From Rhodothermales bacterium (GTDB taxonomy: Bacteria > Bacteroidota > Rhodothermia > Rhodothermales > Bin80), in contig OY760427.1 of the NCBI GenBank assembly GCA_963663495.1, forward strand, positions 412,040-476,039: a stretch of 64,000 bases of DNA, written 5' to 3'. The first letter of the stretch is position 1, and every line of letters starts with the position of its first letter. The position numbers were made by a program, and so were the translations under genes. Shown here one piece after another: positions 1-64,000 of this stretch. Below the pieces are notes generated by a model. It did not search any database, had not been told where the DNA came from, and worked only from the letters and a program-made list of their open reading frames with translations.

Positions 1-1357
1 CCACTCCCGCGGTCTTATCCGCATAAATCACCCGTCCGGAGACGTACTGCGCGCTCTGCAAAGCGCTCTACAGCCCGTTTGCGGGTGATTCCATGCAGAA
101 AATCGGGAAGGCAGCGCTTTTGTGTACCAGGGGAAGAGTGTTGAAGTACCCTCGCTGCTGCAAAAGCCCCTCCCGTTCGGTATTCGTATCTCTCATGCCT
201 GCTGCTCGGACACCTCATCAGCAAACAATGCCGACCGCATCGGTAATAACTTCGACGCATGCTCCAGTCTGCGCATGCGTGATTCCATCTCCAACAGCAA
301 CAGCGCCAACTGCGCCCGTCGCTCCTGTGGCGGATACCAGTGACGAAGGCCGCGCAACTGCTTGACCAGCCTGTGCGAGGTATGCATCAAACAACGGGTG
401 CTCCTAAGACTCGGACTCAGCATCTCGTACAAGCCCGTACCATGCAGCGTCAGTGTCCGGTCCAGATCCTGCAGCAGCCATTGCGCCGCAGATCGGTTGC
501 ACCGTTGTAACTCGGCATGGATCCGCATCAGGGAACTGTGGGCCTCCTGTCGGTCCGGTAATTGATAAGCACGCGAGATGGCGCCCTTTACACGGCGTTG
601 ATCCTCATCGGCAAGATAGCTGACTACACGCTCGCGCTTGGCCATCTGGCAATGCTGCAGGCATACATGCATGCCCAAGCTCTGACCAAGAACTCGTGTT
701 AGCCCCGCCTGTCCAGATGTGATGCAAAGCAGGCCCCGATCCACACACAAACCGCGCTCGCACAACCCTTGTAGCAGCTGCCGCACCGCCCCCGTATCCT
801 GCACCGTGGACTCTGTAAATCCCAGCATATGCCGATACCCCTCTGCGGTAACGGCCATGCAAAGCAACAATGAACGACCGTACACCGATGTGGCATCCAT
901 CCACAGAGCCACGTAATCTTCCCCGCCTATGTGCCGACCCTCAAAGACCTCCAAGGCCTGGTTGCGCACCTCCCGCATATAGGCATTATCCTGACCACCA
1001 CCACCTTGTAACGAGGCCTCCTTCGCCTCCAGAACACGGGACGACTCCTCTGTTTGCGTCTTGCTGTCCGTAGGGGATGATGGAACCGCATTCACACCCG
1101 GGCTGGCCGACTCCTCTTGTTGCACATCCGACTCCAGACTGCATGTCAGGCGTTGTGCAAGCTCGGTGCATTGTCGCAGGAGAAAATATCGCAGCGACCG
1201 ACCGGATTGACCCGCGTCGCGAAGCATCTGATCAAGCTCCGAAAGATCATCTGAAGGCATCTTGGGAGAAAATAATTGGCTCGTGTAAAAGGCTCCGAAT
1301 ACTCCTAAACATTCGCGACCCTCGTTTTATAAGCCAACTAAATCTGGCACCATGCCC
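1..1357 (-). mobile_element. Window-truncated second copy of the large IS256-derived element (repeat-array edge, transposase-like gene, terminal IR at 1334-1357)
   Basis: 1-192 is the reverse complement of 7175-7370. 193-1260 is near-identical to 6107-7174. The 24-bp end CCAACTAAATCTGGCACCATGCCC (1334-1357) is the complement of the end at 6010-6033. Confidence 0.7.
193..1260 (-). CDS. IS256-family (Mutator-type) transposase-like protein with a degenerate DDE triad
   Basis: 355 aa, aligns with the bona fide IS256 transposase at 10707-12002 (YVALWMDATSV / LCITSGQAGL / STRCLMHTSHRL versus YVTLLIDGKYL / LCVVDGAKGL / TTNIIENVNGQL). The second Asp and the Glu are replaced. Confidence 0.8.
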   Translation of the reverse strand: MPSDDLSELDQMLRDAGQSGRSLRYFLLRQCTELAQRLTCSLESDVQQEESASPGVNAVPSSPTDSKTQTEESSRVLEAKEASLQGGGGQDNAYMREVRNQALEVFEGRHIGGEDYVALWMDATSVYGRSLLLCMAVTAEGYRHMLGFTESTVQDTGAVRQLLQGLCERGLCVDRGLLCITSGQAGLTRVLGQSLGMHVCLQHCQMAKRERVVSYLADEDQRRVKGAISRAYQLPDRQEAHSSLMRIHAELQRCNRSAAQWLLQDLDRTLTLHGTGLYEMLSPSLRSTRCLMHTSHRLVKQLRGLRHWYPPQERRAQLALLLLEMESRMRRLEHASKLLPMRSALFADEVSEQQA

Positions 1358-3220
1358 AGACCCCCAAACGCTCCACCTTGCACCCGCTCTTGAGCACGCG
1401 GAAGAAGTCTTCCACCCGCCACCGCTTGAGATACATGGCCAACACCCGCCGTGCATCCGCTACGCTCCCTACCTCCATGCTGGTCAATAGCATCCACTCC
1501 ACCGGCGGCGCATCCCCCGGAGGCTCCACCTCCAACACATGCACCCCGTACATCACCACCGGCTCCTCCTCGTTCTTCGGATCCGGCAACAAGAACCTCC
1601 CGTAGCGTACCTCCGCATTGACCATCCGGTAACTGCGACCCTTCCGTGCCTGCTTGCGCGCCTGCTTCTTGCGCGCCGTCACCCGATTTATCTCTATCGC
1701 TACATTCCCCGGAGCCTCACCACTGCGCATTACCGCAAACAGCTTGCGATCATCCAACAGCTTGCGATCATGCTTCGCTCGTATCAATACCTCCGCCTTA
1801 CCCTGTCTACGCTGCTCGGCAAACATCGCAAAGCTGTCCGCCTCCCGGTCCGCAACACAGATCACCTGCGTCTCGCCGGACAGCTCCGCCGCCGCCTCGC
1901 ATATATCCTTGAACCCGTCTATCCACTGCTGCGTCCGCGGAACATGCGGACCCTCCTCCGGATCCTTGAAGCTGCCACGCAACACCCCCAACGTCAATCC
2001 ATCCTCCGTCACCGCCAGCGTCGCATGCAACGGCAACCCCAGCGTCTTCGCCGTCGTCTGATTACTCCCTGTTACCTCCAAATCCGTACACGCCGGCCGC
2101 GTACTGTACCGCAACTTCGTCGTGTCCTGGATGCATAACACGGTCTCCTGACTACGCATACGCTCTATCGTACGCCCACGATGCGGCGCCAATATGTTCT
2201 CCGGCGTTACCGTTTTGTCCTTCTTGCTCTCCAATAACCGGTAATGCCCCTTCACCGCCGCGCGGTCCGCATCCGTATGCGCGGTAATGCTGTGGACTAT
2301 CACATCGGCCAACATGGACGTGCTCTTTACCAGTCGCACAGACAACCGCCTGTCTCCCAATGGCGCTCCGCCAAACTCCGTTTCGGCCCACTGCGCACTG
2401 TCAATCCCCTCGTGCGGATCCCTCACCGGACGCAACTCCTCCTCCGGTTCCCCCAGGGTTCCGCGCCATTCTTTGTCCAACTCGTATACATACAGCCCCT
2501 TGGGATCCTTTTCCTTTGCCTCCTTGTGCCGCTTTCCGCCTGCGGTATGGCCGATCAATACAAAATTGTTCACCTCAAAACACGTTCCTTCCCCTTGGGG
2601 ATCCACATACGTTTCGACAACCCAGGGACGGTAACGGTACCGTGCCTGAAAATCATCCGCCAACCGTCTCAACACCTTACCCAGTACATGGCTGGCCAAA
2701 TCCTGACACTGCCCCCGTATCAGAAAACGACTCAAACACACCACACGGTGCAAATGCGCCTTGCGCTGCTCATCACTCCACGCCATCCAGTGCTCCCTGG
2801 GCGCCAGGCACAACGCCGCCGCCGAAAATCCCACCGCTCCCAGGTAACCATGGGCACTGCCTATCAGATAGCGTACCTGCGCTCCCACAAATGTGGTCGT
2901 ACGCCTCGGATGCTCAAAGTGCAGCAACGTGTTCCACACCACACGCTGCTCGTCCGTCTCAACCAACTCAATCGTCAACCCCCGGACACCGTGTACCGTG
3001 TCCGGTAACGCTATCGGATCCGGTACCCGCTCCTCGCGCCTACGCGGTTCCGCCTTAGCCGCATTACAATTCTCGGGCTTGGGCAACACCATCCTCCCCC
3101 GGGCCTCCAACTTCGATAAAGCCTGCGCACAGTTGCTCACCTGCAGTTCGCCCCGTGCATCAACAAACCCGAACTCTTCGCAGACAGCGCGCGCTATCTG
3201 CGTGCGATACCGCCAACGAT
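1358..3220 (-). pseudogene. IS4-family transposase fragment (DUF4338 N-terminal domain + Tn5-like DDE domain), cut at both ends by other IS
   Basis: About 95% identical to 12650-14512 of the intact 769-aa gene. Its 3' side is cut by the IS256-like end at 1357 and its 5' side by the IS66 end at 3221. Confidence 0.85.
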
Positions 3221-3520
3221 GTATCCGTACGGTAAAGTACATGGTAAAGCGGGCTTAGCATTGGTCTGCGTAGTCCGCTTGTAGAGCTTAGTGCAAGGTG
3301 ATTATACGCCGGGTTTGGTGTGCCGATATGGGAATTTCGGAGTGGTGTGCAGCTTATCGTCCAGGCGCCTGAATGCAGGCAGCAATCAGCGTCTTTTGGG
3401 ACAAAAAACATGGGTTTTGGGGAGAAGAACCGGAACATTGTGGAGGACGCACATGCACATGAACTATGCGGTCCAAGGCATCTTTCTCCCCCTCTTCTCC
3501 TGCCGGTGAAGTCCTTTTTC

Positions 3521-3592
3521 AGAGGCTAAGAAACCAAGAGGCTAAGAAACCAAGAGGCTAAGAAACCAAGAGGCTAAGAAACCAAGAGGCTG
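3521..3592 (+). repeat. 16-bp tandem repeat AGAGGCTAAGAAACCA, 4 full units plus a partial one
   Basis: Read directly. IS66 copy 2 has a single unit at the homologous position (about 21240-21260). Confidence 0.9.
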
Positions 3593-3624
3593 AGAACAAG
3601 GATCTGCGAAAACAGGTCCGTCGC

Positions 3625-5190
3625 TTGGAGAAAAAAGCCGATCGTCTATCCAAGAACAACGCGGATATGGCTGCGACAATTGCCGATCAGGCTGCGAAGA
3701 TTAGCCATCTGGAAGATAGGTTGGAACAAGCGCATCGCCTACTCTCTGGCAAAAAGAGTGAGCGTTACACGCCGGCGGACAATGCGCAGCAAGGCCGGTT
3801 GTCTGGAGAGGAACCAGAAGCTGTTGAGCCCGAGGAGGAGGAGGACGAGTATGTCCTGGTAAAGCGCAAGCGGCGTGGGAAGAACAAGCCGGTGCGCGGG
3901 CCGCTTCCGGACCATCTGCCCAGAGAGGTGATCCGCCTTGAGCCGGAGGGCAGCACCGCGGGTATGAAGTACATCGGCGAGGAAGTAACGGAGTACCTGG
4001 AATATGTGCCGGGCTTCACGAGGGTAGTACGGATTGTGCGGCCGAAGTACGTTGTCTGCAAGGAGCCTCGCAAGGGGGTGGTCATAGCGCCGTTGCCGAA
4101 GCGTGTTATACCGAAGGGGAAGGCGGGTCCGGGGTTGTTGGCGTATTTGGCGGTAGCCAAATATGTGGATCATATGCCGCTATACCGGCTGCGGAAGAAG
4201 TTTCAGCGCCATGGCGTGAAGCTATCGGCTGCTACAATGGGGGATTGGATTGCGAAGGTAGCGACGTATCTGGGTCCGTTAGGAGATGCGTTGCGTAAGG
4301 AGGTGCTTCGTAGCGGGTATCTGCAGGTGGATGAGACAATGTTCCCGGTGCAAAAGCCGAAGAAGAAAGGGAAGAAGAAAGGGAAGGAGAAGGAGAAGGA
4401 AGGGAAGAAAAACGAAGGAAAGACGCATCGCGGCTATCTTTGGGTATACCTGGCACCGCGGGCGAAGGTGGTGATGATGGATTACAGCCCGAGCCGTGCG
4501 CGCGCTGGACCGTGGGAATTCTTGCGCGGATATAGAGGGGCGATGCAAACCGACGGGTATGTGGTGTACGATGCGTTTGGTACGCGGGGCGGGATAACGC
4601 TGTTTGGATGTATGGCGCATGCGCGTCGCAAGTTTTATGACTGCAGGAAAAAGGAGCCCAAGAAGGTGCGCCATGTAATGGAGGAAATCCGGCAGTTGTA
4701 TGCGATAGAGCGTGGGTTGCGTAAGGAGGGAGCTGGTCCGGCTCGGCGTGTAGAGGTACGACAGGAGGAGGCACGGCCGGTACTGGAGAAGTTGAAGCCA
4801 TGGCTTGAGGAGAGTCGTGAGCACCGGCCGAGTGCGGGATGGGATGAAGCCGTGGGGTACATGCTCAACAGGTGGGAGAAGCTGGCTTGTTACCTGGAAG
4901 ACGGTGAGGTTGAGATTGACAACAATCTGGTCGAGAACCAGATGCGAGCGATTGCGCTTGGTCGAAAAAACCATCTGTTTGCGGGATCGCATGCGGCAGC
5001 GCAGCGGTCCGCAGTACTGTACGCTCTTTTTGCCACATGCAAGTTGCAATCGACAAACCCGATTGAATGGCTTACCGACGTACTACGCCGTCTTCCGACA
5101 CATCCTGCCGACCGCATGGCTGAACTCTTGCCCCATCATTGGAAAGCTAGTCGGGACTTGCAGCAAGCTACCGTCAAGAAAGCGGCATAG
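3625..5190 (+). CDS. IS66-family transposase (TnpC-type), N-terminus disrupted relative to copy 2
   Basis: 521-aa ORF about 95% identical to the 544-aa ORF at 19688-21322. IS66 hallmarks present (MPLYRLRKKF, DETTFPV-type segment, DNNLVENQMR). The upstream ATG at about 3468 is put out of frame by stops inside the 16-bp repeat expansion. Confidence 0.8.
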   Translation: MEKKADRLSKNNADMAATIADQAAKISHLEDRLEQAHRLLSGKKSERYTPADNAQQGRLSGEEPEAVEPEEEEDEYVLVKRKRRGKNKPVRGPLPDHLPREVIRLEPEGSTAGMKYIGEEVTEYLEYVPGFTRVVRIVRPKYVVCKEPRKGVVIAPLPKRVIPKGKAGPGLLAYLAVAKYVDHMPLYRLRKKFQRHGVKLSAATMGDWIAKVATYLGPLGDALRKEVLRSGYLQVDETMFPVQKPKKKGKKKGKEKEKEGKKNEGKTHRGYLWVYLAPRAKVVMMDYSPSRARAGPWEFLRGYRGAMQTDGYVVYDAFGTRGGITLFGCMAHARRKFYDCRKKEPKKVRHVMEEIRQLYAIERGLRKEGAGPARRVEVRQEEARPVLEKLKPWLEESREHRPSAGWDEAVGYMLNRWEKLACYLEDGEVEIDNNLVENQMRAIALGRKNHLFAGSHAAAQRSAVLYALFATCKLQSTNPIEWLTDVLRRLPTHPADRMAELLPHHWKASRDLQQATVKKAA

Positions 5191-5332
5191 GAGCCCCTAA
5201 ACAGGCGCGCCCGGTCATCCGATAGATCCGTGTACGGGTCTGCGAATACGCTGTCAGGTACTTGACTCCTGCACACCCAACCGACGCTAGCCTATAAACC
5301 TTCGAACCGCGCTCTAACTTACTCTAATTGAG

Positions 5333-5503
5333 GGGAATTATATGGCTGAGTACCCATCTGCTGAGGTTTTCGAATTAATTGCAGTTTTTTCGCGAAAAGC
5401 GGGAACTGATTATGAAAAACTGGCGCAAGCCATCCTGACCGCACCACCACAGCGCAATAATAACGGGTGCCAAAACGCGTGGGTACTCAGCTATATAATT
5501 CCC
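5333..5503. mobile_element. 171-bp MITE with near-perfect 24-bp terminal inverted repeats, inserted into the right arm of IS66 copy 1
   Basis: GGGAATTATATGGCTGAGTACCCA ... TGGGTACTCAGCTATATAATTCCC. Flanked by the direct repeat TAATTGAG (5325-5332 and 5504-5511). The uninterrupted site with a single TAATTGAG is seen in IS66 copy 2 (about 19545-19560, complement). Confidence 0.85.
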
Positions 5504-5555
5504 TAATTGAGAGAGTAAATACCCTCGGTTATAATGTACTTCACCGGACGGATAC

Positions 5556-5742
5556 TTACCAGGAGCATGACGCCCACGCCCCTTGGTTTTCCCCACACAC
5601 TGAAACCCCGCAGCCCGAAAACACGTGCCGCGATGTTCGGGGCCCACAAAGGTCTCTATCACCCACGGCACATACCCGTAACGGTTCTCAAAATCCTCCG
5701 GAAAACAACGCAATACCTTCCCCAGTGTATGGCTGGCAAGGT
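5556..5742 (-). pseudogene. Internal fragment of a second, diverged DUF4338-type IS4 transposase gene
   Basis: Translates to LASHTLGKVLRCFPEDFENRYGYVPWVIETFVGPEHRGTCFRAAGFQCVGKTKGRGRH, homologous to residues of the 769-aa protein. It continues the reading frame of 14828-15430 across the IS4 insertion. Confidence 0.6.
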
Positions 5743-6106
5743 CTGCCCTGTACCCATAAATCATCCATTACGGTTCGATTGTTCGTCAGGTATGGTCAAA
5801 TATCGCTGGCATGGCTGTCGGAATATCTCGGGTATTTCGGCCTAACAGGTATGGTGTGTGACTTGAGGTGAATAATGCCATCCTCTCGTGCGGATACGCG
5901 ATCTCTTCCTGCGCCGCTTCCCTTGGCGCTGCATTGCCTACATCCACGAACCCTCGGCTGCAGTCTCCTGGCGATACTTCTGCCTCCAGTAATTCAACGG
6001 TCCGTACGAGGGCATGGTGCCAGATTTAGTTGGCTTATAAAACGAGGGTCGCGAATGTTTAGGAGTATTCGGAGCCTTTTACACGAGCCAATTATTTTCT
6101 TCCAAG

Positions 6107-7174
6107 ATGCCTTCAGATGATCTTTCGGAGCTTGATCAGATGCTTCGCGACGCGGGTCAATCCGGTCGGTCGCTGCGATATTTTCTCCTGCGACAATGCA
6201 CCGAGCTTGCACAACGCCTGACATGCAGTCTGGAGTCGGATGTGCAACAAGAGGAGTCGGCCAGCCCGGGTGTGAATGCGGTTCCATCATCCCCTACGGA
6301 CGGCAAGACGCAAACAGAGGAGTCGTCCCGTGTTCTGGAGGCGAAGGAGGCCTCGTTACAAGGTGGTGGTGGTCAGGATAATGCCTATATGCGGGAGGTG
6401 CGCAACCAGGCCTTGGAGGTCTTTGAGAGTCGGCACATAGGCGGGGAAGATTACGTGGCTCTGTGGATGGATGCCACATCGGTGTACGGTCGTTCATTGT
6501 TGCTTTGCATGGCCGTTACCGCAGAGGGGTATCGGCATATGCTGGGATTTACAGAGTCCACGGTGCAGGATACGGGGGCGGTGCGGCAGCTGCTACAAGG
6601 GTTGTGCGAGCGCGGTTTGTGTGTGGATCGGGGCCTGCTTTGCATCACATCTGGACAGGCGGGGCTAACACGAGTTCTTGGTCAGAGCTTGGGCATGCAT
6701 GTATGCCTGCAGCATTGCCAGATGGCCAAGCGCGAGCGTGTAGTCAGCTATCTTGCCGATGAGGATCAACGCCGTGTAAAGGGCGCCATCTCGCGTGCTT
6801 ATCAATTACCGGACCGACAGGAGGCCCACAGTTCCCTGATGCGGATCCATGCCGAGTTACAACGGTGCAACCGATCTGCGGCGCAATGGCTGCTGCAGGA
6901 TCTGGACCGAACACTGACGCTGCATGGTACGGGCTTGTACGAGATGCTGAGTCCGAGTCTTAGGAGCACCCGTTGTTTGATGCATACCTCGCACAGGCTG
7001 GTCAAGCAGTTGCGCGGCCTTCGTCACTGGTATCCGCCACAGGAGCGACGGGCGCAGTTGGCGCTGTTGCTGTTGGAGATGGAATCACGCATGCGCAGAC
7101 TGGAGCATGCGTCGAAGTTATTACCGATGCGGTCGGCATTGTTTGCTGATGAGGTGTCCGAGCAGCAGGCATGA
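6107..7174 (+). CDS. IS256-family transposase-like protein with a degenerate DDE triad (copy 2)
   Basis: 355 aa, 2 substitutions relative to 193-1260. D retained in WMDATS, S replaces the second D (CITSGQAGL), M replaces E when the ...RHW / ...RRW anchors are aligned. Confidence 0.8.
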   Translation: MPSDDLSELDQMLRDAGQSGRSLRYFLLRQCTELAQRLTCSLESDVQQEESASPGVNAVPSSPTDGKTQTEESSRVLEAKEASLQGGGGQDNAYMREVRNQALEVFESRHIGGEDYVALWMDATSVYGRSLLLCMAVTAEGYRHMLGFTESTVQDTGAVRQLLQGLCERGLCVDRGLLCITSGQAGLTRVLGQSLGMHVCLQHCQMAKRERVVSYLADEDQRRVKGAISRAYQLPDRQEAHSSLMRIHAELQRCNRSAAQWLLQDLDRTLTLHGTGLYEMLSPSLRSTRCLMHTSHRLVKQLRGLRHWYPPQERRAQLALLLLEMESRMRRLEHASKLLPMRSALFADEVSEQQA

Positions 7175-10100
7175 GAGATACGAATACCGAATGGGAGGGG
7201 CTTTTACAGCAGCGAGGGTACTTCAACACTCTTCCCCTAGTACACAAAAGCGCTGCCTTCCCGATTTTCTGCCTGGAATCACCCGCAAACGGGCTGTAGA
7301 GTACTTTTAGAGCGCGCAGTACGTCTCCGGACGGGTGATTATGCGGATAAGACCACGGGAGCGGCAACGGAGATCGCCTCCATTGGGCCAAAAAGGGGCT
7401 CGTGCAGGCTGTTTTTGTACAAACAGCTGGCTTTTCGCCGCACAGCGGCCCGTAGAACCTCAATAAACGCTCTCGCAGGCCCGGTTTCCTGCTGCGGCCG
7501 GACACACCCGGTGTGCAGATCAGGCTTCAAGTACACAAAAAACGCGGATATCCCCGTTTTTCTGCCCGGAATCACCCGTAAACGGCCTGCCGAGCGCCTT
7601 TCAGAGCGCGCAATACGTCTCTGGACGGGTAATTATGCGGATAAGACCACGGGAGCGGCAACGGAGAGCGCCTCCATTGGGCCAAAAAGGGGCTCGTGCA
7701 GGCTGTTTTTGGTCCAACAGCTGGCTTTTCGCCGCACAGCGGCCCGTGGAACCTCAATAAACGCTCTCGCAGGCCCGGTTTCCTGCTGCGGCCGGACACA
7801 CCCGGTATGCAGATCAGGCTTCAAGTGCACAACAAACACGGATATCCCCGTTCCGGAATCACCGGTAAACGGCCTGCCGAGCGCCTTTCAGAGCGCGCAA
7901 TACGTCTCTGGACGGGTAATTATGCGGATAAGACCACGGGAGCGGCAACGGAGAGCGCCTCCGTTGGGCCAAAAAGGGGCTCGTGCAGGCTGTTTTTGGT
8001 CCAACAGCTGGCTTTTCGCCGCACAGCGGCCCGTAGAACCTCAATAAACACTCTCGCAGGCCCGGTTTCCTGCTGCACCCGGTATGCAGATCAGGCTTCA
8101 AGTGCACAACAAACGCGGATATCCCCGTTTTTCTGCCCGGCATCACCTGCAAACGGCCTGCCGAGCGTCTTTCAGAGTGCGCAATACGTCTCTGGACGGG
8201 TAATCATGCGGATAAGACCACGGGAGCGGCAACGGAAAGCACCTCCATTGGGCGAAAAAGGCCTTGTGCAGGCCTGTAAGGATGCCAATTGCTGTGCACA
8301 GAGGGATGACCAAGGCCATCAAGGAAGCAGACTGCCCTGTGTTAAAGAGCTGCCGAGCTGGCTAACAGCACTATTGGAACGCGTACGATTGATCCATGCT
8401 TGCCAGAACAAGAATGTGGCCGTGCAATACTACTATGAGCACGATATCCGGGCGCACCGTGCCATGGTTGAAAAGATTGGCACGTTTTCGGAGCTAATCA
8501 CACGCATGGCAGGCTACAATGACTCCAGATCGTACGCTTTAAGCCGCTATAGCGATGCCAGCGCACGCAGAAGGGCTCAACGAAGCCGTTCGCGTGCAGA
8601 AACGCGCCCATATCTGCCACCAAAACGCCGACGACACCATACATCGCGCGTGTAGGTTATTGCGTGCACGGAAAACGGTGCATAAAGTATTCAATATTTG
8701 TAACCTGCACGGAATGGCATAACACCGCTGTTTTTGTACAAACAGCCGACTTGTTGCCGCACAGCAGCCCGTGGAGTCGCTATAACCTCTCTCAAAGGCC
8801 CGGTTTCCTGCTGCAGCAGGACCCACCCGGTATGCAGATCCGGCTTCAAGTGCACAATAAACGCGGATATCCCCGTTTTTCTGCCCGGAATCACTTGTAA
8901 ACGGCCTTGCAGAGCACTTTGCAGAGCGTGCAAAACGTCTCCAGACGGGTAACTATGCGGATAATACCGCGGGAGCGGCAACAGGAAGCGCCTCCATTGG
9001 GCCAAAAGGGCCTCGCACAAGGCCTGTAAGGATGCCAATTGCTGTGCACAGAGGGATGACCAAGGCCATCAAGGAAGCAGACTGCCCTGCGTTAAAGAGC
9101 TGCCGAGCTGGCTAACAGCACTATTGGAACGCGTACGATTGATCCATGCTTGCCAGAACAAGAATGTGGACGTGCAATACTACTATGAGCACGATATCCG
9201 GGCGCACCGTGCCACGGTTGAAAAGATTGGCACGTTTTCGGAGCTAATCACACGCATGGCAGGCTACAATGACTCCAGATCGTACGCTTTAAGCCGCTAT
9301 AGCGATGCCAGCGCACGCAAAAGGGCTCAACGAAGCCGTTCGCGTGCAGAAACGCGCCCATATCTGCCACCAAAACGCCGACGACACCATACATCACGCG
9401 TGTAGGTTATTGCGTGCACGGAAAACGGTGCATAAAGTATTCAATATTTGTAACCTGCACGGAATGGTATAACACCGCTGTTTTTGTACAAACAGCCGAC
9501 TTTTTGCCGCACAGCAGCCCGTGGAGCTGCTATAACCTCTCTCAAAGGCCCGGTTTCCTGCTGCGGCCGGACACACCCGGTATGCAAGATCAGGCTTCAA
9601 GTGCACAAAAAACACGGATATCCCCGTTCCGGAATCACCGGTAAACGGCCTGCCGAGCGCCTTTCAGAGCGCGCAATACGTCTCTGGATGGGTAATCATG
9701 CGGATAAGACCACGGGAGTGGCAACAGGAAGCGCCTCCATTGGGCCAAAAAGGGGCTCGTGCAGGCTGTTTTTGGTCCAACAGCTGGCTTTTCGCCGCAC
9801 AGCGGCCCGTAGAACCTCAATAAACACTCTCGCAGGCCCGGTTTCCTGCTGCACCCGGTATGCAAGATCAGGCTTCAAGTGCACAACAAACACGGATATC
9901 CCCGTTTTTCTGCCCGGCATCACCTGCAAACGGCCTGCCGAGCGTCTTTCAGAGTGCGCAATACGTCTCTGGACGGGTAATCATGCGGATAAGACCACGG
10001 GAGCGGCAACGGAAAGCACCTCCATTGGGCGAAAAAGGCCTTGTGCAGGCCTGTAAGGATGCCAATTGCTGTGCACAGAGGGATGACCAAGGCCATCAAG

Positions 10101-10600
10101 GAAGCAGACTGCCCTGTGTTAAAGAGCTGCCGAGCTGGCTAACAGCACTATTGGAACGCGTACGATTGATCCATGCTTGCCAGAACAAGAATGTGGCCGT
10201 GCAATACTACTATGAGCACGATATCCGGGCGCACCGTGCCATGGTTGAAAAGATTGGCACGTTTTCGGAGCTAATCACACGCATGGCAGGCTACAATGAC
10301 TCCAGATCGTACGCTTTAAGCCGCTATAGCGATGCCAGCGCACGCAAAAGGGCTCAACGAAGCCGTTCGCGTGCAGAAACGCGCCCATATCTGCCACCAA
10401 AACGCCGACGACACCATACATCGCGCGTGTAGGTTATTGCGTGCACGGAAAACGGTGCATAAAGTATTCAATATTTGTAACCTGCACGGAATGGCATAAC
10501 ACCGCTGTTTTTGTACAAACAGCCGACTTGTTGCCGCACAGCAGCCCGTGGAGCTGCTATAACCTCTCTCAAAGGCCCGGTTTCCTGCTGCAGGCATCTA
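7175..10600 (+). repeat. Higher-order tandem repeat array (about 285-294-bp units interleaved with three about 430-bp blocks)
   Basis: The motif GTCTC(C/T)GGA(C/T)GGGT starts at 7323, 7617, 7904, 8188, 8937, 9680 and 9965. The block GGCCTGTAAGGATGCC starts at 8271, 9021 and 10048, and each carries a 93-codon TTG-initiated ORF (8374-8655, 9124-9405, 10151-10432). Conserved hairpins: GCCGC-ACA-GCGGC, GCAGG-CCCGGTTT-CCTGC, GCTGTT-loop-AACAGC. Confidence 0.85.
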
Positions 10601-10706
10601 CAAAGTCATCCTCGTCGTTGGAAATCCTTACTATTGAACCATCTGGGGGCTCTGCATTATGCTACTTGGAGCCCTAATCATCCAACACCCTAACACACCC
10701 ATCGTT

Positions 10707-12002
10707 ATGCAAGCATGTGAGACAACAACCAAGCCCTCAACCAAGGCCAGGAAGCGAGTGAAGCACTTCCGGGATATAATTGATCAAGATCGGGAGACCA
10801 AGATGGCACTCTTGCGATGCAGCGGTAGCATTGAGGAGCTGTTGGCTAAATTGGTCATGGAAGAGGAGGTAGAGTCGCTCTGTGGCAAGCGCTACGCGAG
10901 AGACGATGTGCACGACGGACGTTACGAGAGATGGGGGACCAATCCGGGTTCAATCAGGATCATGGGGAAACGCCTGAAGATCCGGGTGCAGCGCGTACGG
11001 GATAAGAAAGAGGGCAAGGAGCGTCCTCTGGAGACCTATTGTGAGCTACGCAATGCATCGGTTGAAGAGGAGAACAATCTGACGGAAAACATTCTTCTTG
11101 GGATCAGCCAGCGGGATTATCACCGTGTGGTCAGCGCGTTTGCGGACAGTTATGGATTGAGCGCTTCCTCGGTCAGTCGCACTTTCAGGAAGAAGAGTGC
11201 GGAGGCCCTCAAGAAGTTCGAAGAACGCGATCTGTCTTCGGAAACCTATGTGACGCTGCTGATAGATGGCAAGTACTTGCAGGAGTGCCAGATCGTGCTG
11301 TGTATGGGCATTACGGCAGACGGAAAGAAGGAGATCTTGGGCATGGTGGAGACGACCACGGAGAATGCGGAGGCGATTGCAGGTTTGTTGGAAGGCCTGA
11401 TCAATCGCGGCCTGTGCTATGACCAGGGCCTGCTGTGCGTTGTGGATGGAGCGAAGGGGCTTTACAAGGCGGTAAAGGATGTCTTCGGCGACTACACGCA
11501 GGTGCAGCGTTGTACCTGGCACAAGCGGGAGAATGTGGTGAGCAAGCTCACGAAAAAGGAGGATGCGCCCAAGGTGCGTCGGAAGATGCAGGAGGCGTAT
11601 CGTGAAGACACGTACGACGACGCAAAAGCGGGGCTTGAGACCCTACGGGATGACTTGGAGGAACAAGGGGAGGAAGCGGCCGCACGTAGCCTGGAAGAGG
11701 GCATGGAAGAGACGCTGACACTGCACAGGCTGGGTGTGGCGGATACGGTCGGATGCAGTCTGCTAACCACCAACATCATTGAGAATGTCAACGGCCAGCT
11801 GGCTAATCGAACGCGGCGGATCAGACGTTGGGTAAACTCAGATCAACGTCACCGATGGGTAGCAATGGCTATGCTGGAAACCGAACCCCGATTATGTAAG
11901 CTTGGCTGCGCAAAACACCTTCCGAAGCTCCAAAAAGCCCTGCTAAAATGTGTGCCGAAACCGTATCTTGGGCCCACTCCTAAGCCGGTCTTGAAAAAAT
12001 AG
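10707..12002 (+). CDS. IS256-family transposase, apparently intact
   Basis: Mutator-type motifs LLIDGKYL, CVVDGAKGL, TTNIIENVNGQLANRTRR. ATG at 10707 is preferred over the non-ATG start at 10659 in the ORF track. Confidence 0.9.
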   Translation: MQACETTTKPSTKARKRVKHFRDIIDQDRETKMALLRCSGSIEELLAKLVMEEEVESLCGKRYARDDVHDGRYERWGTNPGSIRIMGKRLKIRVQRVRDKKEGKERPLETYCELRNASVEEENNLTENILLGISQRDYHRVVSAFADSYGLSASSVSRTFRKKSAEALKKFEERDLSSETYVTLLIDGKYLQECQIVLCMGITADGKKEILGMVETTTENAEAIAGLLEGLINRGLCYDQGLLCVVDGAKGLYKAVKDVFGDYTQVQRCTWHKRENVVSKLTKKEDAPKVRRKMQEAYREDTYDDAKAGLETLRDDLEEQGEEAAARSLEEGMEETLTLHRLGVADTVGCSLLTTNIIENVNGQLANRTRRIRRWVNSDQRHRWVAMAMLETEPRLCKLGCAKHLPKLQKALLKCVPKPYLGPTPKPVLKK

Positions 12003-12279
12003 ACCAACTAAATCTGGCACCATGCCCGTACGAAGATGCCCTGCTCTGCGCAAGACGCCGCTGCGGACCGGGTCCTTTCGTTATACTGCTCTACCAGCGG
12101 AAACATCTCTTCCGCCGTACGTCTGGGCTGTACCAGGCGGGCGGTCCGGGGTCTGGGTTCTCACGTCTACGGGTAAGCTCTACAGAACCCGTCACCTAAT
12201 CAAGATGCAAGTTCACCGCACGCTCACGCAGGTGTAGCCACTGGGGCATAGGCCCACATCAGGCAGGTTGATATGCCAT

Positions 12280-14589
12280 TTATATGAACCCAGATGAATT
12301 CCCGTGCGAACATGCACTCAATTGTTCGTCTCTTACCTCGTATCCCAATGTCATTAGGTGTAACCTCTCTAGGCCACGCCACATGATCTGGTAACCCACC
12401 GGTCCATCACGAGTGCGGTTCTGATAACCGCCGAGCACCGCTACGATCAGGATAGCAGCTCCCAAAGTACTGGGCTTCGGCAGCTTTACCCGTGCTGCAT
12501 ATCCTTCCAAGAATCGCAGCTCCATCTCCGTGAAAAAGACATCCGCGTCCAGCTCCGGCACCTCCCGACCCAATTGCACCAAGGTCATGACGCGCCAGGA
12601 TATCACACAATACATCGTTATTGCTCGCTGCAGACGCAACGAGGTACGCAGACCCAAACGCTCTACCTTGCACCCACTCTTGAGCACGCGGAAGAAGTCT
12701 TCCACCCGCCACCGCTTGAGATACATTGCCAACACCCGCCGTGCATCCGCTACGCTCCCTACCTCCATGCTGGTCAATAGCATCCACTCCACCGGCAGCG
12801 CATCCCCCGGAGGCTCCACCTCCAACACATGCACCCCGTACATCACCACCGGCTCCTCCTCGTTCTTCGGATCCGGCAACAAGAACATCCCGTAGCGTAC
12901 CTCCGCATTGACCATCCGGTAACTGCGACCCTTCCGTGCCTGCTTGCGCGCCTGCTTCTTGCGCGCCGTCACCCGCTGTATCTCTATCTCCACATTCCCC
13001 GGAGCCTTACCACTGCGCATTACCGCAAACAGCTTGCGATCATCCAACAGCTTGCGATCATGCTTCGCTCGTATCAATACCTCCGCCTTACCCTGTCTGC
13101 GCTGCTCGGCAAACATAGCAAAGCTGTCCGCCTCCCGGTCCGCAACACAGATCACCTGCGTCTCGCCGGACAGCTCCTCCGCCGCCTCGCATATATCCTT
13201 GAACCCGTCTATCCACTGCTGCGTCCGTGGAGCATGCGGACCCTCCTCCGGATCCTTGAAGCTGCCACGCAACACCCCCAACGTCAATCCATCCTCCGTC
13301 ACCACCAGCGTCGCATGCAACGGCAACCCCAGCGTCTTCGCCGTCGTCTGATTACTCCCTATTACCTCCAAATCCGTACACGCCGGCCGCGTACTGTACC
13401 GCAACTTCGTCGTGTCCTGGATGCATAACACGGTCTCCTGACTACGCATGCGCTCTATCGTACGCCCACGATGCGGCGCCAATATGTTCTCCGGCGTTAC
13501 CGTTTTGTCCTTCTTGCTCTCCAATAACCGGTAATGCCCCTTCACCGCCGCGCGGTCCGCATCCGTATGCGCGGTAATGCTGTGGCCTATCACATCGGCC
13601 AACATGGACGTACTCTTTACCAGTCGCACAGACAACCGCCTGTCTCCCAATGGCGCTCCGCCAAACTCCGTTTCGGCCCACTGCGCACTGTCTATCCCCT
13701 CGTGCGGATCCCTCACCGGACGCAACTCCTCCTCCGGTTCCCCCAAGGTCCCGCGCCATTCTTTGTCCAACTCGTATACATACAGCCCCTTGGGATCCTC
13801 TTCCTTTGCCTCCTTGTGCCGCTTTCCGCCTGCGGTATGGCCGATCAATACAAAATTGTTCACCTCAAAACACGCTCCTTCCCCTTGGGGATCTACATAC
13901 GTTTCGACAACCCAGGGACGGTAACAGTACCGTGCCTGAAAATCATCCGCCAACCGTCTCAATACGTTACCCAGTACATGGCTGGCCAAATCCTGACACT
14001 GCCCCCGTATCAGAAAACGACTCAAACACACCACACGGTGCAAATGCGCCTTGCGCTGCTCATCACTCCACGCCATCCAGTGCTCTCTGGGCGCCAGGCA
14101 CAACGCCGCCGCCGAAAATCCCACCGCTCCCAGGTAACCATGGGCACTGCCTATCAGATAGCGTACCTGCGCTCCCACAAATGTGGTCGTACGCCTCGGA
14201 TGCTCAAAGTGCAGCAACGTGTTCCACACCATACGCTGCTCGTCCGTCTCAACCAACTCAATCGTCAACCCCCGGACACCGTGTACCGTGTCCGGTAACG
14301 CTATCGGATCCGGTACCCGCTCCTCGCGCCTACGCGGTTCCGCCTTAGCCGCATTACAATTCTCGGGCTTGGGCAACACAATCCTCCCCCGGGCCTCCAA
14401 CTTCGATAAAGCCTGCGCACAGTTGCTCACCTGCGGTTCGCCCCGTGCATCAACAAACCCGAACTCTTCACAGACAGCGCGCGCTATCTGCGTGCGAAAC
14501 CGCCAACGATCGTCGGCAAGAACCCTGTCCAAACGCTCTCCATTGCAGGGAGCGGTGAGCGTTCGTAAGACCTGACTTCGTTGAAACAT
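12280..14589 (-). CDS. IS4-family transposase with N-terminal DUF4338-like domain, full length (769 aa)
   Basis: N-terminal FEHPRRTTTFVGAQVRYLIGS...WVVETYVDP (DUF4338-type). C-terminal IS4 signature YLKRWRVEDFFRVLK (Y-2-R-3-E-6-K). Confidence 0.85.
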   Translation of the reverse strand: MFQRSQVLRTLTAPCNGERLDRVLADDRWRFRTQIARAVCEEFGFVDARGEPQVSNCAQALSKLEARGRIVLPKPENCNAAKAEPRRREERVPDPIALPDTVHGVRGLTIELVETDEQRMVWNTLLHFEHPRRTTTFVGAQVRYLIGSAHGYLGAVGFSAAALCLAPREHWMAWSDEQRKAHLHRVVCLSRFLIRGQCQDLASHVLGNVLRRLADDFQARYCYRPWVVETYVDPQGEGACFEVNNFVLIGHTAGGKRHKEAKEEDPKGLYVYELDKEWRGTLGEPEEELRPVRDPHEGIDSAQWAETEFGGAPLGDRRLSVRLVKSTSMLADVIGHSITAHTDADRAAVKGHYRLLESKKDKTVTPENILAPHRGRTIERMRSQETVLCIQDTTKLRYSTRPACTDLEVIGSNQTTAKTLGLPLHATLVVTEDGLTLGVLRGSFKDPEEGPHAPRTQQWIDGFKDICEAAEELSGETQVICVADREADSFAMFAEQRRQGKAEVLIRAKHDRKLLDDRKLFAVMRSGKAPGNVEIEIQRVTARKKQARKQARKGRSYRMVNAEVRYGMFLLPDPKNEEEPVVMYGVHVLEVEPPGDALPVEWMLLTSMEVGSVADARRVLAMYLKRWRVEDFFRVLKSGCKVERLGLRTSLRLQRAITMYCVISWRVMTLVQLGREVPELDADVFFTEMELRFLEGYAARVKLPKPSTLGAAILIVAVLGGYQNRTRDGPVGYQIMWRGLERLHLMTLGYEVRDEQLSACSHGNSSGFI

Positions 14590-14827
14590 GCCGCAACATA
14601 AAGAACAAGTAGCAAAATGTCAAATACATGAAGTGGTAGGATGGCAGTGGAAGCGGCGCAGGAAGAGATCGCGTATCCGCACGAGAGGACGGCATTATTC
14701 ACCTCAAGTCACACACCATACCTGTCAGGTCGAAATACCCGAGATATTCCGACAGCCATGCCAGCGAGAGTTGACCAGAACTGACGAACAATCGAACCGT
14801 GATGGATGATTTATGGGGGAAGGGCAG

Positions 14828-15430
14828 GGCAAGGTTCTTGATCCGCACCATGGAGCGAATCAGGAACCGATTCAAACCCACGACATGGTCCCGGTAGTCC
14901 TCACGCTGCTCGTCCGACCACGCCATCCATCTGTCGCGCGCCTTCAGATACAGCCCCGCAGCCGCAAAGCCTATCGCTCCGATGTAGCCATGCTCGCTCC
15001 CGACAAGATAGCGCAACTGCCGTCCGACAAACCGTGGCGCACACAACGGATGCTCGGCCTCCACAAGCGTATTCCAGATCGCACGCTGCCCGGCATCTTC
15101 TACCAATTCCAACTCCAGGCCGTGCACATCCTTGAGCAACGTCGGCACTCCAACAGGCGCAGGTACCGGTTCGTCCAACAAACGAGGCACTGTGCTTCGG
15201 ACCACGCGCTTCGGTGCAGGCAAGGACAGCGCACCCTCGGCTTCGAGTGTCTTGAGCGCCTGCAAACAACTGCTGTGCTGCACACGCCCTAAGGCATCAT
15301 AAAAGCCAAACGCTTCACTCACACGGCGACTTATCGCTGTGCGACCATCGTCAGGATGCTGCTCCATGACCTCTGTCAACTCACATGGAGCGGCACGCAG
15401 TGTCTTCAGAATCTGATGTTGAACCACCAT
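14828..15430 (-). pseudogene. N-terminal half of the diverged DUF4338-type transposase gene that was the target of the IS4 insertion
   Basis: Translates to MVVQHQILKTL...RFLIRSMVRIKNLA. The frame continues at 5742 downward (SHTLGKV...) once the IS4 element and one copy of GGCAAGGT are removed. Confidence 0.65.
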
Positions 15431-15489
15431 GCCGCCAATCTAAGCGGCATGAATTGCAAAGTCAAGTAGGGGTACCGGTTGAACGGTAG

Positions 15490-15729
15490 TGCTAGGTGAT
15501 CGGTGACCCTCTCAGCAGTCCTCAAATCAGCGGTGGAGGTGTATCGCCAGACCAACTGGAAGAGAACATGAGTGAATCCATGTTCCCGCAGGTCACCACC
15601 GTAAGCGAGATTCGTGTCTGCGGCGAGAAGTTGGAGTGCAATCTCGGCCATGGCCTCCTTGAAGTGTCCTTCGCTTAGACCCAAAGCCACCATGTCCGGG
15701 CTGTCTGATGTTGAAATTGCAACAGTCAT
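15490..15729 (-). pseudogene. About 80-codon N-terminal fragment of a possible SLOG/STALD-like protein, truncated by the adjacent IS
   Basis: MTVAISTSDSPDMVALGLSEGHFKEAMAEIALQLLAADTNLAYGGDLREHGFT recalls SLOG-type N-termini. This rests on memory of the family only. The boundary is approximate. Confidence 0.25.
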
Positions 15730-16011
15730 TGGTACAGATAGGTCTTACGTAGTCTTCCGCGCAAGCCATTGAGTTAGTGTTTGCCAGAAAAAGGTAGGAG
15801 GGCTGAAAAACGGCGAAACAAGGCCGTTTGATACTCGTTTTGTCAAGCTGTAAGCGTCACGTGTACAGATGGATATGAGCCATACGGTATTTGCACATTG
15901 CAGATTATTCAGCCAGCGTGTCTCTAACGAATGTTTGGCCAAATCCTTCTGTTTCGGGCGTTTTCATCGATATAAGGCCCCTTGTGGCCGATTATTCATA
16001 CGATTAATACC

Positions 16012-17436
16012 ATGCGGATTGTAGAGGATACACAGTTTAAGCTCGGGCAGGTCCCCATTGAAGAGATGACCTTCCACCCCAAAGACCGGGACGATATACC
16101 GGCAGTGCTAAAAGGACTGCAGCACCTGTATTGCGACCCAACGGCTCGGCAGAAGATCTTTGAGATCCTGGAGAAGCAGTTGCTTCCGAATATTGATTTG
16201 CAGCGTGGTCGTCCGGGGATGGCACTTTGGCGCGTCTTTGTCTTGGGGGTATTGAAGCAGGCCCTCAACTGCGACTTTGATCGTTTGAGGAGCCTGGCCG
16301 CCAATCATTTGGAGGTGCGCCAGATGCTGGGGCATACGAATTTCTGGGACGAGCCTGTCTATCAGCTGCAGACCGTTATTGATAACGTGAGCCTGCTAAC
16401 AGCGGACATCCTGAAGCAGATCAACGATGCGGTGGTGGCTTGCGGTCACCGATTGGTAGAACAGGAGCCAGAGGAGCCGCTTCTTTGCCGGGTTGATTCG
16501 GCGGTGGCCAAAGCGAATGTGGAGTGGCCTACGGATGTTCGTTTGTTGTGGGAATCGATGCGGTGCCTGATTCGGGAGTTGCATTGCGCATGTGAGGCGC
16601 ACAGCCTTGCGGGCTGGCGCAAGGCTGTGTACTGGAGTCGTACCTTGAAGAAGGCCTTCAACCGGGTGCGTACGCACCGTCAGTGGCGTGATGAGTCGAA
16701 GGTGAGAAAGTATGTGAAGATGTGTCGTGTTCTGATTGAGCGTGCGGAGAGCAGTGTCAGCGTGTTGAAGGAGAAAGACGCGGATCTTGAGGAGGTGTTG
16801 CGGTACTTGGCAGATGCACAAAGGCAGATAGATCAAGTAGATAGGCGTCTATTGAAGGGGGAGGTGATTCCGCATGATGAGAAGGTATTTTCGATACATG
16901 AGCCGCATACTCGTTGGATCACCAAGGGGAAGGCGGGGGTGATTGCGGAGTTGGGTCTGCCGGTATGCGTGCTGGAGGATCAGCATCAGTTGATATTGTG
17001 GCATCAGATACTGCACGAAGGGGTGGATTCGGATATGATTGTGGGGTTTATGAAGGAAGCGAAGGATCGGTATCCGGCGATCACATCGTGCAGCATGGAT
17101 AAGGGGTACTCATCGGTAAAGAACCGTAAGGCGCTGGAGCCGGTGTTGGACACGGTGATCATGCCGAAGAGGGGTAAGTTGAGCAAAGCGGACAAGGAGA
17201 GGGAATCCGATCCGAAGTTTGTGGAGGGTCGTCGTCAGCATCCGGCAGTGGAGTCGGCGATCAACAATTTGAATCATCGGGGCCTGGGTTTGATACGGAC
17301 CCGTGGCAAGGAAGGCTTTGTTCGAACGGTGGCGCTGGTAGTGGTAGCGGCAAATGTGCACCGTATCGGACAGATAGTGAAGCGGAGCGAGGAGCGACGA
17401 AGGCGGTGCGAGCAGGCCCGCAAGCGCGCGGCGTAG
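16012..17436 (+). CDS. DDE transposase of the IS4/IS5 superfamily (ISNCY-like)
   Basis: Start MRIVEDTQFKLGQVPIEEMTFHPKDRDDIPAVLKGLQHLY and C-terminal VESAINNLNHRGLGLIRTRG are typical of this transposase type. ATG at 16012. Confidence 0.7.
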   Translation: MRIVEDTQFKLGQVPIEEMTFHPKDRDDIPAVLKGLQHLYCDPTARQKIFEILEKQLLPNIDLQRGRPGMALWRVFVLGVLKQALNCDFDRLRSLAANHLEVRQMLGHTNFWDEPVYQLQTVIDNVSLLTADILKQINDAVVACGHRLVEQEPEEPLLCRVDSAVAKANVEWPTDVRLLWESMRCLIRELHCACEAHSLAGWRKAVYWSRTLKKAFNRVRTHRQWRDESKVRKYVKMCRVLIERAESSVSVLKEKDADLEEVLRYLADAQRQIDQVDRRLLKGEVIPHDEKVFSIHEPHTRWITKGKAGVIAELGLPVCVLEDQHQLILWHQILHEGVDSDMIVGFMKEAKDRYPAITSCSMDKGYSSVKNRKALEPVLDTVIMPKRGKLSKADKERESDPKFVEGRRQHPAVESAINNLNHRGLGLIRTRGKEGFVRTVALVVVAANVHRIGQIVKRSEERRRRCEQARKRAA

Positions 17437-17734
17437 GTACTCGCGCGAGCGTCTTCAGCACAGAATCAAGGTAGCCTGCAAGGGCGAGAGGCCAACGTAT
17501 GTTCATGCCTCGCTGATGGACGACAAAAACACGTCTGATCAACGTCAAAACCCTAGGATTGCCGGCGTGAGCGGACAAAGTCGGCACCGTTACCGTCGAA
17601 AAATCCTTGCTGACTTGTCATTCCGATCCCCAATTCGAATTCCAGCCCCCCACTCAGCCAAGAGTCGCTCGCAAGACCATACTTTTCTGGCAAACACGAG
17701 TTATGGTTTGGAATTGCAGGCCGCCCCTAATCGC

Positions 17735-18130
17735 ATGGAGAAGTTGCACTTCTTCCTTGCCGAGTGGTGGATCAGGATAAACTACCACGCCGCGCATCTC
17801 CTGATTGATCACCGGAGCCGAAAGGGAGGCTGGCTCGGGAGAATCTGCCAGACGTTTCTGGATTTCGAGGAGACGGAGGAGAGCAAGATCTTTGAGAATG
17901 AGGCGTTCGAGTTTTGGAAGGTAACGGTGGAGCGGCTGTTGCGGCTGGCGGTGGATCTGTCGGAGGAGCGATGGGAAGAGTTCTTCGACGGATGTATAGA
18001 CGCAGGGAATGTGAAGCTGGGTGATGCGGTGCATGCGGTAGGGAACAGGATGGATTCCGGGCCGTATGTAGACTACAATCGGTTCTTGGAACTTAGGACT
18101 ATTCAACAAGAGCCCTCCAATGGTGCATGA
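17735..18130 (+). CDS. Hypothetical protein (131 aa) overlapping the start of the downstream HEPN gene
   Basis: ORF from ATG 17735. 11-nt overlap with 18120. AT-richer than the flanking IS. No recognisable motif. Confidence 0.4.
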   Translation: MEKLHFFLAEWWIRINYHAAHLLIDHRSRKGGWLGRICQTFLDFEETEESKIFENEAFEFWKVTVERLLRLAVDLSEERWEEFFDGCIDAGNVKLGDAVHAVGNRMDSGPYVDYNRFLELRTIQQEPSNGA

Positions 18131-19376
18131 ATTAACTCAACCTGCTATCAGACAGCCTACCAGGATCGTGAAGGTTGATGGACAATTTGTTGATGTACCC
18201 GCCGTTGTCGAGCATATGGTGTGTTCTAGTTCGATAGTTGTAAGTGAAGCCGGTGCATTGTGGAAAATATTCCGGAAGCCGCAGGACTTTCGAGTTGTGC
18301 TAAATGGTGGTGTGCAATTTGAAGTCATGCTGGCGTCCCACAAACCTGGATCATCCGAGTTTACCCTGGTCCCGGTCCGCCAGCCTGTGACCGTCATTGA
18401 TAAGGGCGGTTCTCTCCAAGAGCTACGCTTTTCTATTCTCAACTTACCGGACATGCATGGACCACAAGTCAAGACGGTCCGAAAAGGGAACCAGGAAATA
18501 TTCATCCCGAGTGTGCAGGTCGCTATACCAGATTGGCATGTGGAGGTTGAGGCAGTGCCGGAAATCAGGGACATTGAGAAGAAGCTGGTTCGAGAAAGAG
18601 GCATCGGGGTCACATATACGGGCCGAATTGCCCGATCCGACGCGGGCGATTTCACACGGAAGGAAGTCGAGCCACTTCTGAACGCACTACGGGACTTTCT
18701 TTTGTTTTCCTGCGGTTCTTGGTGCGGCTTCAATTCGGTAAGAGCCTTTGATCAAGCTGGGCAACAATCGTGGGTCCGCTGGGGGGCACCTAAGATTGCT
18801 GCTTTTGATAAGAACCGCCTATCATGGTTCTTTACCCATAAGGGCACTGCCATTCTTTCGAAGCTTTTTCCCGTGTATTGGGACTTGGTTAACACTAGTG
18901 GGCAAGAGACTATAAACCAGGTTATATACAGTTACCTGAGGGCTAACGAAAGCGCGATGAATATGGGGGTAATTAGGGCGCAAGCAGCCTTGGAGAGATT
19001 GTCTTTGCACATCCTCGAGAGAGACAGAAAACCTAAAGAGCGCACTGCAGAATTCATTCGTAAAGCATTAGTCAAATCAGGTCTGGATTCTGATATCCCA
19101 GCGTGCTGCCGTCAACTCAAGGCTCTGCAGCAACGTGGTTCACGCAAGTGGGAGCATGGTCCGCACGCGATTGTGGATCTTCGGAATAACCTAATTCACC
19201 CCAAAAATCGCATTGGTTGCGTGACTGATCGTGCTTACTACGAGGGTTGCAATTTGGGGTTGTGGTACGTAGAGATGCTGTTACTAAAGCAATTGGGTTA
19301 CCAGGGGGCGTACCGTAACCGACTCGCCACTCGATACAATGGAGAGGAATCAATTCAACTTATCCCGCGGGCCTAA
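18120..19376 (+). CDS. HEPN-domain protein (ApeA-like architecture), candidate abortive-infection effector
   Basis: C-terminal R-x4-H motif in HAIVDLRNNLIHPKN within a helical region. The about 300-aa N-terminal region is unassigned. Confidence 0.55.
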   Translation: MVHELTQPAIRQPTRIVKVDGQFVDVPAVVEHMVCSSSIVVSEAGALWKIFRKPQDFRVVLNGGVQFEVMLASHKPGSSEFTLVPVRQPVTVIDKGGSLQELRFSILNLPDMHGPQVKTVRKGNQEIFIPSVQVAIPDWHVEVEAVPEIRDIEKKLVRERGIGVTYTGRIARSDAGDFTRKEVEPLLNALRDFLLFSCGSWCGFNSVRAFDQAGQQSWVRWGAPKIAAFDKNRLSWFFTHKGTAILSKLFPVYWDLVNTSGQETINQVIYSYLRANESAMNMGVIRAQAALERLSLHILERDRKPKERTAEFIRKALVKSGLDSDIPACCRQLKALQQRGSRKWEHGPHAIVDLRNNLIHPKNRIGCVTDRAYYEGCNLGLWYVEMLLLKQLGYQGAYRNRLATRYNGEESIQLIPRA

Positions 19377-19500
19377 CCCGCGTTTCTCACAAGCAGGTCG
19401 AGACGGCCTGAGAAGCATTCAATTGGACTTCAGCACGAGTGCGTTTGAGTCAGAATCTTGGTAGCGTGTAATTTTTTGCTCCTCCAGTACCAATTTCCGG

Positions 19501-21567
19501 GTATCCGTCCGGTGAAGTACATTATAACCGAGGGTATTTACTCTCTCAATTAGAGTAAGTTAGAGCGCGGTTCGAAGGTTTATAGGCTAGCGTCGGTTGG
19601 GTGTGCAGGTGTCAAGTACCTGACAGCGTATTCGCAGACCCGTACACGGATCTATCGGATGACCCGGGCGCGCCTGTTTAGGGGCTCCTATGCCGCTTTC
19701 TTGACGGTAGCTTGCTGCAAGTGCCGACTGGCTTTCCAATGATGGGGCAAGAGTTCAGCCATGCGGTCGGCAGGATGTGTCGGAAGACGGCGTAGTACGT
19801 CGGTAAGCCATTCAATCGGGTTTGTCGATTGCAACTTGCATGTGGCAAAAAGAGCGTACAGTACTGCGGACCGCTGCGCTGCCGCATGCGATCCCGCAAA
19901 CAGATGGTTTTTTCGACCAAGCGCAATCGCTCGCATCTGGTTCTCGACCAGATTGTTATCAATCTCAACCTTACCGTCTTCCAGGTAACAAGCCAGCTTC
20001 TCCCACCTGTTGAGCATGTACCCCACGGCTTCATCCCATCCCGCACTCGGCCGGTGCTCACGACTCTCCTCAAGCCATGGCTTCAACTTCTCCAGTACCG
20101 GCCGTGCCTCCTCCTGTCGTACCTCTACACGCCGAACCGGACCAGCTCCCTCCTTACGCAACCCACGCTCTATCGCACACAACTGCCGGATTTCCTCCAT
20201 TACATGGCGCACCTTCTTGGGCTCCTTTTTCCTGCAGTCATAAAACTTGCGACGCGCATGCGCCATACATCCAAACAGCTTTATCCCGCCCCGCGTACCA
20301 AACGCATCGTACATCACATACCCGTCGGTTTGCATCGCCCCTCTATATCCGCACAAGAATTCCCACGGTCCAGCGCGCGCACGGCTCGGGCTGTAATCCA
20401 TCATCACCACCTTCGCCCGCGGTGCCAGGTATACCCAAAGATAGCCGCGATGCGTCTTTCCTTCGTTTTTCCTCCCTTTCTTCTCCTTTCCTTTCTTCTT
20501 CGGCTTTTGCACCGGGAACGTTGTCTCATCCACCTGCAGATACCCGCTACGAAGCACCTCCTTACGCAACGCATCTCCTAACGGACCCAGATACGTCGCT
20601 ACCTTCGCAATCCAATCCCCCATTGTAGCAGCCGATAGCTTCACGCCATGGCGCTGAAACTTCTTCCGCAGCCGGTATAGCGGCATATGATCCACATATT
20701 TGGCTACCGCCAAATACGCCAACAACCCCAGACCCGCCTTCCCCTTCGGTATGACACGCTTCGGCAACGGCGCTATGACCACCCCCTTGCGAGGCTCCTT
20801 GCAGACAACGTACTTCGGCCGCACAATCCGTACTACCCTCGTGAAGCCCGGCACATATTCCAGGTACTCCGTTACTTCCTCGCCGATGTACTTCATACCC
20901 GCGGTGCTGCCCTCCGGCTCAAGGCGGATCACCTCTCTGGGCAGATGGTCCGGAATCGGCCCGCGCACCGGCTTGTTCTTCCCACGCCGCTTGCGCTTTA
21001 CCAAGTCGTACTCCTCCTCCTCCTCGGGCTCAACAGCTACTGGTTCCTCTCCAAACAACCGGCCTTGCTGCGCATTGTCCGCCGGCGTGTAACGCTCACT
21101 CTTTTCGCCAGAGAGTAGGCGATGCGCTTGTTCCAACCTGTCTTCCAGATGGCTAATCTTCGCAGCCTGATCCGCGTTGTTCTTGGATAGACGATCGGCT
21201 TTTTTCTCCAAGCGACGGACCTGTTTTCGCAGATCCTTGTTCTCAGCCTCTTGGTTTCTTAGCCTCTGAAAAAGGACTTCACCGGCAGGAGAAGAGGGGG
21301 AGAAAGATGCCTTGGACCGCATGGTTCATATACATGTGCGTCCTCCACAATGTTCCGGTTCTTCTCCCCAAAACCCATGTTTATTGTCCCAAAAGACGCT
21401 GATTGCTGCCTGCATTCAGGCGCCTGGACGATAAGCTGCACACCTCTCCGAAATTCCCATATCGGCACACCAAACCCGGCGTATAATCACCTTGCACTAA
21501 GCTCTACAAGCGGACTACGCAGACCAATGCTAAGCCCGCTTTACCATGTACTTTACCGTACGGATAC
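19501..21567 (-). mobile_element. IS66-family insertion sequence, copy 2 (intact)
   Basis: The same IRs as copy 1 at 19501 (GTATCCGTCCGGTGAAGTAC) and 21567 (complement of GTATCCGTACGGTAAAGTAC). Confidence 0.9.
19688..21322 (-). CDS. IS66-family transposase, 544 aa, intact
   Basis: Full-length ORF homologous to 3625-5190 with an intact N-terminus (MRSKASFSPSSPAGEVLFQRLRNQEAENKDL). Confidence 0.9.
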   Translation of the reverse strand: MRSKASFSPSSPAGEVLFQRLRNQEAENKDLRKQVRRLEKKADRLSKNNADQAAKISHLEDRLEQAHRLLSGEKSERYTPADNAQQGRLFGEEPVAVEPEEEEEYDLVKRKRRGKNKPVRGPIPDHLPREVIRLEPEGSTAGMKYIGEEVTEYLEYVPGFTRVVRIVRPKYVVCKEPRKGVVIAPLPKRVIPKGKAGLGLLAYLAVAKYVDHMPLYRLRKKFQRHGVKLSAATMGDWIAKVATYLGPLGDALRKEVLRSGYLQVDETTFPVQKPKKKGKEKKGRKNEGKTHRGYLWVYLAPRAKVVMMDYSPSRARAGPWEFLCGYRGAMQTDGYVMYDAFGTRGGIKLFGCMAHARRKFYDCRKKEPKKVRHVMEEIRQLCAIERGLRKEGAGPVRRVEVRQEEARPVLEKLKPWLEESREHRPSAGWDEAVGYMLNRWEKLACYLEDGKVEIDNNLVENQMRAIALGRKNHLFAGSHAAAQRSAVLYALFATCKLQSTNPIEWLTDVLRRLPTHPADRMAELLPHHWKASRHLQQATVKKAA

Positions 21568-21892
21568 CCAACGATCGTCGGCAAGAACCTCGTCCAAACG
21601 CTCTCCATTGCAGGGAGCGGTGAGCGTTCGTAAGACCTGACTTCGTTGGAACATGCCGCAACATAAGAAACACGTAGCGGAAAGCCAAATACCTGAAGCG
21701 GTAGAAGGGCAGGGGAAGCGGCGCAGGAAGAGATCGCGTATCCGCACGAGAGGAGGGCATTATTCACCTCAAGTCACACACCATACCTGTTAGGCCGAAA
21801 TACCCGAGATATTCCGACAGCCATGCCAGCGAGAGTTGACCAGAACTGACGAACAATCGAACCGTGATGGATGATTTATGGGGGAAGGGCAG
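21568..21892 (-). mobile_element. 5' arm of an IS4 (DUF4338-type) element: first about 26 codons plus the long terminal IR
   Basis: Collinear with 14505-14827. Begins with CCAACGAT, exactly where IS66 abuts. Ends ...TTATGGGGGAAGGGCAG. Confidence 0.8.
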
Positions 21893-22060
21893 GCCAAGGC
21901 TCCTGCATTGGATGACATGCGTCCGCCGTCGAATTCTGCGATGATTTTCCGTTTTCCGATCTTGGAAAACTCCACGGGTTGGGCTGGGCAGTTTGTGGTG
22001 TTGGTTTGTGGCTGCATGATGGCGTATAAGTGTATACCAATGATACACTTAGGAACCAAA
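21893..22060 (-). pseudogene. Possible N-terminal fragment of an IS1380-like transposase, cut by the IS4 arm
   Basis: Frame gives VEFSKIGKRKIIAEFDGGRMSSNAGAL, resembling IS1380-family N-termini. Short and from memory only. Confidence 0.3.
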
Positions 22061-22436
22061 AAGTTCCTACAATGACCAGCCGTGGTGAGATTTGCGGGTT
22101 AAGCGGGTTGTGGCATTACTGAGAGTTGAGGGATTTCAATCTGAGCGCGGCAGTGTGTCGGTGGGTAAGGCTACATCCAAGGTTCAAAATCAGTACAAAG
22201 CGTAGCACGCAACAACGCCTGGTCGGGCAATCCGGCAAGTAGCCGACCGTTGTGACCAGTGTCCGTGTTGATAGGTGGACGACATTGCAGGGCTGCTTGA
22301 GGGAATTGCGGCATCGTGTATCGCAGGATGTCAATCTAGAAATTACATACGGAGACGATTGGGTCGCAGTTGGAGTTGACAATGTCAGACAATTTGAATA
22401 AATTTGCGACATTATCAAAGCAGATAGCAAGCTTGA

Positions 22437-23027
22437 ATGATTGATGGACCATTAGGAATCCGTAAGTTGCCGAGGCATTGGAAAACGGTAGCGGAGCGAG
22501 CGGCCAACGAGAACTACACACTCACTGACTTGATGCAGGCGATAGAGCTTGCGCTGCGCAACGAGATTGGCAAAATCCCAATCACTGATATTGTAAGGAA
22601 TCTGGACAATGGCGTGCAGGCCATTCCCTTTTCTGACAGCGAATCAGTTTCAATTGACCTGTGTTAGGAGGACTTCATCGGTAGCGGCCTAGGGCTCTTA
22701 CTTAAGGACATTTTACAAGAGGAACCTTTTGGGGAGAAAACCGGGAAAGTTTTGGTGCAGACCTCTCTCTATAAGGCGCTCAAGATATACGCAGCTGCGC
22801 AGGCGCGCGAAATAGTGCGGCACTATTTGCTCGACACTCGCGGCGGTTTTTCAGTCTCTCCACTTCGTGTGCGACTCAAAGAAGCTATTGACTGCTGTCA
22901 CTTTTCCGATTTGGCCAGCGAATACGTTGATGGGCGCGGCTCGGCACCGAAAAAGGCGGGGCAACTAACTAAGCATTTCGGTCTCGACTCGGGGCCTCAG
23001 ATTCCAGCTCTGTGCGCCGAGAAATAG
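22437..23027 (+). pseudogene. Hypothetical gene interrupted by one in-frame TAG (22665-22667)
   Basis: ORF 22437-22667 and the open frame 22668-23027 are in the same frame. Its end overlaps the QueC-like start by 16 nt. Confidence 0.35.
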
Positions 23028-24544
23028 ATTGTTCCACGCGAGATGTGGTTTACGTTCACAGGACGAGCGATAGCGGTTGTTCCATCAAAAAGAGATTTGA
23101 CGTTTCTCGCAATTTTGAATTCAATTTCGGACTGCTATGCCAACAGGCATGCGCACCGTGGAGACCAATCTTAGGGGACTTGAAAACTGTTGTGGGTGCA
23201 GTAGAATTTGCGGACAGGTCCTTCCGTCGCCCAACGAATGGTTGGGGGCGCCAGCTTCGTGCGACCATCCCGGTGTCCGATTATGGGGAGTGGAACCGGG
23301 AAGCAGTTGTATCGCGATTAAGGAATACTCTTAATCAGCTAACTGGTGATTCTTGGAATTTGACATTTTATAAAAGGAAAACTGAACCAAATCATGTGTC
23401 CCAACTTTGCTTCGCCCTGGATCCAGCGATATCAGCAGTAATTCCGTACAGCGATGGATTGGATTCATATTCAGTTTACGTTATCGAGAGAGCGCGGCTT
23501 GGAGACGAGATCGCGAAAGTTCGGGTCCAGAATCGCGTTGCCACACGTTCAAGCTTGGAGAGGTGTTTCACTCCCGCGCTATTTCGAATTAGCACCGAAG
23601 ACGACTACAAGAAGGAATCGAGTTATAGGTCGAGAGCCTTCAAGTTTTTGGCACACGGTGCTATCATGGCATACCTTGCAAGCGCGAAAAGCATTATTGT
23701 ACCTGAAAGCGGACAATCCTCCTTCTATTCGGTACTAGTTCGCAATGCAATGGAGTATCCCCACTATGGCAGCCATCCCGAGTTCACCAGAAAGATGGAA
23801 CTGTTCTTGAACGCGCTGCTCGGCACCAATTTGCGAATTGAGACTCCGCAACTGTGGTTTACGAAAGGTTAAACCTTATCTAAATGCATATCATTGTGTC
23901 CGCACGGAACGTGGTCCAAAACAAGGTCATGTTGGATGCCCAACTTTCTTAGCTATGCTTTTGGCGAATCGCGTCAGTGCGGAATCTGTGCTTCTTGTCT
24001 GCTGCGGCGAATGTCCGTTCACTCTGCAAATTGCATCGAACCGGTCGGGACTTATTTGTTTGAAGACCTAAACGTCAGTATTCTCGAAGATGCAGTAATC
24101 AAAGACACAAGATCAGCTTGCATCGAACCGGCCGAGACTTATTTGTTTGAAGACCTAAACGTCAGTACTCTCGAAGATGCAGTAATCAAAGACCCAAGAT
24201 CAGCTTGCATCGAACCGGCCGAGACTTATTTGTTTGAAGACCTAAACGTCAGTACTCTCGAAGATGCAGTAATCAAAGACACAAGATCGGCAAGAAAGGA
24301 TGCCAACTATTTCAAGCATTACGCAATTGCCGGTGTCAGGGCGATGAGTGATTTTGCCAGTCTTTCCCTTGAAGATGTGCAGGATGAAAGCCTTCGGTTG
24401 ATCCGCCTGAGTCGCGACTCGAAACCCGACTCCGGCTATATACGGAATCAGCTGATTACACTAGTCAACCGGCATAAGGAAGAATGGTCTTCCTTTAAGC
24501 AATCGCTTCTGTCACAATCCTTCCTAAGAAAATGGGCAGCATAG
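23012..24544 (+). pseudogene. QueC-like PP-loop ATPase (QatC/DpdC-like family member) interrupted by one in-frame TAA (23870-23872)
   Basis: PP-loop-like IPYSDGLDSYSV. After the stop the same frame continues TLSKC...HGTWSKTRSCW...QCGICASCLLRR, matching the QueC C-terminal Cys cluster. 23012 and 23894 are in the same frame. Confidence 0.65.
24031..24291 (+). repeat. 3 x 87-bp in-frame tandem repeat inside the QueC-like C-terminal region
   Basis: Units start at 24031, 24118 and 24205 and encode CIEP(V/A)(G/E)TYLFEDLNVS(I/T)LEDAVIKD(T/P)RSA. Units 2 and 3 differ at about 2 positions. Confidence 0.9.
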
Positions 24545-25722
24545 CAATCAAGGGGCCACAAAAGGCTCTCCTAAATGACCGAGAAATTGGCAGAAGGCTT
24601 AGGATCGCGCGCGAGACTGCTAGATTGAGTCAAGAGAAGGCGGCCAATAAAGTGGGTTTGGCACGCACAACCCTGGTTGCCATCGAACAAGGCAATCGCG
24701 GGATTAGGACTGAGGAACTGTTAGGGCTTGCAAAACTGTACGGACGTTCGGCTAATGCAATTCTGCGCAGTGAGGTAGTTCACGTAGATCTCGTGCCGTT
24801 ATTCCGTGAAATCCGCAGGGTAGCGAGCGATAATGGAGTGGAGGCTGCTCGATTTATCAACGACTTTGCGAGTGCTGAAGTGGAGCTTGAGAATTCTCTT
24901 GGCGTAAACCGTGTGTTCGATTACCCCCGCGAACGCCCCCTGCTGCCTGGCCCACCGAAGCAGCAGGCGGAAGACGATGCTCAAGAGTTGCGCTGGTGGC
25001 TAGGTCTCGGTCCGGGCCCGGTCCGTGACATTATGACGCTTTTGGAAATGCAGATAGGCATTCGGGTCTATTCGTATCCAATTGACAGTAGTATCTCGGG
25101 CCTGTTCGCTTGGCATGAAGCGCTTGGCGCATGTATGCTATTCAATTCGAAGCATCCACCGCAGAGACGTAAGTTCACTGCGGCACACGAATTGGGGCAT
25201 TTCATGTCGATGCGTGCGACTCCAACAGTCCTCATGGCTAAGAAACAACCGAAGTCGCGGGAAGAGCAGTATGCCAATTGTTTTGCGAGTGCGTTCTTGA
25301 TGCCCAAACAAGCGGTTCGGCAACGGTTTGCCCAAGTAACTTCTGGGCAATCGTATTTCACACGGCGCCATGTGATTTTGCTCGCGCACATGCTTGATGT
25401 TTCGCGCGAAGCTATTGTCAGGAGACTCGAAGAATTGGAGCTTGTTCGTTCTGGGACATGGGACTGGTTCAACGAAAACGGTGGAATCACAGATAAGCAA
25501 GCCCAAGAGGTGCTAGGAGAGACTACACAATCGCCGCCAGCGCTGCGAGAACGATGGTTGTTACCCATACGATTAGCGTTGTTGGCACGCGAGGCTTGGG
25601 AACGAGATCTGTATAGCGAAGGGCAGTTGGGCCGCATGCTGCATTTACACCGGCGTGATTTGAGAAAAATCCTCTACGAAGTGTCCGACGAGGAGAAAAT
25701 GGCTAATAGATTGTCTTACTAA
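24532..25722 (+). CDS. XRE-family HTH fused to an ImmA/IrrE (COG2856) zinc metallopeptidase domain
   Basis: N-terminal HTH (LSQEKAANKVGLARTTLVAIEQGNR). HEXXH motif AAHELGHF. Confidence 0.8.
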   Translation: MGSIAIKGPQKALLNDREIGRRLRIARETARLSQEKAANKVGLARTTLVAIEQGNRGIRTEELLGLAKLYGRSANAILRSEVVHVDLVPLFREIRRVASDNGVEAARFINDFASAEVELENSLGVNRVFDYPRERPLLPGPPKQQAEDDAQELRWWLGLGPGPVRDIMTLLEMQIGIRVYSYPIDSSISGLFAWHEALGACMLFNSKHPPQRRKFTAAHELGHFMSMRATPTVLMAKKQPKSREEQYANCFASAFLMPKQAVRQRFAQVTSGQSYFTRRHVILLAHMLDVSREAIVRRLEELELVRSGTWDWFNENGGITDKQAQEVLGETTQSPPALRERWLLPIRLALLAREAWERDLYSEGQLGRMLHLHRRDLRKILYEVSDEEKMANRLSY

Positions 25723-25818
25723 TCTGTGACTTGCAGAAAGTTGGTGCCATTTTCCCGGCATCACTAGTGGCGTTGATTGGACGACTGGGGTTCTCGTGGT
25801 CAAGGGCAGACGGTGCGG

Positions 25819-26424
25819 ATGATGACAACATTTAGAAGCGTGAAGACGGTCGTGTTGGATTCAAGCGTCGTGATTAATCTGAATGCGACAGGTCGCGCTG
25901 CAGAAATATTGAAAGCGTTAGAAGTAAATGTAGAAGTCTCGGAACAGGTGCGCGACGAGTTGGAGCTCGGCAAGACTCATGGTTATGACGACGGGAATAA
26001 GCTGCAGGAATTAATTGAGCGTGAGGTCATTGATATAGTGGAACTTTCCACAGATGAATTGACGATCTTTCGCGAATGCGTCACGGGTGAACCAGGGCGT
26101 TCGCTTGATGATGGTGAAGCTAGCACGATCGCTCGAGCAGTTGGGTCTGGAGCAGCCGCTGCGATTGATGATAGGAAGGCAATAAAGTTGTGCGATAGGA
26201 GCTTTCACAGCGTCCAGGTTGTTTCGACTGCGGAAATACTTTTGCACGGCTCTGTTATTACACGATTGGGACAACGAGATGTCACAGAGGCTGTATTTGA
26301 TGCATTGGCCAAGACACGGATGTATGTTCCACCAAAATTGGTTAACAGGGTCATCTCCCTAATTGGCGTTAAACGAGCAGCAGTTTGCTCTAGTCTGCGC
26401 GGTGGAGTTACCCGCCATCAGTAG
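25819..26424 (+). CDS. PIN-like nuclease domain protein (DUF4411-like partner of ImmA/IrrE proteins)
   Basis: VVLDSSVVINL N-terminal acidic motif, later DDGEASTIA and AAIDDRKA acidic positions. ATG at 25819. Confidence 0.55.
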   Translation: MMTTFRSVKTVVLDSSVVINLNATGRAAEILKALEVNVEVSEQVRDELELGKTHGYDDGNKLQELIEREVIDIVELSTDELTIFRECVTGEPGRSLDDGEASTIARAVGSGAAAAIDDRKAIKLCDRSFHSVQVVSTAEILLHGSVITRLGQRDVTEAVFDALAKTRMYVPPKLVNRVISLIGVKRAAVCSSLRGGVTRHQ

Positions 26425-27135
26425 TAGGTTAGTATTTTGCCTGAATTCGAGGAATCCAATAGTGTTCGGGATGTGAGCACTCAGGAGATTGTGTTAAGAC
26501 CCCGAGCTCAGACCTACAAATTGCATGAATAGTTGTGTCGCTCGGCGGGGGAGATGTTTCCGCGTGTGGAATTGTTCGAGCAGAAGACGCGGGGTACAGG
26601 TGTCTGATAGATTGGCATGAGGTATCTCGTAGGCACAAGAGTCCTGTAAGTGCAGTGAGGCATGACTAATAGGCGGATGGGAGATCGATCCTATCCGAGA
26701 TGTGCTGGGGCGAACGAATATAATGTGTTCATTTGCGGTAGTTGGATTGGAAGCTAAGAACGGCGAGGAGGAGAGTCGTGGCTGGGAGAGGCAACTCGAT
26801 TCGCTACTGAGTATCAGAAGGCTTGTGGTCACGCCATCAACGGGGAAGGAGGGTTTGTCAACATAATTGGCCCATATTCAACCAACAAGACGATCACTTG
26901 GCCCTTATTCTTGGGGAAGAATGCCTGTCGCGGGATGCAGACTGGGTCTGAGTTTCAATTTTGTCAGCTAAGCCGGCCATTGGCATTTGATTCCCAGACA
27001 ATCACCATATGACGCTACTGAGTTTGCTATCCCAACTAGGTCTGACCACACTTTTCCGGGACCATAGCCCAAACACGGGTCGTCTATGGTCAGATTTTCG
27101 ATTTCAAGGCGTTGAGTCACAGCGGCGGTGCCACC

Positions 27136-30100
27136 ATGGCTGCTAAACTCCAAGACCTAAAAGCGGGAGTTGTACTTCGTGGGCTAGTTTCATCCGGTAG
27201 CGCCACGGTAGTGGGGGTGGAGAATATTGTCCCTGGCACCGTCAATCTCACCTATCGCCTCCCGAGTGGGAGAAATGATAGCCAGTTGGTTTCATCCGAC
27301 ATGTGCGACCGCCTCGACATCGTAGAAACGAAGTCCGGGCGCAGCTTTGGAGCCGACGGACGGCTATTCAAGCTGGTTGCGGAAGCGATGCGGATTCGCA
27401 ATGCGTATCTGTTCGATCCAGTCATTGCCGTGCGAACGTCAATGATCGAGCCGCTGCCCCATCAGATCACCGCCGTTTATGAATCCATGCTGCCGCGCCA
27501 ACCTCTGCGGTTTCTGTTGGCGGACGACCCAGGGGCGGGTAAAACCATTATGGCGGGCTTGCTCATAAAGGAGTTGATGGTTCGTGGCGATGTAGAGCGA
27601 TGCCTTGTCGTATGCCCGGGCAGTCTTGCAGAACAGTGGCAGCAGGAGCTCGCGGACAAGTTTCAGCTGCATTTTGACGTATTGTCAAATGACGCACTGC
27701 GTGGTTCAGCCGGGAATTACTTTGTTGAGCGGAGCTTGGTGATTGCGAGGTTGGATAAGCTGTCGCGTGACGAAGAGACCCAGGCACTTCTCAAAGCGCC
27801 TGATTGCCGATGGGATCTCGTCGTCTGCGACGAGGCCCACAAGATGTCTGCCACCTACAGCGGTAGCGAGATCAAGTTTACGAAGCGGTACAAACTTGGT
27901 CAGTTGCTGTCAACATTGACGCGGCATTTTCTACTGATGACAGCAACCCCGCATAACGGGAAAGAGGCAGATTTTCAGTTGTTCATGGCATTGTTGGATC
28001 GCGACCGATTCGAGGGTCGGTTCCGGGATGGCGTGCATCGAGTGGATGTTTCAGACTTGATGCGAAGGATGGTCAAGGAACGCTTGCTACGGTTTGATGG
28101 CACGCCATTGTTTCCTGAGCGGAGAGCATATACCAGGTCGTTCGTGCTCACACCTGTAGAGTCTCGTTTATACGAGGCGGTGACGGCTTACGTGCGCGAG
28201 GAATTCAACAGGGCGGAAGCACTTAGTGGGCGTCGCGTCCGTGCGGTTGGATTTGCACTGACTTTATTGCAGCGACGCCTAGCTTCCTCTCCGCGCGCGA
28301 TACTACGATCACTTCAGCGTCGAGAAAAGAAGCTGCAGGAGCATCTGGCTGATTTTGAAGATAGGCGTAGGAGCGGATTCGACACCAGGGCGGAGTCGAC
28401 AGATTTTGACGAGGAATTCTTGGAGAACCTCGAAGATGCGCCGGAATCGGAACGGGAAATCACGGAACAGCAGATTCTCGACGAAGCGACCGCAGCGCTC
28501 ACAGAGGACGAACTGCGGGCAGAATTAGATACGCTACAAACACTTGTGGCGTTAGCTAACGAGGTGCAACAGGCGAAAAAAGATGCCAAGTGGGTAGCCA
28601 TGGCAAAGCTATTGCAGGAGATCAGAGATCCTGATGGGGATTACGGTGCACGAGATCTACGCAAGCTTGTGATCTTTACCGAGCATCGCGACACGCTCGA
28701 TTATCTCCACAGCAAGATTCAGACAATTGTTGGTAGACCCGATGCAATTTGCATTATACATGGCGGCGTAGACAGACTAGAACGTCTTCGTATCCAGGAG
28801 AGTTTTCGTAATGACCCTGCAGTCCAAATCCTTTTGGCTACCGACGCGGCTGGAGAAGGCATAAACCTGCAGCGGGCGCATCTCATGGTGAATTACGATC
28901 TACCATGGAATCCTAATAGGCTGGAACAGCGATTTGGCCGTATCCACCGCATTGGTCAGAGGGAAGTATGCCACCTCTTCAACTTGGTGTCCACCGACAC
29001 GCGAGAGGGAGAGGTTTACAAAACGCTGTTGGTCAAGCTGGACCAAGCCCGGGAGAGTCTTGGAGGGCAGGTCTTTGACGTACTGGGCGAGATGGATTTT
29101 GAGGGGCTCTCGCTGCGGGATCTGTTGTTGGAAGCCGTTCGATATGGGGACCAGCCCGAAGTAAAGCAACGCCTCTCCACAGCTGTTGGAGATGCATTGG
29201 ACACAGATAGGATTGAAGCACTGATAACCGAGAGCGCACTCGCTCCAGATACAATGGACATGAGCCGATTGTTGGCAGTCCGCGAAGAAATGGAGAGAGC
29301 GCAGCTTCGGAGATTACAACCACACTTTGTCGAGGATTACTTCGTTCAGGCATTCAAGGAGCTAGGTGGGAGTATCCATCGACGCACGCAGGGCCAACAT
29401 AAGATTTCCTATGTACCTGCGGCAATTCGAAAGCAGGCCCAAAGGAGGCACCCCGTTGCCACTCGCTATCGACGCATCGCGTTTGATACCCAGCACGCAA
29501 GCGAAAATAGTGGGGTTGAGTTCGTGGCGTGCGGTCACCCGCTACTTGACGGTGTTACGGATTTGATTCTGCACCGCCACAAGAATGTGTTCGATGAAGG
29601 GACAATCCTGATTGACGAGACCGATCCTGGTAAGGAACCCCGCCTTATGGTCTGTTTCGAGCATGTGATCCAAGACGGCTCAGATGCTGAATCTGGAGGG
29701 TCTCGCGTCGCTTCTCGCAAGATGCTTTATGTGGATGTGGGCACAAGCGGCCCGCAGCCTTGCGGAAAGTACGCCCCATACCTGGATTACCGGGCGCTCG
29801 CCGCAGACGATCCAGACCGTGAGCTAATCCTGGGTCATCGCTTAGTAGCCAGCCTTCGAGATTCAAGCGAGCTCAAAGCTATGGGATACGTAGTAACAAA
29901 GCTGGTCCCTAAACACCAAGAAGAGGTAGAGACGGCGCGGCTGGAGCTGATCGCCAAGACGCGGGCGGCAGTTCGCGACCGGTTAAGTAAGGAGATCAAT
30001 CATTGGGACCTTCGCGCATCGGAGCTGAGGGAAAAGGAGCGTGCAGGTAGGCCTGGGGCCCGCCTCAACTCCAGTGAGGCAAGGCGAAGGGCTGACGAAT

Positions 30101-30642
30101 TACAGGAGCGCCTCAGTAGCCGCATGACGGAACTCGACCAACAGAAGGACATCAGATCCATGTTGCCTAGGGTTGTCACGTCTTCGCTGATTGTGCCCCT
30201 CGGACTGAAATCGGAGCTGCAGGGCAAGGATAGTCCGGTTGGAACAAACGAGCTTGCAAACAGGATGAAGGTCGCTGCCGAAGCACGTGAAATCGTTATG
30301 CAGAAGGAGCGTGAATTGGGATGCGACCCAAAGGATGTAGAGCTTGAAAAGCTGGGTTATGACATCGAGAGTAAGCATTCAGAGGAAGGGCGCCTACGGT
30401 TCTTGGAGGTGAAAGGTAGAAGAGAAGATGCCACAACCATTACGGTTACCAGGAATGAAATCCTGTTCGCATTGAATAGCCCAGAACAGTTTATCTTGGC
30501 CATCGTCCTTTTTGGAGCGGAGGGGAATTATTCTGTCCACTACTTAAAGCAACCATTTCAGCGCCAGCCAGACGCAGGCGCTGCCAGCGTGAACTACGAG
30601 CTAAAGGACCTGCTCAAGCGGTCTTGCCCTCCTCACTTGTAG
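27136..30642 (+). CDS. SNF2-family helicase with C-terminal DUF3883-like domain
   Basis: Motif I DDPGAGKT, motif II CDEAHK, ATDAAGEGINLQ, QRFGRIHRIGQ. C-terminal RFLEVKGRREDATTITVTRNEILFAL. ATG at 27136. Confidence 0.85.
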   Translation: MAAKLQDLKAGVVLRGLVSSGSATVVGVENIVPGTVNLTYRLPSGRNDSQLVSSDMCDRLDIVETKSGRSFGADGRLFKLVAEAMRIRNAYLFDPVIAVRTSMIEPLPHQITAVYESMLPRQPLRFLLADDPGAGKTIMAGLLIKELMVRGDVERCLVVCPGSLAEQWQQELADKFQLHFDVLSNDALRGSAGNYFVERSLVIARLDKLSRDEETQALLKAPDCRWDLVVCDEAHKMSATYSGSEIKFTKRYKLGQLLSTLTRHFLLMTATPHNGKEADFQLFMALLDRDRFEGRFRDGVHRVDVSDLMRRMVKERLLRFDGTPLFPERRAYTRSFVLTPVESRLYEAVTAYVREEFNRAEALSGRRVRAVGFALTLLQRRLASSPRAILRSLQRREKKLQEHLADFEDRRRSGFDTRAESTDFDEEFLENLEDAPESEREITEQQILDEATAALTEDELRAELDTLQTLVALANEVQQAKKDAKWVAMAKLLQEIRDPDGDYGARDLRKLVIFTEHRDTLDYLHSKIQTIVGRPDAICIIHGGVDRLERLRIQESFRNDPAVQILLATDAAGEGINLQRAHLMVNYDLPWNPNRLEQRFGRIHRIGQREVCHLFNLVSTDTREGEVYKTLLVKLDQARESLGGQVFDVLGEMDFEGLSLRDLLLEAVRYGDQPEVKQRLSTAVGDALDTDRIEALITESALAPDTMDMSRLLAVREEMERAQLRRLQPHFVEDYFVQAFKELGGSIHRRTQGQHKISYVPAAIRKQAQRRHPVATRYRRIAFDTQHASENSGVEFVACGHPLLDGVTDLILHRHKNVFDEGTILIDETDPGKEPRLMVCFEHVIQDGSDAESGGSRVASRKMLYVDVGTSGPQPCGKYAPYLDYRALAADDPDRELILGHRLVASLRDSSELKAMGYVVTKLVPKHQEEVETARLELIAKTRAAVRDRLSKEINHWDLRASELREKERAGRPGARLNSSEARRRADELQERLSSRMTELDQQKDIRSMLPRVVTSSLIVPLGLKSELQGKDSPVGTNELANRMKVAAEAREIVMQKERELGCDPKDVELEKLGYDIESKHSEEGRLRFLEVKGRREDATTITVTRNEILFALNSPEQFILAIVLFGAEGNYSVHYLKQPFQRQPDAGAASVNYELKDLLKRSCPPHL

Positions 30643-32793
30643 TGGCCAGGAAACTGATCGAAGTAGCGATTCCATTGGACGCCATCAACAGGGCGTCCAA
30701 GCGGGAGAAGTCGATTCGGCACGGGCATCCAAGCACGCTGCATTTGTATTGGGCGCGGAGGCCACTCGCTGCGGCGCGTGCTGTAATCTTTGCCCAGATG
30801 GTGGATGACCCGTCGGAGTATGTTGATGTCCTGCTTTCTGATGCCCGAAGGCGCCGCGCTGCGGAAACAGAACTCAGAAAAAGCGCGGAGAAGGGCGGAA
30901 ATGATGACCTGACCATTGAAGAGGTAGCCATTGAGCTGGAGCGCAAGCGGCTGTTTCGCATTATCGAGGAACTCGTTGTTTGGGAGAATTCCACTCGAGA
31001 AGATGTGCTGGACCGTGCACGCGATGAAATCTGGCAGAGCTGGAGGAGAGCATGCGTTCGCAACGCGGGAGAGCCGGATGCCGAGGTGCTTTACGATCGG
31101 CACAAGCTGCCGCCGTTTCACGACCCGTTTTGTGGAGGAGGAGCGATTCCATTGGAAGCCCAGCGTTTGGGGTTGGAGGCACATGCTACGGATTTGAACC
31201 CCGTGGCGGTACTGATAAACAAGGCGATGCTGGAAATCCCGCCGCGGTTTGCCGGAAGGCCGGCAGTGAATCTGGAGGCCCAGAGGGTTGGGGGCGGATG
31301 GAATGGAGCAGAGGGGCTTGCGGCGGATGTGGCTTATTACTCTGAGTGGATGCGTGCGCGAGCCAAGGAGCGCATTGGGCACCTTTATCCCAAGATTCAT
31401 GTGACTGTTTCCATGGCGCGGGATCGAGATGACTTGAAGAATTATGTGGGAAGAGATCTTACCGTGATTGCGTGGCTGCATGCACGCACGGTGCGTAGTC
31501 CGAATCCGGCATTCTCCGATGTAGAGGTGCCGCTGGTATCAAGCTATCTGCTGTCGAGCAGGAAAGGCAAGGAAGTGTATCTGCATCCGGTGGTTGAGAA
31601 GACTCGGTACCGTTTTGAGGTGCGCAAGGATACTCCGCCAGATTATTCGGCAACGAGGGCCGGTACCAAGCAGGGGCGCGCCAGCTTTAGGTGCATTGTT
31701 TCGGGGACGACTATTACCGCAGGTTATATCCGCAAGGAAGGCCAGGCTGGGAGATTAGGGAGCGGGCTGATTGCCATCGTAGCAGATGGGGCTCCTGGAC
31801 GCATTTACCTGCCTGCAACACCGGAGCATGAGGAAGCCGCGCGGGCTGCTCATGCTGAGTGGCGGCCGGATCTACCGTTGCCGAAAAAAGCACTGAGTTT
31901 TAGTGCACAGTTGTACGGCTTCAAGACGTATGGTGACCTGTACACCGAACGTCAGGTGGTAGCCTTAACCGCCATGTCGGACTTGGTGGAGGATGTAAAG
32001 CAGGAAGTGGAAAAAGACGCGATCCGCTCCTACACAATATATACACACGTGCGGGGGGGCGACGTATTGCAGACGGCGGTGCCGGAGCACGCGCTTACGG
32101 AGAAGCCCTCGGCGTCTACATGGCGCTTTGCATCGACAAGGCCGCCGATTATTGGTCCCACATTTGCACGTGGGATGCGTCACGGGATAATATTAGAAAC
32201 ACCTTTACTCGCCAAGCCCTTCCCATAACGTGGGATTACGCGGAAGCCAACCCGTTTTCTCACTCAACAGGAAACTGGTTTAGCTTCGCCAGTTGGGTCA
32301 GCAAGGTGCTGTTGGCACTGCCGACCAAAAGCCAAGGTCACGGATACATCGCGGATGCCCAGGTGGGAAATGCCAGTGCAAACGCTGTCGTTTCGACTGA
32401 TCCGCCTTACTACGACAATATTGGGTACGCGGATTTGTCGGACTACTTCTACGTCTGGCTCCGGCGTACCCTGCACAGCACATACCCGGAGTTATTTGCA
32501 ACGGTAGCCACACCAAAGGCTGCAGAATTGATTGCCTCGCGCTACCGCCACGGTAGCAAACAGCAGGCGGAGGTATTCTTCCTGGAAGGGATGACGCGCA
32601 CGTTACGCAATGTGTCTAGGCAGGTGCATCCCGAATTCCCCGTCACGATCTATTATGCCTTCAAGCAGAGTGAGAAGCGCTACGATGGCGGCGACGTAAG
32701 CACGGGGTGGCAGACATTCCTGGAAGCATTGGAGCGCGCAGGGTATGCCGTGACCGGTACTTGGCCAATGCGAACAGAGCTCATGAATCGTCC

Positions 32794-34583
32794 GAGCCTT
32801 TTGCAAAACCCTTGAATCGGGGTGTTTTTGTCTGAAGATGCGATTTCCTAAGATAGGGGGCTGGTCAGGTAGATTTGACTGCTCGGCGGGTGCAGATGGA
32901 GGATTCTACAGGCCATGAAAATGTGTGCTAGCAAGCACACTTGAGGGACTGGAACCTCCGTGTTAGGTATCTTTGGAGGAGAAACTAAACTCGCAAAAAA
33001 CGAAGGTTCTCATGTCTCTCAATTCTAAGTTAAGCGGATTCTGGATCAACTGCCAACGGGAGCTTTTTCCCTGGGTGGAGGAAACGATTGGCCCCTTGGA
33101 GGGGCGCCATAAGAAGCTGCTCTCGGTACTGGAGATGGTGCGAGTTGAGCGCTTTCTGCCCAGTGCTCAGGACGGTATACCCGGGCGTCCGTTGAAGAGC
33201 CGTGCTGCCCTCGCGCGGGCGTTCCTGGCGAAGATGGTGTTCAATATGGATACGACCAGAGCGTTGGTGGAGCGGTTGCGTTCGGATCCGACGCTGCGGC
33301 GTTTGTGTGGTTGGCATCGGTTGGAGGATGTGCCGAGTGAGGCGACCTTTTCACGTGCGTTCAGGGAATTTTCAGAGGCGGAATTGCCGACGCGTGTACA
33401 TGAGGCTCTGATAAAGGAGGGGTATTCGGAGCAGTTGGTGGGGCACCTATCGCGTGATTCGACCGCAATAGCAGCGCGAGAGAAGCCGGTACTGAAAAAG
33501 GAGTCGGAGCGTCCAGAGTGCAAACCAGCGAGTCCTTCCAAGGATGAAGAGCGTTCAAAGAAGCCGAAGCGGCTCGTGGGCCAGCTGGCAATAGAGATGG
33601 AGGAGGAATTACCGGAGGTGGGCCATCCATCGCAGGATTCGACCGCGATAGTGGCGCAAGAGGACCCGGTACCCCAGAAAAAGGAGTTAGAGCGTCCAGA
33701 AGAGTGCAAATCATCGCATCCTACCAAGGATGAAAAGCCTCCGAAGGAGTTGCCGCGGCTGGTGCGCCAGCGTACCATGGGGACAGAGGAGATGTTGGAG
33801 GAGTTACCGAAGCGATGTACGGTAGGCGTTAAGCGCAATGCGAAGGGACATACGCAGAAATGGACGGGGTACAAGTTGCACATGGATGTGGCCGACGGAG
33901 GCGTACCGATCAGCGGTTTTGTTTCCTCTGCATCATTGCATGATAGCCAAGCGGCGATTCCGTTGGCTACGATATCTCAACTGCGGGTACGCAATTTGTA
34001 TGATCTGATGGACAGTGCATACGACGCGAAGCAGATTCACGAGCACAGTAAAGGCTTGGGGCACGTGCCGATTATCGACCATAATCCGCGACGCAAAGGT
34101 AAGGCGGCGCTTATCCGCGAGAAAACGGCCCAGCGAGCAGCCGGATTGGTACTGCCTGAGGATGTTCGTTACAGGGAGCGCTCAACGGTTGAGCGAGCCT
34201 TCGGGCGGCTCAAGGATGAGTTTGGTGGTCGTAATGTCCGCGTGCGTGGGCACAAGAAGGTGACATGCCACTTGATGTTCGGCGTGCTGGTACTGACGGT
34301 AGATCAGCTGTTGCGTATGGTGCAATAGAGACAGGAATCCAGACGTAAATTGCGCTAATCGGGTTTTGTGCGAAGCAGGAGCTAGGCATAGGTGTGCCCG
34401 CAAAGCACGGATTCTGCCCCGAATTCACCCCCCCGGGAAGCCTTCAACGCCTATGGACCGCCTATACATCTGGATCCAAAGGCTACACATGCCAATGCTC
34501 CCGGCGTAATGTCGAAAAACCCGAAAATTTGGGCATTTTGGTCGCCACCACCGCCGAATACACCGGGGTTTTGCAAAAGGCTC
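32794..34583 (+). mobile_element. IS5/IS1182-like insertion sequence inside the methyltransferase gene
   Basis: IRs GAGCCTTTTGCAAAACCC (32794) and GGGGTTTTGCAAAAGGCTC (ends 34583). Direct repeat GTCC at 32790-32793 and 34584-34587. Excision restores ELMNRPNSIGSNAL. Confidence 0.8.
33012..34328 (+). CDS. DDE transposase (DUF772 N-terminal region + DDE_Tnp_1-type core)
   Basis: RLRSDPTLRRLCGW, SRDSTAI, YKLHMDV, RERSTVERAFGRLKDEFG motifs. Internal about 60-aa duplication. Confidence 0.8.
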   Translation: MSLNSKLSGFWINCQRELFPWVEETIGPLEGRHKKLLSVLEMVRVERFLPSAQDGIPGRPLKSRAALARAFLAKMVFNMDTTRALVERLRSDPTLRRLCGWHRLEDVPSEATFSRAFREFSEAELPTRVHEALIKEGYSEQLVGHLSRDSTAIAAREKPVLKKESERPECKPASPSKDEERSKKPKRLVGQLAIEMEEELPEVGHPSQDSTAIVAQEDPVPQKKELERPEECKSSHPTKDEKPPKELPRLVRQRTMGTEEMLEELPKRCTVGVKRNAKGHTQKWTGYKLHMDVADGGVPISGFVSSASLHDSQAAIPLATISQLRVRNLYDLMDSAYDAKQIHEHSKGLGHVPIIDHNPRRKGKAALIREKTAQRAAGLVLPEDVRYRERSTVERAFGRLKDEFGGRNVRVRGHKKVTCHLMFGVLVLTVDQLLRMVQ

Positions 34584-35387
34584 GTCCAAATAGCATTGGG
34601 TCAAACGCGCTGGCATCGTCTATCGTGCTAGTATGCAGGCCTGTCAGGAAAGCAAGGCCGCAGACTACACGGAAAAAATTTGTTCAGGAATTACAAGAGG
34701 AGGTGCGCACTGCTATAAAGGTGCTTACCAGCGCTAATACTGCTCCCGTCGATGTGGCGCAAGCAGCGATCGGACCGGGCATGGCGGTATTTACGCGCTA
34801 CGAGCGAATCATCGACGCACGAGGGAATAGATTAAGCGTGTCGGACGCTCTTTCCCTCACCAACAAGGTGCTCGATGACATCACTTCAGAAGAGGAGGGC
34901 GATCTGGATACAGACAGTCGCTGGTCCTTGAGCTGGTTCAAGCAGCATGGATTTGCAGAGGGAACGTATGGTGATGCTGAGCAGCTATCCAAAGCCAAGA
35001 ATACCAGCGTGTCGGGATTGGTCGAGGCGGGCGTGCTTATCTCGGGAGGTGGCGCGGTGCGGCTGCTCAAGCCCGAGGAACTTCCAGAAGATTGGGATCC
35101 TGAACAGGATATGCGGCTCACCGCATGGGAAACCGTGCATCATCTGATTCGAGCACTTGACACGGGAGGCGAAATGGAAGCCGCGAACATTATTGCTCGA
35201 CTAGGAGCGGGAGCGGAAAGCGCGAGAGACTTGTGTTATCGATTGTATGTGCTATGTGAGCGGTCGAAGCGGATGGCCGAGGGCTTTGCCTACAACCGCC
35301 TCGTACAGAGCTGGCCGGAGATTACCCGGCTTGCCAAGAATATCCCCCATGAGCAGGGGACGCTAGATCTAGACTAAACTGTATTCC

Positions 35388-38300
35388 ATGGCTGCAACAA
35401 ATCACGAGCGCGTCGGACAAGCGCTCCACCTACTGAAACAGGGGCTTGCCCCCTTCGTCGATCGCGAAATCAAAGAAGCAGTATCGTCAGGTCGAGTGGA
35501 TACCGCATTATCATTAGGAAGCAGCGAGTGGCCGAGTGAGCCCATTGCGGAGTGGGATGCCGCTGCTCTACTCAAGCTGATGGTGCGGGTATGGGAAGAG
35601 GTGTTCCGTATACCACTTGGGTACGCCGAAAGGAATCTTGTGAGCGAACTGCGAACCACCCGCAATAAGTGGGCCCACCAGGAGCGCTTTTCGAGCGACG
35701 ATACCTACCGCGCACTTGATTCAACGCACCGACTTCTGCTTGCAGTCTCGGCACCTGAATCTGGAGCGGTGGATCAGATGAAGAAGGAACTGCTTCGAAT
35801 TCAATACAGCCAACAGGTACGCAATGATCTGCGAAAGCAGCGCGGATCCAATATTGAGCGCACGGGCTCCCACGAATTGCCTGCGTGGCGCGATGTTGCC
35901 GAGCCGCACGAGGATGTGACAAGCGGCGATTTTCAGCAGGCTGAGTTTGCGGCTGATCTGTGGCAGGTGCATGTGGGAGAAGGACAAATAGAATACCAGG
36001 ATCCGGCGGAGTTTTTCAGGCGCACCTTCCTGACAGACAGCCTCAAAGCCCTCCTGTCGGGAGCTATCCGAAGGCTATCTGGATCCGGTGGAGACCCGGT
36101 TGTCCAATTGCAGACAAACTTTGGTGGAGGCAAGACACATTCTATGCTCGCCCTTTACCACCTGGTGTCAGGCGTAAATACGGCAGCGTTGGAGGGATTG
36201 GACGATCTGGTGGTAGAGGTGGGTAGGCCTGTGCCTGCGTCCGTACGGCGTGTGGTATTGGTGGGCAATAAGATTTCTCCAGGCAATCCATCGGTGAAGG
36301 AGGACGGCACGCAGGTACGCACCTTGTGGGGTGAGCTGGCATGGCAGCTTGGGGGAAAGGAGGCATTTGAGCAAGTTGCGGAAGACGACCGCCATGCGAC
36401 CAATCCGGGGGATGTCCTACGTCAACTCTTTAACCGTTACGCCCCGTGCCTTGTGTTGATCGACGAATGGGTGGCCTACGCGCGCCAGCTTCTGGAACGA
36501 AGTAATCTACCCGGTGGAAATTTCGACACACAGTTTACTTTCGCGCAGGCACTGACCGAGGCGGCCAAGGGTGCGAAAGAGTGTCTCCTGGTGATAAGCC
36601 TGCCAGCTTCGGATACGGCCGGCACGGCGCACACGCATGCGGAGGATATTGAAGTCGGGGGTGTGCGTGGCCGCGATGCATTAATACGACTACAGAACGT
36701 GACGGGCAGGGTTGATTCTTCCTGGCAGCCCGCGAGCGCAGACGAGGGCTTTGAGATCGTTCGCAGGCGCCTGTTCGCACCCTTGCGCGAGGAGGCCCAG
36801 TCTCGCAAACGTGATACCGTTGCGCGAACCTTTGTTGAATACTATAGGGCAGCAAAAGGAGCCTTCCCTTCGGAATGTGCGGAGCGCGACTACGAACGCC
36901 GGCTCACGTCTGCCTATCCTTTGCATCCGGAGATCTTTGACCGCCTTTACAGCGATTGGTCCACTCTCCCGCGCTTCCAGCGTACCCGCGGTGTACTGCG
37001 CCTAATGGCGGCAGTAATCCATGCACTCTGGGAGGAGGGGGACAGGAACCCGCTCATAATGCCCTGCCACATTCCCATGAGCCGGCAGGATGTAAAGTCG
37101 GAGTTGACAAGGTACTTGCCAGAAGGCTGGTCACCGGTCATAGATGCGGATATTGACGGGCCGGGATCCACGCCCACCCAAGTGGAAAAAGCAGAAAGTC
37201 GGATGGGCCGTTATAGCGCCGCTCGGCGCGTTTCAAGGACGATCTATCTGGGGTCCGCTCCGAGACAGGGATCGAGTCATCCTGGCGTTAACGAGCAGCG
37301 AATCAGGCTAGGTGCGGCCGTGCCGGGTGAACCCAGTGGGGTGTTTGATGACGCGCTCCGCAGGCTGGCTTCGCAGTCTACCTACCTCTATCAGGAGGAT
37401 GTCCGCTATTGGTACAATACACGACCAACGGTCGCGCGTCTCGCCAAGGATCGGGCACAGTCCATGCATAACAATCCGCATCGCGTGATGGACGAGTTGC
37501 AGCGACGATTGAATGAGGACGTAAAGTCACGCGGTGATTTTAGCAGGGTACATGTTCTGCCAACGGGGTCGTTCGAAATCCCAGACGAGATGGGCGCGCG
37601 CCTCGTGATTCTTGGTGCAGACCATCTATATACTCGCGGACCAGGCAATGCGGCCGAGCAGGCGGCAACCGAGTACGTGAGGAGTCGAGGAAACATCGCT
37701 AGGGTATACCATAATACCTTGGTATTCCTGGCAGCCGACAGTGGACGATGGCAAGACCTGGATGAAGCGATATGCCTGCAATTGGCTTGGCAGTCCATCC
37801 TTGATGAAAAAGACGAACTCAATCTTGATCCGCAGCAGGTAAAGCAAGCGCAATCTCGCTGCGAAAAGGCAGGTGAAACCGTAAAGTCCCAAATATCGGC
37901 AGCGTTCCAGTGGCTATTGGTGCCGGCCAAGATCCACGCAGACGGCTCGTTGGATTATGAGGCCCATCGAATGACCGGGTCAGGGTCGTTGGCGGAGCGT
38001 GCGGCAACCAAGTTGAAAGGAGAGGAGCTTCTAGTGCCCATCCTGGCACCCAGCCGGCTACGGATGGAGCTCGACGACATGCCCCTTTGGAAGGATCACG
38101 TTGCCTTGTCCGAGCTGGCAAGCGACTTTGCGCAATTCCTTTACCTTCCGCGCCTCACTTCGACTAACGTCTTGGTGGAAGCCATAAAGCGAGGTCTCGT
38201 TGGGCAAATCAACTGGATAGAAGAGTCCTTTGCATATGCCGACGAATTCGACGAGCGCACGGGGAAATACACGGGTTTGAAGGTGGCAACCGATCTCCCG

Positions 38301-38690
38301 TTGGATCCCGCGTTCCTCACAGGGCTATTGGTGCAGCCCGATGTAGCGCAACGCCATTTTGCGGCCGATAAACCCGAGATAATTACCGAAAAGAGAAGCC
38401 TCCCCGAAGGGGAAAAAGTTGAGACAGAACCTGTCAAAGATCCGCATCCTTTCAAACCCAAGAGGTTCTTCGGAAGTGCATCAACGGATTCTCCACGGAT
38501 AGGCACCTGGGCGGCGAGGATTGGAGACGAAGTGATGGGCCACCTTGCAGGCATTGAAGGAGCAAAATGTACCGTGACGCTGGAGATAACGGTTGACGCC
38601 CCTGAGGGAATTTCGGATCGGGTTCGGAACACTGTACGGGAGAATGCAACCGTGCTGGGATTTAAGACAATTGTGTTTGAGGATGACTAG
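35388..38690 (+). CDS. DUF499-type P-loop ATPase with N-terminal Swt1-like HEPN motif
   Basis: TTRNKWAHQERF (R-x4-H), Walker A NFGGGKTHSM, Walker B LVLIDEWV. 1100 aa. Confidence 0.8.
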   Translation: MAATNHERVGQALHLLKQGLAPFVDREIKEAVSSGRVDTALSLGSSEWPSEPIAEWDAAALLKLMVRVWEEVFRIPLGYAERNLVSELRTTRNKWAHQERFSSDDTYRALDSTHRLLLAVSAPESGAVDQMKKELLRIQYSQQVRNDLRKQRGSNIERTGSHELPAWRDVAEPHEDVTSGDFQQAEFAADLWQVHVGEGQIEYQDPAEFFRRTFLTDSLKALLSGAIRRLSGSGGDPVVQLQTNFGGGKTHSMLALYHLVSGVNTAALEGLDDLVVEVGRPVPASVRRVVLVGNKISPGNPSVKEDGTQVRTLWGELAWQLGGKEAFEQVAEDDRHATNPGDVLRQLFNRYAPCLVLIDEWVAYARQLLERSNLPGGNFDTQFTFAQALTEAAKGAKECLLVISLPASDTAGTAHTHAEDIEVGGVRGRDALIRLQNVTGRVDSSWQPASADEGFEIVRRRLFAPLREEAQSRKRDTVARTFVEYYRAAKGAFPSECAERDYERRLTSAYPLHPEIFDRLYSDWSTLPRFQRTRGVLRLMAAVIHALWEEGDRNPLIMPCHIPMSRQDVKSELTRYLPEGWSPVIDADIDGPGSTPTQVEKAESRMGRYSAARRVSRTIYLGSAPRQGSSHPGVNEQRIRLGAAVPGEPSGVFDDALRRLASQSTYLYQEDVRYWYNTRPTVARLAKDRAQSMHNNPHRVMDELQRRLNEDVKSRGDFSRVHVLPTGSFEIPDEMGARLVILGADHLYTRGPGNAAEQAATEYVRSRGNIARVYHNTLVFLAADSGRWQDLDEAICLQLAWQSILDEKDELNLDPQQVKQAQSRCEKAGETVKSQISAAFQWLLVPAKIHADGSLDYEAHRMTGSGSLAERAATKLKGEELLVPILAPSRLRMELDDMPLWKDHVALSELASDFAQFLYLPRLTSTNVLVEAIKRGLVGQINWIEESFAYADEFDERTGKYTGLKVATDLPLDPAFLTGLLVQPDVAQRHFAADKPEIITEKRSLPEGEKVETEPVKDPHPFKPKRFFGSASTDSPRIGTWAARIGDEVMGHLAGIEGAKCTVTLEITVDAPEGISDRVRNTVRENATVLGFKTIVFEDD

Positions 38691-38929
38691 CCGATTCTTC
38701 CTCTATGCCACAAGGGATTCACTAAGCCATTGCTTTTGGTGATCAGGGAGTCTCATTTTTCGACTGCGCCGGGTCCAAGGATCGTTCCGAAGCCTGATTT
38801 GCGTACCCAAGTGGCTGGTTAAGACTAGTGGCGTAGGCGAGGGCATGGTTGCAAAACTAGTGGTATTTCGAAAATTGGGTTGGGGTTGATTTGGGGGATT
38901 TCGTCCCCATTCACCATCCATTTTCACGC

Positions 38930-39835
38930 ATGGATTTATCAGATGATCTTGCGCAGCTAGAACAAGGGTTGCGCGAGGCTGGACCGTCTGGAAGACAACT
39001 ACGATACTACCTCCTTCGCCACTTCAGCGAGCTCGTACAACACCTGACTTGTAGCCTGGAGTCAGACGTACAACCAGATCTGCCCGCGGGTGCGGACAAG
39101 CAACCGCAGGCAGCCACCAGTACCCAGCCAGAAGGGGGCTTGCTGGAGACAACTTCGAGTTGGATAGGCAATCCTGTGGAGGATGCCTACCAGCGAGAGG
39201 TGCGCAATCAGGCGCGGGAGGTCTTTGACGAGCGCTCTCTGGAAGGAGAGGACTATGTAGCCCTGTGGATGGATGCCGTACCGGTGTGGGGACGGTCTCT
39301 GGTGCTCTGTATGGGGGTGACCGCAGGCGGGTATCGGCACATGCTGGGATGTATAGAGGCCACACTGCAGCACGATGCCGCCATACGGCAACTACTGCAG
39401 GGCTTGCGCAAGCGCGGCCTATGTACGGATCGGGGTCTTTTGTGCATTACACGCGGGCAGTCCTGGCTGACGCGGGTACTGGAAGAGGTTCTGGGTCCTC
39501 GGTTGTGCCACCAACACTGTCAGATGGCCAAGCGGGAGCGGGTAGTCAGCTTTCTTGCCGAGAAGCAACAGCGTCGCGTACGGGGCGCCATCACGCGGGC
39601 ATTCCAGTTGCCGGATCGTGACGAAGCCCACGCTGCCTTGATGCGGATCCACGCGGAGTTGGAGTTGCTCAATCGGTCTGCGGCCCAGTGGCTGCTACAG
39701 GACCTGGAGCAGACGCTGACTGCATCAAACGGGCATGTACGAGCTGCTGTGTTCGAGTCTCAGGAGCACGCCGCCTTGGAACACACGGCAAGTCAGCTGT
39801 TCCGACAGATGCGTGACCTTCGCAAGTGGCTACCC
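38930..39835 (+). pseudogene. Third, diverged IS256-like degenerate transposase paralogue, 3' end truncated by an IS4 arm
   Basis: Homologous to 6107-7174 (ALWMDAVPV, LCITRGQSWL: second Asp again absent). Reading runs into the IS4 terminal repeat at 39836. Confidence 0.7.
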
Positions 39836-39948
39836 CTGCCCTGTACCCATAAATCATCCAACACGGTTCGATTGTTCGTCAGGTATGGTCAAATATCGCT
39901 GGCATGGCTGTCGGAATATCTCGGGTATTTCGGCCTAACAGGTATGGT
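39836..39948 (+). mobile_element. Solo fragment of the IS4 long terminal repeat
   Basis: CTGCCCTGTACCCATAAATCATCC... collinear with 5743-5855. Similarity ends at 39948. Confidence 0.75.
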
Positions 39949-39974
39949 CCTCCCTTATTCATAAGGGAGGGAAA

Positions 39975-40275
39975 AAGGGCTTCACCGGCAGGAGGGGGGG
40001 GAGAGAGAGAAAGATGCCTTGGGCCGCACAATTTATGTACATGTGCTTCCTCCACAGTGTTCCGATTCTTCTACCCCAAAACCCATGTTTTTTGTCCCCA
40101 ACAGCGCTGATTGCTGACTGCATTCAGGCGCTTGGACGATAAGCTGCACACCACTCCGAAATTCCCATATCGGCACACCAAACCCGGCGTATAATCACCT
40201 TGCACTAAGCTCTACAAGCGGACTACGCAGACCAATGCTAAGCCCGCTTTACCATGTACTTCACCGTACGGATTC
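39975..40275 (-). mobile_element. Remnant of an IS66 left arm (IR plus 5' leader, no transposase)
   Basis: Reverse complement is collinear with 3221 to about 3517. Ends ...CCATGTACTTCACCGTACGGATTC. Confidence 0.7.
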
Positions 40276-40410
40276 CTACATTGGGCTCGTGGAGCGCTCA
40301 GTGGATAAAAAGTGGATAAAAGGAGTATCCTGCCTGATGCAAACCTTGCTTACGGTGTCTGTTGTCCGGCTGCTGGGCGGCTCCCAAGCAGCCTCGGTAT
40401 CTGTCATGAT

Positions 40411-41520
40411 ATGAGTCCACGAGATATACTTGGGGCAAACGGCAAAGGTAATCCTACATCGCGAGTCAGGGTATTCGACTTCTTTTCTGGTTGCGGCGGG
40501 GCTAGTCGTGGGTTCAAGGAAGCTGGAATGGATGTGGTGTTTGCCCTAGACTGGGACACGAACGCCAAGCGGACCTTTGAGCAAAATTTTCCGCAGACCA
40601 AGTTTGTGGCCAAGGACATCCGAAAGGTGAACGAAGACACAGTCCGCAGGCTTGTTGACCAACTGCGACCCCACCCCGTCCTGTTCTCTGGATGTGCTCC
40701 CTGCCAGCCGTTTACTCGGCAAAATACTATTCGTCCTGCGCCAGATCAAGACGAACGGGTGCCGCTGCTCCTTGAATTTCTCCGCTTCATACAGACATGC
40801 GAACCGGACATCGTGTTCGTAGAAAACGTTCCCGGGATTCAGAATGTGTGCCCTAACTCGGAGCCGATCAGTGATTTTCTTCGGGGACTGAGCGACGCGG
40901 GATACGCGAATCCGGCCTACGATTCTGTATCCTTAAAACGGTACGGGGTGCCCCAGGGCCGCAAGAGATTCCTGTTACTCGCGAGCCGGCATAGCCGACT
41001 GGATCTCCCTTGCGAGACGCACGGCCCTGGAACCGATAATCCCGACTACTCCACCGTGCGTGAGTGGATCGGTGACTTTCCAAGGCTGGCCGCTGGTGAA
41101 ACGGATCCCAACATCGCTGACCACCGCGCAGCCGGCCTATCCTCGCTTAACCTGAAACGCATTCGCGCGACACCCGAAGGCGGTGGCAACCGGGATTGGC
41201 CGGAGTGCCTTCAGCTCGCGTGCCACCAAGGTGCAACGGGGTACAGCGATGTGTACGGTCGCATGTCGTGGGACAGGCCGGCTTCTGGACTGACCACGCG
41301 GTGTATCAGCTATTCAAACGGCCGCTTCGGTCATCCCGAGCAAGATCGTGCGATCAGCGTCCGGGAAGCCGCTTGTCTTCAGACATTCCCGATGGAATTT
41401 CGTTTTTCTGGTGCCTTAACCTCAATGGCTCGGCAAATTGGTAATGCCGTGCCCGTGAGGTTGGCTACCATCGTTGGCCGCCATGTGACCAGGCACTTGG
41501 CAGAGGTGGGCCTCAGCTGA
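40411..41520 (+). CDS. dcm: DNA (cytosine-5)-methyltransferase
   Basis: Motif I FDFFSGCGGASRGF, motif IV GCAPCQPFT, motif VI FVENVPG, motif VIII QGRKRFLL, motif X IGNAVPV. ATG at 40411. Confidence 0.9.
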   Translation: MSPRDILGANGKGNPTSRVRVFDFFSGCGGASRGFKEAGMDVVFALDWDTNAKRTFEQNFPQTKFVAKDIRKVNEDTVRRLVDQLRPHPVLFSGCAPCQPFTRQNTIRPAPDQDERVPLLLEFLRFIQTCEPDIVFVENVPGIQNVCPNSEPISDFLRGLSDAGYANPAYDSVSLKRYGVPQGRKRFLLLASRHSRLDLPCETHGPGTDNPDYSTVREWIGDFPRLAAGETDPNIADHRAAGLSSLNLKRIRATPEGGGNRDWPECLQLACHQGATGYSDVYGRMSWDRPASGLTTRCISYSNGRFGHPEQDRAISVREAACLQTFPMEFRFSGALTSMARQIGNAVPVRLATIVGRHVTRHLAEVGLS

Positions 41521-44489
41521 TGGCATTTGAAGCAACCTTCAAAGCACGAGCCAGAACGCTGGACATGTTGGGGAGGCAGCAGATCGCTGGCATTCCAACA
41601 GCGATTAGCGAGCTGTTCAAAAACGCGCACGATGCGTATGCCTCTAGGGTGGTGGTGGACTACTACCGGCAGGACGGTCTGTTTGTCCTACGGGATGACG
41701 GTAACGGCATGGAAACCAGCGAATTCGTTGACCGATGGCTTACCCTAGCGACCGAGGCCAGCGTTATGCGCAACGGAGGAAAAGGTCGGCTCGCGGAGTC
41801 CGCGAAAAATGCACGCCCTGTCCTTGGAGAAAAAGGCATTGGTCGCCTCGCTATCGCTACAATCGCCCCCCAAGTGCTGGTACTTACTCGCGCGCGGCGT
41901 AATGGCGCGTTATCCGACCTCACCGCTGCCTTCGTGAACTGGCGTGTATTTGAGTGCCCTGAGCTAGATCTTCAGGACATCAGGATTCCGATTCGGACAT
42001 TTCGAGGAGGAACACTTCCCGACAAAACGGATGTTGCCAGCATGGTTGGTTATTTCCACCGTCGGAACGAGCGACTTCGCCGCCGCGTGGACAGCAAGAA
42101 ATGGGACCAATTGGAAGCCGAGCTTTCACAATTTAATGTTGATCCTTCGGAAATGGCGAAGGATATGGGTAAGCCGACGCTTCTTGGCGGCGGTCACGGT
42201 ACCCACTTCTACCTTCTACCTGCATCCACTAATCTAAAACACGACATAGCGGGGGATCGCGGCTCTGATGTGGCGCCACCGCTCCAGAGAGCACTCTTGG
42301 GGTTCACCTGTCCGTCATTTGCTGGTGGGGGCGAACCAGTCATCCACACCTCTTTTTGGGATCACCGGGTCGATGGCACCCGTGAAGATCTAATTGGGGA
42401 GAGGAGTTTCTTCACCTCCTACGAGTACGAGAATGCCGATCATCAAATCTGGGGGCGATTCGATGAGTACGGCCAGTTCAAGGGGAGTGTCACCGTGTAC
42501 GGCGATACTGTGGAGGATCATGTGATCCACTGGAGCGGCGGGAAGGGGAAGAAGACGGATTGCGGTCCGTTCCACGTCAGGTTCGCCGCAGTGGAAGGGG
42601 TGGCGCGGTATTCGACCTTGCCACCAGAGGAGCATGGCCGTATGCTTGATAAGACGCGAAAGATCGGTGGTTTGTACATCTATCGGGACGGCGTACGCAT
42701 TCAGCCGTACGGAAACACCGACTACGATTGGCTCGAAATCGAACTCCGACGGACAAAAAGTGCTTCGTACTACTATTTCTCCTACCGGCAGATGTTTGGT
42801 GTCGTTGAGGTAGACTCAACCCACAATGGGCGGCTTCGCGAGAAGGCTGGTCGCGAAGGATTTCGCAAGAACAAGGCGTTCCGTGACTTACGGGGAATAC
42901 TGAAGAGCTTCCTCGTGCAGATCGCCGCAGATTTCTTCCGTCAGGAGGGCGTACATGGCGATCGGTTCGTGAGTCGGAAGCGGGAGATAGAGGAAAACGA
43001 ACGGCATCTACGCGCACGCTCCAAGCAAGTCACCGCTAAGCGCACCAAGTTCAAGAAGGAATTGACCGCATTCTTCAACCGGATGGAGACTGAGAAGCCG
43101 CTTGAAAGGATCTTGGAATTGGGTGAGAAAATTGAGGCGCGCGTTAGGGAGGCAGGCCTTGATACGGATCGTCTGAGGGCGGCCAGACGGATCATCAAAA
43201 TTGAAAGTGAAGCACGAAAGGGACTCAAGGATCTGGAAGCCAGCTATCAGGTCTCCAAGCCCCGAATTGGTATGAGCCGAGCCTTGCAACGGGAGTGGGG
43301 CGATTATCAGGAGGCGTTCGCGAACCTCCGCGAGAGCAGTCACAACCTCCGTGACATGATTGAGAGCGTCGTGACACAGGAAGTGACCGACGCGGGAGTT
43401 AGCCTAAGTGCGCGAAAGCGCATAGAGACAGCTCTCAACGAGGAAGGACAATCTGCGCGGCGCGAGATCAGAAAACTTCGCAAGGATGTGGTGAAGGAGG
43501 CCGAGGATATCCTTGTCGGTGTACAAGCTATCGGGCGCCAGTGTGTTCGGGATGTTGAGTCGGCGATCCGGGCCACGATGGCCAATTTCGCTCGGCGTGA
43601 ATTTGAGAACATTGACGACCAGCAACTGATTGCGGTACGCTCGGACTTGGAGGCACCAATCCGCAAGGCTTTGGACAACGCTACTGGTAAGCTTAGCGCA
43701 CTGCGCTTCCAGCTGGCAGCGGTCGTCCTTAGGAATGACTCCTCCCTGGTAGATCAGCTTGAAGCGGTTGAACAGAGCAATCTCACGTTACGGGAGCAGG
43801 CTTCCGTCGACCTCCACCTCGTACAGGTCGGCATGGCAATTGAGATTATTAGCCACGAATTCGGCGCAGCCATCCGTTCAGTCCGGTCGGGGCTTCGAAG
43901 TCTCAAGGCCTGGGCTGACCTGAACCAAGACCTGAAGTCGCTTTATCAAGGGATCCGCGGCAGCTTTGACCACCTTGATGGTTACCTCACCCTCTTCACA
44001 CCGCTTCAAAGGAGGCTTTACCGCAAAGCGGTGGACATCCATGGATGGGAGATCTACGAGTTTCTGACTAACCTATTCGGCCAGCGACTGGCCAGACATA
44101 ATGTCCACATGACTCGAACCGATGCTTTTGCCGCTGCTATGGTAACTGGTTATCCGTCTTCGTTTTACCCTGTCTTTGTCAATCTCGTGGACAACGCGAT
44201 CTATTGGCTCGCCGGCAAGAACGAGCGCTTTGAACGGCGAATCCGGCTTGATGCATCTGGAAATACGTTCTGTATCTCGGATTCGGGTCCAGGAATCCAT
44301 GGCCGTGATCAAGACTACATCTTTGATATCGGGTTTACCCGGAAGCCGGGGGGACGTGGTATGGGATTACACATCTCAAGGGCAACATTACGCGAAGTAG
44401 GCTATGACCTGATCCACCAAGCGGATGCCCCGGGGCAGGGTGCAACATTTGTTATCATACCGATCAGGAAAAAGGGACGGGCGCATTGA
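41520..44489 (+). CDS. Fusion protein: N-terminal MORC/MutL/Hsp90-type GHKL ATPase module + C-terminal histidine-kinase core (H-box + HATPase_c)
   Basis: N-terminal ELFKNAHDAYA, LRDDGNGM, GEKGIGRLA. C-terminal H-box AIEIISHEFGAAIRS (His codon 43854-43856), N box VNLVDNAIYW, G1 SDSGPGI, F IFDIGFT, G2 GRGMGLH. The ATG overlaps the dcm stop (TGATG). Confidence 0.75.
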   Translation: MAFEATFKARARTLDMLGRQQIAGIPTAISELFKNAHDAYASRVVVDYYRQDGLFVLRDDGNGMETSEFVDRWLTLATEASVMRNGGKGRLAESAKNARPVLGEKGIGRLAIATIAPQVLVLTRARRNGALSDLTAAFVNWRVFECPELDLQDIRIPIRTFRGGTLPDKTDVASMVGYFHRRNERLRRRVDSKKWDQLEAELSQFNVDPSEMAKDMGKPTLLGGGHGTHFYLLPASTNLKHDIAGDRGSDVAPPLQRALLGFTCPSFAGGGEPVIHTSFWDHRVDGTREDLIGERSFFTSYEYENADHQIWGRFDEYGQFKGSVTVYGDTVEDHVIHWSGGKGKKTDCGPFHVRFAAVEGVARYSTLPPEEHGRMLDKTRKIGGLYIYRDGVRIQPYGNTDYDWLEIELRRTKSASYYYFSYRQMFGVVEVDSTHNGRLREKAGREGFRKNKAFRDLRGILKSFLVQIAADFFRQEGVHGDRFVSRKREIEENERHLRARSKQVTAKRTKFKKELTAFFNRMETEKPLERILELGEKIEARVREAGLDTDRLRAARRIIKIESEARKGLKDLEASYQVSKPRIGMSRALQREWGDYQEAFANLRESSHNLRDMIESVVTQEVTDAGVSLSARKRIETALNEEGQSARREIRKLRKDVVKEAEDILVGVQAIGRQCVRDVESAIRATMANFARREFENIDDQQLIAVRSDLEAPIRKALDNATGKLSALRFQLAAVVLRNDSSLVDQLEAVEQSNLTLREQASVDLHLVQVGMAIEIISHEFGAAIRSVRSGLRSLKAWADLNQDLKSLYQGIRGSFDHLDGYLTLFTPLQRRLYRKAVDIHGWEIYEFLTNLFGQRLARHNVHMTRTDAFAAAMVTGYPSSFYPVFVNLVDNAIYWLAGKNERFERRIRLDASGNTFCISDSGPGIHGRDQDYIFDIGFTRKPGGRGMGLHISRATLREVGYDLIHQADAPGQGATFVIIPIRKKGRAH

Positions 44490-46084
44490 TGTGCACTGAA
44501 GACTACGCAGAGCACTGTAGAGAGATTGCACGGCGTTTCCTCCTTACGGCGGTCGTAGTCGACGACGAACTCGCTGTTGTTGACGATGCTGTTGTCCACC
44601 GTAAACTCACGACGCCCGGACGGGGTGTGTCAATGCCGACAGCAATGGAGTCCGGTCCAACTCAGAACCGCTCGCTCAATGTTAACCTAATCACACGGTC
44701 CTTTGCTCGGCTCGGCATGATTTGTGGGCTGGTATCACCACTGAAAGGGGAGGATACCGAGGAGCTGCTTGCCAAAGCCGTCGCTCGTGCGGATATTGTG
44801 ATTTTGGACTGGATTTTGGACCGGACGACCGGCGCCAACGCGCTGCAGCTGTTGAAGCGGATTCTGACTGAAGACCAGCCTCGCCGACTTCGCCTGCTAG
44901 CGTTCTACACCGGCGAGCCCGATCATGACAAGATTCGCGTAAAGATCGTCGAGTGCGTTAACGGAATTGACGACCTGTACAAAGCGGGATGCCCCAGCGA
45001 TGGCAGCGACAAAGCCATCAGCTACCGTTCTTGCCGGATTGTAGTGTACGGGAAGCCCGGATCTGGTACCCGTGATTTGGAAAGCGAGGTTGACGAGGAG
45101 AAATTGGCCGACCGGCTAATCGCCGATTTCGCCAGTATGGTTGAGGGGCTTCTGCCCAGTTTGGTTCTTACCGCTCTGGGCGCAGTTCGGGAGAATGTGT
45201 ATCAATTGCTGGAGTGTTTCGGACCCGATCTTGACCCGGCATTTCTTGTGCATCGCGTATGCTTACCACAACCTGCGGATTCTGATCTACACATCGTAGA
45301 ACAGATCACAAGTGAATTGCATGGGATCATGGAAGACGCGGTCGGTAAATGGCGTCCGGCGGGAATCCGTGCGATTAAGCTATGGCTCGAGAAGCACTTC
45401 CCCGAAAATGAAGACATCGTGCTTGCACCGAGGAGTAAAGGTCAGGACGCTAAGCGGATATCTCGGGGCAAAGCCATTGATTTGCTTAAGAATGGCATTA
45501 AGGAGAGCTCAGGACCACTTAAAAAGAATGGCAGCGAATACGATCTTCTCTCTCATGGATTCACGGGGGGCGCAGATAACAGCCGGGAACTTGATCAACG
45601 TCTCGCCGCCGTTATGAGCTTTCGTCAGGTACCGCCTTCCGATCGGCGCCAGCTATCATTGGGCACGGTAATGGTCAAAGACGAAAATAAATCAGGAACC
45701 TTCCTCCTTTGTGTCACTCCGCAATGCGATAGCGTTCGATTGACCGGAACGACAAAATTTCTTTTCCTCCGACTCACAAACGCCAAAGCCAATACCTCGC
45801 GGCTTGTGGTGCCGGTCAGCGATACCGAACACCGGTGCATGACCATATCACTGAATCCATCGCAGTGGTGTCAGCTAAAATTCGCACGCGACCGTGAGGT
45901 GCGCTGCGTATTGGCGCAGCGGAATGATACCGATAATTCCTTCACGTTTAAGGATAAGAACGACATAGCATACCGCTGGGTAGGAGAGTTGAAGTTCGGA
46001 CAGGCCCAGGCAATCGCGATGTTAATTGCCCAAAGAATGTCTAGGATCCCTCTCAACCAGTCGGAGTGGCTCAGACGGTCATAG
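44489..46084 (+). CDS. Receiver (REC) domain protein with an about 340-aa uncharacterised C-terminal domain
   Basis: AVVVDDEL (acidic pair), ADIVILDWILD (Asp codon 44807-44809), LLAFYTGEP (Thr), VVYGKPG (Lys-Pro). The ATG overlaps the upstream stop (TGATG). Confidence 0.65.
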   Translation: MCTEDYAEHCREIARRFLLTAVVVDDELAVVDDAVVHRKLTTPGRGVSMPTAMESGPTQNRSLNVNLITRSFARLGMICGLVSPLKGEDTEELLAKAVARADIVILDWILDRTTGANALQLLKRILTEDQPRRLRLLAFYTGEPDHDKIRVKIVECVNGIDDLYKAGCPSDGSDKAISYRSCRIVVYGKPGSGTRDLESEVDEEKLADRLIADFASMVEGLLPSLVLTALGAVRENVYQLLECFGPDLDPAFLVHRVCLPQPADSDLHIVEQITSELHGIMEDAVGKWRPAGIRAIKLWLEKHFPENEDIVLAPRSKGQDAKRISRGKAIDLLKNGIKESSGPLKKNGSEYDLLSHGFTGGADNSRELDQRLAAVMSFRQVPPSDRRQLSLGTVMVKDENKSGTFLLCVTPQCDSVRLTGTTKFLFLRLTNAKANTSRLVVPVSDTEHRCMTISLNPSQWCQLKFARDREVRCVLAQRNDTDNSFTFKDKNDIAYRWVGELKFGQAQAIAMLIAQRMSRIPLNQSEWLRRS

Positions 46085-46172
46085 AGTCATGCGATTGCAG
46101 GAAGACCAATGACGGCCCGGGTTAATGTCCTGATCACACCCCCAATTCCCAGAGTACCCGCTGCGGCTCTCC

Positions 46173-46449
46173 TCAAAGAAACCCAACTCTCCGCGCGGCG
46201 ATCGCTTCCAGATCGGACTTATCACATTCTTGGATCACAATCACTCGCCACCCGATTTGGTGGAAGGCTTCCCCATTCCGCAGGTCTTGGACGACATTGC
46301 CATTGAACTAGTTCTTGTAGAACTGAAGGTCATGTAGTGTTTCTCGTTGAATTCGGGACGTGGAGTAGCTTTCGCATCCTGTAACCTGCCGATGCTAGCG
46401 GCAATACGGTTGGCAAGATTAGGGGGCTAACTCTTGTTGGGTTTCCATA
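46173..46449 (-). pseudogene. vsr: Decayed very-short-patch repair endonuclease (vsr) remnant, frameshifted and split by the 46450-49798 insertion
   Basis: C-terminal frame NGNVVQDLRNGEAFHQIGWRVIVIQECDKSDLEAIAARRVGFL resembles the Vsr ...N.ERD......L...GWRVL.VWEC tail. An upstream frame gives ATPRPEFNEKH (compare PATRTEFWLEKI). Confidence 0.45.
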
Positions 46450-46910
46450 GGGAGTTATATGGCTGAGTGCCACGCGTTTTCGCAGGCGTTACTTTTTGTG
46501 CTTTGGTGGTGCAGACAGGATGGCTTTCGCCAGTTCTTCCAATGTGGTAGGGATGGATTGTTGGATATTGAGAATGTCGTTTGTCACGGGGCGGCCGGGG
46601 CGTTTCGTTTCCTGAATCTTGTTACCGGGCTTCGGGGATTTATCTATGCGCATGGCGTTATAAGCTATAGAGTAGCACTAATCCATTGGGGCAGAATACC
46701 GAAATGATTGCATGGCGGACATCTGCTTAGAGCATGTAGGAGGCTGCATATCCAGTTTTCACGACAGTCGATCAATTTCAGGACCGATTCCTTGGCTTAT
46801 ATCGGGATGCTCTTGACAATGCGGAAGTACTGGGCGGACCCCGGTACGGGCCACGAAGCGCACCGGACGAACCCATGAGACGCGGGCCATCAAGCACAGA
46901 CATGGAAAAG

Positions 46911-47093
46911 CTAGCACATAACGGCCTTGACCACCGGAATGGGTACGGCGTTGCCAGTAAGCCGTCTGACAGTCGTTATCGGACTGTCAATCTCGTAGCT
47001 GTCGGGGAAGCCTTGCAGGCGCAGTATTGCGCGGCCCGTTAGTCTCCGTCCACGAGCAAGCAGTTGTAGCTGGCCGATGCCCGGAGTGCGCAT
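46911..47093 (-). pseudogene. C-terminal fragment of a second C5 DNA methyltransferase
   Basis: RLTGRAILRLQGFPDSYEI...RLTGNAVPIPVV matches the motif IX-X region of C5-MTases. No N-terminal part present. Confidence 0.6.
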
Positions 47094-47131
47094 GAGTACG
47101 GATGGCTTGATACGTTGCCGCTTACGTCTGG

Positions 47132-48088
47132 CTATGAAATGAGGGATTTGTACATGAGCCGTTTACCGACCAGTCCTTGAGCAATTATTGCCATTTGCTC
47201 CGCTGTGTCGAAGTCGCGTGCATTGTGTCGCCCTGCAAATTCGTTCACGTACCGCTGTAGGTGTTTCTTGCTCATGTGGTGGTACGTTCCGTAGTACCCA
47301 CGCTTCAGCAATGACCAGAAGCTCTCTACGCCATTGGTGTGGACCTGCTCACGAACGTATTCGCCAACAGAGTGACGTACGTAGGCGTAGTTGTTGCGGC
47401 CCCGGTATGTTGACGAACCATCCGTATAGACCTCGGTGTCTTCCGAGACATGGGTATCCACAAACGCATTGAGCGTCTGTCCGTCTGTGTTTTCTACTAC
47501 TTGGGCAGAAATACTATTGGTGACACGATCACGGACTCCTACAACGGCTTTCTTACCTACTGGCCCACGGCCTGCATTCAGCTTCTTACTGGCGTGCCTG
47601 TTCTTTTCCTTACCACCGAAGTAGGCTTCGTCAACCTCTACCGGACCGGCAAATAGTGCATGCTCTCCATTCCATGATTATCGAATACGGTGGGACAGAT
47701 GCCACGCTGTAGTCTGGGTTATGCTAAGGTCACGATGCAGCTTCATGCTGGATACGCCCTTGATACTGGTAGTCATGATGTAAATGGCTAATGCCCATAC
47801 CTGGTATCCCAGTTTCGAGTCCTGCATTACTGTTCCTATGCGGATACTGAATCGTTTACCGCAACTACGGCAACGATAAGGCATGCTAGGATGCTTGGCG
47901 CCGCACTGTACGTTGTTAGACGCACAGTGCGGGCAAACAGGAGTGTCGCCCCAACGCTTCATTGCGAACCATGCTTCGGCTGATGGGTCGTCTGGAAACA
48001 TTTTGGTTAGCTTGATCAAGGACACTCCTTCACGATCAGCCCGTCCAGGGCCATTGGTGTTTCTGTTGTTTCTTTTCTTTGAAGGCAT
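47132..48088 (-). pseudogene. IS1595-family transposase with a single in-frame TAA (47678-47680)
   Basis: N-terminal zinc ribbon CPHCASNNVQC...CRSCGKRFS. C-terminal DDE_Tnp_IS1595-type HTNGVESFWSLLKRGYYGTYHHMSKKHLQRYVNEFAGRHN. ORFs 47678-48088 and 47132-47461 are in the same frame and the stretch between them is open. Confidence 0.8.
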
Positions 48089-48341
48089 CTAGTGGGTCAT
48101 CAATCTATCACGGGATGGTGCCCATTTTCGGCATAATCGGTTCCCGCTTTACGCGACCACACTGCAATTATTTCAACAATTTAACGCGCGGGCACTCAAC
48201 TGTATAACTACCATAGGTATCACTCACAGTACGGGAGCTCGCCCATCCGGCTACGACAACACACCGTGTCAAGCGCCGTGGTGGCACAAGACCGTGTGAG
48301 CACACGAATTGTTTTGGAGGACTTACGTCAAGGTTACATTT

Positions 48342-48512
48342 GGGAGTTATATGGCTGAGTGCCACGCGTTTTCGCAGGAGTTACTTTTTGTACTTTGGTG
48401 GTGCAGACAGGATGGCTTTCGCCAGTTTCTCATAATCGGTTCCCGCTTTTCACGACAAACTGCAATTATTTCAAATAACTCAACACGTGGGTATTCATGC
48501 TATATAATTGCC
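48342..48512 (+). mobile_element. 171-bp MITE of the same family as 5333-5503, placed 8 bp upstream of the tnpB unit
   Basis: GGGAGTTATATGGCTGAGTGCCACGCG ... CACGTGGGTATTCATGCTATATAATTGCC. Its right half matches the IS1595 5' arm at 48130-48212. Confidence 0.8.
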
Positions 48513-48542
48513 ATATATCAGGGAGTTATATACCACAGTGCC

Positions 48543-49793
48543 ATGCCCGAAACGGTTAGTGCATACCGCAATATTACATACAGGCTGTTGCCCGGAAGTC
48601 GGAGTAACGCCAAGCACCTTGCTGGATTAGCGGGTGCGTGTAGGTTTGTGTGGAATGCCATCCTCGCAGAGCAGAGCGAGGCGTACAAGAAAGCGAAAGA
48701 GGCTGGAGAGAAGCCGCCCTCGGTAAGCTTCTTCTCGCTGGGGAAGCGGTTCACGGCGCTGCGCCGCACGGTCGAGTGGCTACCTGAATACTCCTTTGGT
48801 GTCGTTAGATACACATTGAAATATCAGGCGGATGCATGGAAGGCATTCTTCAAGGAGGGTAAGAGAAGACCGAGATTCCATTCTAGACGTGGTAGTACGC
48901 CTTCGTTCACGATCCTGGATAACGTAAGGGTTCGGGATGGCAAGCTGTATATCCCGAAAGTGGGATATATGGCACTCCGCAGGCGGGGAGGCAACCCGTA
49001 CCCTGATGGTATACCCGTCAAAGCCACGGTAAAGAAGAACGCCGGCAAAGGGTATGCTATCATCTGCTACAAGATGGAGGCACCTGTAATAGAGGATACC
49101 GGCGGTGCTGTAGGCATTGACCGTAATTGCGGGCAGGTCGCTATGGTCTCCACAGAGGGCGATACAAGCATTATCAGACAACCGGATACCAAGCGTCTTG
49201 ATGCCAAGTTGAAGCGGCATCAGCGAAGACTGGCGAGACAGAAGAAAGGCTCCAACCGTCGTAACAGGCGGAAGCATAGCATCGCCCGCATACAGCGCAA
49301 GCGTGCTAACGTCCTCAAGAATGCGAACCACCAGGTAAGTCGCAGTATTGCCAATTGCTCCTCAACGGTGATACTGGAGGACCTGAAGATCAAAGCGATG
49401 ACACGTTCAGCTAAGGGGACGATGGAGAGCTTTGGCACAAACGTCAGACTGAAGTCTGGCCTCAACCGTGGGATACTGCGAACAGGTTGGGGCCAGCTGG
49501 ATCAGATGCTGGGCTATAAGTGCCGCAAGGTGATAAAGGTTACCGCTGCCTATACGAGTCAGCGGTGTTCTGTGTGTGGGCACACAGAAGCGAGTACCCG
49601 TAAGACACGGAGCAAATTCACGTGTATGTCCTGTGGACATGCGGATCATGCAGACCTGAATGCGGCTGCAAACATACTGGCCTCCGGGATTGGGGCTTCT
49701 GCACGGCGAGGGGCGTTCGGGTTACTGACCCCTATGACCCGTGAAATTGATACTAGTGCCTCACTGTGTACAGTTGGTCACTCACGTATATAA
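48543..49793 (+). CDS. tnpB: TnpB (OrfB_IS605-type RNA-guided endonuclease family), 416 aa
   Basis: RuvC-like GIDRNCG, ILEDLKIK, HADLNAAANI. Zn finger CSVCGH...CMSCGH. ATG 48543: the track ORF start at 48309 reads through the MITE. Confidence 0.9.
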   Translation: MPETVSAYRNITYRLLPGSRSNAKHLAGLAGACRFVWNAILAEQSEAYKKAKEAGEKPPSVSFFSLGKRFTALRRTVEWLPEYSFGVVRYTLKYQADAWKAFFKEGKRRPRFHSRRGSTPSFTILDNVRVRDGKLYIPKVGYMALRRRGGNPYPDGIPVKATVKKNAGKGYAIICYKMEAPVIEDTGGAVGIDRNCGQVAMVSTEGDTSIIRQPDTKRLDAKLKRHQRRLARQKKGSNRRNRRKHSIARIQRKRANVLKNANHQVSRSIANCSSTVILEDLKIKAMTRSAKGTMESFGTNVRLKSGLNRGILRTGWGQLDQMLGYKCRKVIKVTAAYTSQRCSVCGHTEASTRKTRSKFTCMSCGHADHADLNAAANILASGIGASARRGAFGLLTPMTREIDTSASLCTVGHSRI

Positions 49794-49931
49794 TTCCCTT
49801 TCCATAACAGCGCGCACGCAAAGCAGGGTCGAACATGCTGCCCCAAAACATCCACACAAAGTTCCAGAAAATGCAGCGCAGCCTTCCCACATGATGGAGG
49901 ACGAATCGTCTCCCACCTCGGGTCCGGTCTG

Positions 49932-50004
49932 TGGAGCTAAGCGGAATCGAACCGCTGACCTCCTGAGTGCGATTCAGGCGCTCTACCAGCTGAGCTATAG
50001 CCCC
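49932..50004 (-). tRNA. tRNA-Ala (anticodon CGC)
   Basis: Complement reads GGGGCTATAGCTCAGCTGGTAGAGCGCCTGAATCGCACTCAGGAGGTCAGCGGTTCGATTCCGCTTAGCTCCA. It has a G3:U70 pair, anticodon loop AUCGCAC and a GTTCGATTC T-loop. No CCA is encoded. Confidence 0.9.
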
Positions 50005-50092
50005 GGATGCCCGTGTTACCCGGATAGCCACGGGCAGGGTCCCTGAACCGTGAACTTTGCCAAGCGTATCTGTGAATCGCAACGCCGTAACA

Positions 50093-52801
50093 ATGGATTC
50101 CATGCACAGTGAACTAAAAAAGATGGATTTCCTCGGAGCAAGGTACACCTTTGAGACAGGCTCGGGCCCCGCATACCTATACCGCCTGGATTGGTTAGAG
50201 GGCCAGGGGTTTGCGATAGATCGACTGCCCTTTTCTATCCGCGTGATGTTGGAGGCTGCACTGCGTGGGTGCGATGGTTTTGTGGTCACCAAGGATGACG
50301 TAGAAAGCCTCGCACGCTACGATGCGCGCTCGCCGGCCCGCACGGAAATCCCGTTCTCACCCTCGCGCGTGCTGCTGCAGGACTTTACGGGTGTACCGGC
50401 GGTCGTGGACCTTGCTGCCATGCGCTCGGCTATGGCTCGCGCAGGCGGAGACCCCAACAAGATCAATCCGCGCGTACCTGTACACCTCATTATTGATCAT
50501 AGCGTCCAAGTGGATCACTATGGGTTCGCCGGCGCCTTACGCCTCAATTCTGAGCTGGAATTCCGACGTAACAGGGAGCGGTACGCGTTCCTCCGCTGGG
50601 GGCAGCAGGCCTTTAACAATTTCTTCGTCGTACCTCCCGCAAGCGGAATCTGCCACCAAGTAAACCTGGAATACGTGGCCCGGTGCGTCTGGACGCGCCC
50701 AGAAGGCGATCTGCAAGTGGCTTATCCAGATTCCCTGGTTGGTACCGACTCGCATACTACCATGATTAACGGCCTAGGAGTGATGGGCTGGGGAGTAGGC
50801 GGCATAGAAGCGGAGGCCGTCATGCTTGGGCAACCAATCTATATGCTGCTGCCCGAGGTGGTAGGGTTTCGCCTTAGGGGTGCTCTTCCAGAGGGCGCTA
50901 CCGCCACAGACCTTGTTCTGACCGTAACACAGATTCTGCGCTCGTACGGCGTGGTTGGCCGCTTTGTGGAATTCTTCGGCCCCGGCGTACAAATGCTAAG
51001 CGTGCCGGACCGCGCAACCATCAGCAACATGGCGCCGGAGTATGGAGCGACGATGGGTTACTTCCCGGTTGACTATACCACTCTCGGGTTCCTGCGACGG
51101 ACAGGTCGTGAACCGGCTTTGGTGGATCTAGTGGAGCGCTATACAAAGGAGCAAGGGTTGTTCTTGACGGCGGATACGACAGAGCCGGACTACCTTGATG
51201 TGCTGGAACTGGACCTGTCACATGTGGTGCCCAGTGTGGCAGGCCCCAAGCGTCCCCAGGACCGGATACCTGTCCCGGAACTCGGACAGTCATTTCAAGC
51301 ATCCCTAACAGGACCGGTGGGGCCCCAAGGATTCGGTCGTACGAATGTGGAGCGCCCATCAGGAGAGGAATTGGGACACGGAGATGTGGTGATTGCCGCC
51401 ATCACCAGTTGTACCAACACCAGCAATCCCAGCGTAATGATCGGGGCCGGGCTGGTAGCCAAGAAGGCCGTGGAACGCGGCCTCACTGTCAGCCCCCATG
51501 TTAAGACTAGCCTGGCGCCGGGCTCCAAAGTGGTAACGGGATATCTACGAGAGGCGGGGTTGCTTCCGTACCTTAGCCAACTGGGCTTTGATGTGGTGGG
51601 GTACGGTTGCACCACATGCATTGGGAATTCTGGCCCCTTGCCGCCCGAGGTTGCCCGTCCGGTAAAGGATAACGACCTGATCGTTGCTGGCGTACTGTCA
51701 GGAAACCGCAACTTTGAGGGGCGGATCCATCAGCTGGTGCAGGCGAACTATTTGGCATCGCCTCCTTTGGTTGTGGCATACGCGCTGGCAGGTACCGTGG
51801 ATACCGACCTTACCACGGAGCCGCTGGGCGAAGATCTTGCAGGCAATGATGTGTTGCTAGATGATATCTGGCCATCCGCTCAGGAGGTGCAGACCGCGAT
51901 TGACAGCGCCATTACTCCGGCCATGTTCAAAGAGGAGTACGAAGGTATTGAGGGCTCCAACTCCACATGGAACCAGATTGAGATACCTAAGGGATCGCTG
52001 TACGAATGGAGTGATGCCTCAACCTATGTTCGTGAACCCACGTTTTTCGAGGGGCTCACTGGTGAGGTGCCGCCGATCGTTCCGATCAAGGGGGCGCGCG
52101 TGCTCGTCAAGGCAGGCGATTCTACTACGACCGACCACATATCTCCCGCCGGTGCTATTGCCCCTGATGGCCCCGCAGCCCAATACCTGGAAGAACGGGA
52201 AGTGCGATTGCGAGACTTTAATTCTTTCGGTTCGCGCCGAGGCAATCACGAGGTGATGATGCGTGGTACCTTTGCCAATATTCGCATCAAGAACCAGCTG
52301 GTGCCAGGAACGGAGGGGGGCGTGACGCGATGCTTTGTGGATGGAGGGCAGGTGATGCAGATATTTGATGCCGCCCTGCGGTACCGAGATGCGGGGGTGC
52401 CCCTGGTTGTTCTGGGCGGGAAGGACTACGGAATGGGTTCCAGCCGTGATTGGGCTGCCAAAGGTACGGTACTGCTTGGCGTCAAGGCAGTGATAGTGGA
52501 AAGCTTCGAACGGATCCACCGCTCCAACCTTATCGGGATGGGCGTCCTGCCGTTGGAGTACACTAACGGAGAAACGGCTGTTACACTCGGCCTGGCGGGA
52601 ACTGAGACATTCGATATTCCGATTGCGCAGGATGTGCAGCCACGGCAGGCGATTGAGGTTACTGCGCGCAGAGCGGACGGAACGGTCGTGTGCTTTGAGG
52701 TGCGCTGCCGGTTGGATACGCCGGTAGAGGTGGAGTATTACCGCCACCGCGGCATCCTGCACTTTGTGTTGCGCGAGTTCCTGAGTTCGGTTACGGCTTA
52801 A
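50093..52801 (+). CDS. acnA: Aconitate hydratase A
   Basis: About 900 aa with [23 protein letters not shown] and SGNRNFEGR Fe-S/aconitase motifs. ATG 50093 is preferred to the TTG at 50057. Confidence 0.9.
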
Positions 52802-54389
52802 CCCCCCAACCGCCGCCGCCAGGTGTAACAATACGTAGACGGTCACCTGGATGTAGCTGCCGGGTAAAATGCCCGGGAAGCTGCTCCTCGTGCCCGCCTA
52901 CGCGGCAGAGCCAGTTGCTGCCGCAGGCACCGGGATTGCCGCCCGCCAGTCCCCATGGAGGGGTGCGGCGCCGTTCGCTGAGCATCGTCACAGTGACGGG
53001 TGCAAGCATCTCGTATTCGCGCACTATTCCCTCTCCACCGCTGTACAGGCCCTGACCACCTGAGCCGGCTGCTAACGCGTACTTCCAGATGCGGAAGGGG
53101 AAGTCCATCTCAAGGGCCTCTACCGGCGTATTGCGTGTATTACTCATATGGACATGAACACCGCTGAGCCCATTCCCATCGGGCGCAGCACCCATCCCGC
53201 CACCGATGGTTTCGTAGTAGGCGAATGGGCTACCATCGGCCTTGCGACCTCCGATGGTGAGGTTGTTCATGGTTCCTTGCCCGGCAGCAGCCACCTTCCC
53301 TGGCAGCGCTTGGGCCAACGCGCCGAAAACAGCATCGGTAATGCGCTGGCTAGTCTCCACATTACCGCCAGCCACGGCGGCAGGATGTACACTGTGCACC
53401 AAGGTGCCCGGAGTAGCAACGATGTTTACGGGTGCAAAGCAGCCGGCATTAACAGGCACCTCCTCCACCTGCAGGCAACGTACGGCATAGTAGCAAGCAG
53501 ACTGCGTGACGGCAAGGACGGTATTGAGTGACGAAGCGACAATGGGATCGGTACCCTCAAAGTCAAAGGTAATCTGGTCTCCGGCAATGATGGCGCGCAC
53601 CCGAATATATGGCTGCGTTCCATCGGGTAGGGCGAGACAATCTGCGAACGCAAAGTCGCCGTCCGGCCATGAGGCGATTTCCGCACGTGTCGCGCGTTCG
53701 CTATAGGCAATGAGGTGCCTCGCATACGTGAGCACCTCGTCCTTCCCGAAGTCATGCATAAGTGCTTCAAGGCGCCGGGTGCCCGTGGCGTGTGCAGATC
53801 GCTGTGCTATCAGGTCGCCACGCCGTTCGTCGGGCGTTCGCACATTCCGAAGAATGACACGCAACAGGTCACCATTCAGTATGCCTTTGTGCGCCAGACG
53901 CACCGGAGGAATGACGATGCCTTCCTGGTAAAGCTCCGTGGACAGCGGAAGGGAGCCGGGTGTCATCCCGCCAACATCCGCATGGTGTGCCCGGCTGGCT
54001 ACAAAGAAATCAGGGGCGAGCTCGCCTGATCCAAAGACAGGAGAGACCATCGTGATGTCCGGTAAGTGGTTACCACCTGCGTACGGATCGTTTAGCATCA
54101 CAATATCGCCTGGATGCCATGTCGTGAACGCTTCCAGCGCGGCGGCACAGCTGGCAGGCATGGCGCCCAGATGGGCCGGGATGTGGGCGGCCTGTGCCAC
54201 CATGTTGCCTCGTCGGTCGAAGAAAGCGCACGAGAAATCCAAGCGCTCCTTGATATTCGGGGAGTGCGCCGTACGCTGGAGCGTAATACCCATCTCCTCG
54301 GCCACACCGGCAAACCGATGGTGATACACTTGGAGAAGGATCGGATCAATCGGGCTCATGCTGCAAGATTGCGTTCGCACGGGCGTCAA
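52791..54389 (-). CDS. hyuB: Hydantoinase B / 5-oxoprolinase subunit family protein
   Basis: Family-typical N-terminal [21 protein letters not shown] and length. An alternative start at 54359 would remove the overlap with hyuA. Confidence 0.85.
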
Positions 54390-56343
54390 TTGTTACTTGC
54401 CAGGCTCGTGTTACCAATAGTGTGGCGTCGTACTGAAACACAATCGCCGGTCCTGTAAAAGTCTGGCCATGGCAAAGGTTCTGCCTTTCATAGCACGGGA
54501 CAGAAACAGGTCCGTCCATGTCAAGCCATACCGGGCTGTGATAGGAAGGCTGGCAGGGGGAATCAGTCAAAGGCTCCGCCGGCATGCTGACATCAGCACC
54601 GGGCAGGCTGCCCCGTAGCCGAATGGCGGTAGATTCTACGGTTTGCTCAGCGGCGGCATAGCCATAGCGGCGCTCGTGGAGGTCGTGGAACCGTTGGCGG
54701 GCATTGGCAATGGTTGCTGCCGTGAGTGGTAATTCGACGGGAGTTTGCAGTTCATAGCTTTGCCCGCGATAGCGAAGATCAAGGGATGCCATCAGCGTTG
54801 CGTCTGTGCTACCCAGGGCGGACAGGACACGCCGCCGGAGCGAAGCCAAGACCGCGCCGGCACGATCGGGATTGTTTTCCAATGTCTCCAACGAATGCAG
54901 GAGCGCCGAGGAACTGTCAGCAGTGACGTCAGCCATCAGGAGTCCGAGTGCACTCAGCACGCCAGGATACCGTGGCACTAGTATGCGCCGAATACCCAGT
55001 GCCTCTGCCAGCTCGCACGCGTGAAGCGGGCCGGCGCCGCCAAAGGGGACAAGGGTGTAGGAGCGTGGGTCGTAGCCGCGCTCAAGAGAGACGCGCCGCA
55101 GAGCGCGCTCCATCGCGGCATTTGCCACGCGCACGATGCCAAGCGCTGTCGTCTCAGTATCCATATCAAGTATCTCGCCGAGTTCGCGCAGCAGCGCGCG
55201 GGCGCTGCCTACATCAAGCGCCCTCGGCATTCCCCCCAGAACACGGTCTGACACCATGCGACCGAGTACCACATTGGCGTCCGTGACTGTGGGCAGCACT
55301 CCACCGCGTCTGTAGCATATTGGTCCGGGGACAGCGCCGGCACTCTCGGGTCCAACGTGCAGTAATCCTCCAGCGCCAATACGCGCGATGCTACCTCCGC
55401 CTGCTCCAACTGTATGGATCCTCGTACAGGGCAAACGCAAAGGGAGACCAGCGATCGTGCACTCCGTAGTGTGCGGGATGCGACCCGGGCACAAGGCAAC
55501 ATCGGTGCTTGTGCCCCCCATATCAAACGTGATAATTCGGGGATCATCAAGTACTTGGCGTGCTATGCCGAAGGCACCTGCAACGCCGCCGGCCGGTCCG
55601 CTGAGTACAAGGCGGGCCGGCTCCCGTGCGGCCTGTTCCGTACCTACGGTTCCTCCGCTGGATTGCATCACGCGCAGCGTGCGGGGGTGTACTACTGCCG
55701 CCAGTTCTTGAAGGTAGCGGCTCACCAATGGCTGGACATAAGCGTTGATTACGGTGGTCGCGGTACGCTCATATTCGCGGTACTCGGGTATGATATCGGA
55801 GCTGAGCGAGAGACGGATTCCGGGAATATAGTCTCGGAGTAGGGCTGCAGCGTGCTGTTCGTGCTCGGCGTTCATATAGGAGAACAGGAACACAATGGCT
55901 ACACTTTCCACCCCGGCGTTCAAAAGATGCTCAGCAAGGCTGCTCACTTCCGACACACACAGCGGAATAACCACTTCACCGTCTGCGGAAAGGCGCTCGG
56001 AAACCTCAAACCGTCTGGATTGAGGAGCCAGTGGCGGGCGCCGCTGTTGCGAGAGCTGGTAGAGGTGCGGCCTATTCTGTCGGCCAATGGCCAGTACATC
56101 GGTGAAGCCGCGCGTGGTCAGTAACGCCGTATGTGCACCGCTGCGCTGCAAGAGCGCATTTGTAGCGATGGTTGTGCCATGGATGATGGGGCCGGTGGCT
56201 GCAGGTTGCAAGCGCGCCATCCCTCCCGCGATGCCAAGACTCTGCACCTTTGTGGTGGGCACCTTCAGGATTTGCAGTGTGCCGCTTGAGACGAGCACAA
56301 AGTCCGTGAAGGTACCGCCAACATCAATCCCGATCACCTGCAT
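54346..56343 (-). CDS. hyuA: Hydantoinase A / 5-oxoprolinase subunit family protein
   Basis: N-terminal MQVIGIDVGGTFTDFVL (ASKHA ATPase fold start typical of HyuA), 665 aa, directly upstream of hyuB. Confidence 0.85.
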   Translation of the reverse strand: MQVIGIDVGGTFTDFVLVSSGTLQILKVPTTKVQSLGIAGGMARLQPAATGPIIHGTTIATNALLQRSGAHTALLTTRGFTDVLAIGRQNRPHLYQLSQQRRPPLAPQSRRFEVSERLSADGEVVIPLCVSEVSSLAEHLLNAGVESVAIVFLFSYMNAEHEQHAAALLRDYIPGIRLSLSSDIIPEYREYERTATTVINAYVQPLVSRYLQELAAVVHPRTLRVMQSSGGTVGTEQAAREPARLVLSGPAGGVAGAFGIARQVLDDPRIITFDMGGTSTDVALCPGRIPHTTECTIAGLPLRLPCTRIHTVGAGGGSIARIGAGGLLHVGPESAGAVPGPICYRRGGVLPTVTDANVVLGRMVSDRVLGGMPRALDVGSARALLRELGEILDMDTETTALGIVRVANAAMERALRRVSLERGYDPRSYTLVPFGGAGPLHACELAEALGIRRILVPRYPGVLSALGLLMADVTADSSSALLHSLETLENNPDRAGAVLASLRRRVLSALGSTDATLMASLDLRYRGQSYELQTPVELPLTAATIANARQRFHDLHERRYGYAAAEQTVESTAIRLRGSLPGADVSMPAEPLTDSPCQPSYHSPVWLDMDGPVSVPCYERQNLCHGQTFTGPAIVFQYDATLLVTRAWQVTIDARANAILQHEPD

Positions 56344-56347
56344 AGCG

Positions 56348-57112
56348 TCACGAGCGGGGAGGACGGAGCTGACTTAGCACCTTCGTGCTGCGGGAGGGAT
56401 AGCTGCCTTCCGTATGGTAGCGAAAATAGGCCTCAATCAGGCGGCTTACCTCTGCTCGAACATCCTCGCCGAGGTGCATGCGTTGTATGTCGCTGAAGTT
56501 CGCACGGCAATAAATGGCAAATGCTCTCAGTGCGGCACGGGAGCCGCGTTGCAGCCCTGGGCCAGTCCCAGACGGGGGCGCTACGGTGCCAGCCTCAAGC
56601 TGCAGCATTCCGCCGCCATCTGTAAGCTGTACGATGCTGTTACGTGTAAACCGTGGCTCAAAACCGAGCGCGGATGCCAAGCGCATCTGAAAGTACGGAA
56701 ACACATGGTTGACGGACGTTTCCGGTGTATCCAGTAACTGCAGGCAATAGACCAGGAGCGCGAATAGGCCTTCATCCTGCTCGCCATCCTCTACCAACGC
56801 TCGCAATAACTCAATGACTTTGTATCCCGTGGTAATCCGTTCCAGGCTGGTGGATAGTCTTGGAAACAGCCGGGCATGAGATGCCTCGGTGAGAATTTGT
56901 AGCTCCCGGTCGGGCCGAACATGCACCACAACATGCAGGTATGCCAGAGGCTGCAGACATGGGCCTATACGACTGCGGGGCCTTCGCGCTCCCTTTGCCA
57001 CCACTCCCATACGCCCCTCTTCCCGTGTGAACAGCGTAGCGATACGGCTAGTCTCACGAAAATTCAGCGTTCGCAGGACTACAGCATCGGTATGCATGAC
57101 TTTGCGGGTCAA
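56348..57112 (-). CDS. recO: DNA repair protein RecO
   Basis: Typical RecO N-terminal OB region (TDAVVLRTLNFRETSRIATLFTREEGRMGVVAKGARRPRSR), 254 aa. Confidence 0.8.
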   Translation of the reverse strand: MTRKVMHTDAVVLRTLNFRETSRIATLFTREEGRMGVVAKGARRPRSRIGPCLQPLAYLHVVVHVRPDRELQILTEASHARLFPRLSTSLERITTGYKVIELLRALVEDGEQDEGLFALLVYCLQLLDTPETSVNHVFPYFQMRLASALGFEPRFTRNSIVQLTDGGGMLQLEAGTVAPPSGTGPGLQRGSRAALRAFAIYCRANFSDIQRMHLGEDVRAEVSRLIEAYFRYHTEGSYPSRSTKVLSQLRPPRS

Positions 57113-57171
57113 AACCGTGTGCAGGGCTTTACACCCTTCCGTATCCTACATGCGAACTTAATGAGGTACCA

Positions 57172-60100
57172 ATGAAAAGGGTGACATTGTGGCATATGGT
57201 GGCATTCGCACTGCTTTTGCAGGCAGCTCCAGATGTGGCTGCGCAGACCTATGATACGACGTTTTTTCAGGCACTTTCGTACCGGAGTGTTGGCCCGCTT
57301 CGTGGCGGACGCTCTGCAGCCGTCACTGGTGTGCCCGGTGAGCCGCGGCTTGCATACTTTGGTGCAACCGGCGGCGGCGTGTGGGTCTCGCGCACTCGGG
57401 GAGATAGCTGGGAGAATATATCTGACGGATTCTTCGGGGGCTCTATCGGCGCGGTCGCGGTAAGCACATGGGATCCGAACGTGATGTATGTAGGTGGCGG
57501 CGAGAAGACCGTCCGTGGCAATGTGTCGCACGGCTACGGGATGTTCAAGTCCATGGATGCCGGCAAGACATGGGAATCCATCGGATTGGAAGACTCGCGG
57601 CGCATTCCACGTATTCGGATCCATCCGCGCAACCCTGACCTAGTCTATGTGGCAGTGCTGGGGCATCTGTTCGGGCCTAATGAGGAACGAGGAATTTATC
57701 GCACCAAAGACGGGGGGACCACATGGGAGAAGGTGCTGCATGTGAGCGACCAGGTCGGGTTTGTGGACCTAGCAATGGACCCTTCCAATTCGCGCGTCAT
57801 GTATGCCAGCGCCTGGCGGGTTCTGCGGACCCCTTACAGCCTGGAAAGTGGAGGGGAAGGGTCCGGTATCTGGAAGACGATGGATGGCGGGGATACATGG
57901 CATGAGGTGACAGGGCGCGACAACGGGCTACCACAAGGTACGCTGGGAATTAGCGGCGTTACGATTTCTCCCGTGAATTCGCAGCGTGTCTGGGCCATTA
58001 TTGAGGCGGAAGATGGTGGGGTGTTTCGCTCGGACGATGGCGGCGCCATGTGGCGGAGGGTATCCGATGACCGTAATCTGCGGCAGCGGGCCTGGTACTA
58101 CACGCGCATCTATGCAGATGTGGCGAACGAGGACATGGTGTATGTGCTCAATGTGCAATTCTGGCGCTCCAAGGACGGCGGAAGAACATACGAGAGCATA
58201 TCTACGCCTCACGGCGATCATCATGATTTGTGGATTGATCCAGATGACGCCAGTCATCTGATCATAGCGGATGACGGGGGCGCACAGGTCAGTTTTGACG
58301 CCGGACAAACGTGGTCTACCTACTATAACCAGCCAACATCGCAATTCTACCGTGTTACCACCGATAATCATTTTCCTTATCGCATCTTGGGCGCGCAGCA
58401 GGACAATTCTACAGTGCGGATACTGCACACGTCCAGCGGAATCAATGAGCGTAACTGGGAGCCTACTGCGGGAGGAGAGAGCGGTTGGCTTGCCCCTCAT
58501 CCTGATAATCCGGATATCGTTTATGGTGGTTCGTATGGCGGGTACTTAACGCGTGTGGACCACACAATGGGGCAGGTACGCAATGTCAATGTGTATCCAG
58601 ACAATCCAATGGGGTACGGTGCGGAGGGAATGAAGTATCGTTTTCAGTGGAACTTTCCCATTCTCTTTTCCCAGCACAACCCGAATGTGCTATATACGGC
58701 AGGTAACCACCTCTTCCGGTCTACCACTGAAGGGGAGTCGTGGGAAATGATGAGCCCTGACCTGACACGCGCCGACACGTCCAAGCTCGGCTCAAGCGGA
58801 GGTCCCATTACGAAGGACAATACGGGTGTGGAGTATTACGCCACGATTTTTTCCGTTGCGGAGAGTGCACACAACCCTGACGTCATGTGGGTTGGTTCGG
58901 ACGACGGATTGGTGCATGTTACGCAGGATAGGGGTGCTTCGTGGACGGATGTGACACCGGACGGATTGCCGGAGTGGACTCAGATCAATGAGTTGGTGGG
59001 GCATCCCATTGAGCCCGGCGGTGCCTACCTGGCGGGCACGCGTTACAAGATGGACGATTTTAGCCCGTACCTGTACCGGACCACAGATTTTGGAGCGACC
59101 TGGACTAAGATCACGGAGGGAATTGCTGCGGATCATTTTACGCGGTCCATTCAGCCTGATCCGGTAAGGGATGGACTCTTGTGGGCCGGGACAGAGTCCG
59201 GGATGTATATATCCTTTAACGACGGGGAACAGTGGACGACATTTCAGCGCAACCTGCCAGTGGTTCCGATCACGGATCTGGAGCGCAAGGACGACGACTT
59301 GGTCATTGCGACGCAAGGGCGGTCGTTTTGGGTGATGGAGGATGTAACGCCGCTACATCAGCTTGATAACAACGTAGTCGCGTCCGCCATGTGGTTGTTT
59401 ACGCCCGCACCTGTGCACGCAATCGGAGGCTCTACCGTGCCGCTGCGCTACTACCTGCAGGATGAAGCAGACTCGGCCGCGGTAGCCATTCGCATCCTTG
59501 AAAGCGATGGTAGCGTCATCCGCAGCTACACGGCGGGGGATGATGACCTGGGGATTACGGCAGGCATGCATACGTTTAATTGGAACATGCGCTACGAGGA
59601 TGCCGAATCGTTTGAAGGGCTCATCATGTGGGCAGGGAGTGTCCGGGGGCCGCGAGCCGCCCCCGGAGCCTACCAGGCGCGGCTCGTGGTAGGTGAAGAC
59701 TCCATGGACATTGGTTTTGAGGTGCGTATGGATCCTCGGAGCACTTCTACGATGGAAGATGTGCAGGCTCAGTTTGACTTTCTCCTAGGCATACGGGACA
59801 AACTGTCCGAGACGCATGTCGCTATCCGTCGCATCCGGTCTGTGCGTAGCCAGATAAAGGATGCGGTAGGGCGCCTGCAGGAGGGCGAGCAAGAAGGTAT
59901 TCGATCAGATGCGAAGGTACTAACGGATAGTTTGACAACCATTGAGGAAGCGTTGTATCAGACAAAGAACAGAAGCAGGCAAGATCCGCTGAACTTCCCC
60001 ATCCGACTTGGCAATAAACTCGCTAGTCTGGCAAGTGCCGTATCCACAGGTAACTATCGGCCAACCAACCAGGCGATGGATGTGCGCAAGGATCTCACCG

Positions 60101-60222
60101 AGCGCATTGATGCCGAGTTAGCCCGGCTTGAGGGACTGCTTAGAGAGGCTGTTCCCGCGCTTAATCAAGCCATGCTGGAGGCGCGTGTTCCTGCGGTGGT
60201 GGCACCGGATGAGGACATGTAG
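57172..60222 (+). CDS. Secreted BNR/Asp-box repeat (sortilin/VPS10-like) beta-propeller protein
   Basis: Signal-peptide-like N-terminus (MKRVTLWHMVAFALLLQAAPDVAAQ). Repeated S-x-D-x-G-x-T-W Asp-boxes (SMDAGKTWE, TKDGGTTWE, SDDGGAMWR, SKDGGRTYE, TQDRGASWT, TTDFGATWT). Confidence 0.75.
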   Translation: MKRVTLWHMVAFALLLQAAPDVAAQTYDTTFFQALSYRSVGPLRGGRSAAVTGVPGEPRLAYFGATGGGVWVSRTRGDSWENISDGFFGGSIGAVAVSTWDPNVMYVGGGEKTVRGNVSHGYGMFKSMDAGKTWESIGLEDSRRIPRIRIHPRNPDLVYVAVLGHLFGPNEERGIYRTKDGGTTWEKVLHVSDQVGFVDLAMDPSNSRVMYASAWRVLRTPYSLESGGEGSGIWKTMDGGDTWHEVTGRDNGLPQGTLGISGVTISPVNSQRVWAIIEAEDGGVFRSDDGGAMWRRVSDDRNLRQRAWYYTRIYADVANEDMVYVLNVQFWRSKDGGRTYESISTPHGDHHDLWIDPDDASHLIIADDGGAQVSFDAGQTWSTYYNQPTSQFYRVTTDNHFPYRILGAQQDNSTVRILHTSSGINERNWEPTAGGESGWLAPHPDNPDIVYGGSYGGYLTRVDHTMGQVRNVNVYPDNPMGYGAEGMKYRFQWNFPILFSQHNPNVLYTAGNHLFRSTTEGESWEMMSPDLTRADTSKLGSSGGPITKDNTGVEYYATIFSVAESAHNPDVMWVGSDDGLVHVTQDRGASWTDVTPDGLPEWTQINELVGHPIEPGGAYLAGTRYKMDDFSPYLYRTTDFGATWTKITEGIAADHFTRSIQPDPVRDGLLWAGTESGMYISFNDGEQWTTFQRNLPVVPITDLERKDDDLVIATQGRSFWVMEDVTPLHQLDNNVVASAMWLFTPAPVHAIGGSTVPLRYYLQDEADSAAVAIRILESDGSVIRSYTAGDDDLGITAGMHTFNWNMRYEDAESFEGLIMWAGSVRGPRAAPGAYQARLVVGEDSMDIGFEVRMDPRSTSTMEDVQAQFDFLLGIRDKLSETHVAIRRIRSVRSQIKDAVGRLQEGEQEGIRSDAKVLTDSLTTIEEALYQTKNRSRQDPLNFPIRLGNKLASLASAVSTGNYRPTNQAMDVRKDLTERIDAELARLEGLLREAVPALNQAMLEARVPAVVAPDEDM

Positions 60223-60379
60223 GGAGGCGCGGCATTGAGCGATGCAGTAAGGTGTGGTTATGTGGTGCCTCGGCGTTGCTCCGCATGTGAAGCAGGAATG
60301 CTGCCTCAGCATGTTTGCGGTAGCTGGCATGAGCCATGGTTTGGCCGTCAGAACACCCCGCTTTGGCGGGATTATTATT

Positions 60380-61836
60380 GGGAATTATTTACGTGAGTGA
60401 CCAACTGTACACAGTGAGGCACTAGTATCAATTTCACGGGTCATAGGGGTCGGTAACCCGAACGCCCCTCGCCGTGCAGCAGCCCCAATCCCGGAGGCCA
60501 GTATGTTTGCAGCCGCATTCAGGTCTGCATGATCCGCATGTCCACAGGACATACACGTGAATTTGCTTCGTGTCTTACGATTACTCGCTTCTGTGTGCCC
60601 ACACACAGAACACCGCTGGCTGGTATAGGCAGCGGTAACCTTTATCACCTTGCGGCACTTATAGCTCAGCATCTGATCCAGCTGGCCCCAACCTGTTCGC
60701 AGTATCCCACGGTTGAGGCCAGACTTCTGTCTGACGTTTGTGCCAAAGCTCTCCATCGTCCCCTTAGCTGAACGTGTCATCGCTTTGATCTTCAGGTCCT
60801 CCAGTATCACCGTTGAGGAGCAATGGGCAATACTGCGACTTGCCTGATGGTTCGCATTCTTGAGGATGTCAGCACGCTTGCGCTGTATGCGGGCGATTCT
60901 ATGCTTCCGCCTGTTACGACGGTTGGAGCCTTTCTTCTGTCTCGCCAGTCTTCGCTGATGCCGCTTCAACGTGGCATCAAGACGCTTGGTATCCGGTTGT
61001 CTGATAATGCTTGTATCGCCCTCTGTGGAGACCATAGCGACCTGCCCGCAATTACGGTAAATGCCTACAGCACCACCGGTATCCTCTATTACAGGTGCCT
61101 CCATCTTGTAGCAGATGACAGCATACCCTTTGCCGGCGTTCTTCTTTACCGTGGTTTTGACGGGTATACCATCAGGGTACGGGTTGCCTCCCCGCCTGCG
61201 GAGCGCCATATATCCCACTTTCGGGATATACAGCTTGCCATCCCGAACCCTTACGTTATCCGGGATCGTGAAGGAAGGCGTACTACCACGTCTGGAATGG
61301 AATCTCGGTCTTCTCTTACCCTCCTTGAAGAATGCCTTGCATGCATCCGCTTGATATTTCAATGTGTATCTAACGACACCAAAGGAGTATTCAGGTAGCC
61401 ACTCGACCGTACGGCGCAGTGCCGTGAACCGCTTTCCCAGCGAGAAGAAGCTTACCGAGGGCGGCTTCTCTCCAGCCTCTTTCGCTTTCTTATAGGCCTC
61501 GCTCTGCTCTGCGAGGATGGCATTCCACACAAACCTACACGCACCCGCTAATCCTGCGAGGTGCTTGGCGTTACTCCGACTTCCGGGCAACAGCCTGTAT
61601 GTGATATTGCGGTATGCACTAACCGTTTCGGGCATGGCACTGTGGTATATAACTCCCTAATAGATGGAAATTATACAGCATGAATACCCATGTGTTGAGT
61701 TATTTGAAATAATTGCAGTTTTTTCGTGAAAAGCGGGAACCGATTATGAAAAACTGGCGAAAGCCATCCTGTCTGCACCACCTAAGCACAAAAAGTAACT
61801 CCTGCGAAAACGCGTGCACTCAGCCATATAACTCCC
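60380..61836 (-). mobile_element. MITE + tnpB composite element, copy 2, with 8-bp target-site duplication
   Basis: Ends GGGAATTATTTACGTGAGTG (60380) and the complement of GGGAGTTATATGGCTGAGTG (61836). TTATTATT at 60372-60379 and 61837-61844. Internal layout: tnpB unit 60380-61657, 8-bp spacer, MITE 61666-61836. Confidence 0.8.
60385..61635 (-). CDS. tnpB: TnpB, 416 aa, copy 2
   Basis: About 96% identical to 48543-49793 with the same catalytic and zinc-finger motifs. Confidence 0.9.
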   Translation of the reverse strand: MPETVSAYRNITYRLLPGSRSNAKHLAGLAGACRFVWNAILAEQSEAYKKAKEAGEKPPSVSFFSLGKRFTALRRTVEWLPEYSFGVVRYTLKYQADACKAFFKEGKRRPRFHSRRGSTPSFTIPDNVRVRDGKLYIPKVGYMALRRRGGNPYPDGIPVKTTVKKNAGKGYAVICYKMEAPVIEDTGGAVGIYRNCGQVAMVSTEGDTSIIRQPDTKRLDATLKRHQRRLARQKKGSNRRNRRKHRIARIQRKRADILKNANHQASRSIAHCSSTVILEDLKIKAMTRSAKGTMESFGTNVRQKSGLNRGILRTGWGQLDQMLSYKCRKVIKVTAAYTSQRCSVCGHTEASNRKTRSKFTCMSCGHADHADLNAAANILASGIGAAARRGAFGLPTPMTREIDTSASLCTVGHSRK

Positions 61837-61918
61837 TTATTATTCCAGCATGCTTAACGAGCCAGCCGTTTTAATTGTGTATCTTCAGGATCTAAGAAAA
61901 ATGGGGGAGGTACTTATT

Positions 61919-62217
61919 GCGGACGTGGCGAAATCGGTAGACGCAGCAGACTTTAATTGGAGTGCCCGCGCGGAAACGCGCGGTGTAGAACCGCTCAACT
62001 TCGGGGAAAGCTCTGGCACTTCTTGCCGTGCCAATCCCGAGCCAAGCCCGGCCTTGCCGGGAAGGTGTAGAGACTAGACGGGCGGCACCTACGGCCTGAT
62101 GGCTACGGTGAAGGGATAGTCCAGACCACGAACGCCAGATGGCGGCGGCGAAAGCCGAAGTGGTACGAAAATCTGCTTCTCGAAATGGGAGTGCGGGTTC
62201 GAGTCCCGCCGTCCGCA
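61919..62217 (+). tRNA. tRNA-Leu (anticodon UAA) interrupted by a 214-nt intron in the anticodon loop
   Basis: 5' exon GCGGACGTGGCGAAATCGGTAGACGCAGCAGACTT (61919-61953). 3' exon AAAATCTGCTTCTCGAAATGGGAGTGCGGGTTCGAGTCCCGCCGTCCGCA (62168-62217). Joined they give an 85-nt class II tRNA with loop CUUAAAA. Confidence 0.8.
61954..62167 (+). ncRNA. Group I intron (tRNA-Leu UAA / IC3-like)
   Basis: Inserted between U34 and A35. Ends in G (..GGTACG). The internal guide GGAGT can pair with exon ACUUU. Core blocks CCAATCCCGAGCCAAGCC, GGAAGGTGTAGAGACTAGACGGGCGGCACC and GGGATAGTCCAG closely resemble the cyanobacterial tRNA-Leu intron core as I remember it. Confidence 0.75.
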
Positions 62218-62399
62218 CAGGGTGGACCGGCGCGTAAAAAGATGCGCGTTCGGTCATGTGGCGCGAGATGGGTTGGCACCTTCGCAGGCTTGGAACGGAC
62301 ACGGAGAGCGTCATACGCAAGACATCATAAACAATCGCCTGAAAGATTCAGACCTCCGTGACCATAGAAGAATCTGCGAGTAGGTCGCCATAATCGTTG

Positions 62400-62428
62400 G
62401 AGCCTTTTGCAAAACCCTTGAACATCGA
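62400..62428 (+). mobile_element. Solo end fragment of the IS5/IS1182-like element
   Basis: AGCCTTTTGCAAAACCCTTGAA matches the left end at 32794-32816. Confidence 0.5.
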
Positions 62429-62439
62429 CAGCCCACGCG

Positions 62440-62640
62440 GTTATTGAACACGGCGGATCAGAGGTTGGGTAAACTCAAATCAGCGTCACCGATGGGTAGC
62501 AATAGCCGTCCGGGAAACCGAACCCTGATTATGCAAGCTTCGTTGTGCGCCCCACCTTCCGAAGCTCCAAATAACTTTGGTAAATTGTGTGCAGCAGTAG
62601 TATTTTGGGTCCACTCCTAGCCGGTTTTGGAAACCATGGC
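62440..62640 (+). mobile_element. Degenerate remnant of the 3' arm of the IS256 element
   Basis: Collinear with 11810-12010 (…GGCGGATCAGA(C/G)GTTGGGTAAACTCA(G/A)ATCA…CACCGATGGGTAGCAAT…CCTTCCGAAGCTCCAAA…). Confidence 0.55.
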
Positions 62641-62799
62641 CAATCTAAGTCCAGGACTATCCTCCGTCACTCACGGACCGCCTGTACATTCGGATTCAAA
62701 GGCAACACATCCCAGTCTTCCAGCGCAATCCCAGAAGGTGAGATCTGCTTCATTTCGCCCACGCCGGGTTCTACAGGGGAATGCAAAAGGCTCGGATTG

Positions 62800-63075
62800 T
62801 AGGCGCGAAGTCCATCCATAATGTCCTAAGGTATTTTGCTTTTGCTTCAAGTCTCGCGGATGTGGAGGTGCATTCTCTTGGACGGGGTAGCACCTGCACA
62901 GATTTGTCTCCCGAATTCCTCACAGACTTTCGCGTGCCTCTCCCTCCACTCCCTAGGGAACGTACTGTCGTCTTCTCCGCTAACTGCACCACCCGGCGCA
63001 TCCGGGGCAGTATCCGCGCCAGTGAGCGACTGATTGAGCTATTGGAGGGTTGGATGTGGGTGCAACCTTATAAGG
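62800..63075 (+). pseudogene. Possible type I restriction specificity subunit (HsdS) remnant
   Basis: DFRVPLPPLPRERTVV...ASERLIELLEG resembles the conserved PLPPL-EQ..I....ERLIELL region between/after HsdS TRDs. Short and degraded. Confidence 0.3.
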
Positions 63076-63160
63076 TGGGCAGTAACGGGCTAGGCAAATG
63101 TCCCAGTCGGTCAGTCTTGTCCGGCCTACAAGGATTCGGAGGTGGGGTGGCTGGAGGAAG

Positions 63161-64000
63161 GTGTCCGTCCGGTGAAGTACATTATAACCGAGGGCATTTA
63201 CTCTCTCAATTAGAGTAAGTTAGACCGCGATCCGAAGGCTAAATAGGCTGGCGTCGGTTGGGCGTGCAGGAGTCAAGTACCTAACAGCGTGTTCGCAGAC
63301 CAGCACACGGATCTATCGGATAACCCGGGGCACCTGTTTAGGGGCTCCTATGCCGCTTTCTTGACGGTAGCTTGCTGCAAGTCCCGCCTAGCTTTCCAAT
63401 GATGGGGCAAGAGCTCAGCCATGCGTTCGGCAGGATATGTCGGAAGACTGCGTAGTACATCGGCAAGCCATTCAATCGGGTTTACCGATTGCAGCTTGCA
63501 TGTGGCAAAAAGAGCGTACAGTACTGCGGACCGCTGCGCTGCCGCATGCGATCCCGCAAACAGATGGTTTTTCCGACCAAGCGCAATCGCCCGCATCTGG
63601 TTTCGACCAGATTGTTATCGATCTCAACCTTGCCGTCTTCCAGGTAACAAGCCAGCTTCTCCCACCTGTTGAGCATGTACCCCACGGCTTCATCCCATCC
63701 CGCACTCGGCCGGTGCTCACTACTCTCCTCAAGCCATGGCTTCAACTTCTCCAGTACCGGCCGTGCCTCCTCCTGTCGTACCTCTACACGCCGAGCCGGA
63801 CCAGCTCCCTCCTTACGCAACCCACGCTCTATCGCATACAACTGCCGGATTTCCTCCATTACATGGCGCACCTTCTTGGGCTCCTTTTTCCTGCAGTCAT
63901 AAAACTTGCGACGCGCATGCGCCATACATCCAAACAGCGTTATCCCGCCCCGCGTACCAAACGCATCGTACACCACATACCCGTCGGTTTGCATCGCCCC
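63161..64000 (-). mobile_element. IS66-family insertion sequence, copy 3 (runs off the window)
   Basis: Right IR GTGTCCGTCCGGTGAAGTAC at 63161, collinear with 19501 onward. Confidence 0.85.
63348..63994 (-). pseudogene. IS66 transposase with a 1-nt deletion frameshift near 63600
   Basis: ORFs 63482-63994 and 63348-63596 are consecutive parts of the copy 2 protein in different frames. CTGGTCGAAACCAG here versus CTGGTCGAGAACCAG in copies 1 and 2. Confidence 0.85.

Follow-up and report, generated by a model that had tools for sequence, protein, structure and literature searches.

A tRNA-Leu(UAA) gene split by a compact group I intron in the chromosome of a Rhodothermales bacterium, and its probable origin by whole-gene transfer

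Introduction

Group I introns within the anticodon loop of tRNA-Leu(UAA) are best known from cyanobacteria and plastids, where the introns of Anabaena/Nostoc and Synechococcus and the plant trnL intron are the usual examples. An insert at this same site was noticed in a 64,000-nucleotide stretch of DNA from a Rhodothermales bacterium (assembly GCA_963663495.1, contig OY760427.1), which is referred to below as the window. An earlier note, made from the sequence alone, read it as an intron nearly identical in its core to that of cyanobacteria and plastids, lying in surroundings that did not look cyanobacterial. The questions raised by this locus are whether the insert is a genuine group I intron in a working tRNA gene, which introns and which tRNA genes are its closest relatives, and how it came to be present in this genome.

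Anatomy and detection of the split gene

When the sequences on the two sides of the insert are joined, they form a canonical 85-nt class II tRNA-Leu(UAA) with a normal cloverleaf and the anticodon loop CUUAAAA, as typed by ARAGORN on the spliced 85-mer. The 214-nt insert lies between U34 and A35 and has G as its last base (Table 1). Both of these points had been claimed in the earlier note and they are confirmed here, the position of the insert to the base. In its intron mode, ARAGORN independently called a split tRNA at 61919-62218, i(35,214). The CCA end is not encoded after exon 2; the trailer reads CAG, the same as in the host tRNA-Ala. A search of the + strand beside the gene, using models that do not include Bacteroidota-type promoters, found neither a sigma-70 promoter nor an intrinsic terminator.

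The gene is easily overlooked. Run without introns, as is its default, ARAGORN reported no tRNA at 61919-62217, and an Rfam scan at the gathering threshold gave no match at this locus. At a permissive threshold, in a search of 551 nt, the Rfam model Intron_gpI (RF00028) matched positions 61944-62144 (model positions 1-253) with 47.1 bits and an E value of 6.2e-11. This match is significant, though it lies 2.9 bits below the curated gathering score of 50, which is an annotation cut-off, and the silence of the default Rfam scan is due to this shortfall. Because default ARAGORN and gathering-threshold Rfam scans both miss them, split genes of this kind are left unannotated, and under the usual annotation the host would seem to be without tRNA-Leu(UAA), a real and probably essential tRNA gene having gone unseen.

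Table 1. Coordinates of the split gene, the elements of its intron and the neighbouring sequences (window positions, except for the plasmid homologue)
Feature	Position	Strand	Remarks
tRNA-Leu(UAA) exon 1	61919-61953	+	35 nt; acceptor 5' strand, D arm, anticodon stem 5' strand, C32 U33 U34
Group I intron	61954-62167	+	214 nt, IC3-like, without ORF; Rfam RF00028
tRNA-Leu(UAA) exon 2	62168-62217	+	50 nt; 5' part with A35 A36 and anticodon stem 3' strand, then long variable arm, T arm, acceptor 3' strand, discriminator A
P1	61950-61963	+	exon/intron ACUUU (61950-61954) with internal guide GGAGU (61959-61963)
P2	61966-72/61977-83	+	7 bp, GAAA tetraloop L2 (61973-61976); compensatory change in 7/7 pairs
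P3	61991-96/62080-85	+	99.8% paired, 3 covarying pairs
P4	62001-06/62035-40	+	100% paired
P5	62010-11/62030-31	+	100% paired
P6	62041-43/62064-66	+	100% paired
P6a	62047-51/62057-61	+	4 covarying pairs
P7 (pseudoknot helix)	62070-62122	+	G62070 and 62072-62076 with 62117-62122, bulged A62071; 100% paired in 72 sequences
P8/P8a	62086-62110	+	inside P7; P8 99.7% paired, 3 covarying pairs
P9	62125-28/62161-64	+	within 62125-62164
P9a	62133-36/62141-44	+	within 62125-62164
P9b	62146-49/62154-57	+	GAAA tetraloop L9b (62150-62153)
Omega G	62167	+	terminal guanosine directly before the 3' splice site
TnpB element	60380-61836		96.8% identity to a second copy at 48342-49798
Repeated/IS sequence	from about 62392		IS66 copy at 63160-64000
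Split tRNA-Leu(UAA) of pCTX-M3	NC_004464.2 61823-62118		aacC2/aac(3)-IId-tmrB module

Fold of the intron and its support by covariation

The fold of the intron was examined in an alignment of 72 sequences, in which the window intron, together with eight exon nucleotides on each side, was aligned with 71 homologous tRNA-Leu(UAA) introns. Its members are the window gene, a plasmid copy that is described below, and 70 of 78 recovered split tRNA-Leu(UAA) genes. The canonical group I helices were drawn from the window sequence and then mapped onto this alignment, which was not itself fitted to the structure. In the window copy, all 60 of the 60 pairs in P1-P9 are standard, against a median of 2.5 broken pairs in the family. 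Over the alignment as a whole 95.7% of the cells are paired, a measure that is favoured by taking the structure from one aligned sequence, compared with 29-43% after a shift of the 3' partners by 1-3 columns. Compensatory change on both sides, a count that is not favoured in this manner, is seen in 36 of the 60 pairs, and none of 500 shuffles reached any of the observed measures of pairing or covariation.

The guide GGAGU pairs with the exon sequence ACUUU with a U.G pair at the splice site, exactly as the earlier note had proposed. This wobble, formed by U34 (61953) and G61960, marks the 5' splice site and is UG in 72 of 72 homologues, and the fifth pair of P1 covaries (AU in 48 sequences, GU in 14, UG in 7, CG in 2 and GC in 1). 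At the other junction every one of the 72 aligned genes has the terminal G and, after it, AAAAT. The span of P3 (61991-62085) encloses J3/4, P4, P5, P6, P6a and the 5' strand of P7, the helix that by established group I structure would be expected to bind guanosine. In P9, P9a and P9b taken together, 11 of the 12 pairs show compensatory change. The internal motif of P8, CCUACG/UACGG, is a variant of the CCUAAG/UAUGG of the family. The architecture is compact, with P5abc lacking and GAAA tetraloops on P2 and P9; on the model of the Azoarcus and Anabaena literature, these loops may make tertiary contacts with receptor-like motifs in P8/P5. A homing endonuclease ORF is absent from the intron, whose 214 nt correspond to at most 71 codons, nearly all of them within conserved helices. 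With a covariance-model match, the U.G pair in P1, an omega G and a covariation-supported P3-P8 core that includes the P3/P7 pseudoknot, the insert is a compact IC3-type group I intron of the sort typical of bacterial tRNA genes.

Three known systems invite comparison. The bacterial tRNA-Leu(UAA) introns designated 'Leu.3Ug' have the same tRNA, splice site and IC3-type core, are of comparable size and without ORF, and show no structural difference from the window intron. The Azoarcus tRNA-Ile(CAU) intron, a structural model system that is also of the IC3 type, resembles the window intron in being compact (about 205 nt) and in carrying GAAA on P2 and P9, and its P3-P8 core sequence is the same, including GAAGGUGUAGAGACUAGACGG; it differs in residing in another tRNA and at another anticodon-loop position, after 36 ('Ile2.5Ug'). 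The cyanobacterial/plastid intron shares with that of the window the insertion site, the U.G pair in P1, the overall IC3 fold and the core blocks AAUCCYGAGCCAAG and GGUGYAGAGACU, but the peripheral sequences in P2, P5, P6, P8 and P9 of a Synechococcus-type seed differ, and the exons of the window are alphaproteobacterial in type.

Distribution of the intron among bacteria

The earlier note regarded tRNA group I introns as rare in bacteria other than cyanobacteria, a view that is outdated. According to the accessible part of a recent survey, 5,292 tRNA group I introns are present in 80,413 bacterial genomes, and 'Leu.3Ug' is one of four classical settings for which counts are tabulated by phylum; the order Rhodothermales is not mentioned in that part of its text (Williams, 2020, bioRxiv 10.1101/2020.01.27.920355). 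A scan of species-representative genomes with a 21-mer from P7 of the intron (GAAGGTGTAGAGACTAGACGG) yielded at least 120 loci. The matches listed come from Alpha-, Beta- and Gammaproteobacteria, Acidobacteriota, Chloroflexota, Binatia, Saccharibacteria, Bacteroidia and one Rhodothermaceae MAG; none has a cyanobacterial host, but the 21-mer has T at a position that is C in the cyanobacterial seed, which biases it against cyanobacteria. By splice-site typing, at least 78 of the matches listed are tRNA-Leu(UAA) genes split exactly at CUU/...G/AAAA. These are from Alpha-, Beta- and Gammaproteobacteria, Acidobacteriota, Binatia and Bacteroidia, and cultured strains of Bradyrhizobium, Sphingomonas, Burkholderia, Paraburkholderia, Paracoccus, Reyranella, Carnimonas and Microbulbifer are among the hosts, the remaining matches listed being in Arg, Met/fMet, Thr and other tRNA settings.

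The sequence blocks from which a cyanobacterial/plastid kinship had been suspected are common to all of these introns and to the Azoarcus tRNA-Ile intron. All three of the blocks quoted in the earlier note are indeed present in the window, and they recur in IC3 introns from many tRNA settings in bacteria instead of being specific for cyanobacteria and plastids. The feature is a further case of a known and widespread kind of intron, in a new host order, and the intron itself will be no surprise to a specialist. The tRNA-Leu(UAA) intron is not a hallmark of cyanobacteria and plastids; it is frequent in Proteobacteria and Acidobacteriota and it occurs in Bacteroidota/Rhodothermota.

Genomic setting and affinities of the exons and the intron

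The nearest named homologues of the AcnA and BNR/sortilin proteins of the window are from Rhodothermales, Rhodothermaceae, Rhodocaloribacter and 'Bacteroidota' MAGs (70-83% identity), and the gene order tRNA-Ala(CGC)/AcnA/HydB/HydA/RecO/BNR is conserved in several relatives. Judged by these homologues, the host belongs to the Rhodothermales and not to the cyanobacteria, and the non-cyanobacterial character attributed to the surroundings is borne out. Its genome is rich in IS elements. In the closest available Rhodothermales relative, a genome referred to here as L129, the BNR protein is 83% identical, the order AcnA-HydB-HydA-RecO-BNR is the same, and a split tRNA-Leu(UAA) with a 214-nt intron follows directly after BNR with no TnpB or IS sequence. 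As the same locus holds the gene in this closest available relative, it is a resident chromosomal gene of a Rhodothermales sublineage. Among other relatives, L123 and L131 (BNR 73% identical) lack a tRNA at this locus, the gene directly after BNR in L123 being that for gamma-glutamyltranspeptidase, and in L130 (BNR 79% identical) there is no tRNA within 747 nt.

Table 2. Identity of reference introns to the window intron
Reference	Identity
L129, syntenic copy (whole gene compared)	91%
L083 (Jannaschia)	88%
L090	84%
L071 (Oceaniglobus)	84%
L017	82%
pCTX-M3 plasmid copy	80%
Williams seed Ncf2	75%
Azoarcus tRNA-Ile	63%
Cyanobacterial Leu seed (the one cyanobacterial reference)	60%

Next to the syntenic copy, the introns closest to that of the window (Table 2) include those of L083, L090 and L071, which are Rhodobacterales genes. 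The exons point the same way. Exons of the split genes largely follow taxonomy, with Acidobacteriota, Burkholderia and Bacteroidia each having their own type, and those of the window fall into a small subgroup (GCGGACGTGGCGAAATCGGTAGACGCAGCAGACTT / AAAATCTGCTTC...). Compared with split genes of other lineages, they differ at 3-10 positions from L072, L090, L017, L071, L083, L060 and the plasmid copy, versus 28 differences from one Bacteroidia gene and 19-23 from most other lineages. The distribution of the subgroup is patchy, Phenylobacterium and Paracoccaceae each showing the lineage-typical type and the subgroup type in different species. In a neighbour-joining distance tree, which is based upon about 240 columns and has moderate support at some nodes (57-79%), the window gene nests within the subgroup; its grouping with L129 has a bootstrap score of 79%, and a clade of these two with L083 (Jannaschia) and L071 (Oceaniglobus) is supported 95% of the time. 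The single cyanobacterial reference roots outside this clade in the trees.

The alphaproteobacterial loci themselves appear ordinary. L083 is flanked by glcDEF and a PLP enzyme, which are genuine Jannaschia housekeeping genes, its GlcD being 100% identical to that of 'Jannaschia sp.' and about 91% to those of named Jannaschia species. Neither synteny nor similarity of flanking DNA was seen between the window and the alphaproteobacterial loci. A Pfam examination of the flanking ORFs at the alphaproteobacterial loci of the subgroup found no mobile-element context, only ordinary metabolic or regulatory genes or nothing, and the case for mobility of the subgroup is for this reason limited to the plasmid copy and to the patchiness of its occurrence. 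When metagenomes were scanned with an exon/P1 pattern specific to the subgroup, at least 107 full-length genes of 72-88% identity were recovered, and none of the environmental copies listed has Rhodothermales-like flanks or synteny. The alphaproteobacterial relatives encode CCA, whereas the window and L129 copies and the host tRNA-Ala do not.

History of the gene

Since the exons and the intron both belong to this patchy subgroup, known otherwise from Alphaproteobacteria and enterobacterial resistance plasmids, the most likely history, to the extent that exon and intron similarity and a distance tree can indicate it, would be a single ancient acquisition of the complete split gene, of alphaproteobacterial type and probably from Alphaproteobacteria, by an ancestor common to the two Rhodothermales genomes. 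Following its acquisition the gene would have descended vertically and its 3' end would have been adapted, with IS insertions taking place later in the genome of the window. This explanation in its entirety, viz. a resident tRNA-Leu(UAA) gene with an IC3 intron, an old whole-gene transfer and subsequent TnpB/IS66 insertions, is in our judgement probably correct. The horizontal transfer considered in the earlier note survives in this form, as an old event involving a whole gene of alphaproteobacterial type; what finds no support is a cyanobacterial source or a link with the neighbouring IS elements.

The alternative that fares best, although we consider it improbable, is that the gene is native to the Rhodothermales and vertically inherited, with the intron present since deep bacterial ancestry and the alphaproteobacterial likeness reflecting conservation or transfer in the reverse direction. 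The syntenic chromosomal locus in two diverged Rhodothermales genomes and the lack of an encoded CCA, as in the host tRNA-Ala, agree with this possibility, as does the observation that in other phyla the types of exon and intron for the most part track taxonomy, a sign of predominantly vertical inheritance; it is also helped by a comparison made without a Rhodothermales tRNA-Leu(UAA) baseline. Against it stand the small number of exon differences from the patchy alphaproteobacterial subgroup in relation to the much larger numbers from the Bacteroidia gene and most others, the strongly supported nesting of the Rhodothermales pair with the Jannaschia and Oceaniglobus genes, the lack of a tRNA at this locus in the more distant relatives L123 and L131, and the lack of Rhodothermales synteny in any of the environmental subgroup copies listed. 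In the Rhodothermales pair the exons and the intron agree in having a foreign (alphaproteobacterial) affinity, and the case is a clean one. This concordance makes a modest addition to a long-standing question, namely whether such introns spread by their own mobility or by transfer of whole tRNA genes.

Integrity and expected function

The window copy departs from the consensus of positions conserved at 90% or more at one site, the family median being two departures. This site is C61999, the third position of J3/4; L129 and each of the 71 other aligned introns have A there. The change is specific to the window copy and it could weaken folding or catalysis. A comparison with the L129 gene shows 27 differences, of which two are exonic, in the variable arm, and 25 intronic. 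In the helices these comprise two fully compensatory pair changes (in P6a and P9a) and three wobble transitions that preserve pairing, and one change breaks a loop-closing pair. Exon 1 is identical in the window, L129, L083 and the plasmid copy.

The intron looks genuine and intact, and from its class it would be expected to self-splice; we infer that the gene is a working tRNA gene. The steps of group I splicing are established chemistry. In this instance the precursor would fold into P1-P9, and free guanosine, bound in P7, would attack the phosphate after U34 that is marked by the U.G wobble of P1. G62167 would then occupy the same guanosine site and the freed 3'-OH of U34 would attack the 3' splice site, joining the exons into a mature 85-nt tRNA-Leu(UAA) which, after addition of CCA by enzyme, would read UUA and UUG codons. 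Splicing would be obligatory if the host had no other tRNA of this kind. That the gene is a decaying relic, a pseudogene whose intron no longer splices while another copy supplies the tRNA-Leu(UAA) function, is a reading to which the unique A-to-C change at the otherwise invariant J3/4 position and the abundance of IS elements in the genome lend something, but we give it little credence in view of the unbroken pairs, where the family typically has two or three broken, the single departure from the consensus, the perfect cloverleaf formed by the exons, and the compensatory changes relative to L129 by which the helices have been kept.

Neighbouring mobile elements

Some 600 bp of unique DNA, with a TnpB element on one side and repeated/IS sequence on the other, contain the tRNA-Leu gene. 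A TnpB element and IS66 debris thus do flank it, as the earlier note had remarked, although their relevance to its presence does not hold up, the same locus in L129 having the gene without TnpB. The ends of the TnpB element, which are set by its two copies in the window, leave the tRNA gene 83 nt outside, and the gene was therefore not found to be cargo of this IS200/IS605-type element. A recent insertion along with IS elements, indicated by a break in synteny, was suggested by the arrangement in L123 together with TnpB and IS66, and this reading was overturned by L129.

That the gene came in recently by horizontal transfer, carried by the adjacent TnpB or IS66 elements, is hardly credible. 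The confinement of the gene to a short unique segment between the TnpB element and further IS sequence and the travelling of a related gene with IS elements on plasmids might be cited in its favour, but the ends of the two TnpB copies exclude the tRNA, the corresponding place in L129 contains the gene and neither TnpB nor IS, and the 9% divergence between the two Rhodothermales copies implies a long residence. The TnpB and IS66 elements would more simply have inserted around the gene at a later time. Equally implausible is a transfer from, or specific common descent with, the cyanobacterial/plastid tRNA-Leu(UAA) intron, which the earlier note had implied from the shared insertion site and core blocks, because the identity of the window intron to the one cyanobacterial sequence compared is 60%, which does not exceed that to Azoarcus tRNA-Ile (63%), versus 84-88% to the Rhodobacterales genes (84-91% if the Rhodothermales copy is included), and because the exons too are of alphaproteobacterial type.

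Homologues on resistance plasmids and in phages

About 1,300 plasmid records contain a match to the 299-nt gene over its full length, with about 83% identity. The plasmids are mostly conjugative and come from E. coli, Klebsiella, Salmonella, Acinetobacter and others. In pCTX-M3 and in an IncC plasmid of Vibrio cholerae this copy adjoins tmrB and aac(3)-IId and is located between IS26 and ISCfr1. It is an intact tRNA-Leu(UAA) gene with a 213-nt intron, an encoded CCA and one of the 60 pairs broken. At 99% identity or more it is present in 636 of 5,426 complete E. coli genomes (12%), with no annotation under it. A published description of the module, in its accessible part, gives the order 'aacC2-tmrB-orf192-orf228-orf1182-ISCfr1' and mentions neither a tRNA nor an intron, and a literature search found no publication combining tmrB with a group I intron or tRNA-Leu.

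The plasmid copy resembles the window gene in its identical exon 1 and in an intron that is 80% identical, and both fall into the same subgroup in the exon and intron trees; it differs in encoding CCA and in residing on conjugative plasmids between IS26 and ISCfr1. We put forward, tentatively and with the expectation that it may well prove wrong, the idea that genes of this subgroup move as whole units, having entered a Rhodothermales ancestor once, passed repeatedly among Alphaproteobacteria, and reached the aac(3)-IId/tmrB module, where the plasmid copy may be expressed and selected as an extra decoder of UUA/UUG. If this were true, the split tRNA-Leu of these plasmids would be a selected decoder instead of a passive hitch-hiker. 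In practical terms the plasmid homologue offers a lead, as a tRNA gene containing a ribozyme that rides with a clinically common aminoglycoside-resistance module. Lastly, in a collection of phage genomes, Gordonia phage Daredevil and one uncultured phage gave partial matches (79%) to the 3' half of the intron.

Plasmid-borne copies of the split tRNA-Leu(UAA) gene

Outside the window, intact tRNA-Leu(UAA) genes that encode CCA and contain a group I intron of 213 nt were found on plasmids, including pCTX-M3 and a plasmid of V. cholerae (coordinates for all features are in the table below), where they adjoin tmrB and aac(3)-IId. About 1,300 plasmids in PLSDB carry the split gene beside tmrB/aac(3)-IId, and the plasmid-type gene (at least 99% identical) is also present in 636 of 5,426 complete E. 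coli genomes. Exon 1 of the plasmid copy is identical to that of the window gene, whereas the two introns are 80% identical. RefSeq has no annotation at the plasmid gene, and no mention of it was found in searchable descriptions of the tmrB/aac(3)-IId module.

Occurrence of the intron core in other tRNA genes and in phages

Among the matches listed for the intron-core 21-mer in species genomes, at least 120 loci (L001–L120), the same core splits, in addition to tRNA-Leu(UAA), tRNA-Arg(CCU), tRNA-Arg(UCU), tRNA-Met/fMet(CAU), tRNA-Thr and others; one of the split tRNA-Arg(UCU) genes belongs to a Rhodothermaceae MAG (locus L022). The intron mode of ARAGORN often mis-types split tRNA genes (e.g., Leu(UAA) is called Ser or Phe), because the splice site is misplaced by 1–2 nt. 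Partial matches of about 79% over 46–50% of the query, spanning the P7–P9 half of the intron, were observed in two phage records, neither of which has any annotation at that position. Presumably both belong to same-class group I introns that lie within phage genes or tRNAs.

A divergent base in J3/4

In the alignment of 72 tRNA-Leu(UAA) introns, the window intron deviates from the family consensus at a single position, 61999 in the joining segment J3/4, where it has C and all of the 71 other introns have A. The copy at the syntenic locus (L129) of the closest relative, outside that set of 72, has A as well. This change could be a defect in folding or catalysis, a neutral substitution, or a sequencing error.

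Mobile and defence-like elements in the window

The window contains two TnpB-only elements (96.8% mutual identity), each adjoining a tRNA gene, and the element is absent from the orthologous loci of relatives. In a more distant relative (locus L123), a DarT-Macro (DarTG toxin-antitoxin) pair is present at 7456–9194, a short way upstream of where the conserved tRNA-Ala/AcnA block lies, in a place that is occupied in the window by a TnpB element. An IS66-family element is represented in the window at least three times, as copies or fragments, and a further repeat (82%) links 62443–62633, just downstream of tRNA-Leu, to 11806–11997. The unique DNA around the tRNA-Leu gene is limited to only about 600 bp.

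Location of features in the window and in other records
Feature	Location	Strand	Remarks
Plasmid split tRNA-Leu(UAA), pCTX-M3	L127 5001–5296 (NC_004464.2 61823–62118)
Plasmid split tRNA-Leu(UAA), V. cholerae	L128 5001–5296 (CP012668)
Partial intron match, Gordonia phage Daredevil	NC_048021.1 41862–42009
Partial intron match, phage record	LR756511.1 409177–409322
TnpB-only element (IS605-type OrfB/Cas12f-like)	60380–61836	−	83 nt upstream of tRNA-Leu
TnpB-only element (IS605-type OrfB/Cas12f-like)	48342–49798	+	133 nt from tRNA-Ala(CGC)
End-like short TnpB-element fragment	46449–46539		95.6%
End-like short TnpB-element fragment	5324–5508		82%
End-like short TnpB-element fragment	48132–48214		79%
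IS66-family copy or fragment	63160–64000		~95% identity among copies
IS66-family copy or fragment	19500–20341		~95%
IS66-family copy or fragment	4537–5332		~95%
SNF2/ResIII helicase with NOV_C domain	27112–30642		candidate defence island
DUF1156 protein	30624–32228		candidate defence island
DDE transposase	32973–34328		interrupts candidate island
HEPN_Swt1 + DUF499 protein	35388–38690		candidate defence island
Large ORF, N-terminal DruA (Druantia) Pfam + Tn5/IS4-type DDE transposase domains	1338–3242	−
Large ORF, same domains	12280–14589	−
HATPase_c_3 + HEF_HK + HATPase_c protein	within 41520–46084		989 aa
Response_reg_2 protein	within 41520–46084		532 aa

The region 27112–38690 is likely a defence island. 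In the two ORFs combining DruA and DDE domains, the DruA part may be genuinely fused to the transposase, or the Pfam family may just span the N-terminus of a transposase. Beside the mobile/defence region, the HATPase_c/HEF_HK and Response_reg_2 proteins are encoded by neighbouring genes, which form an uncommon two-component-like pair.
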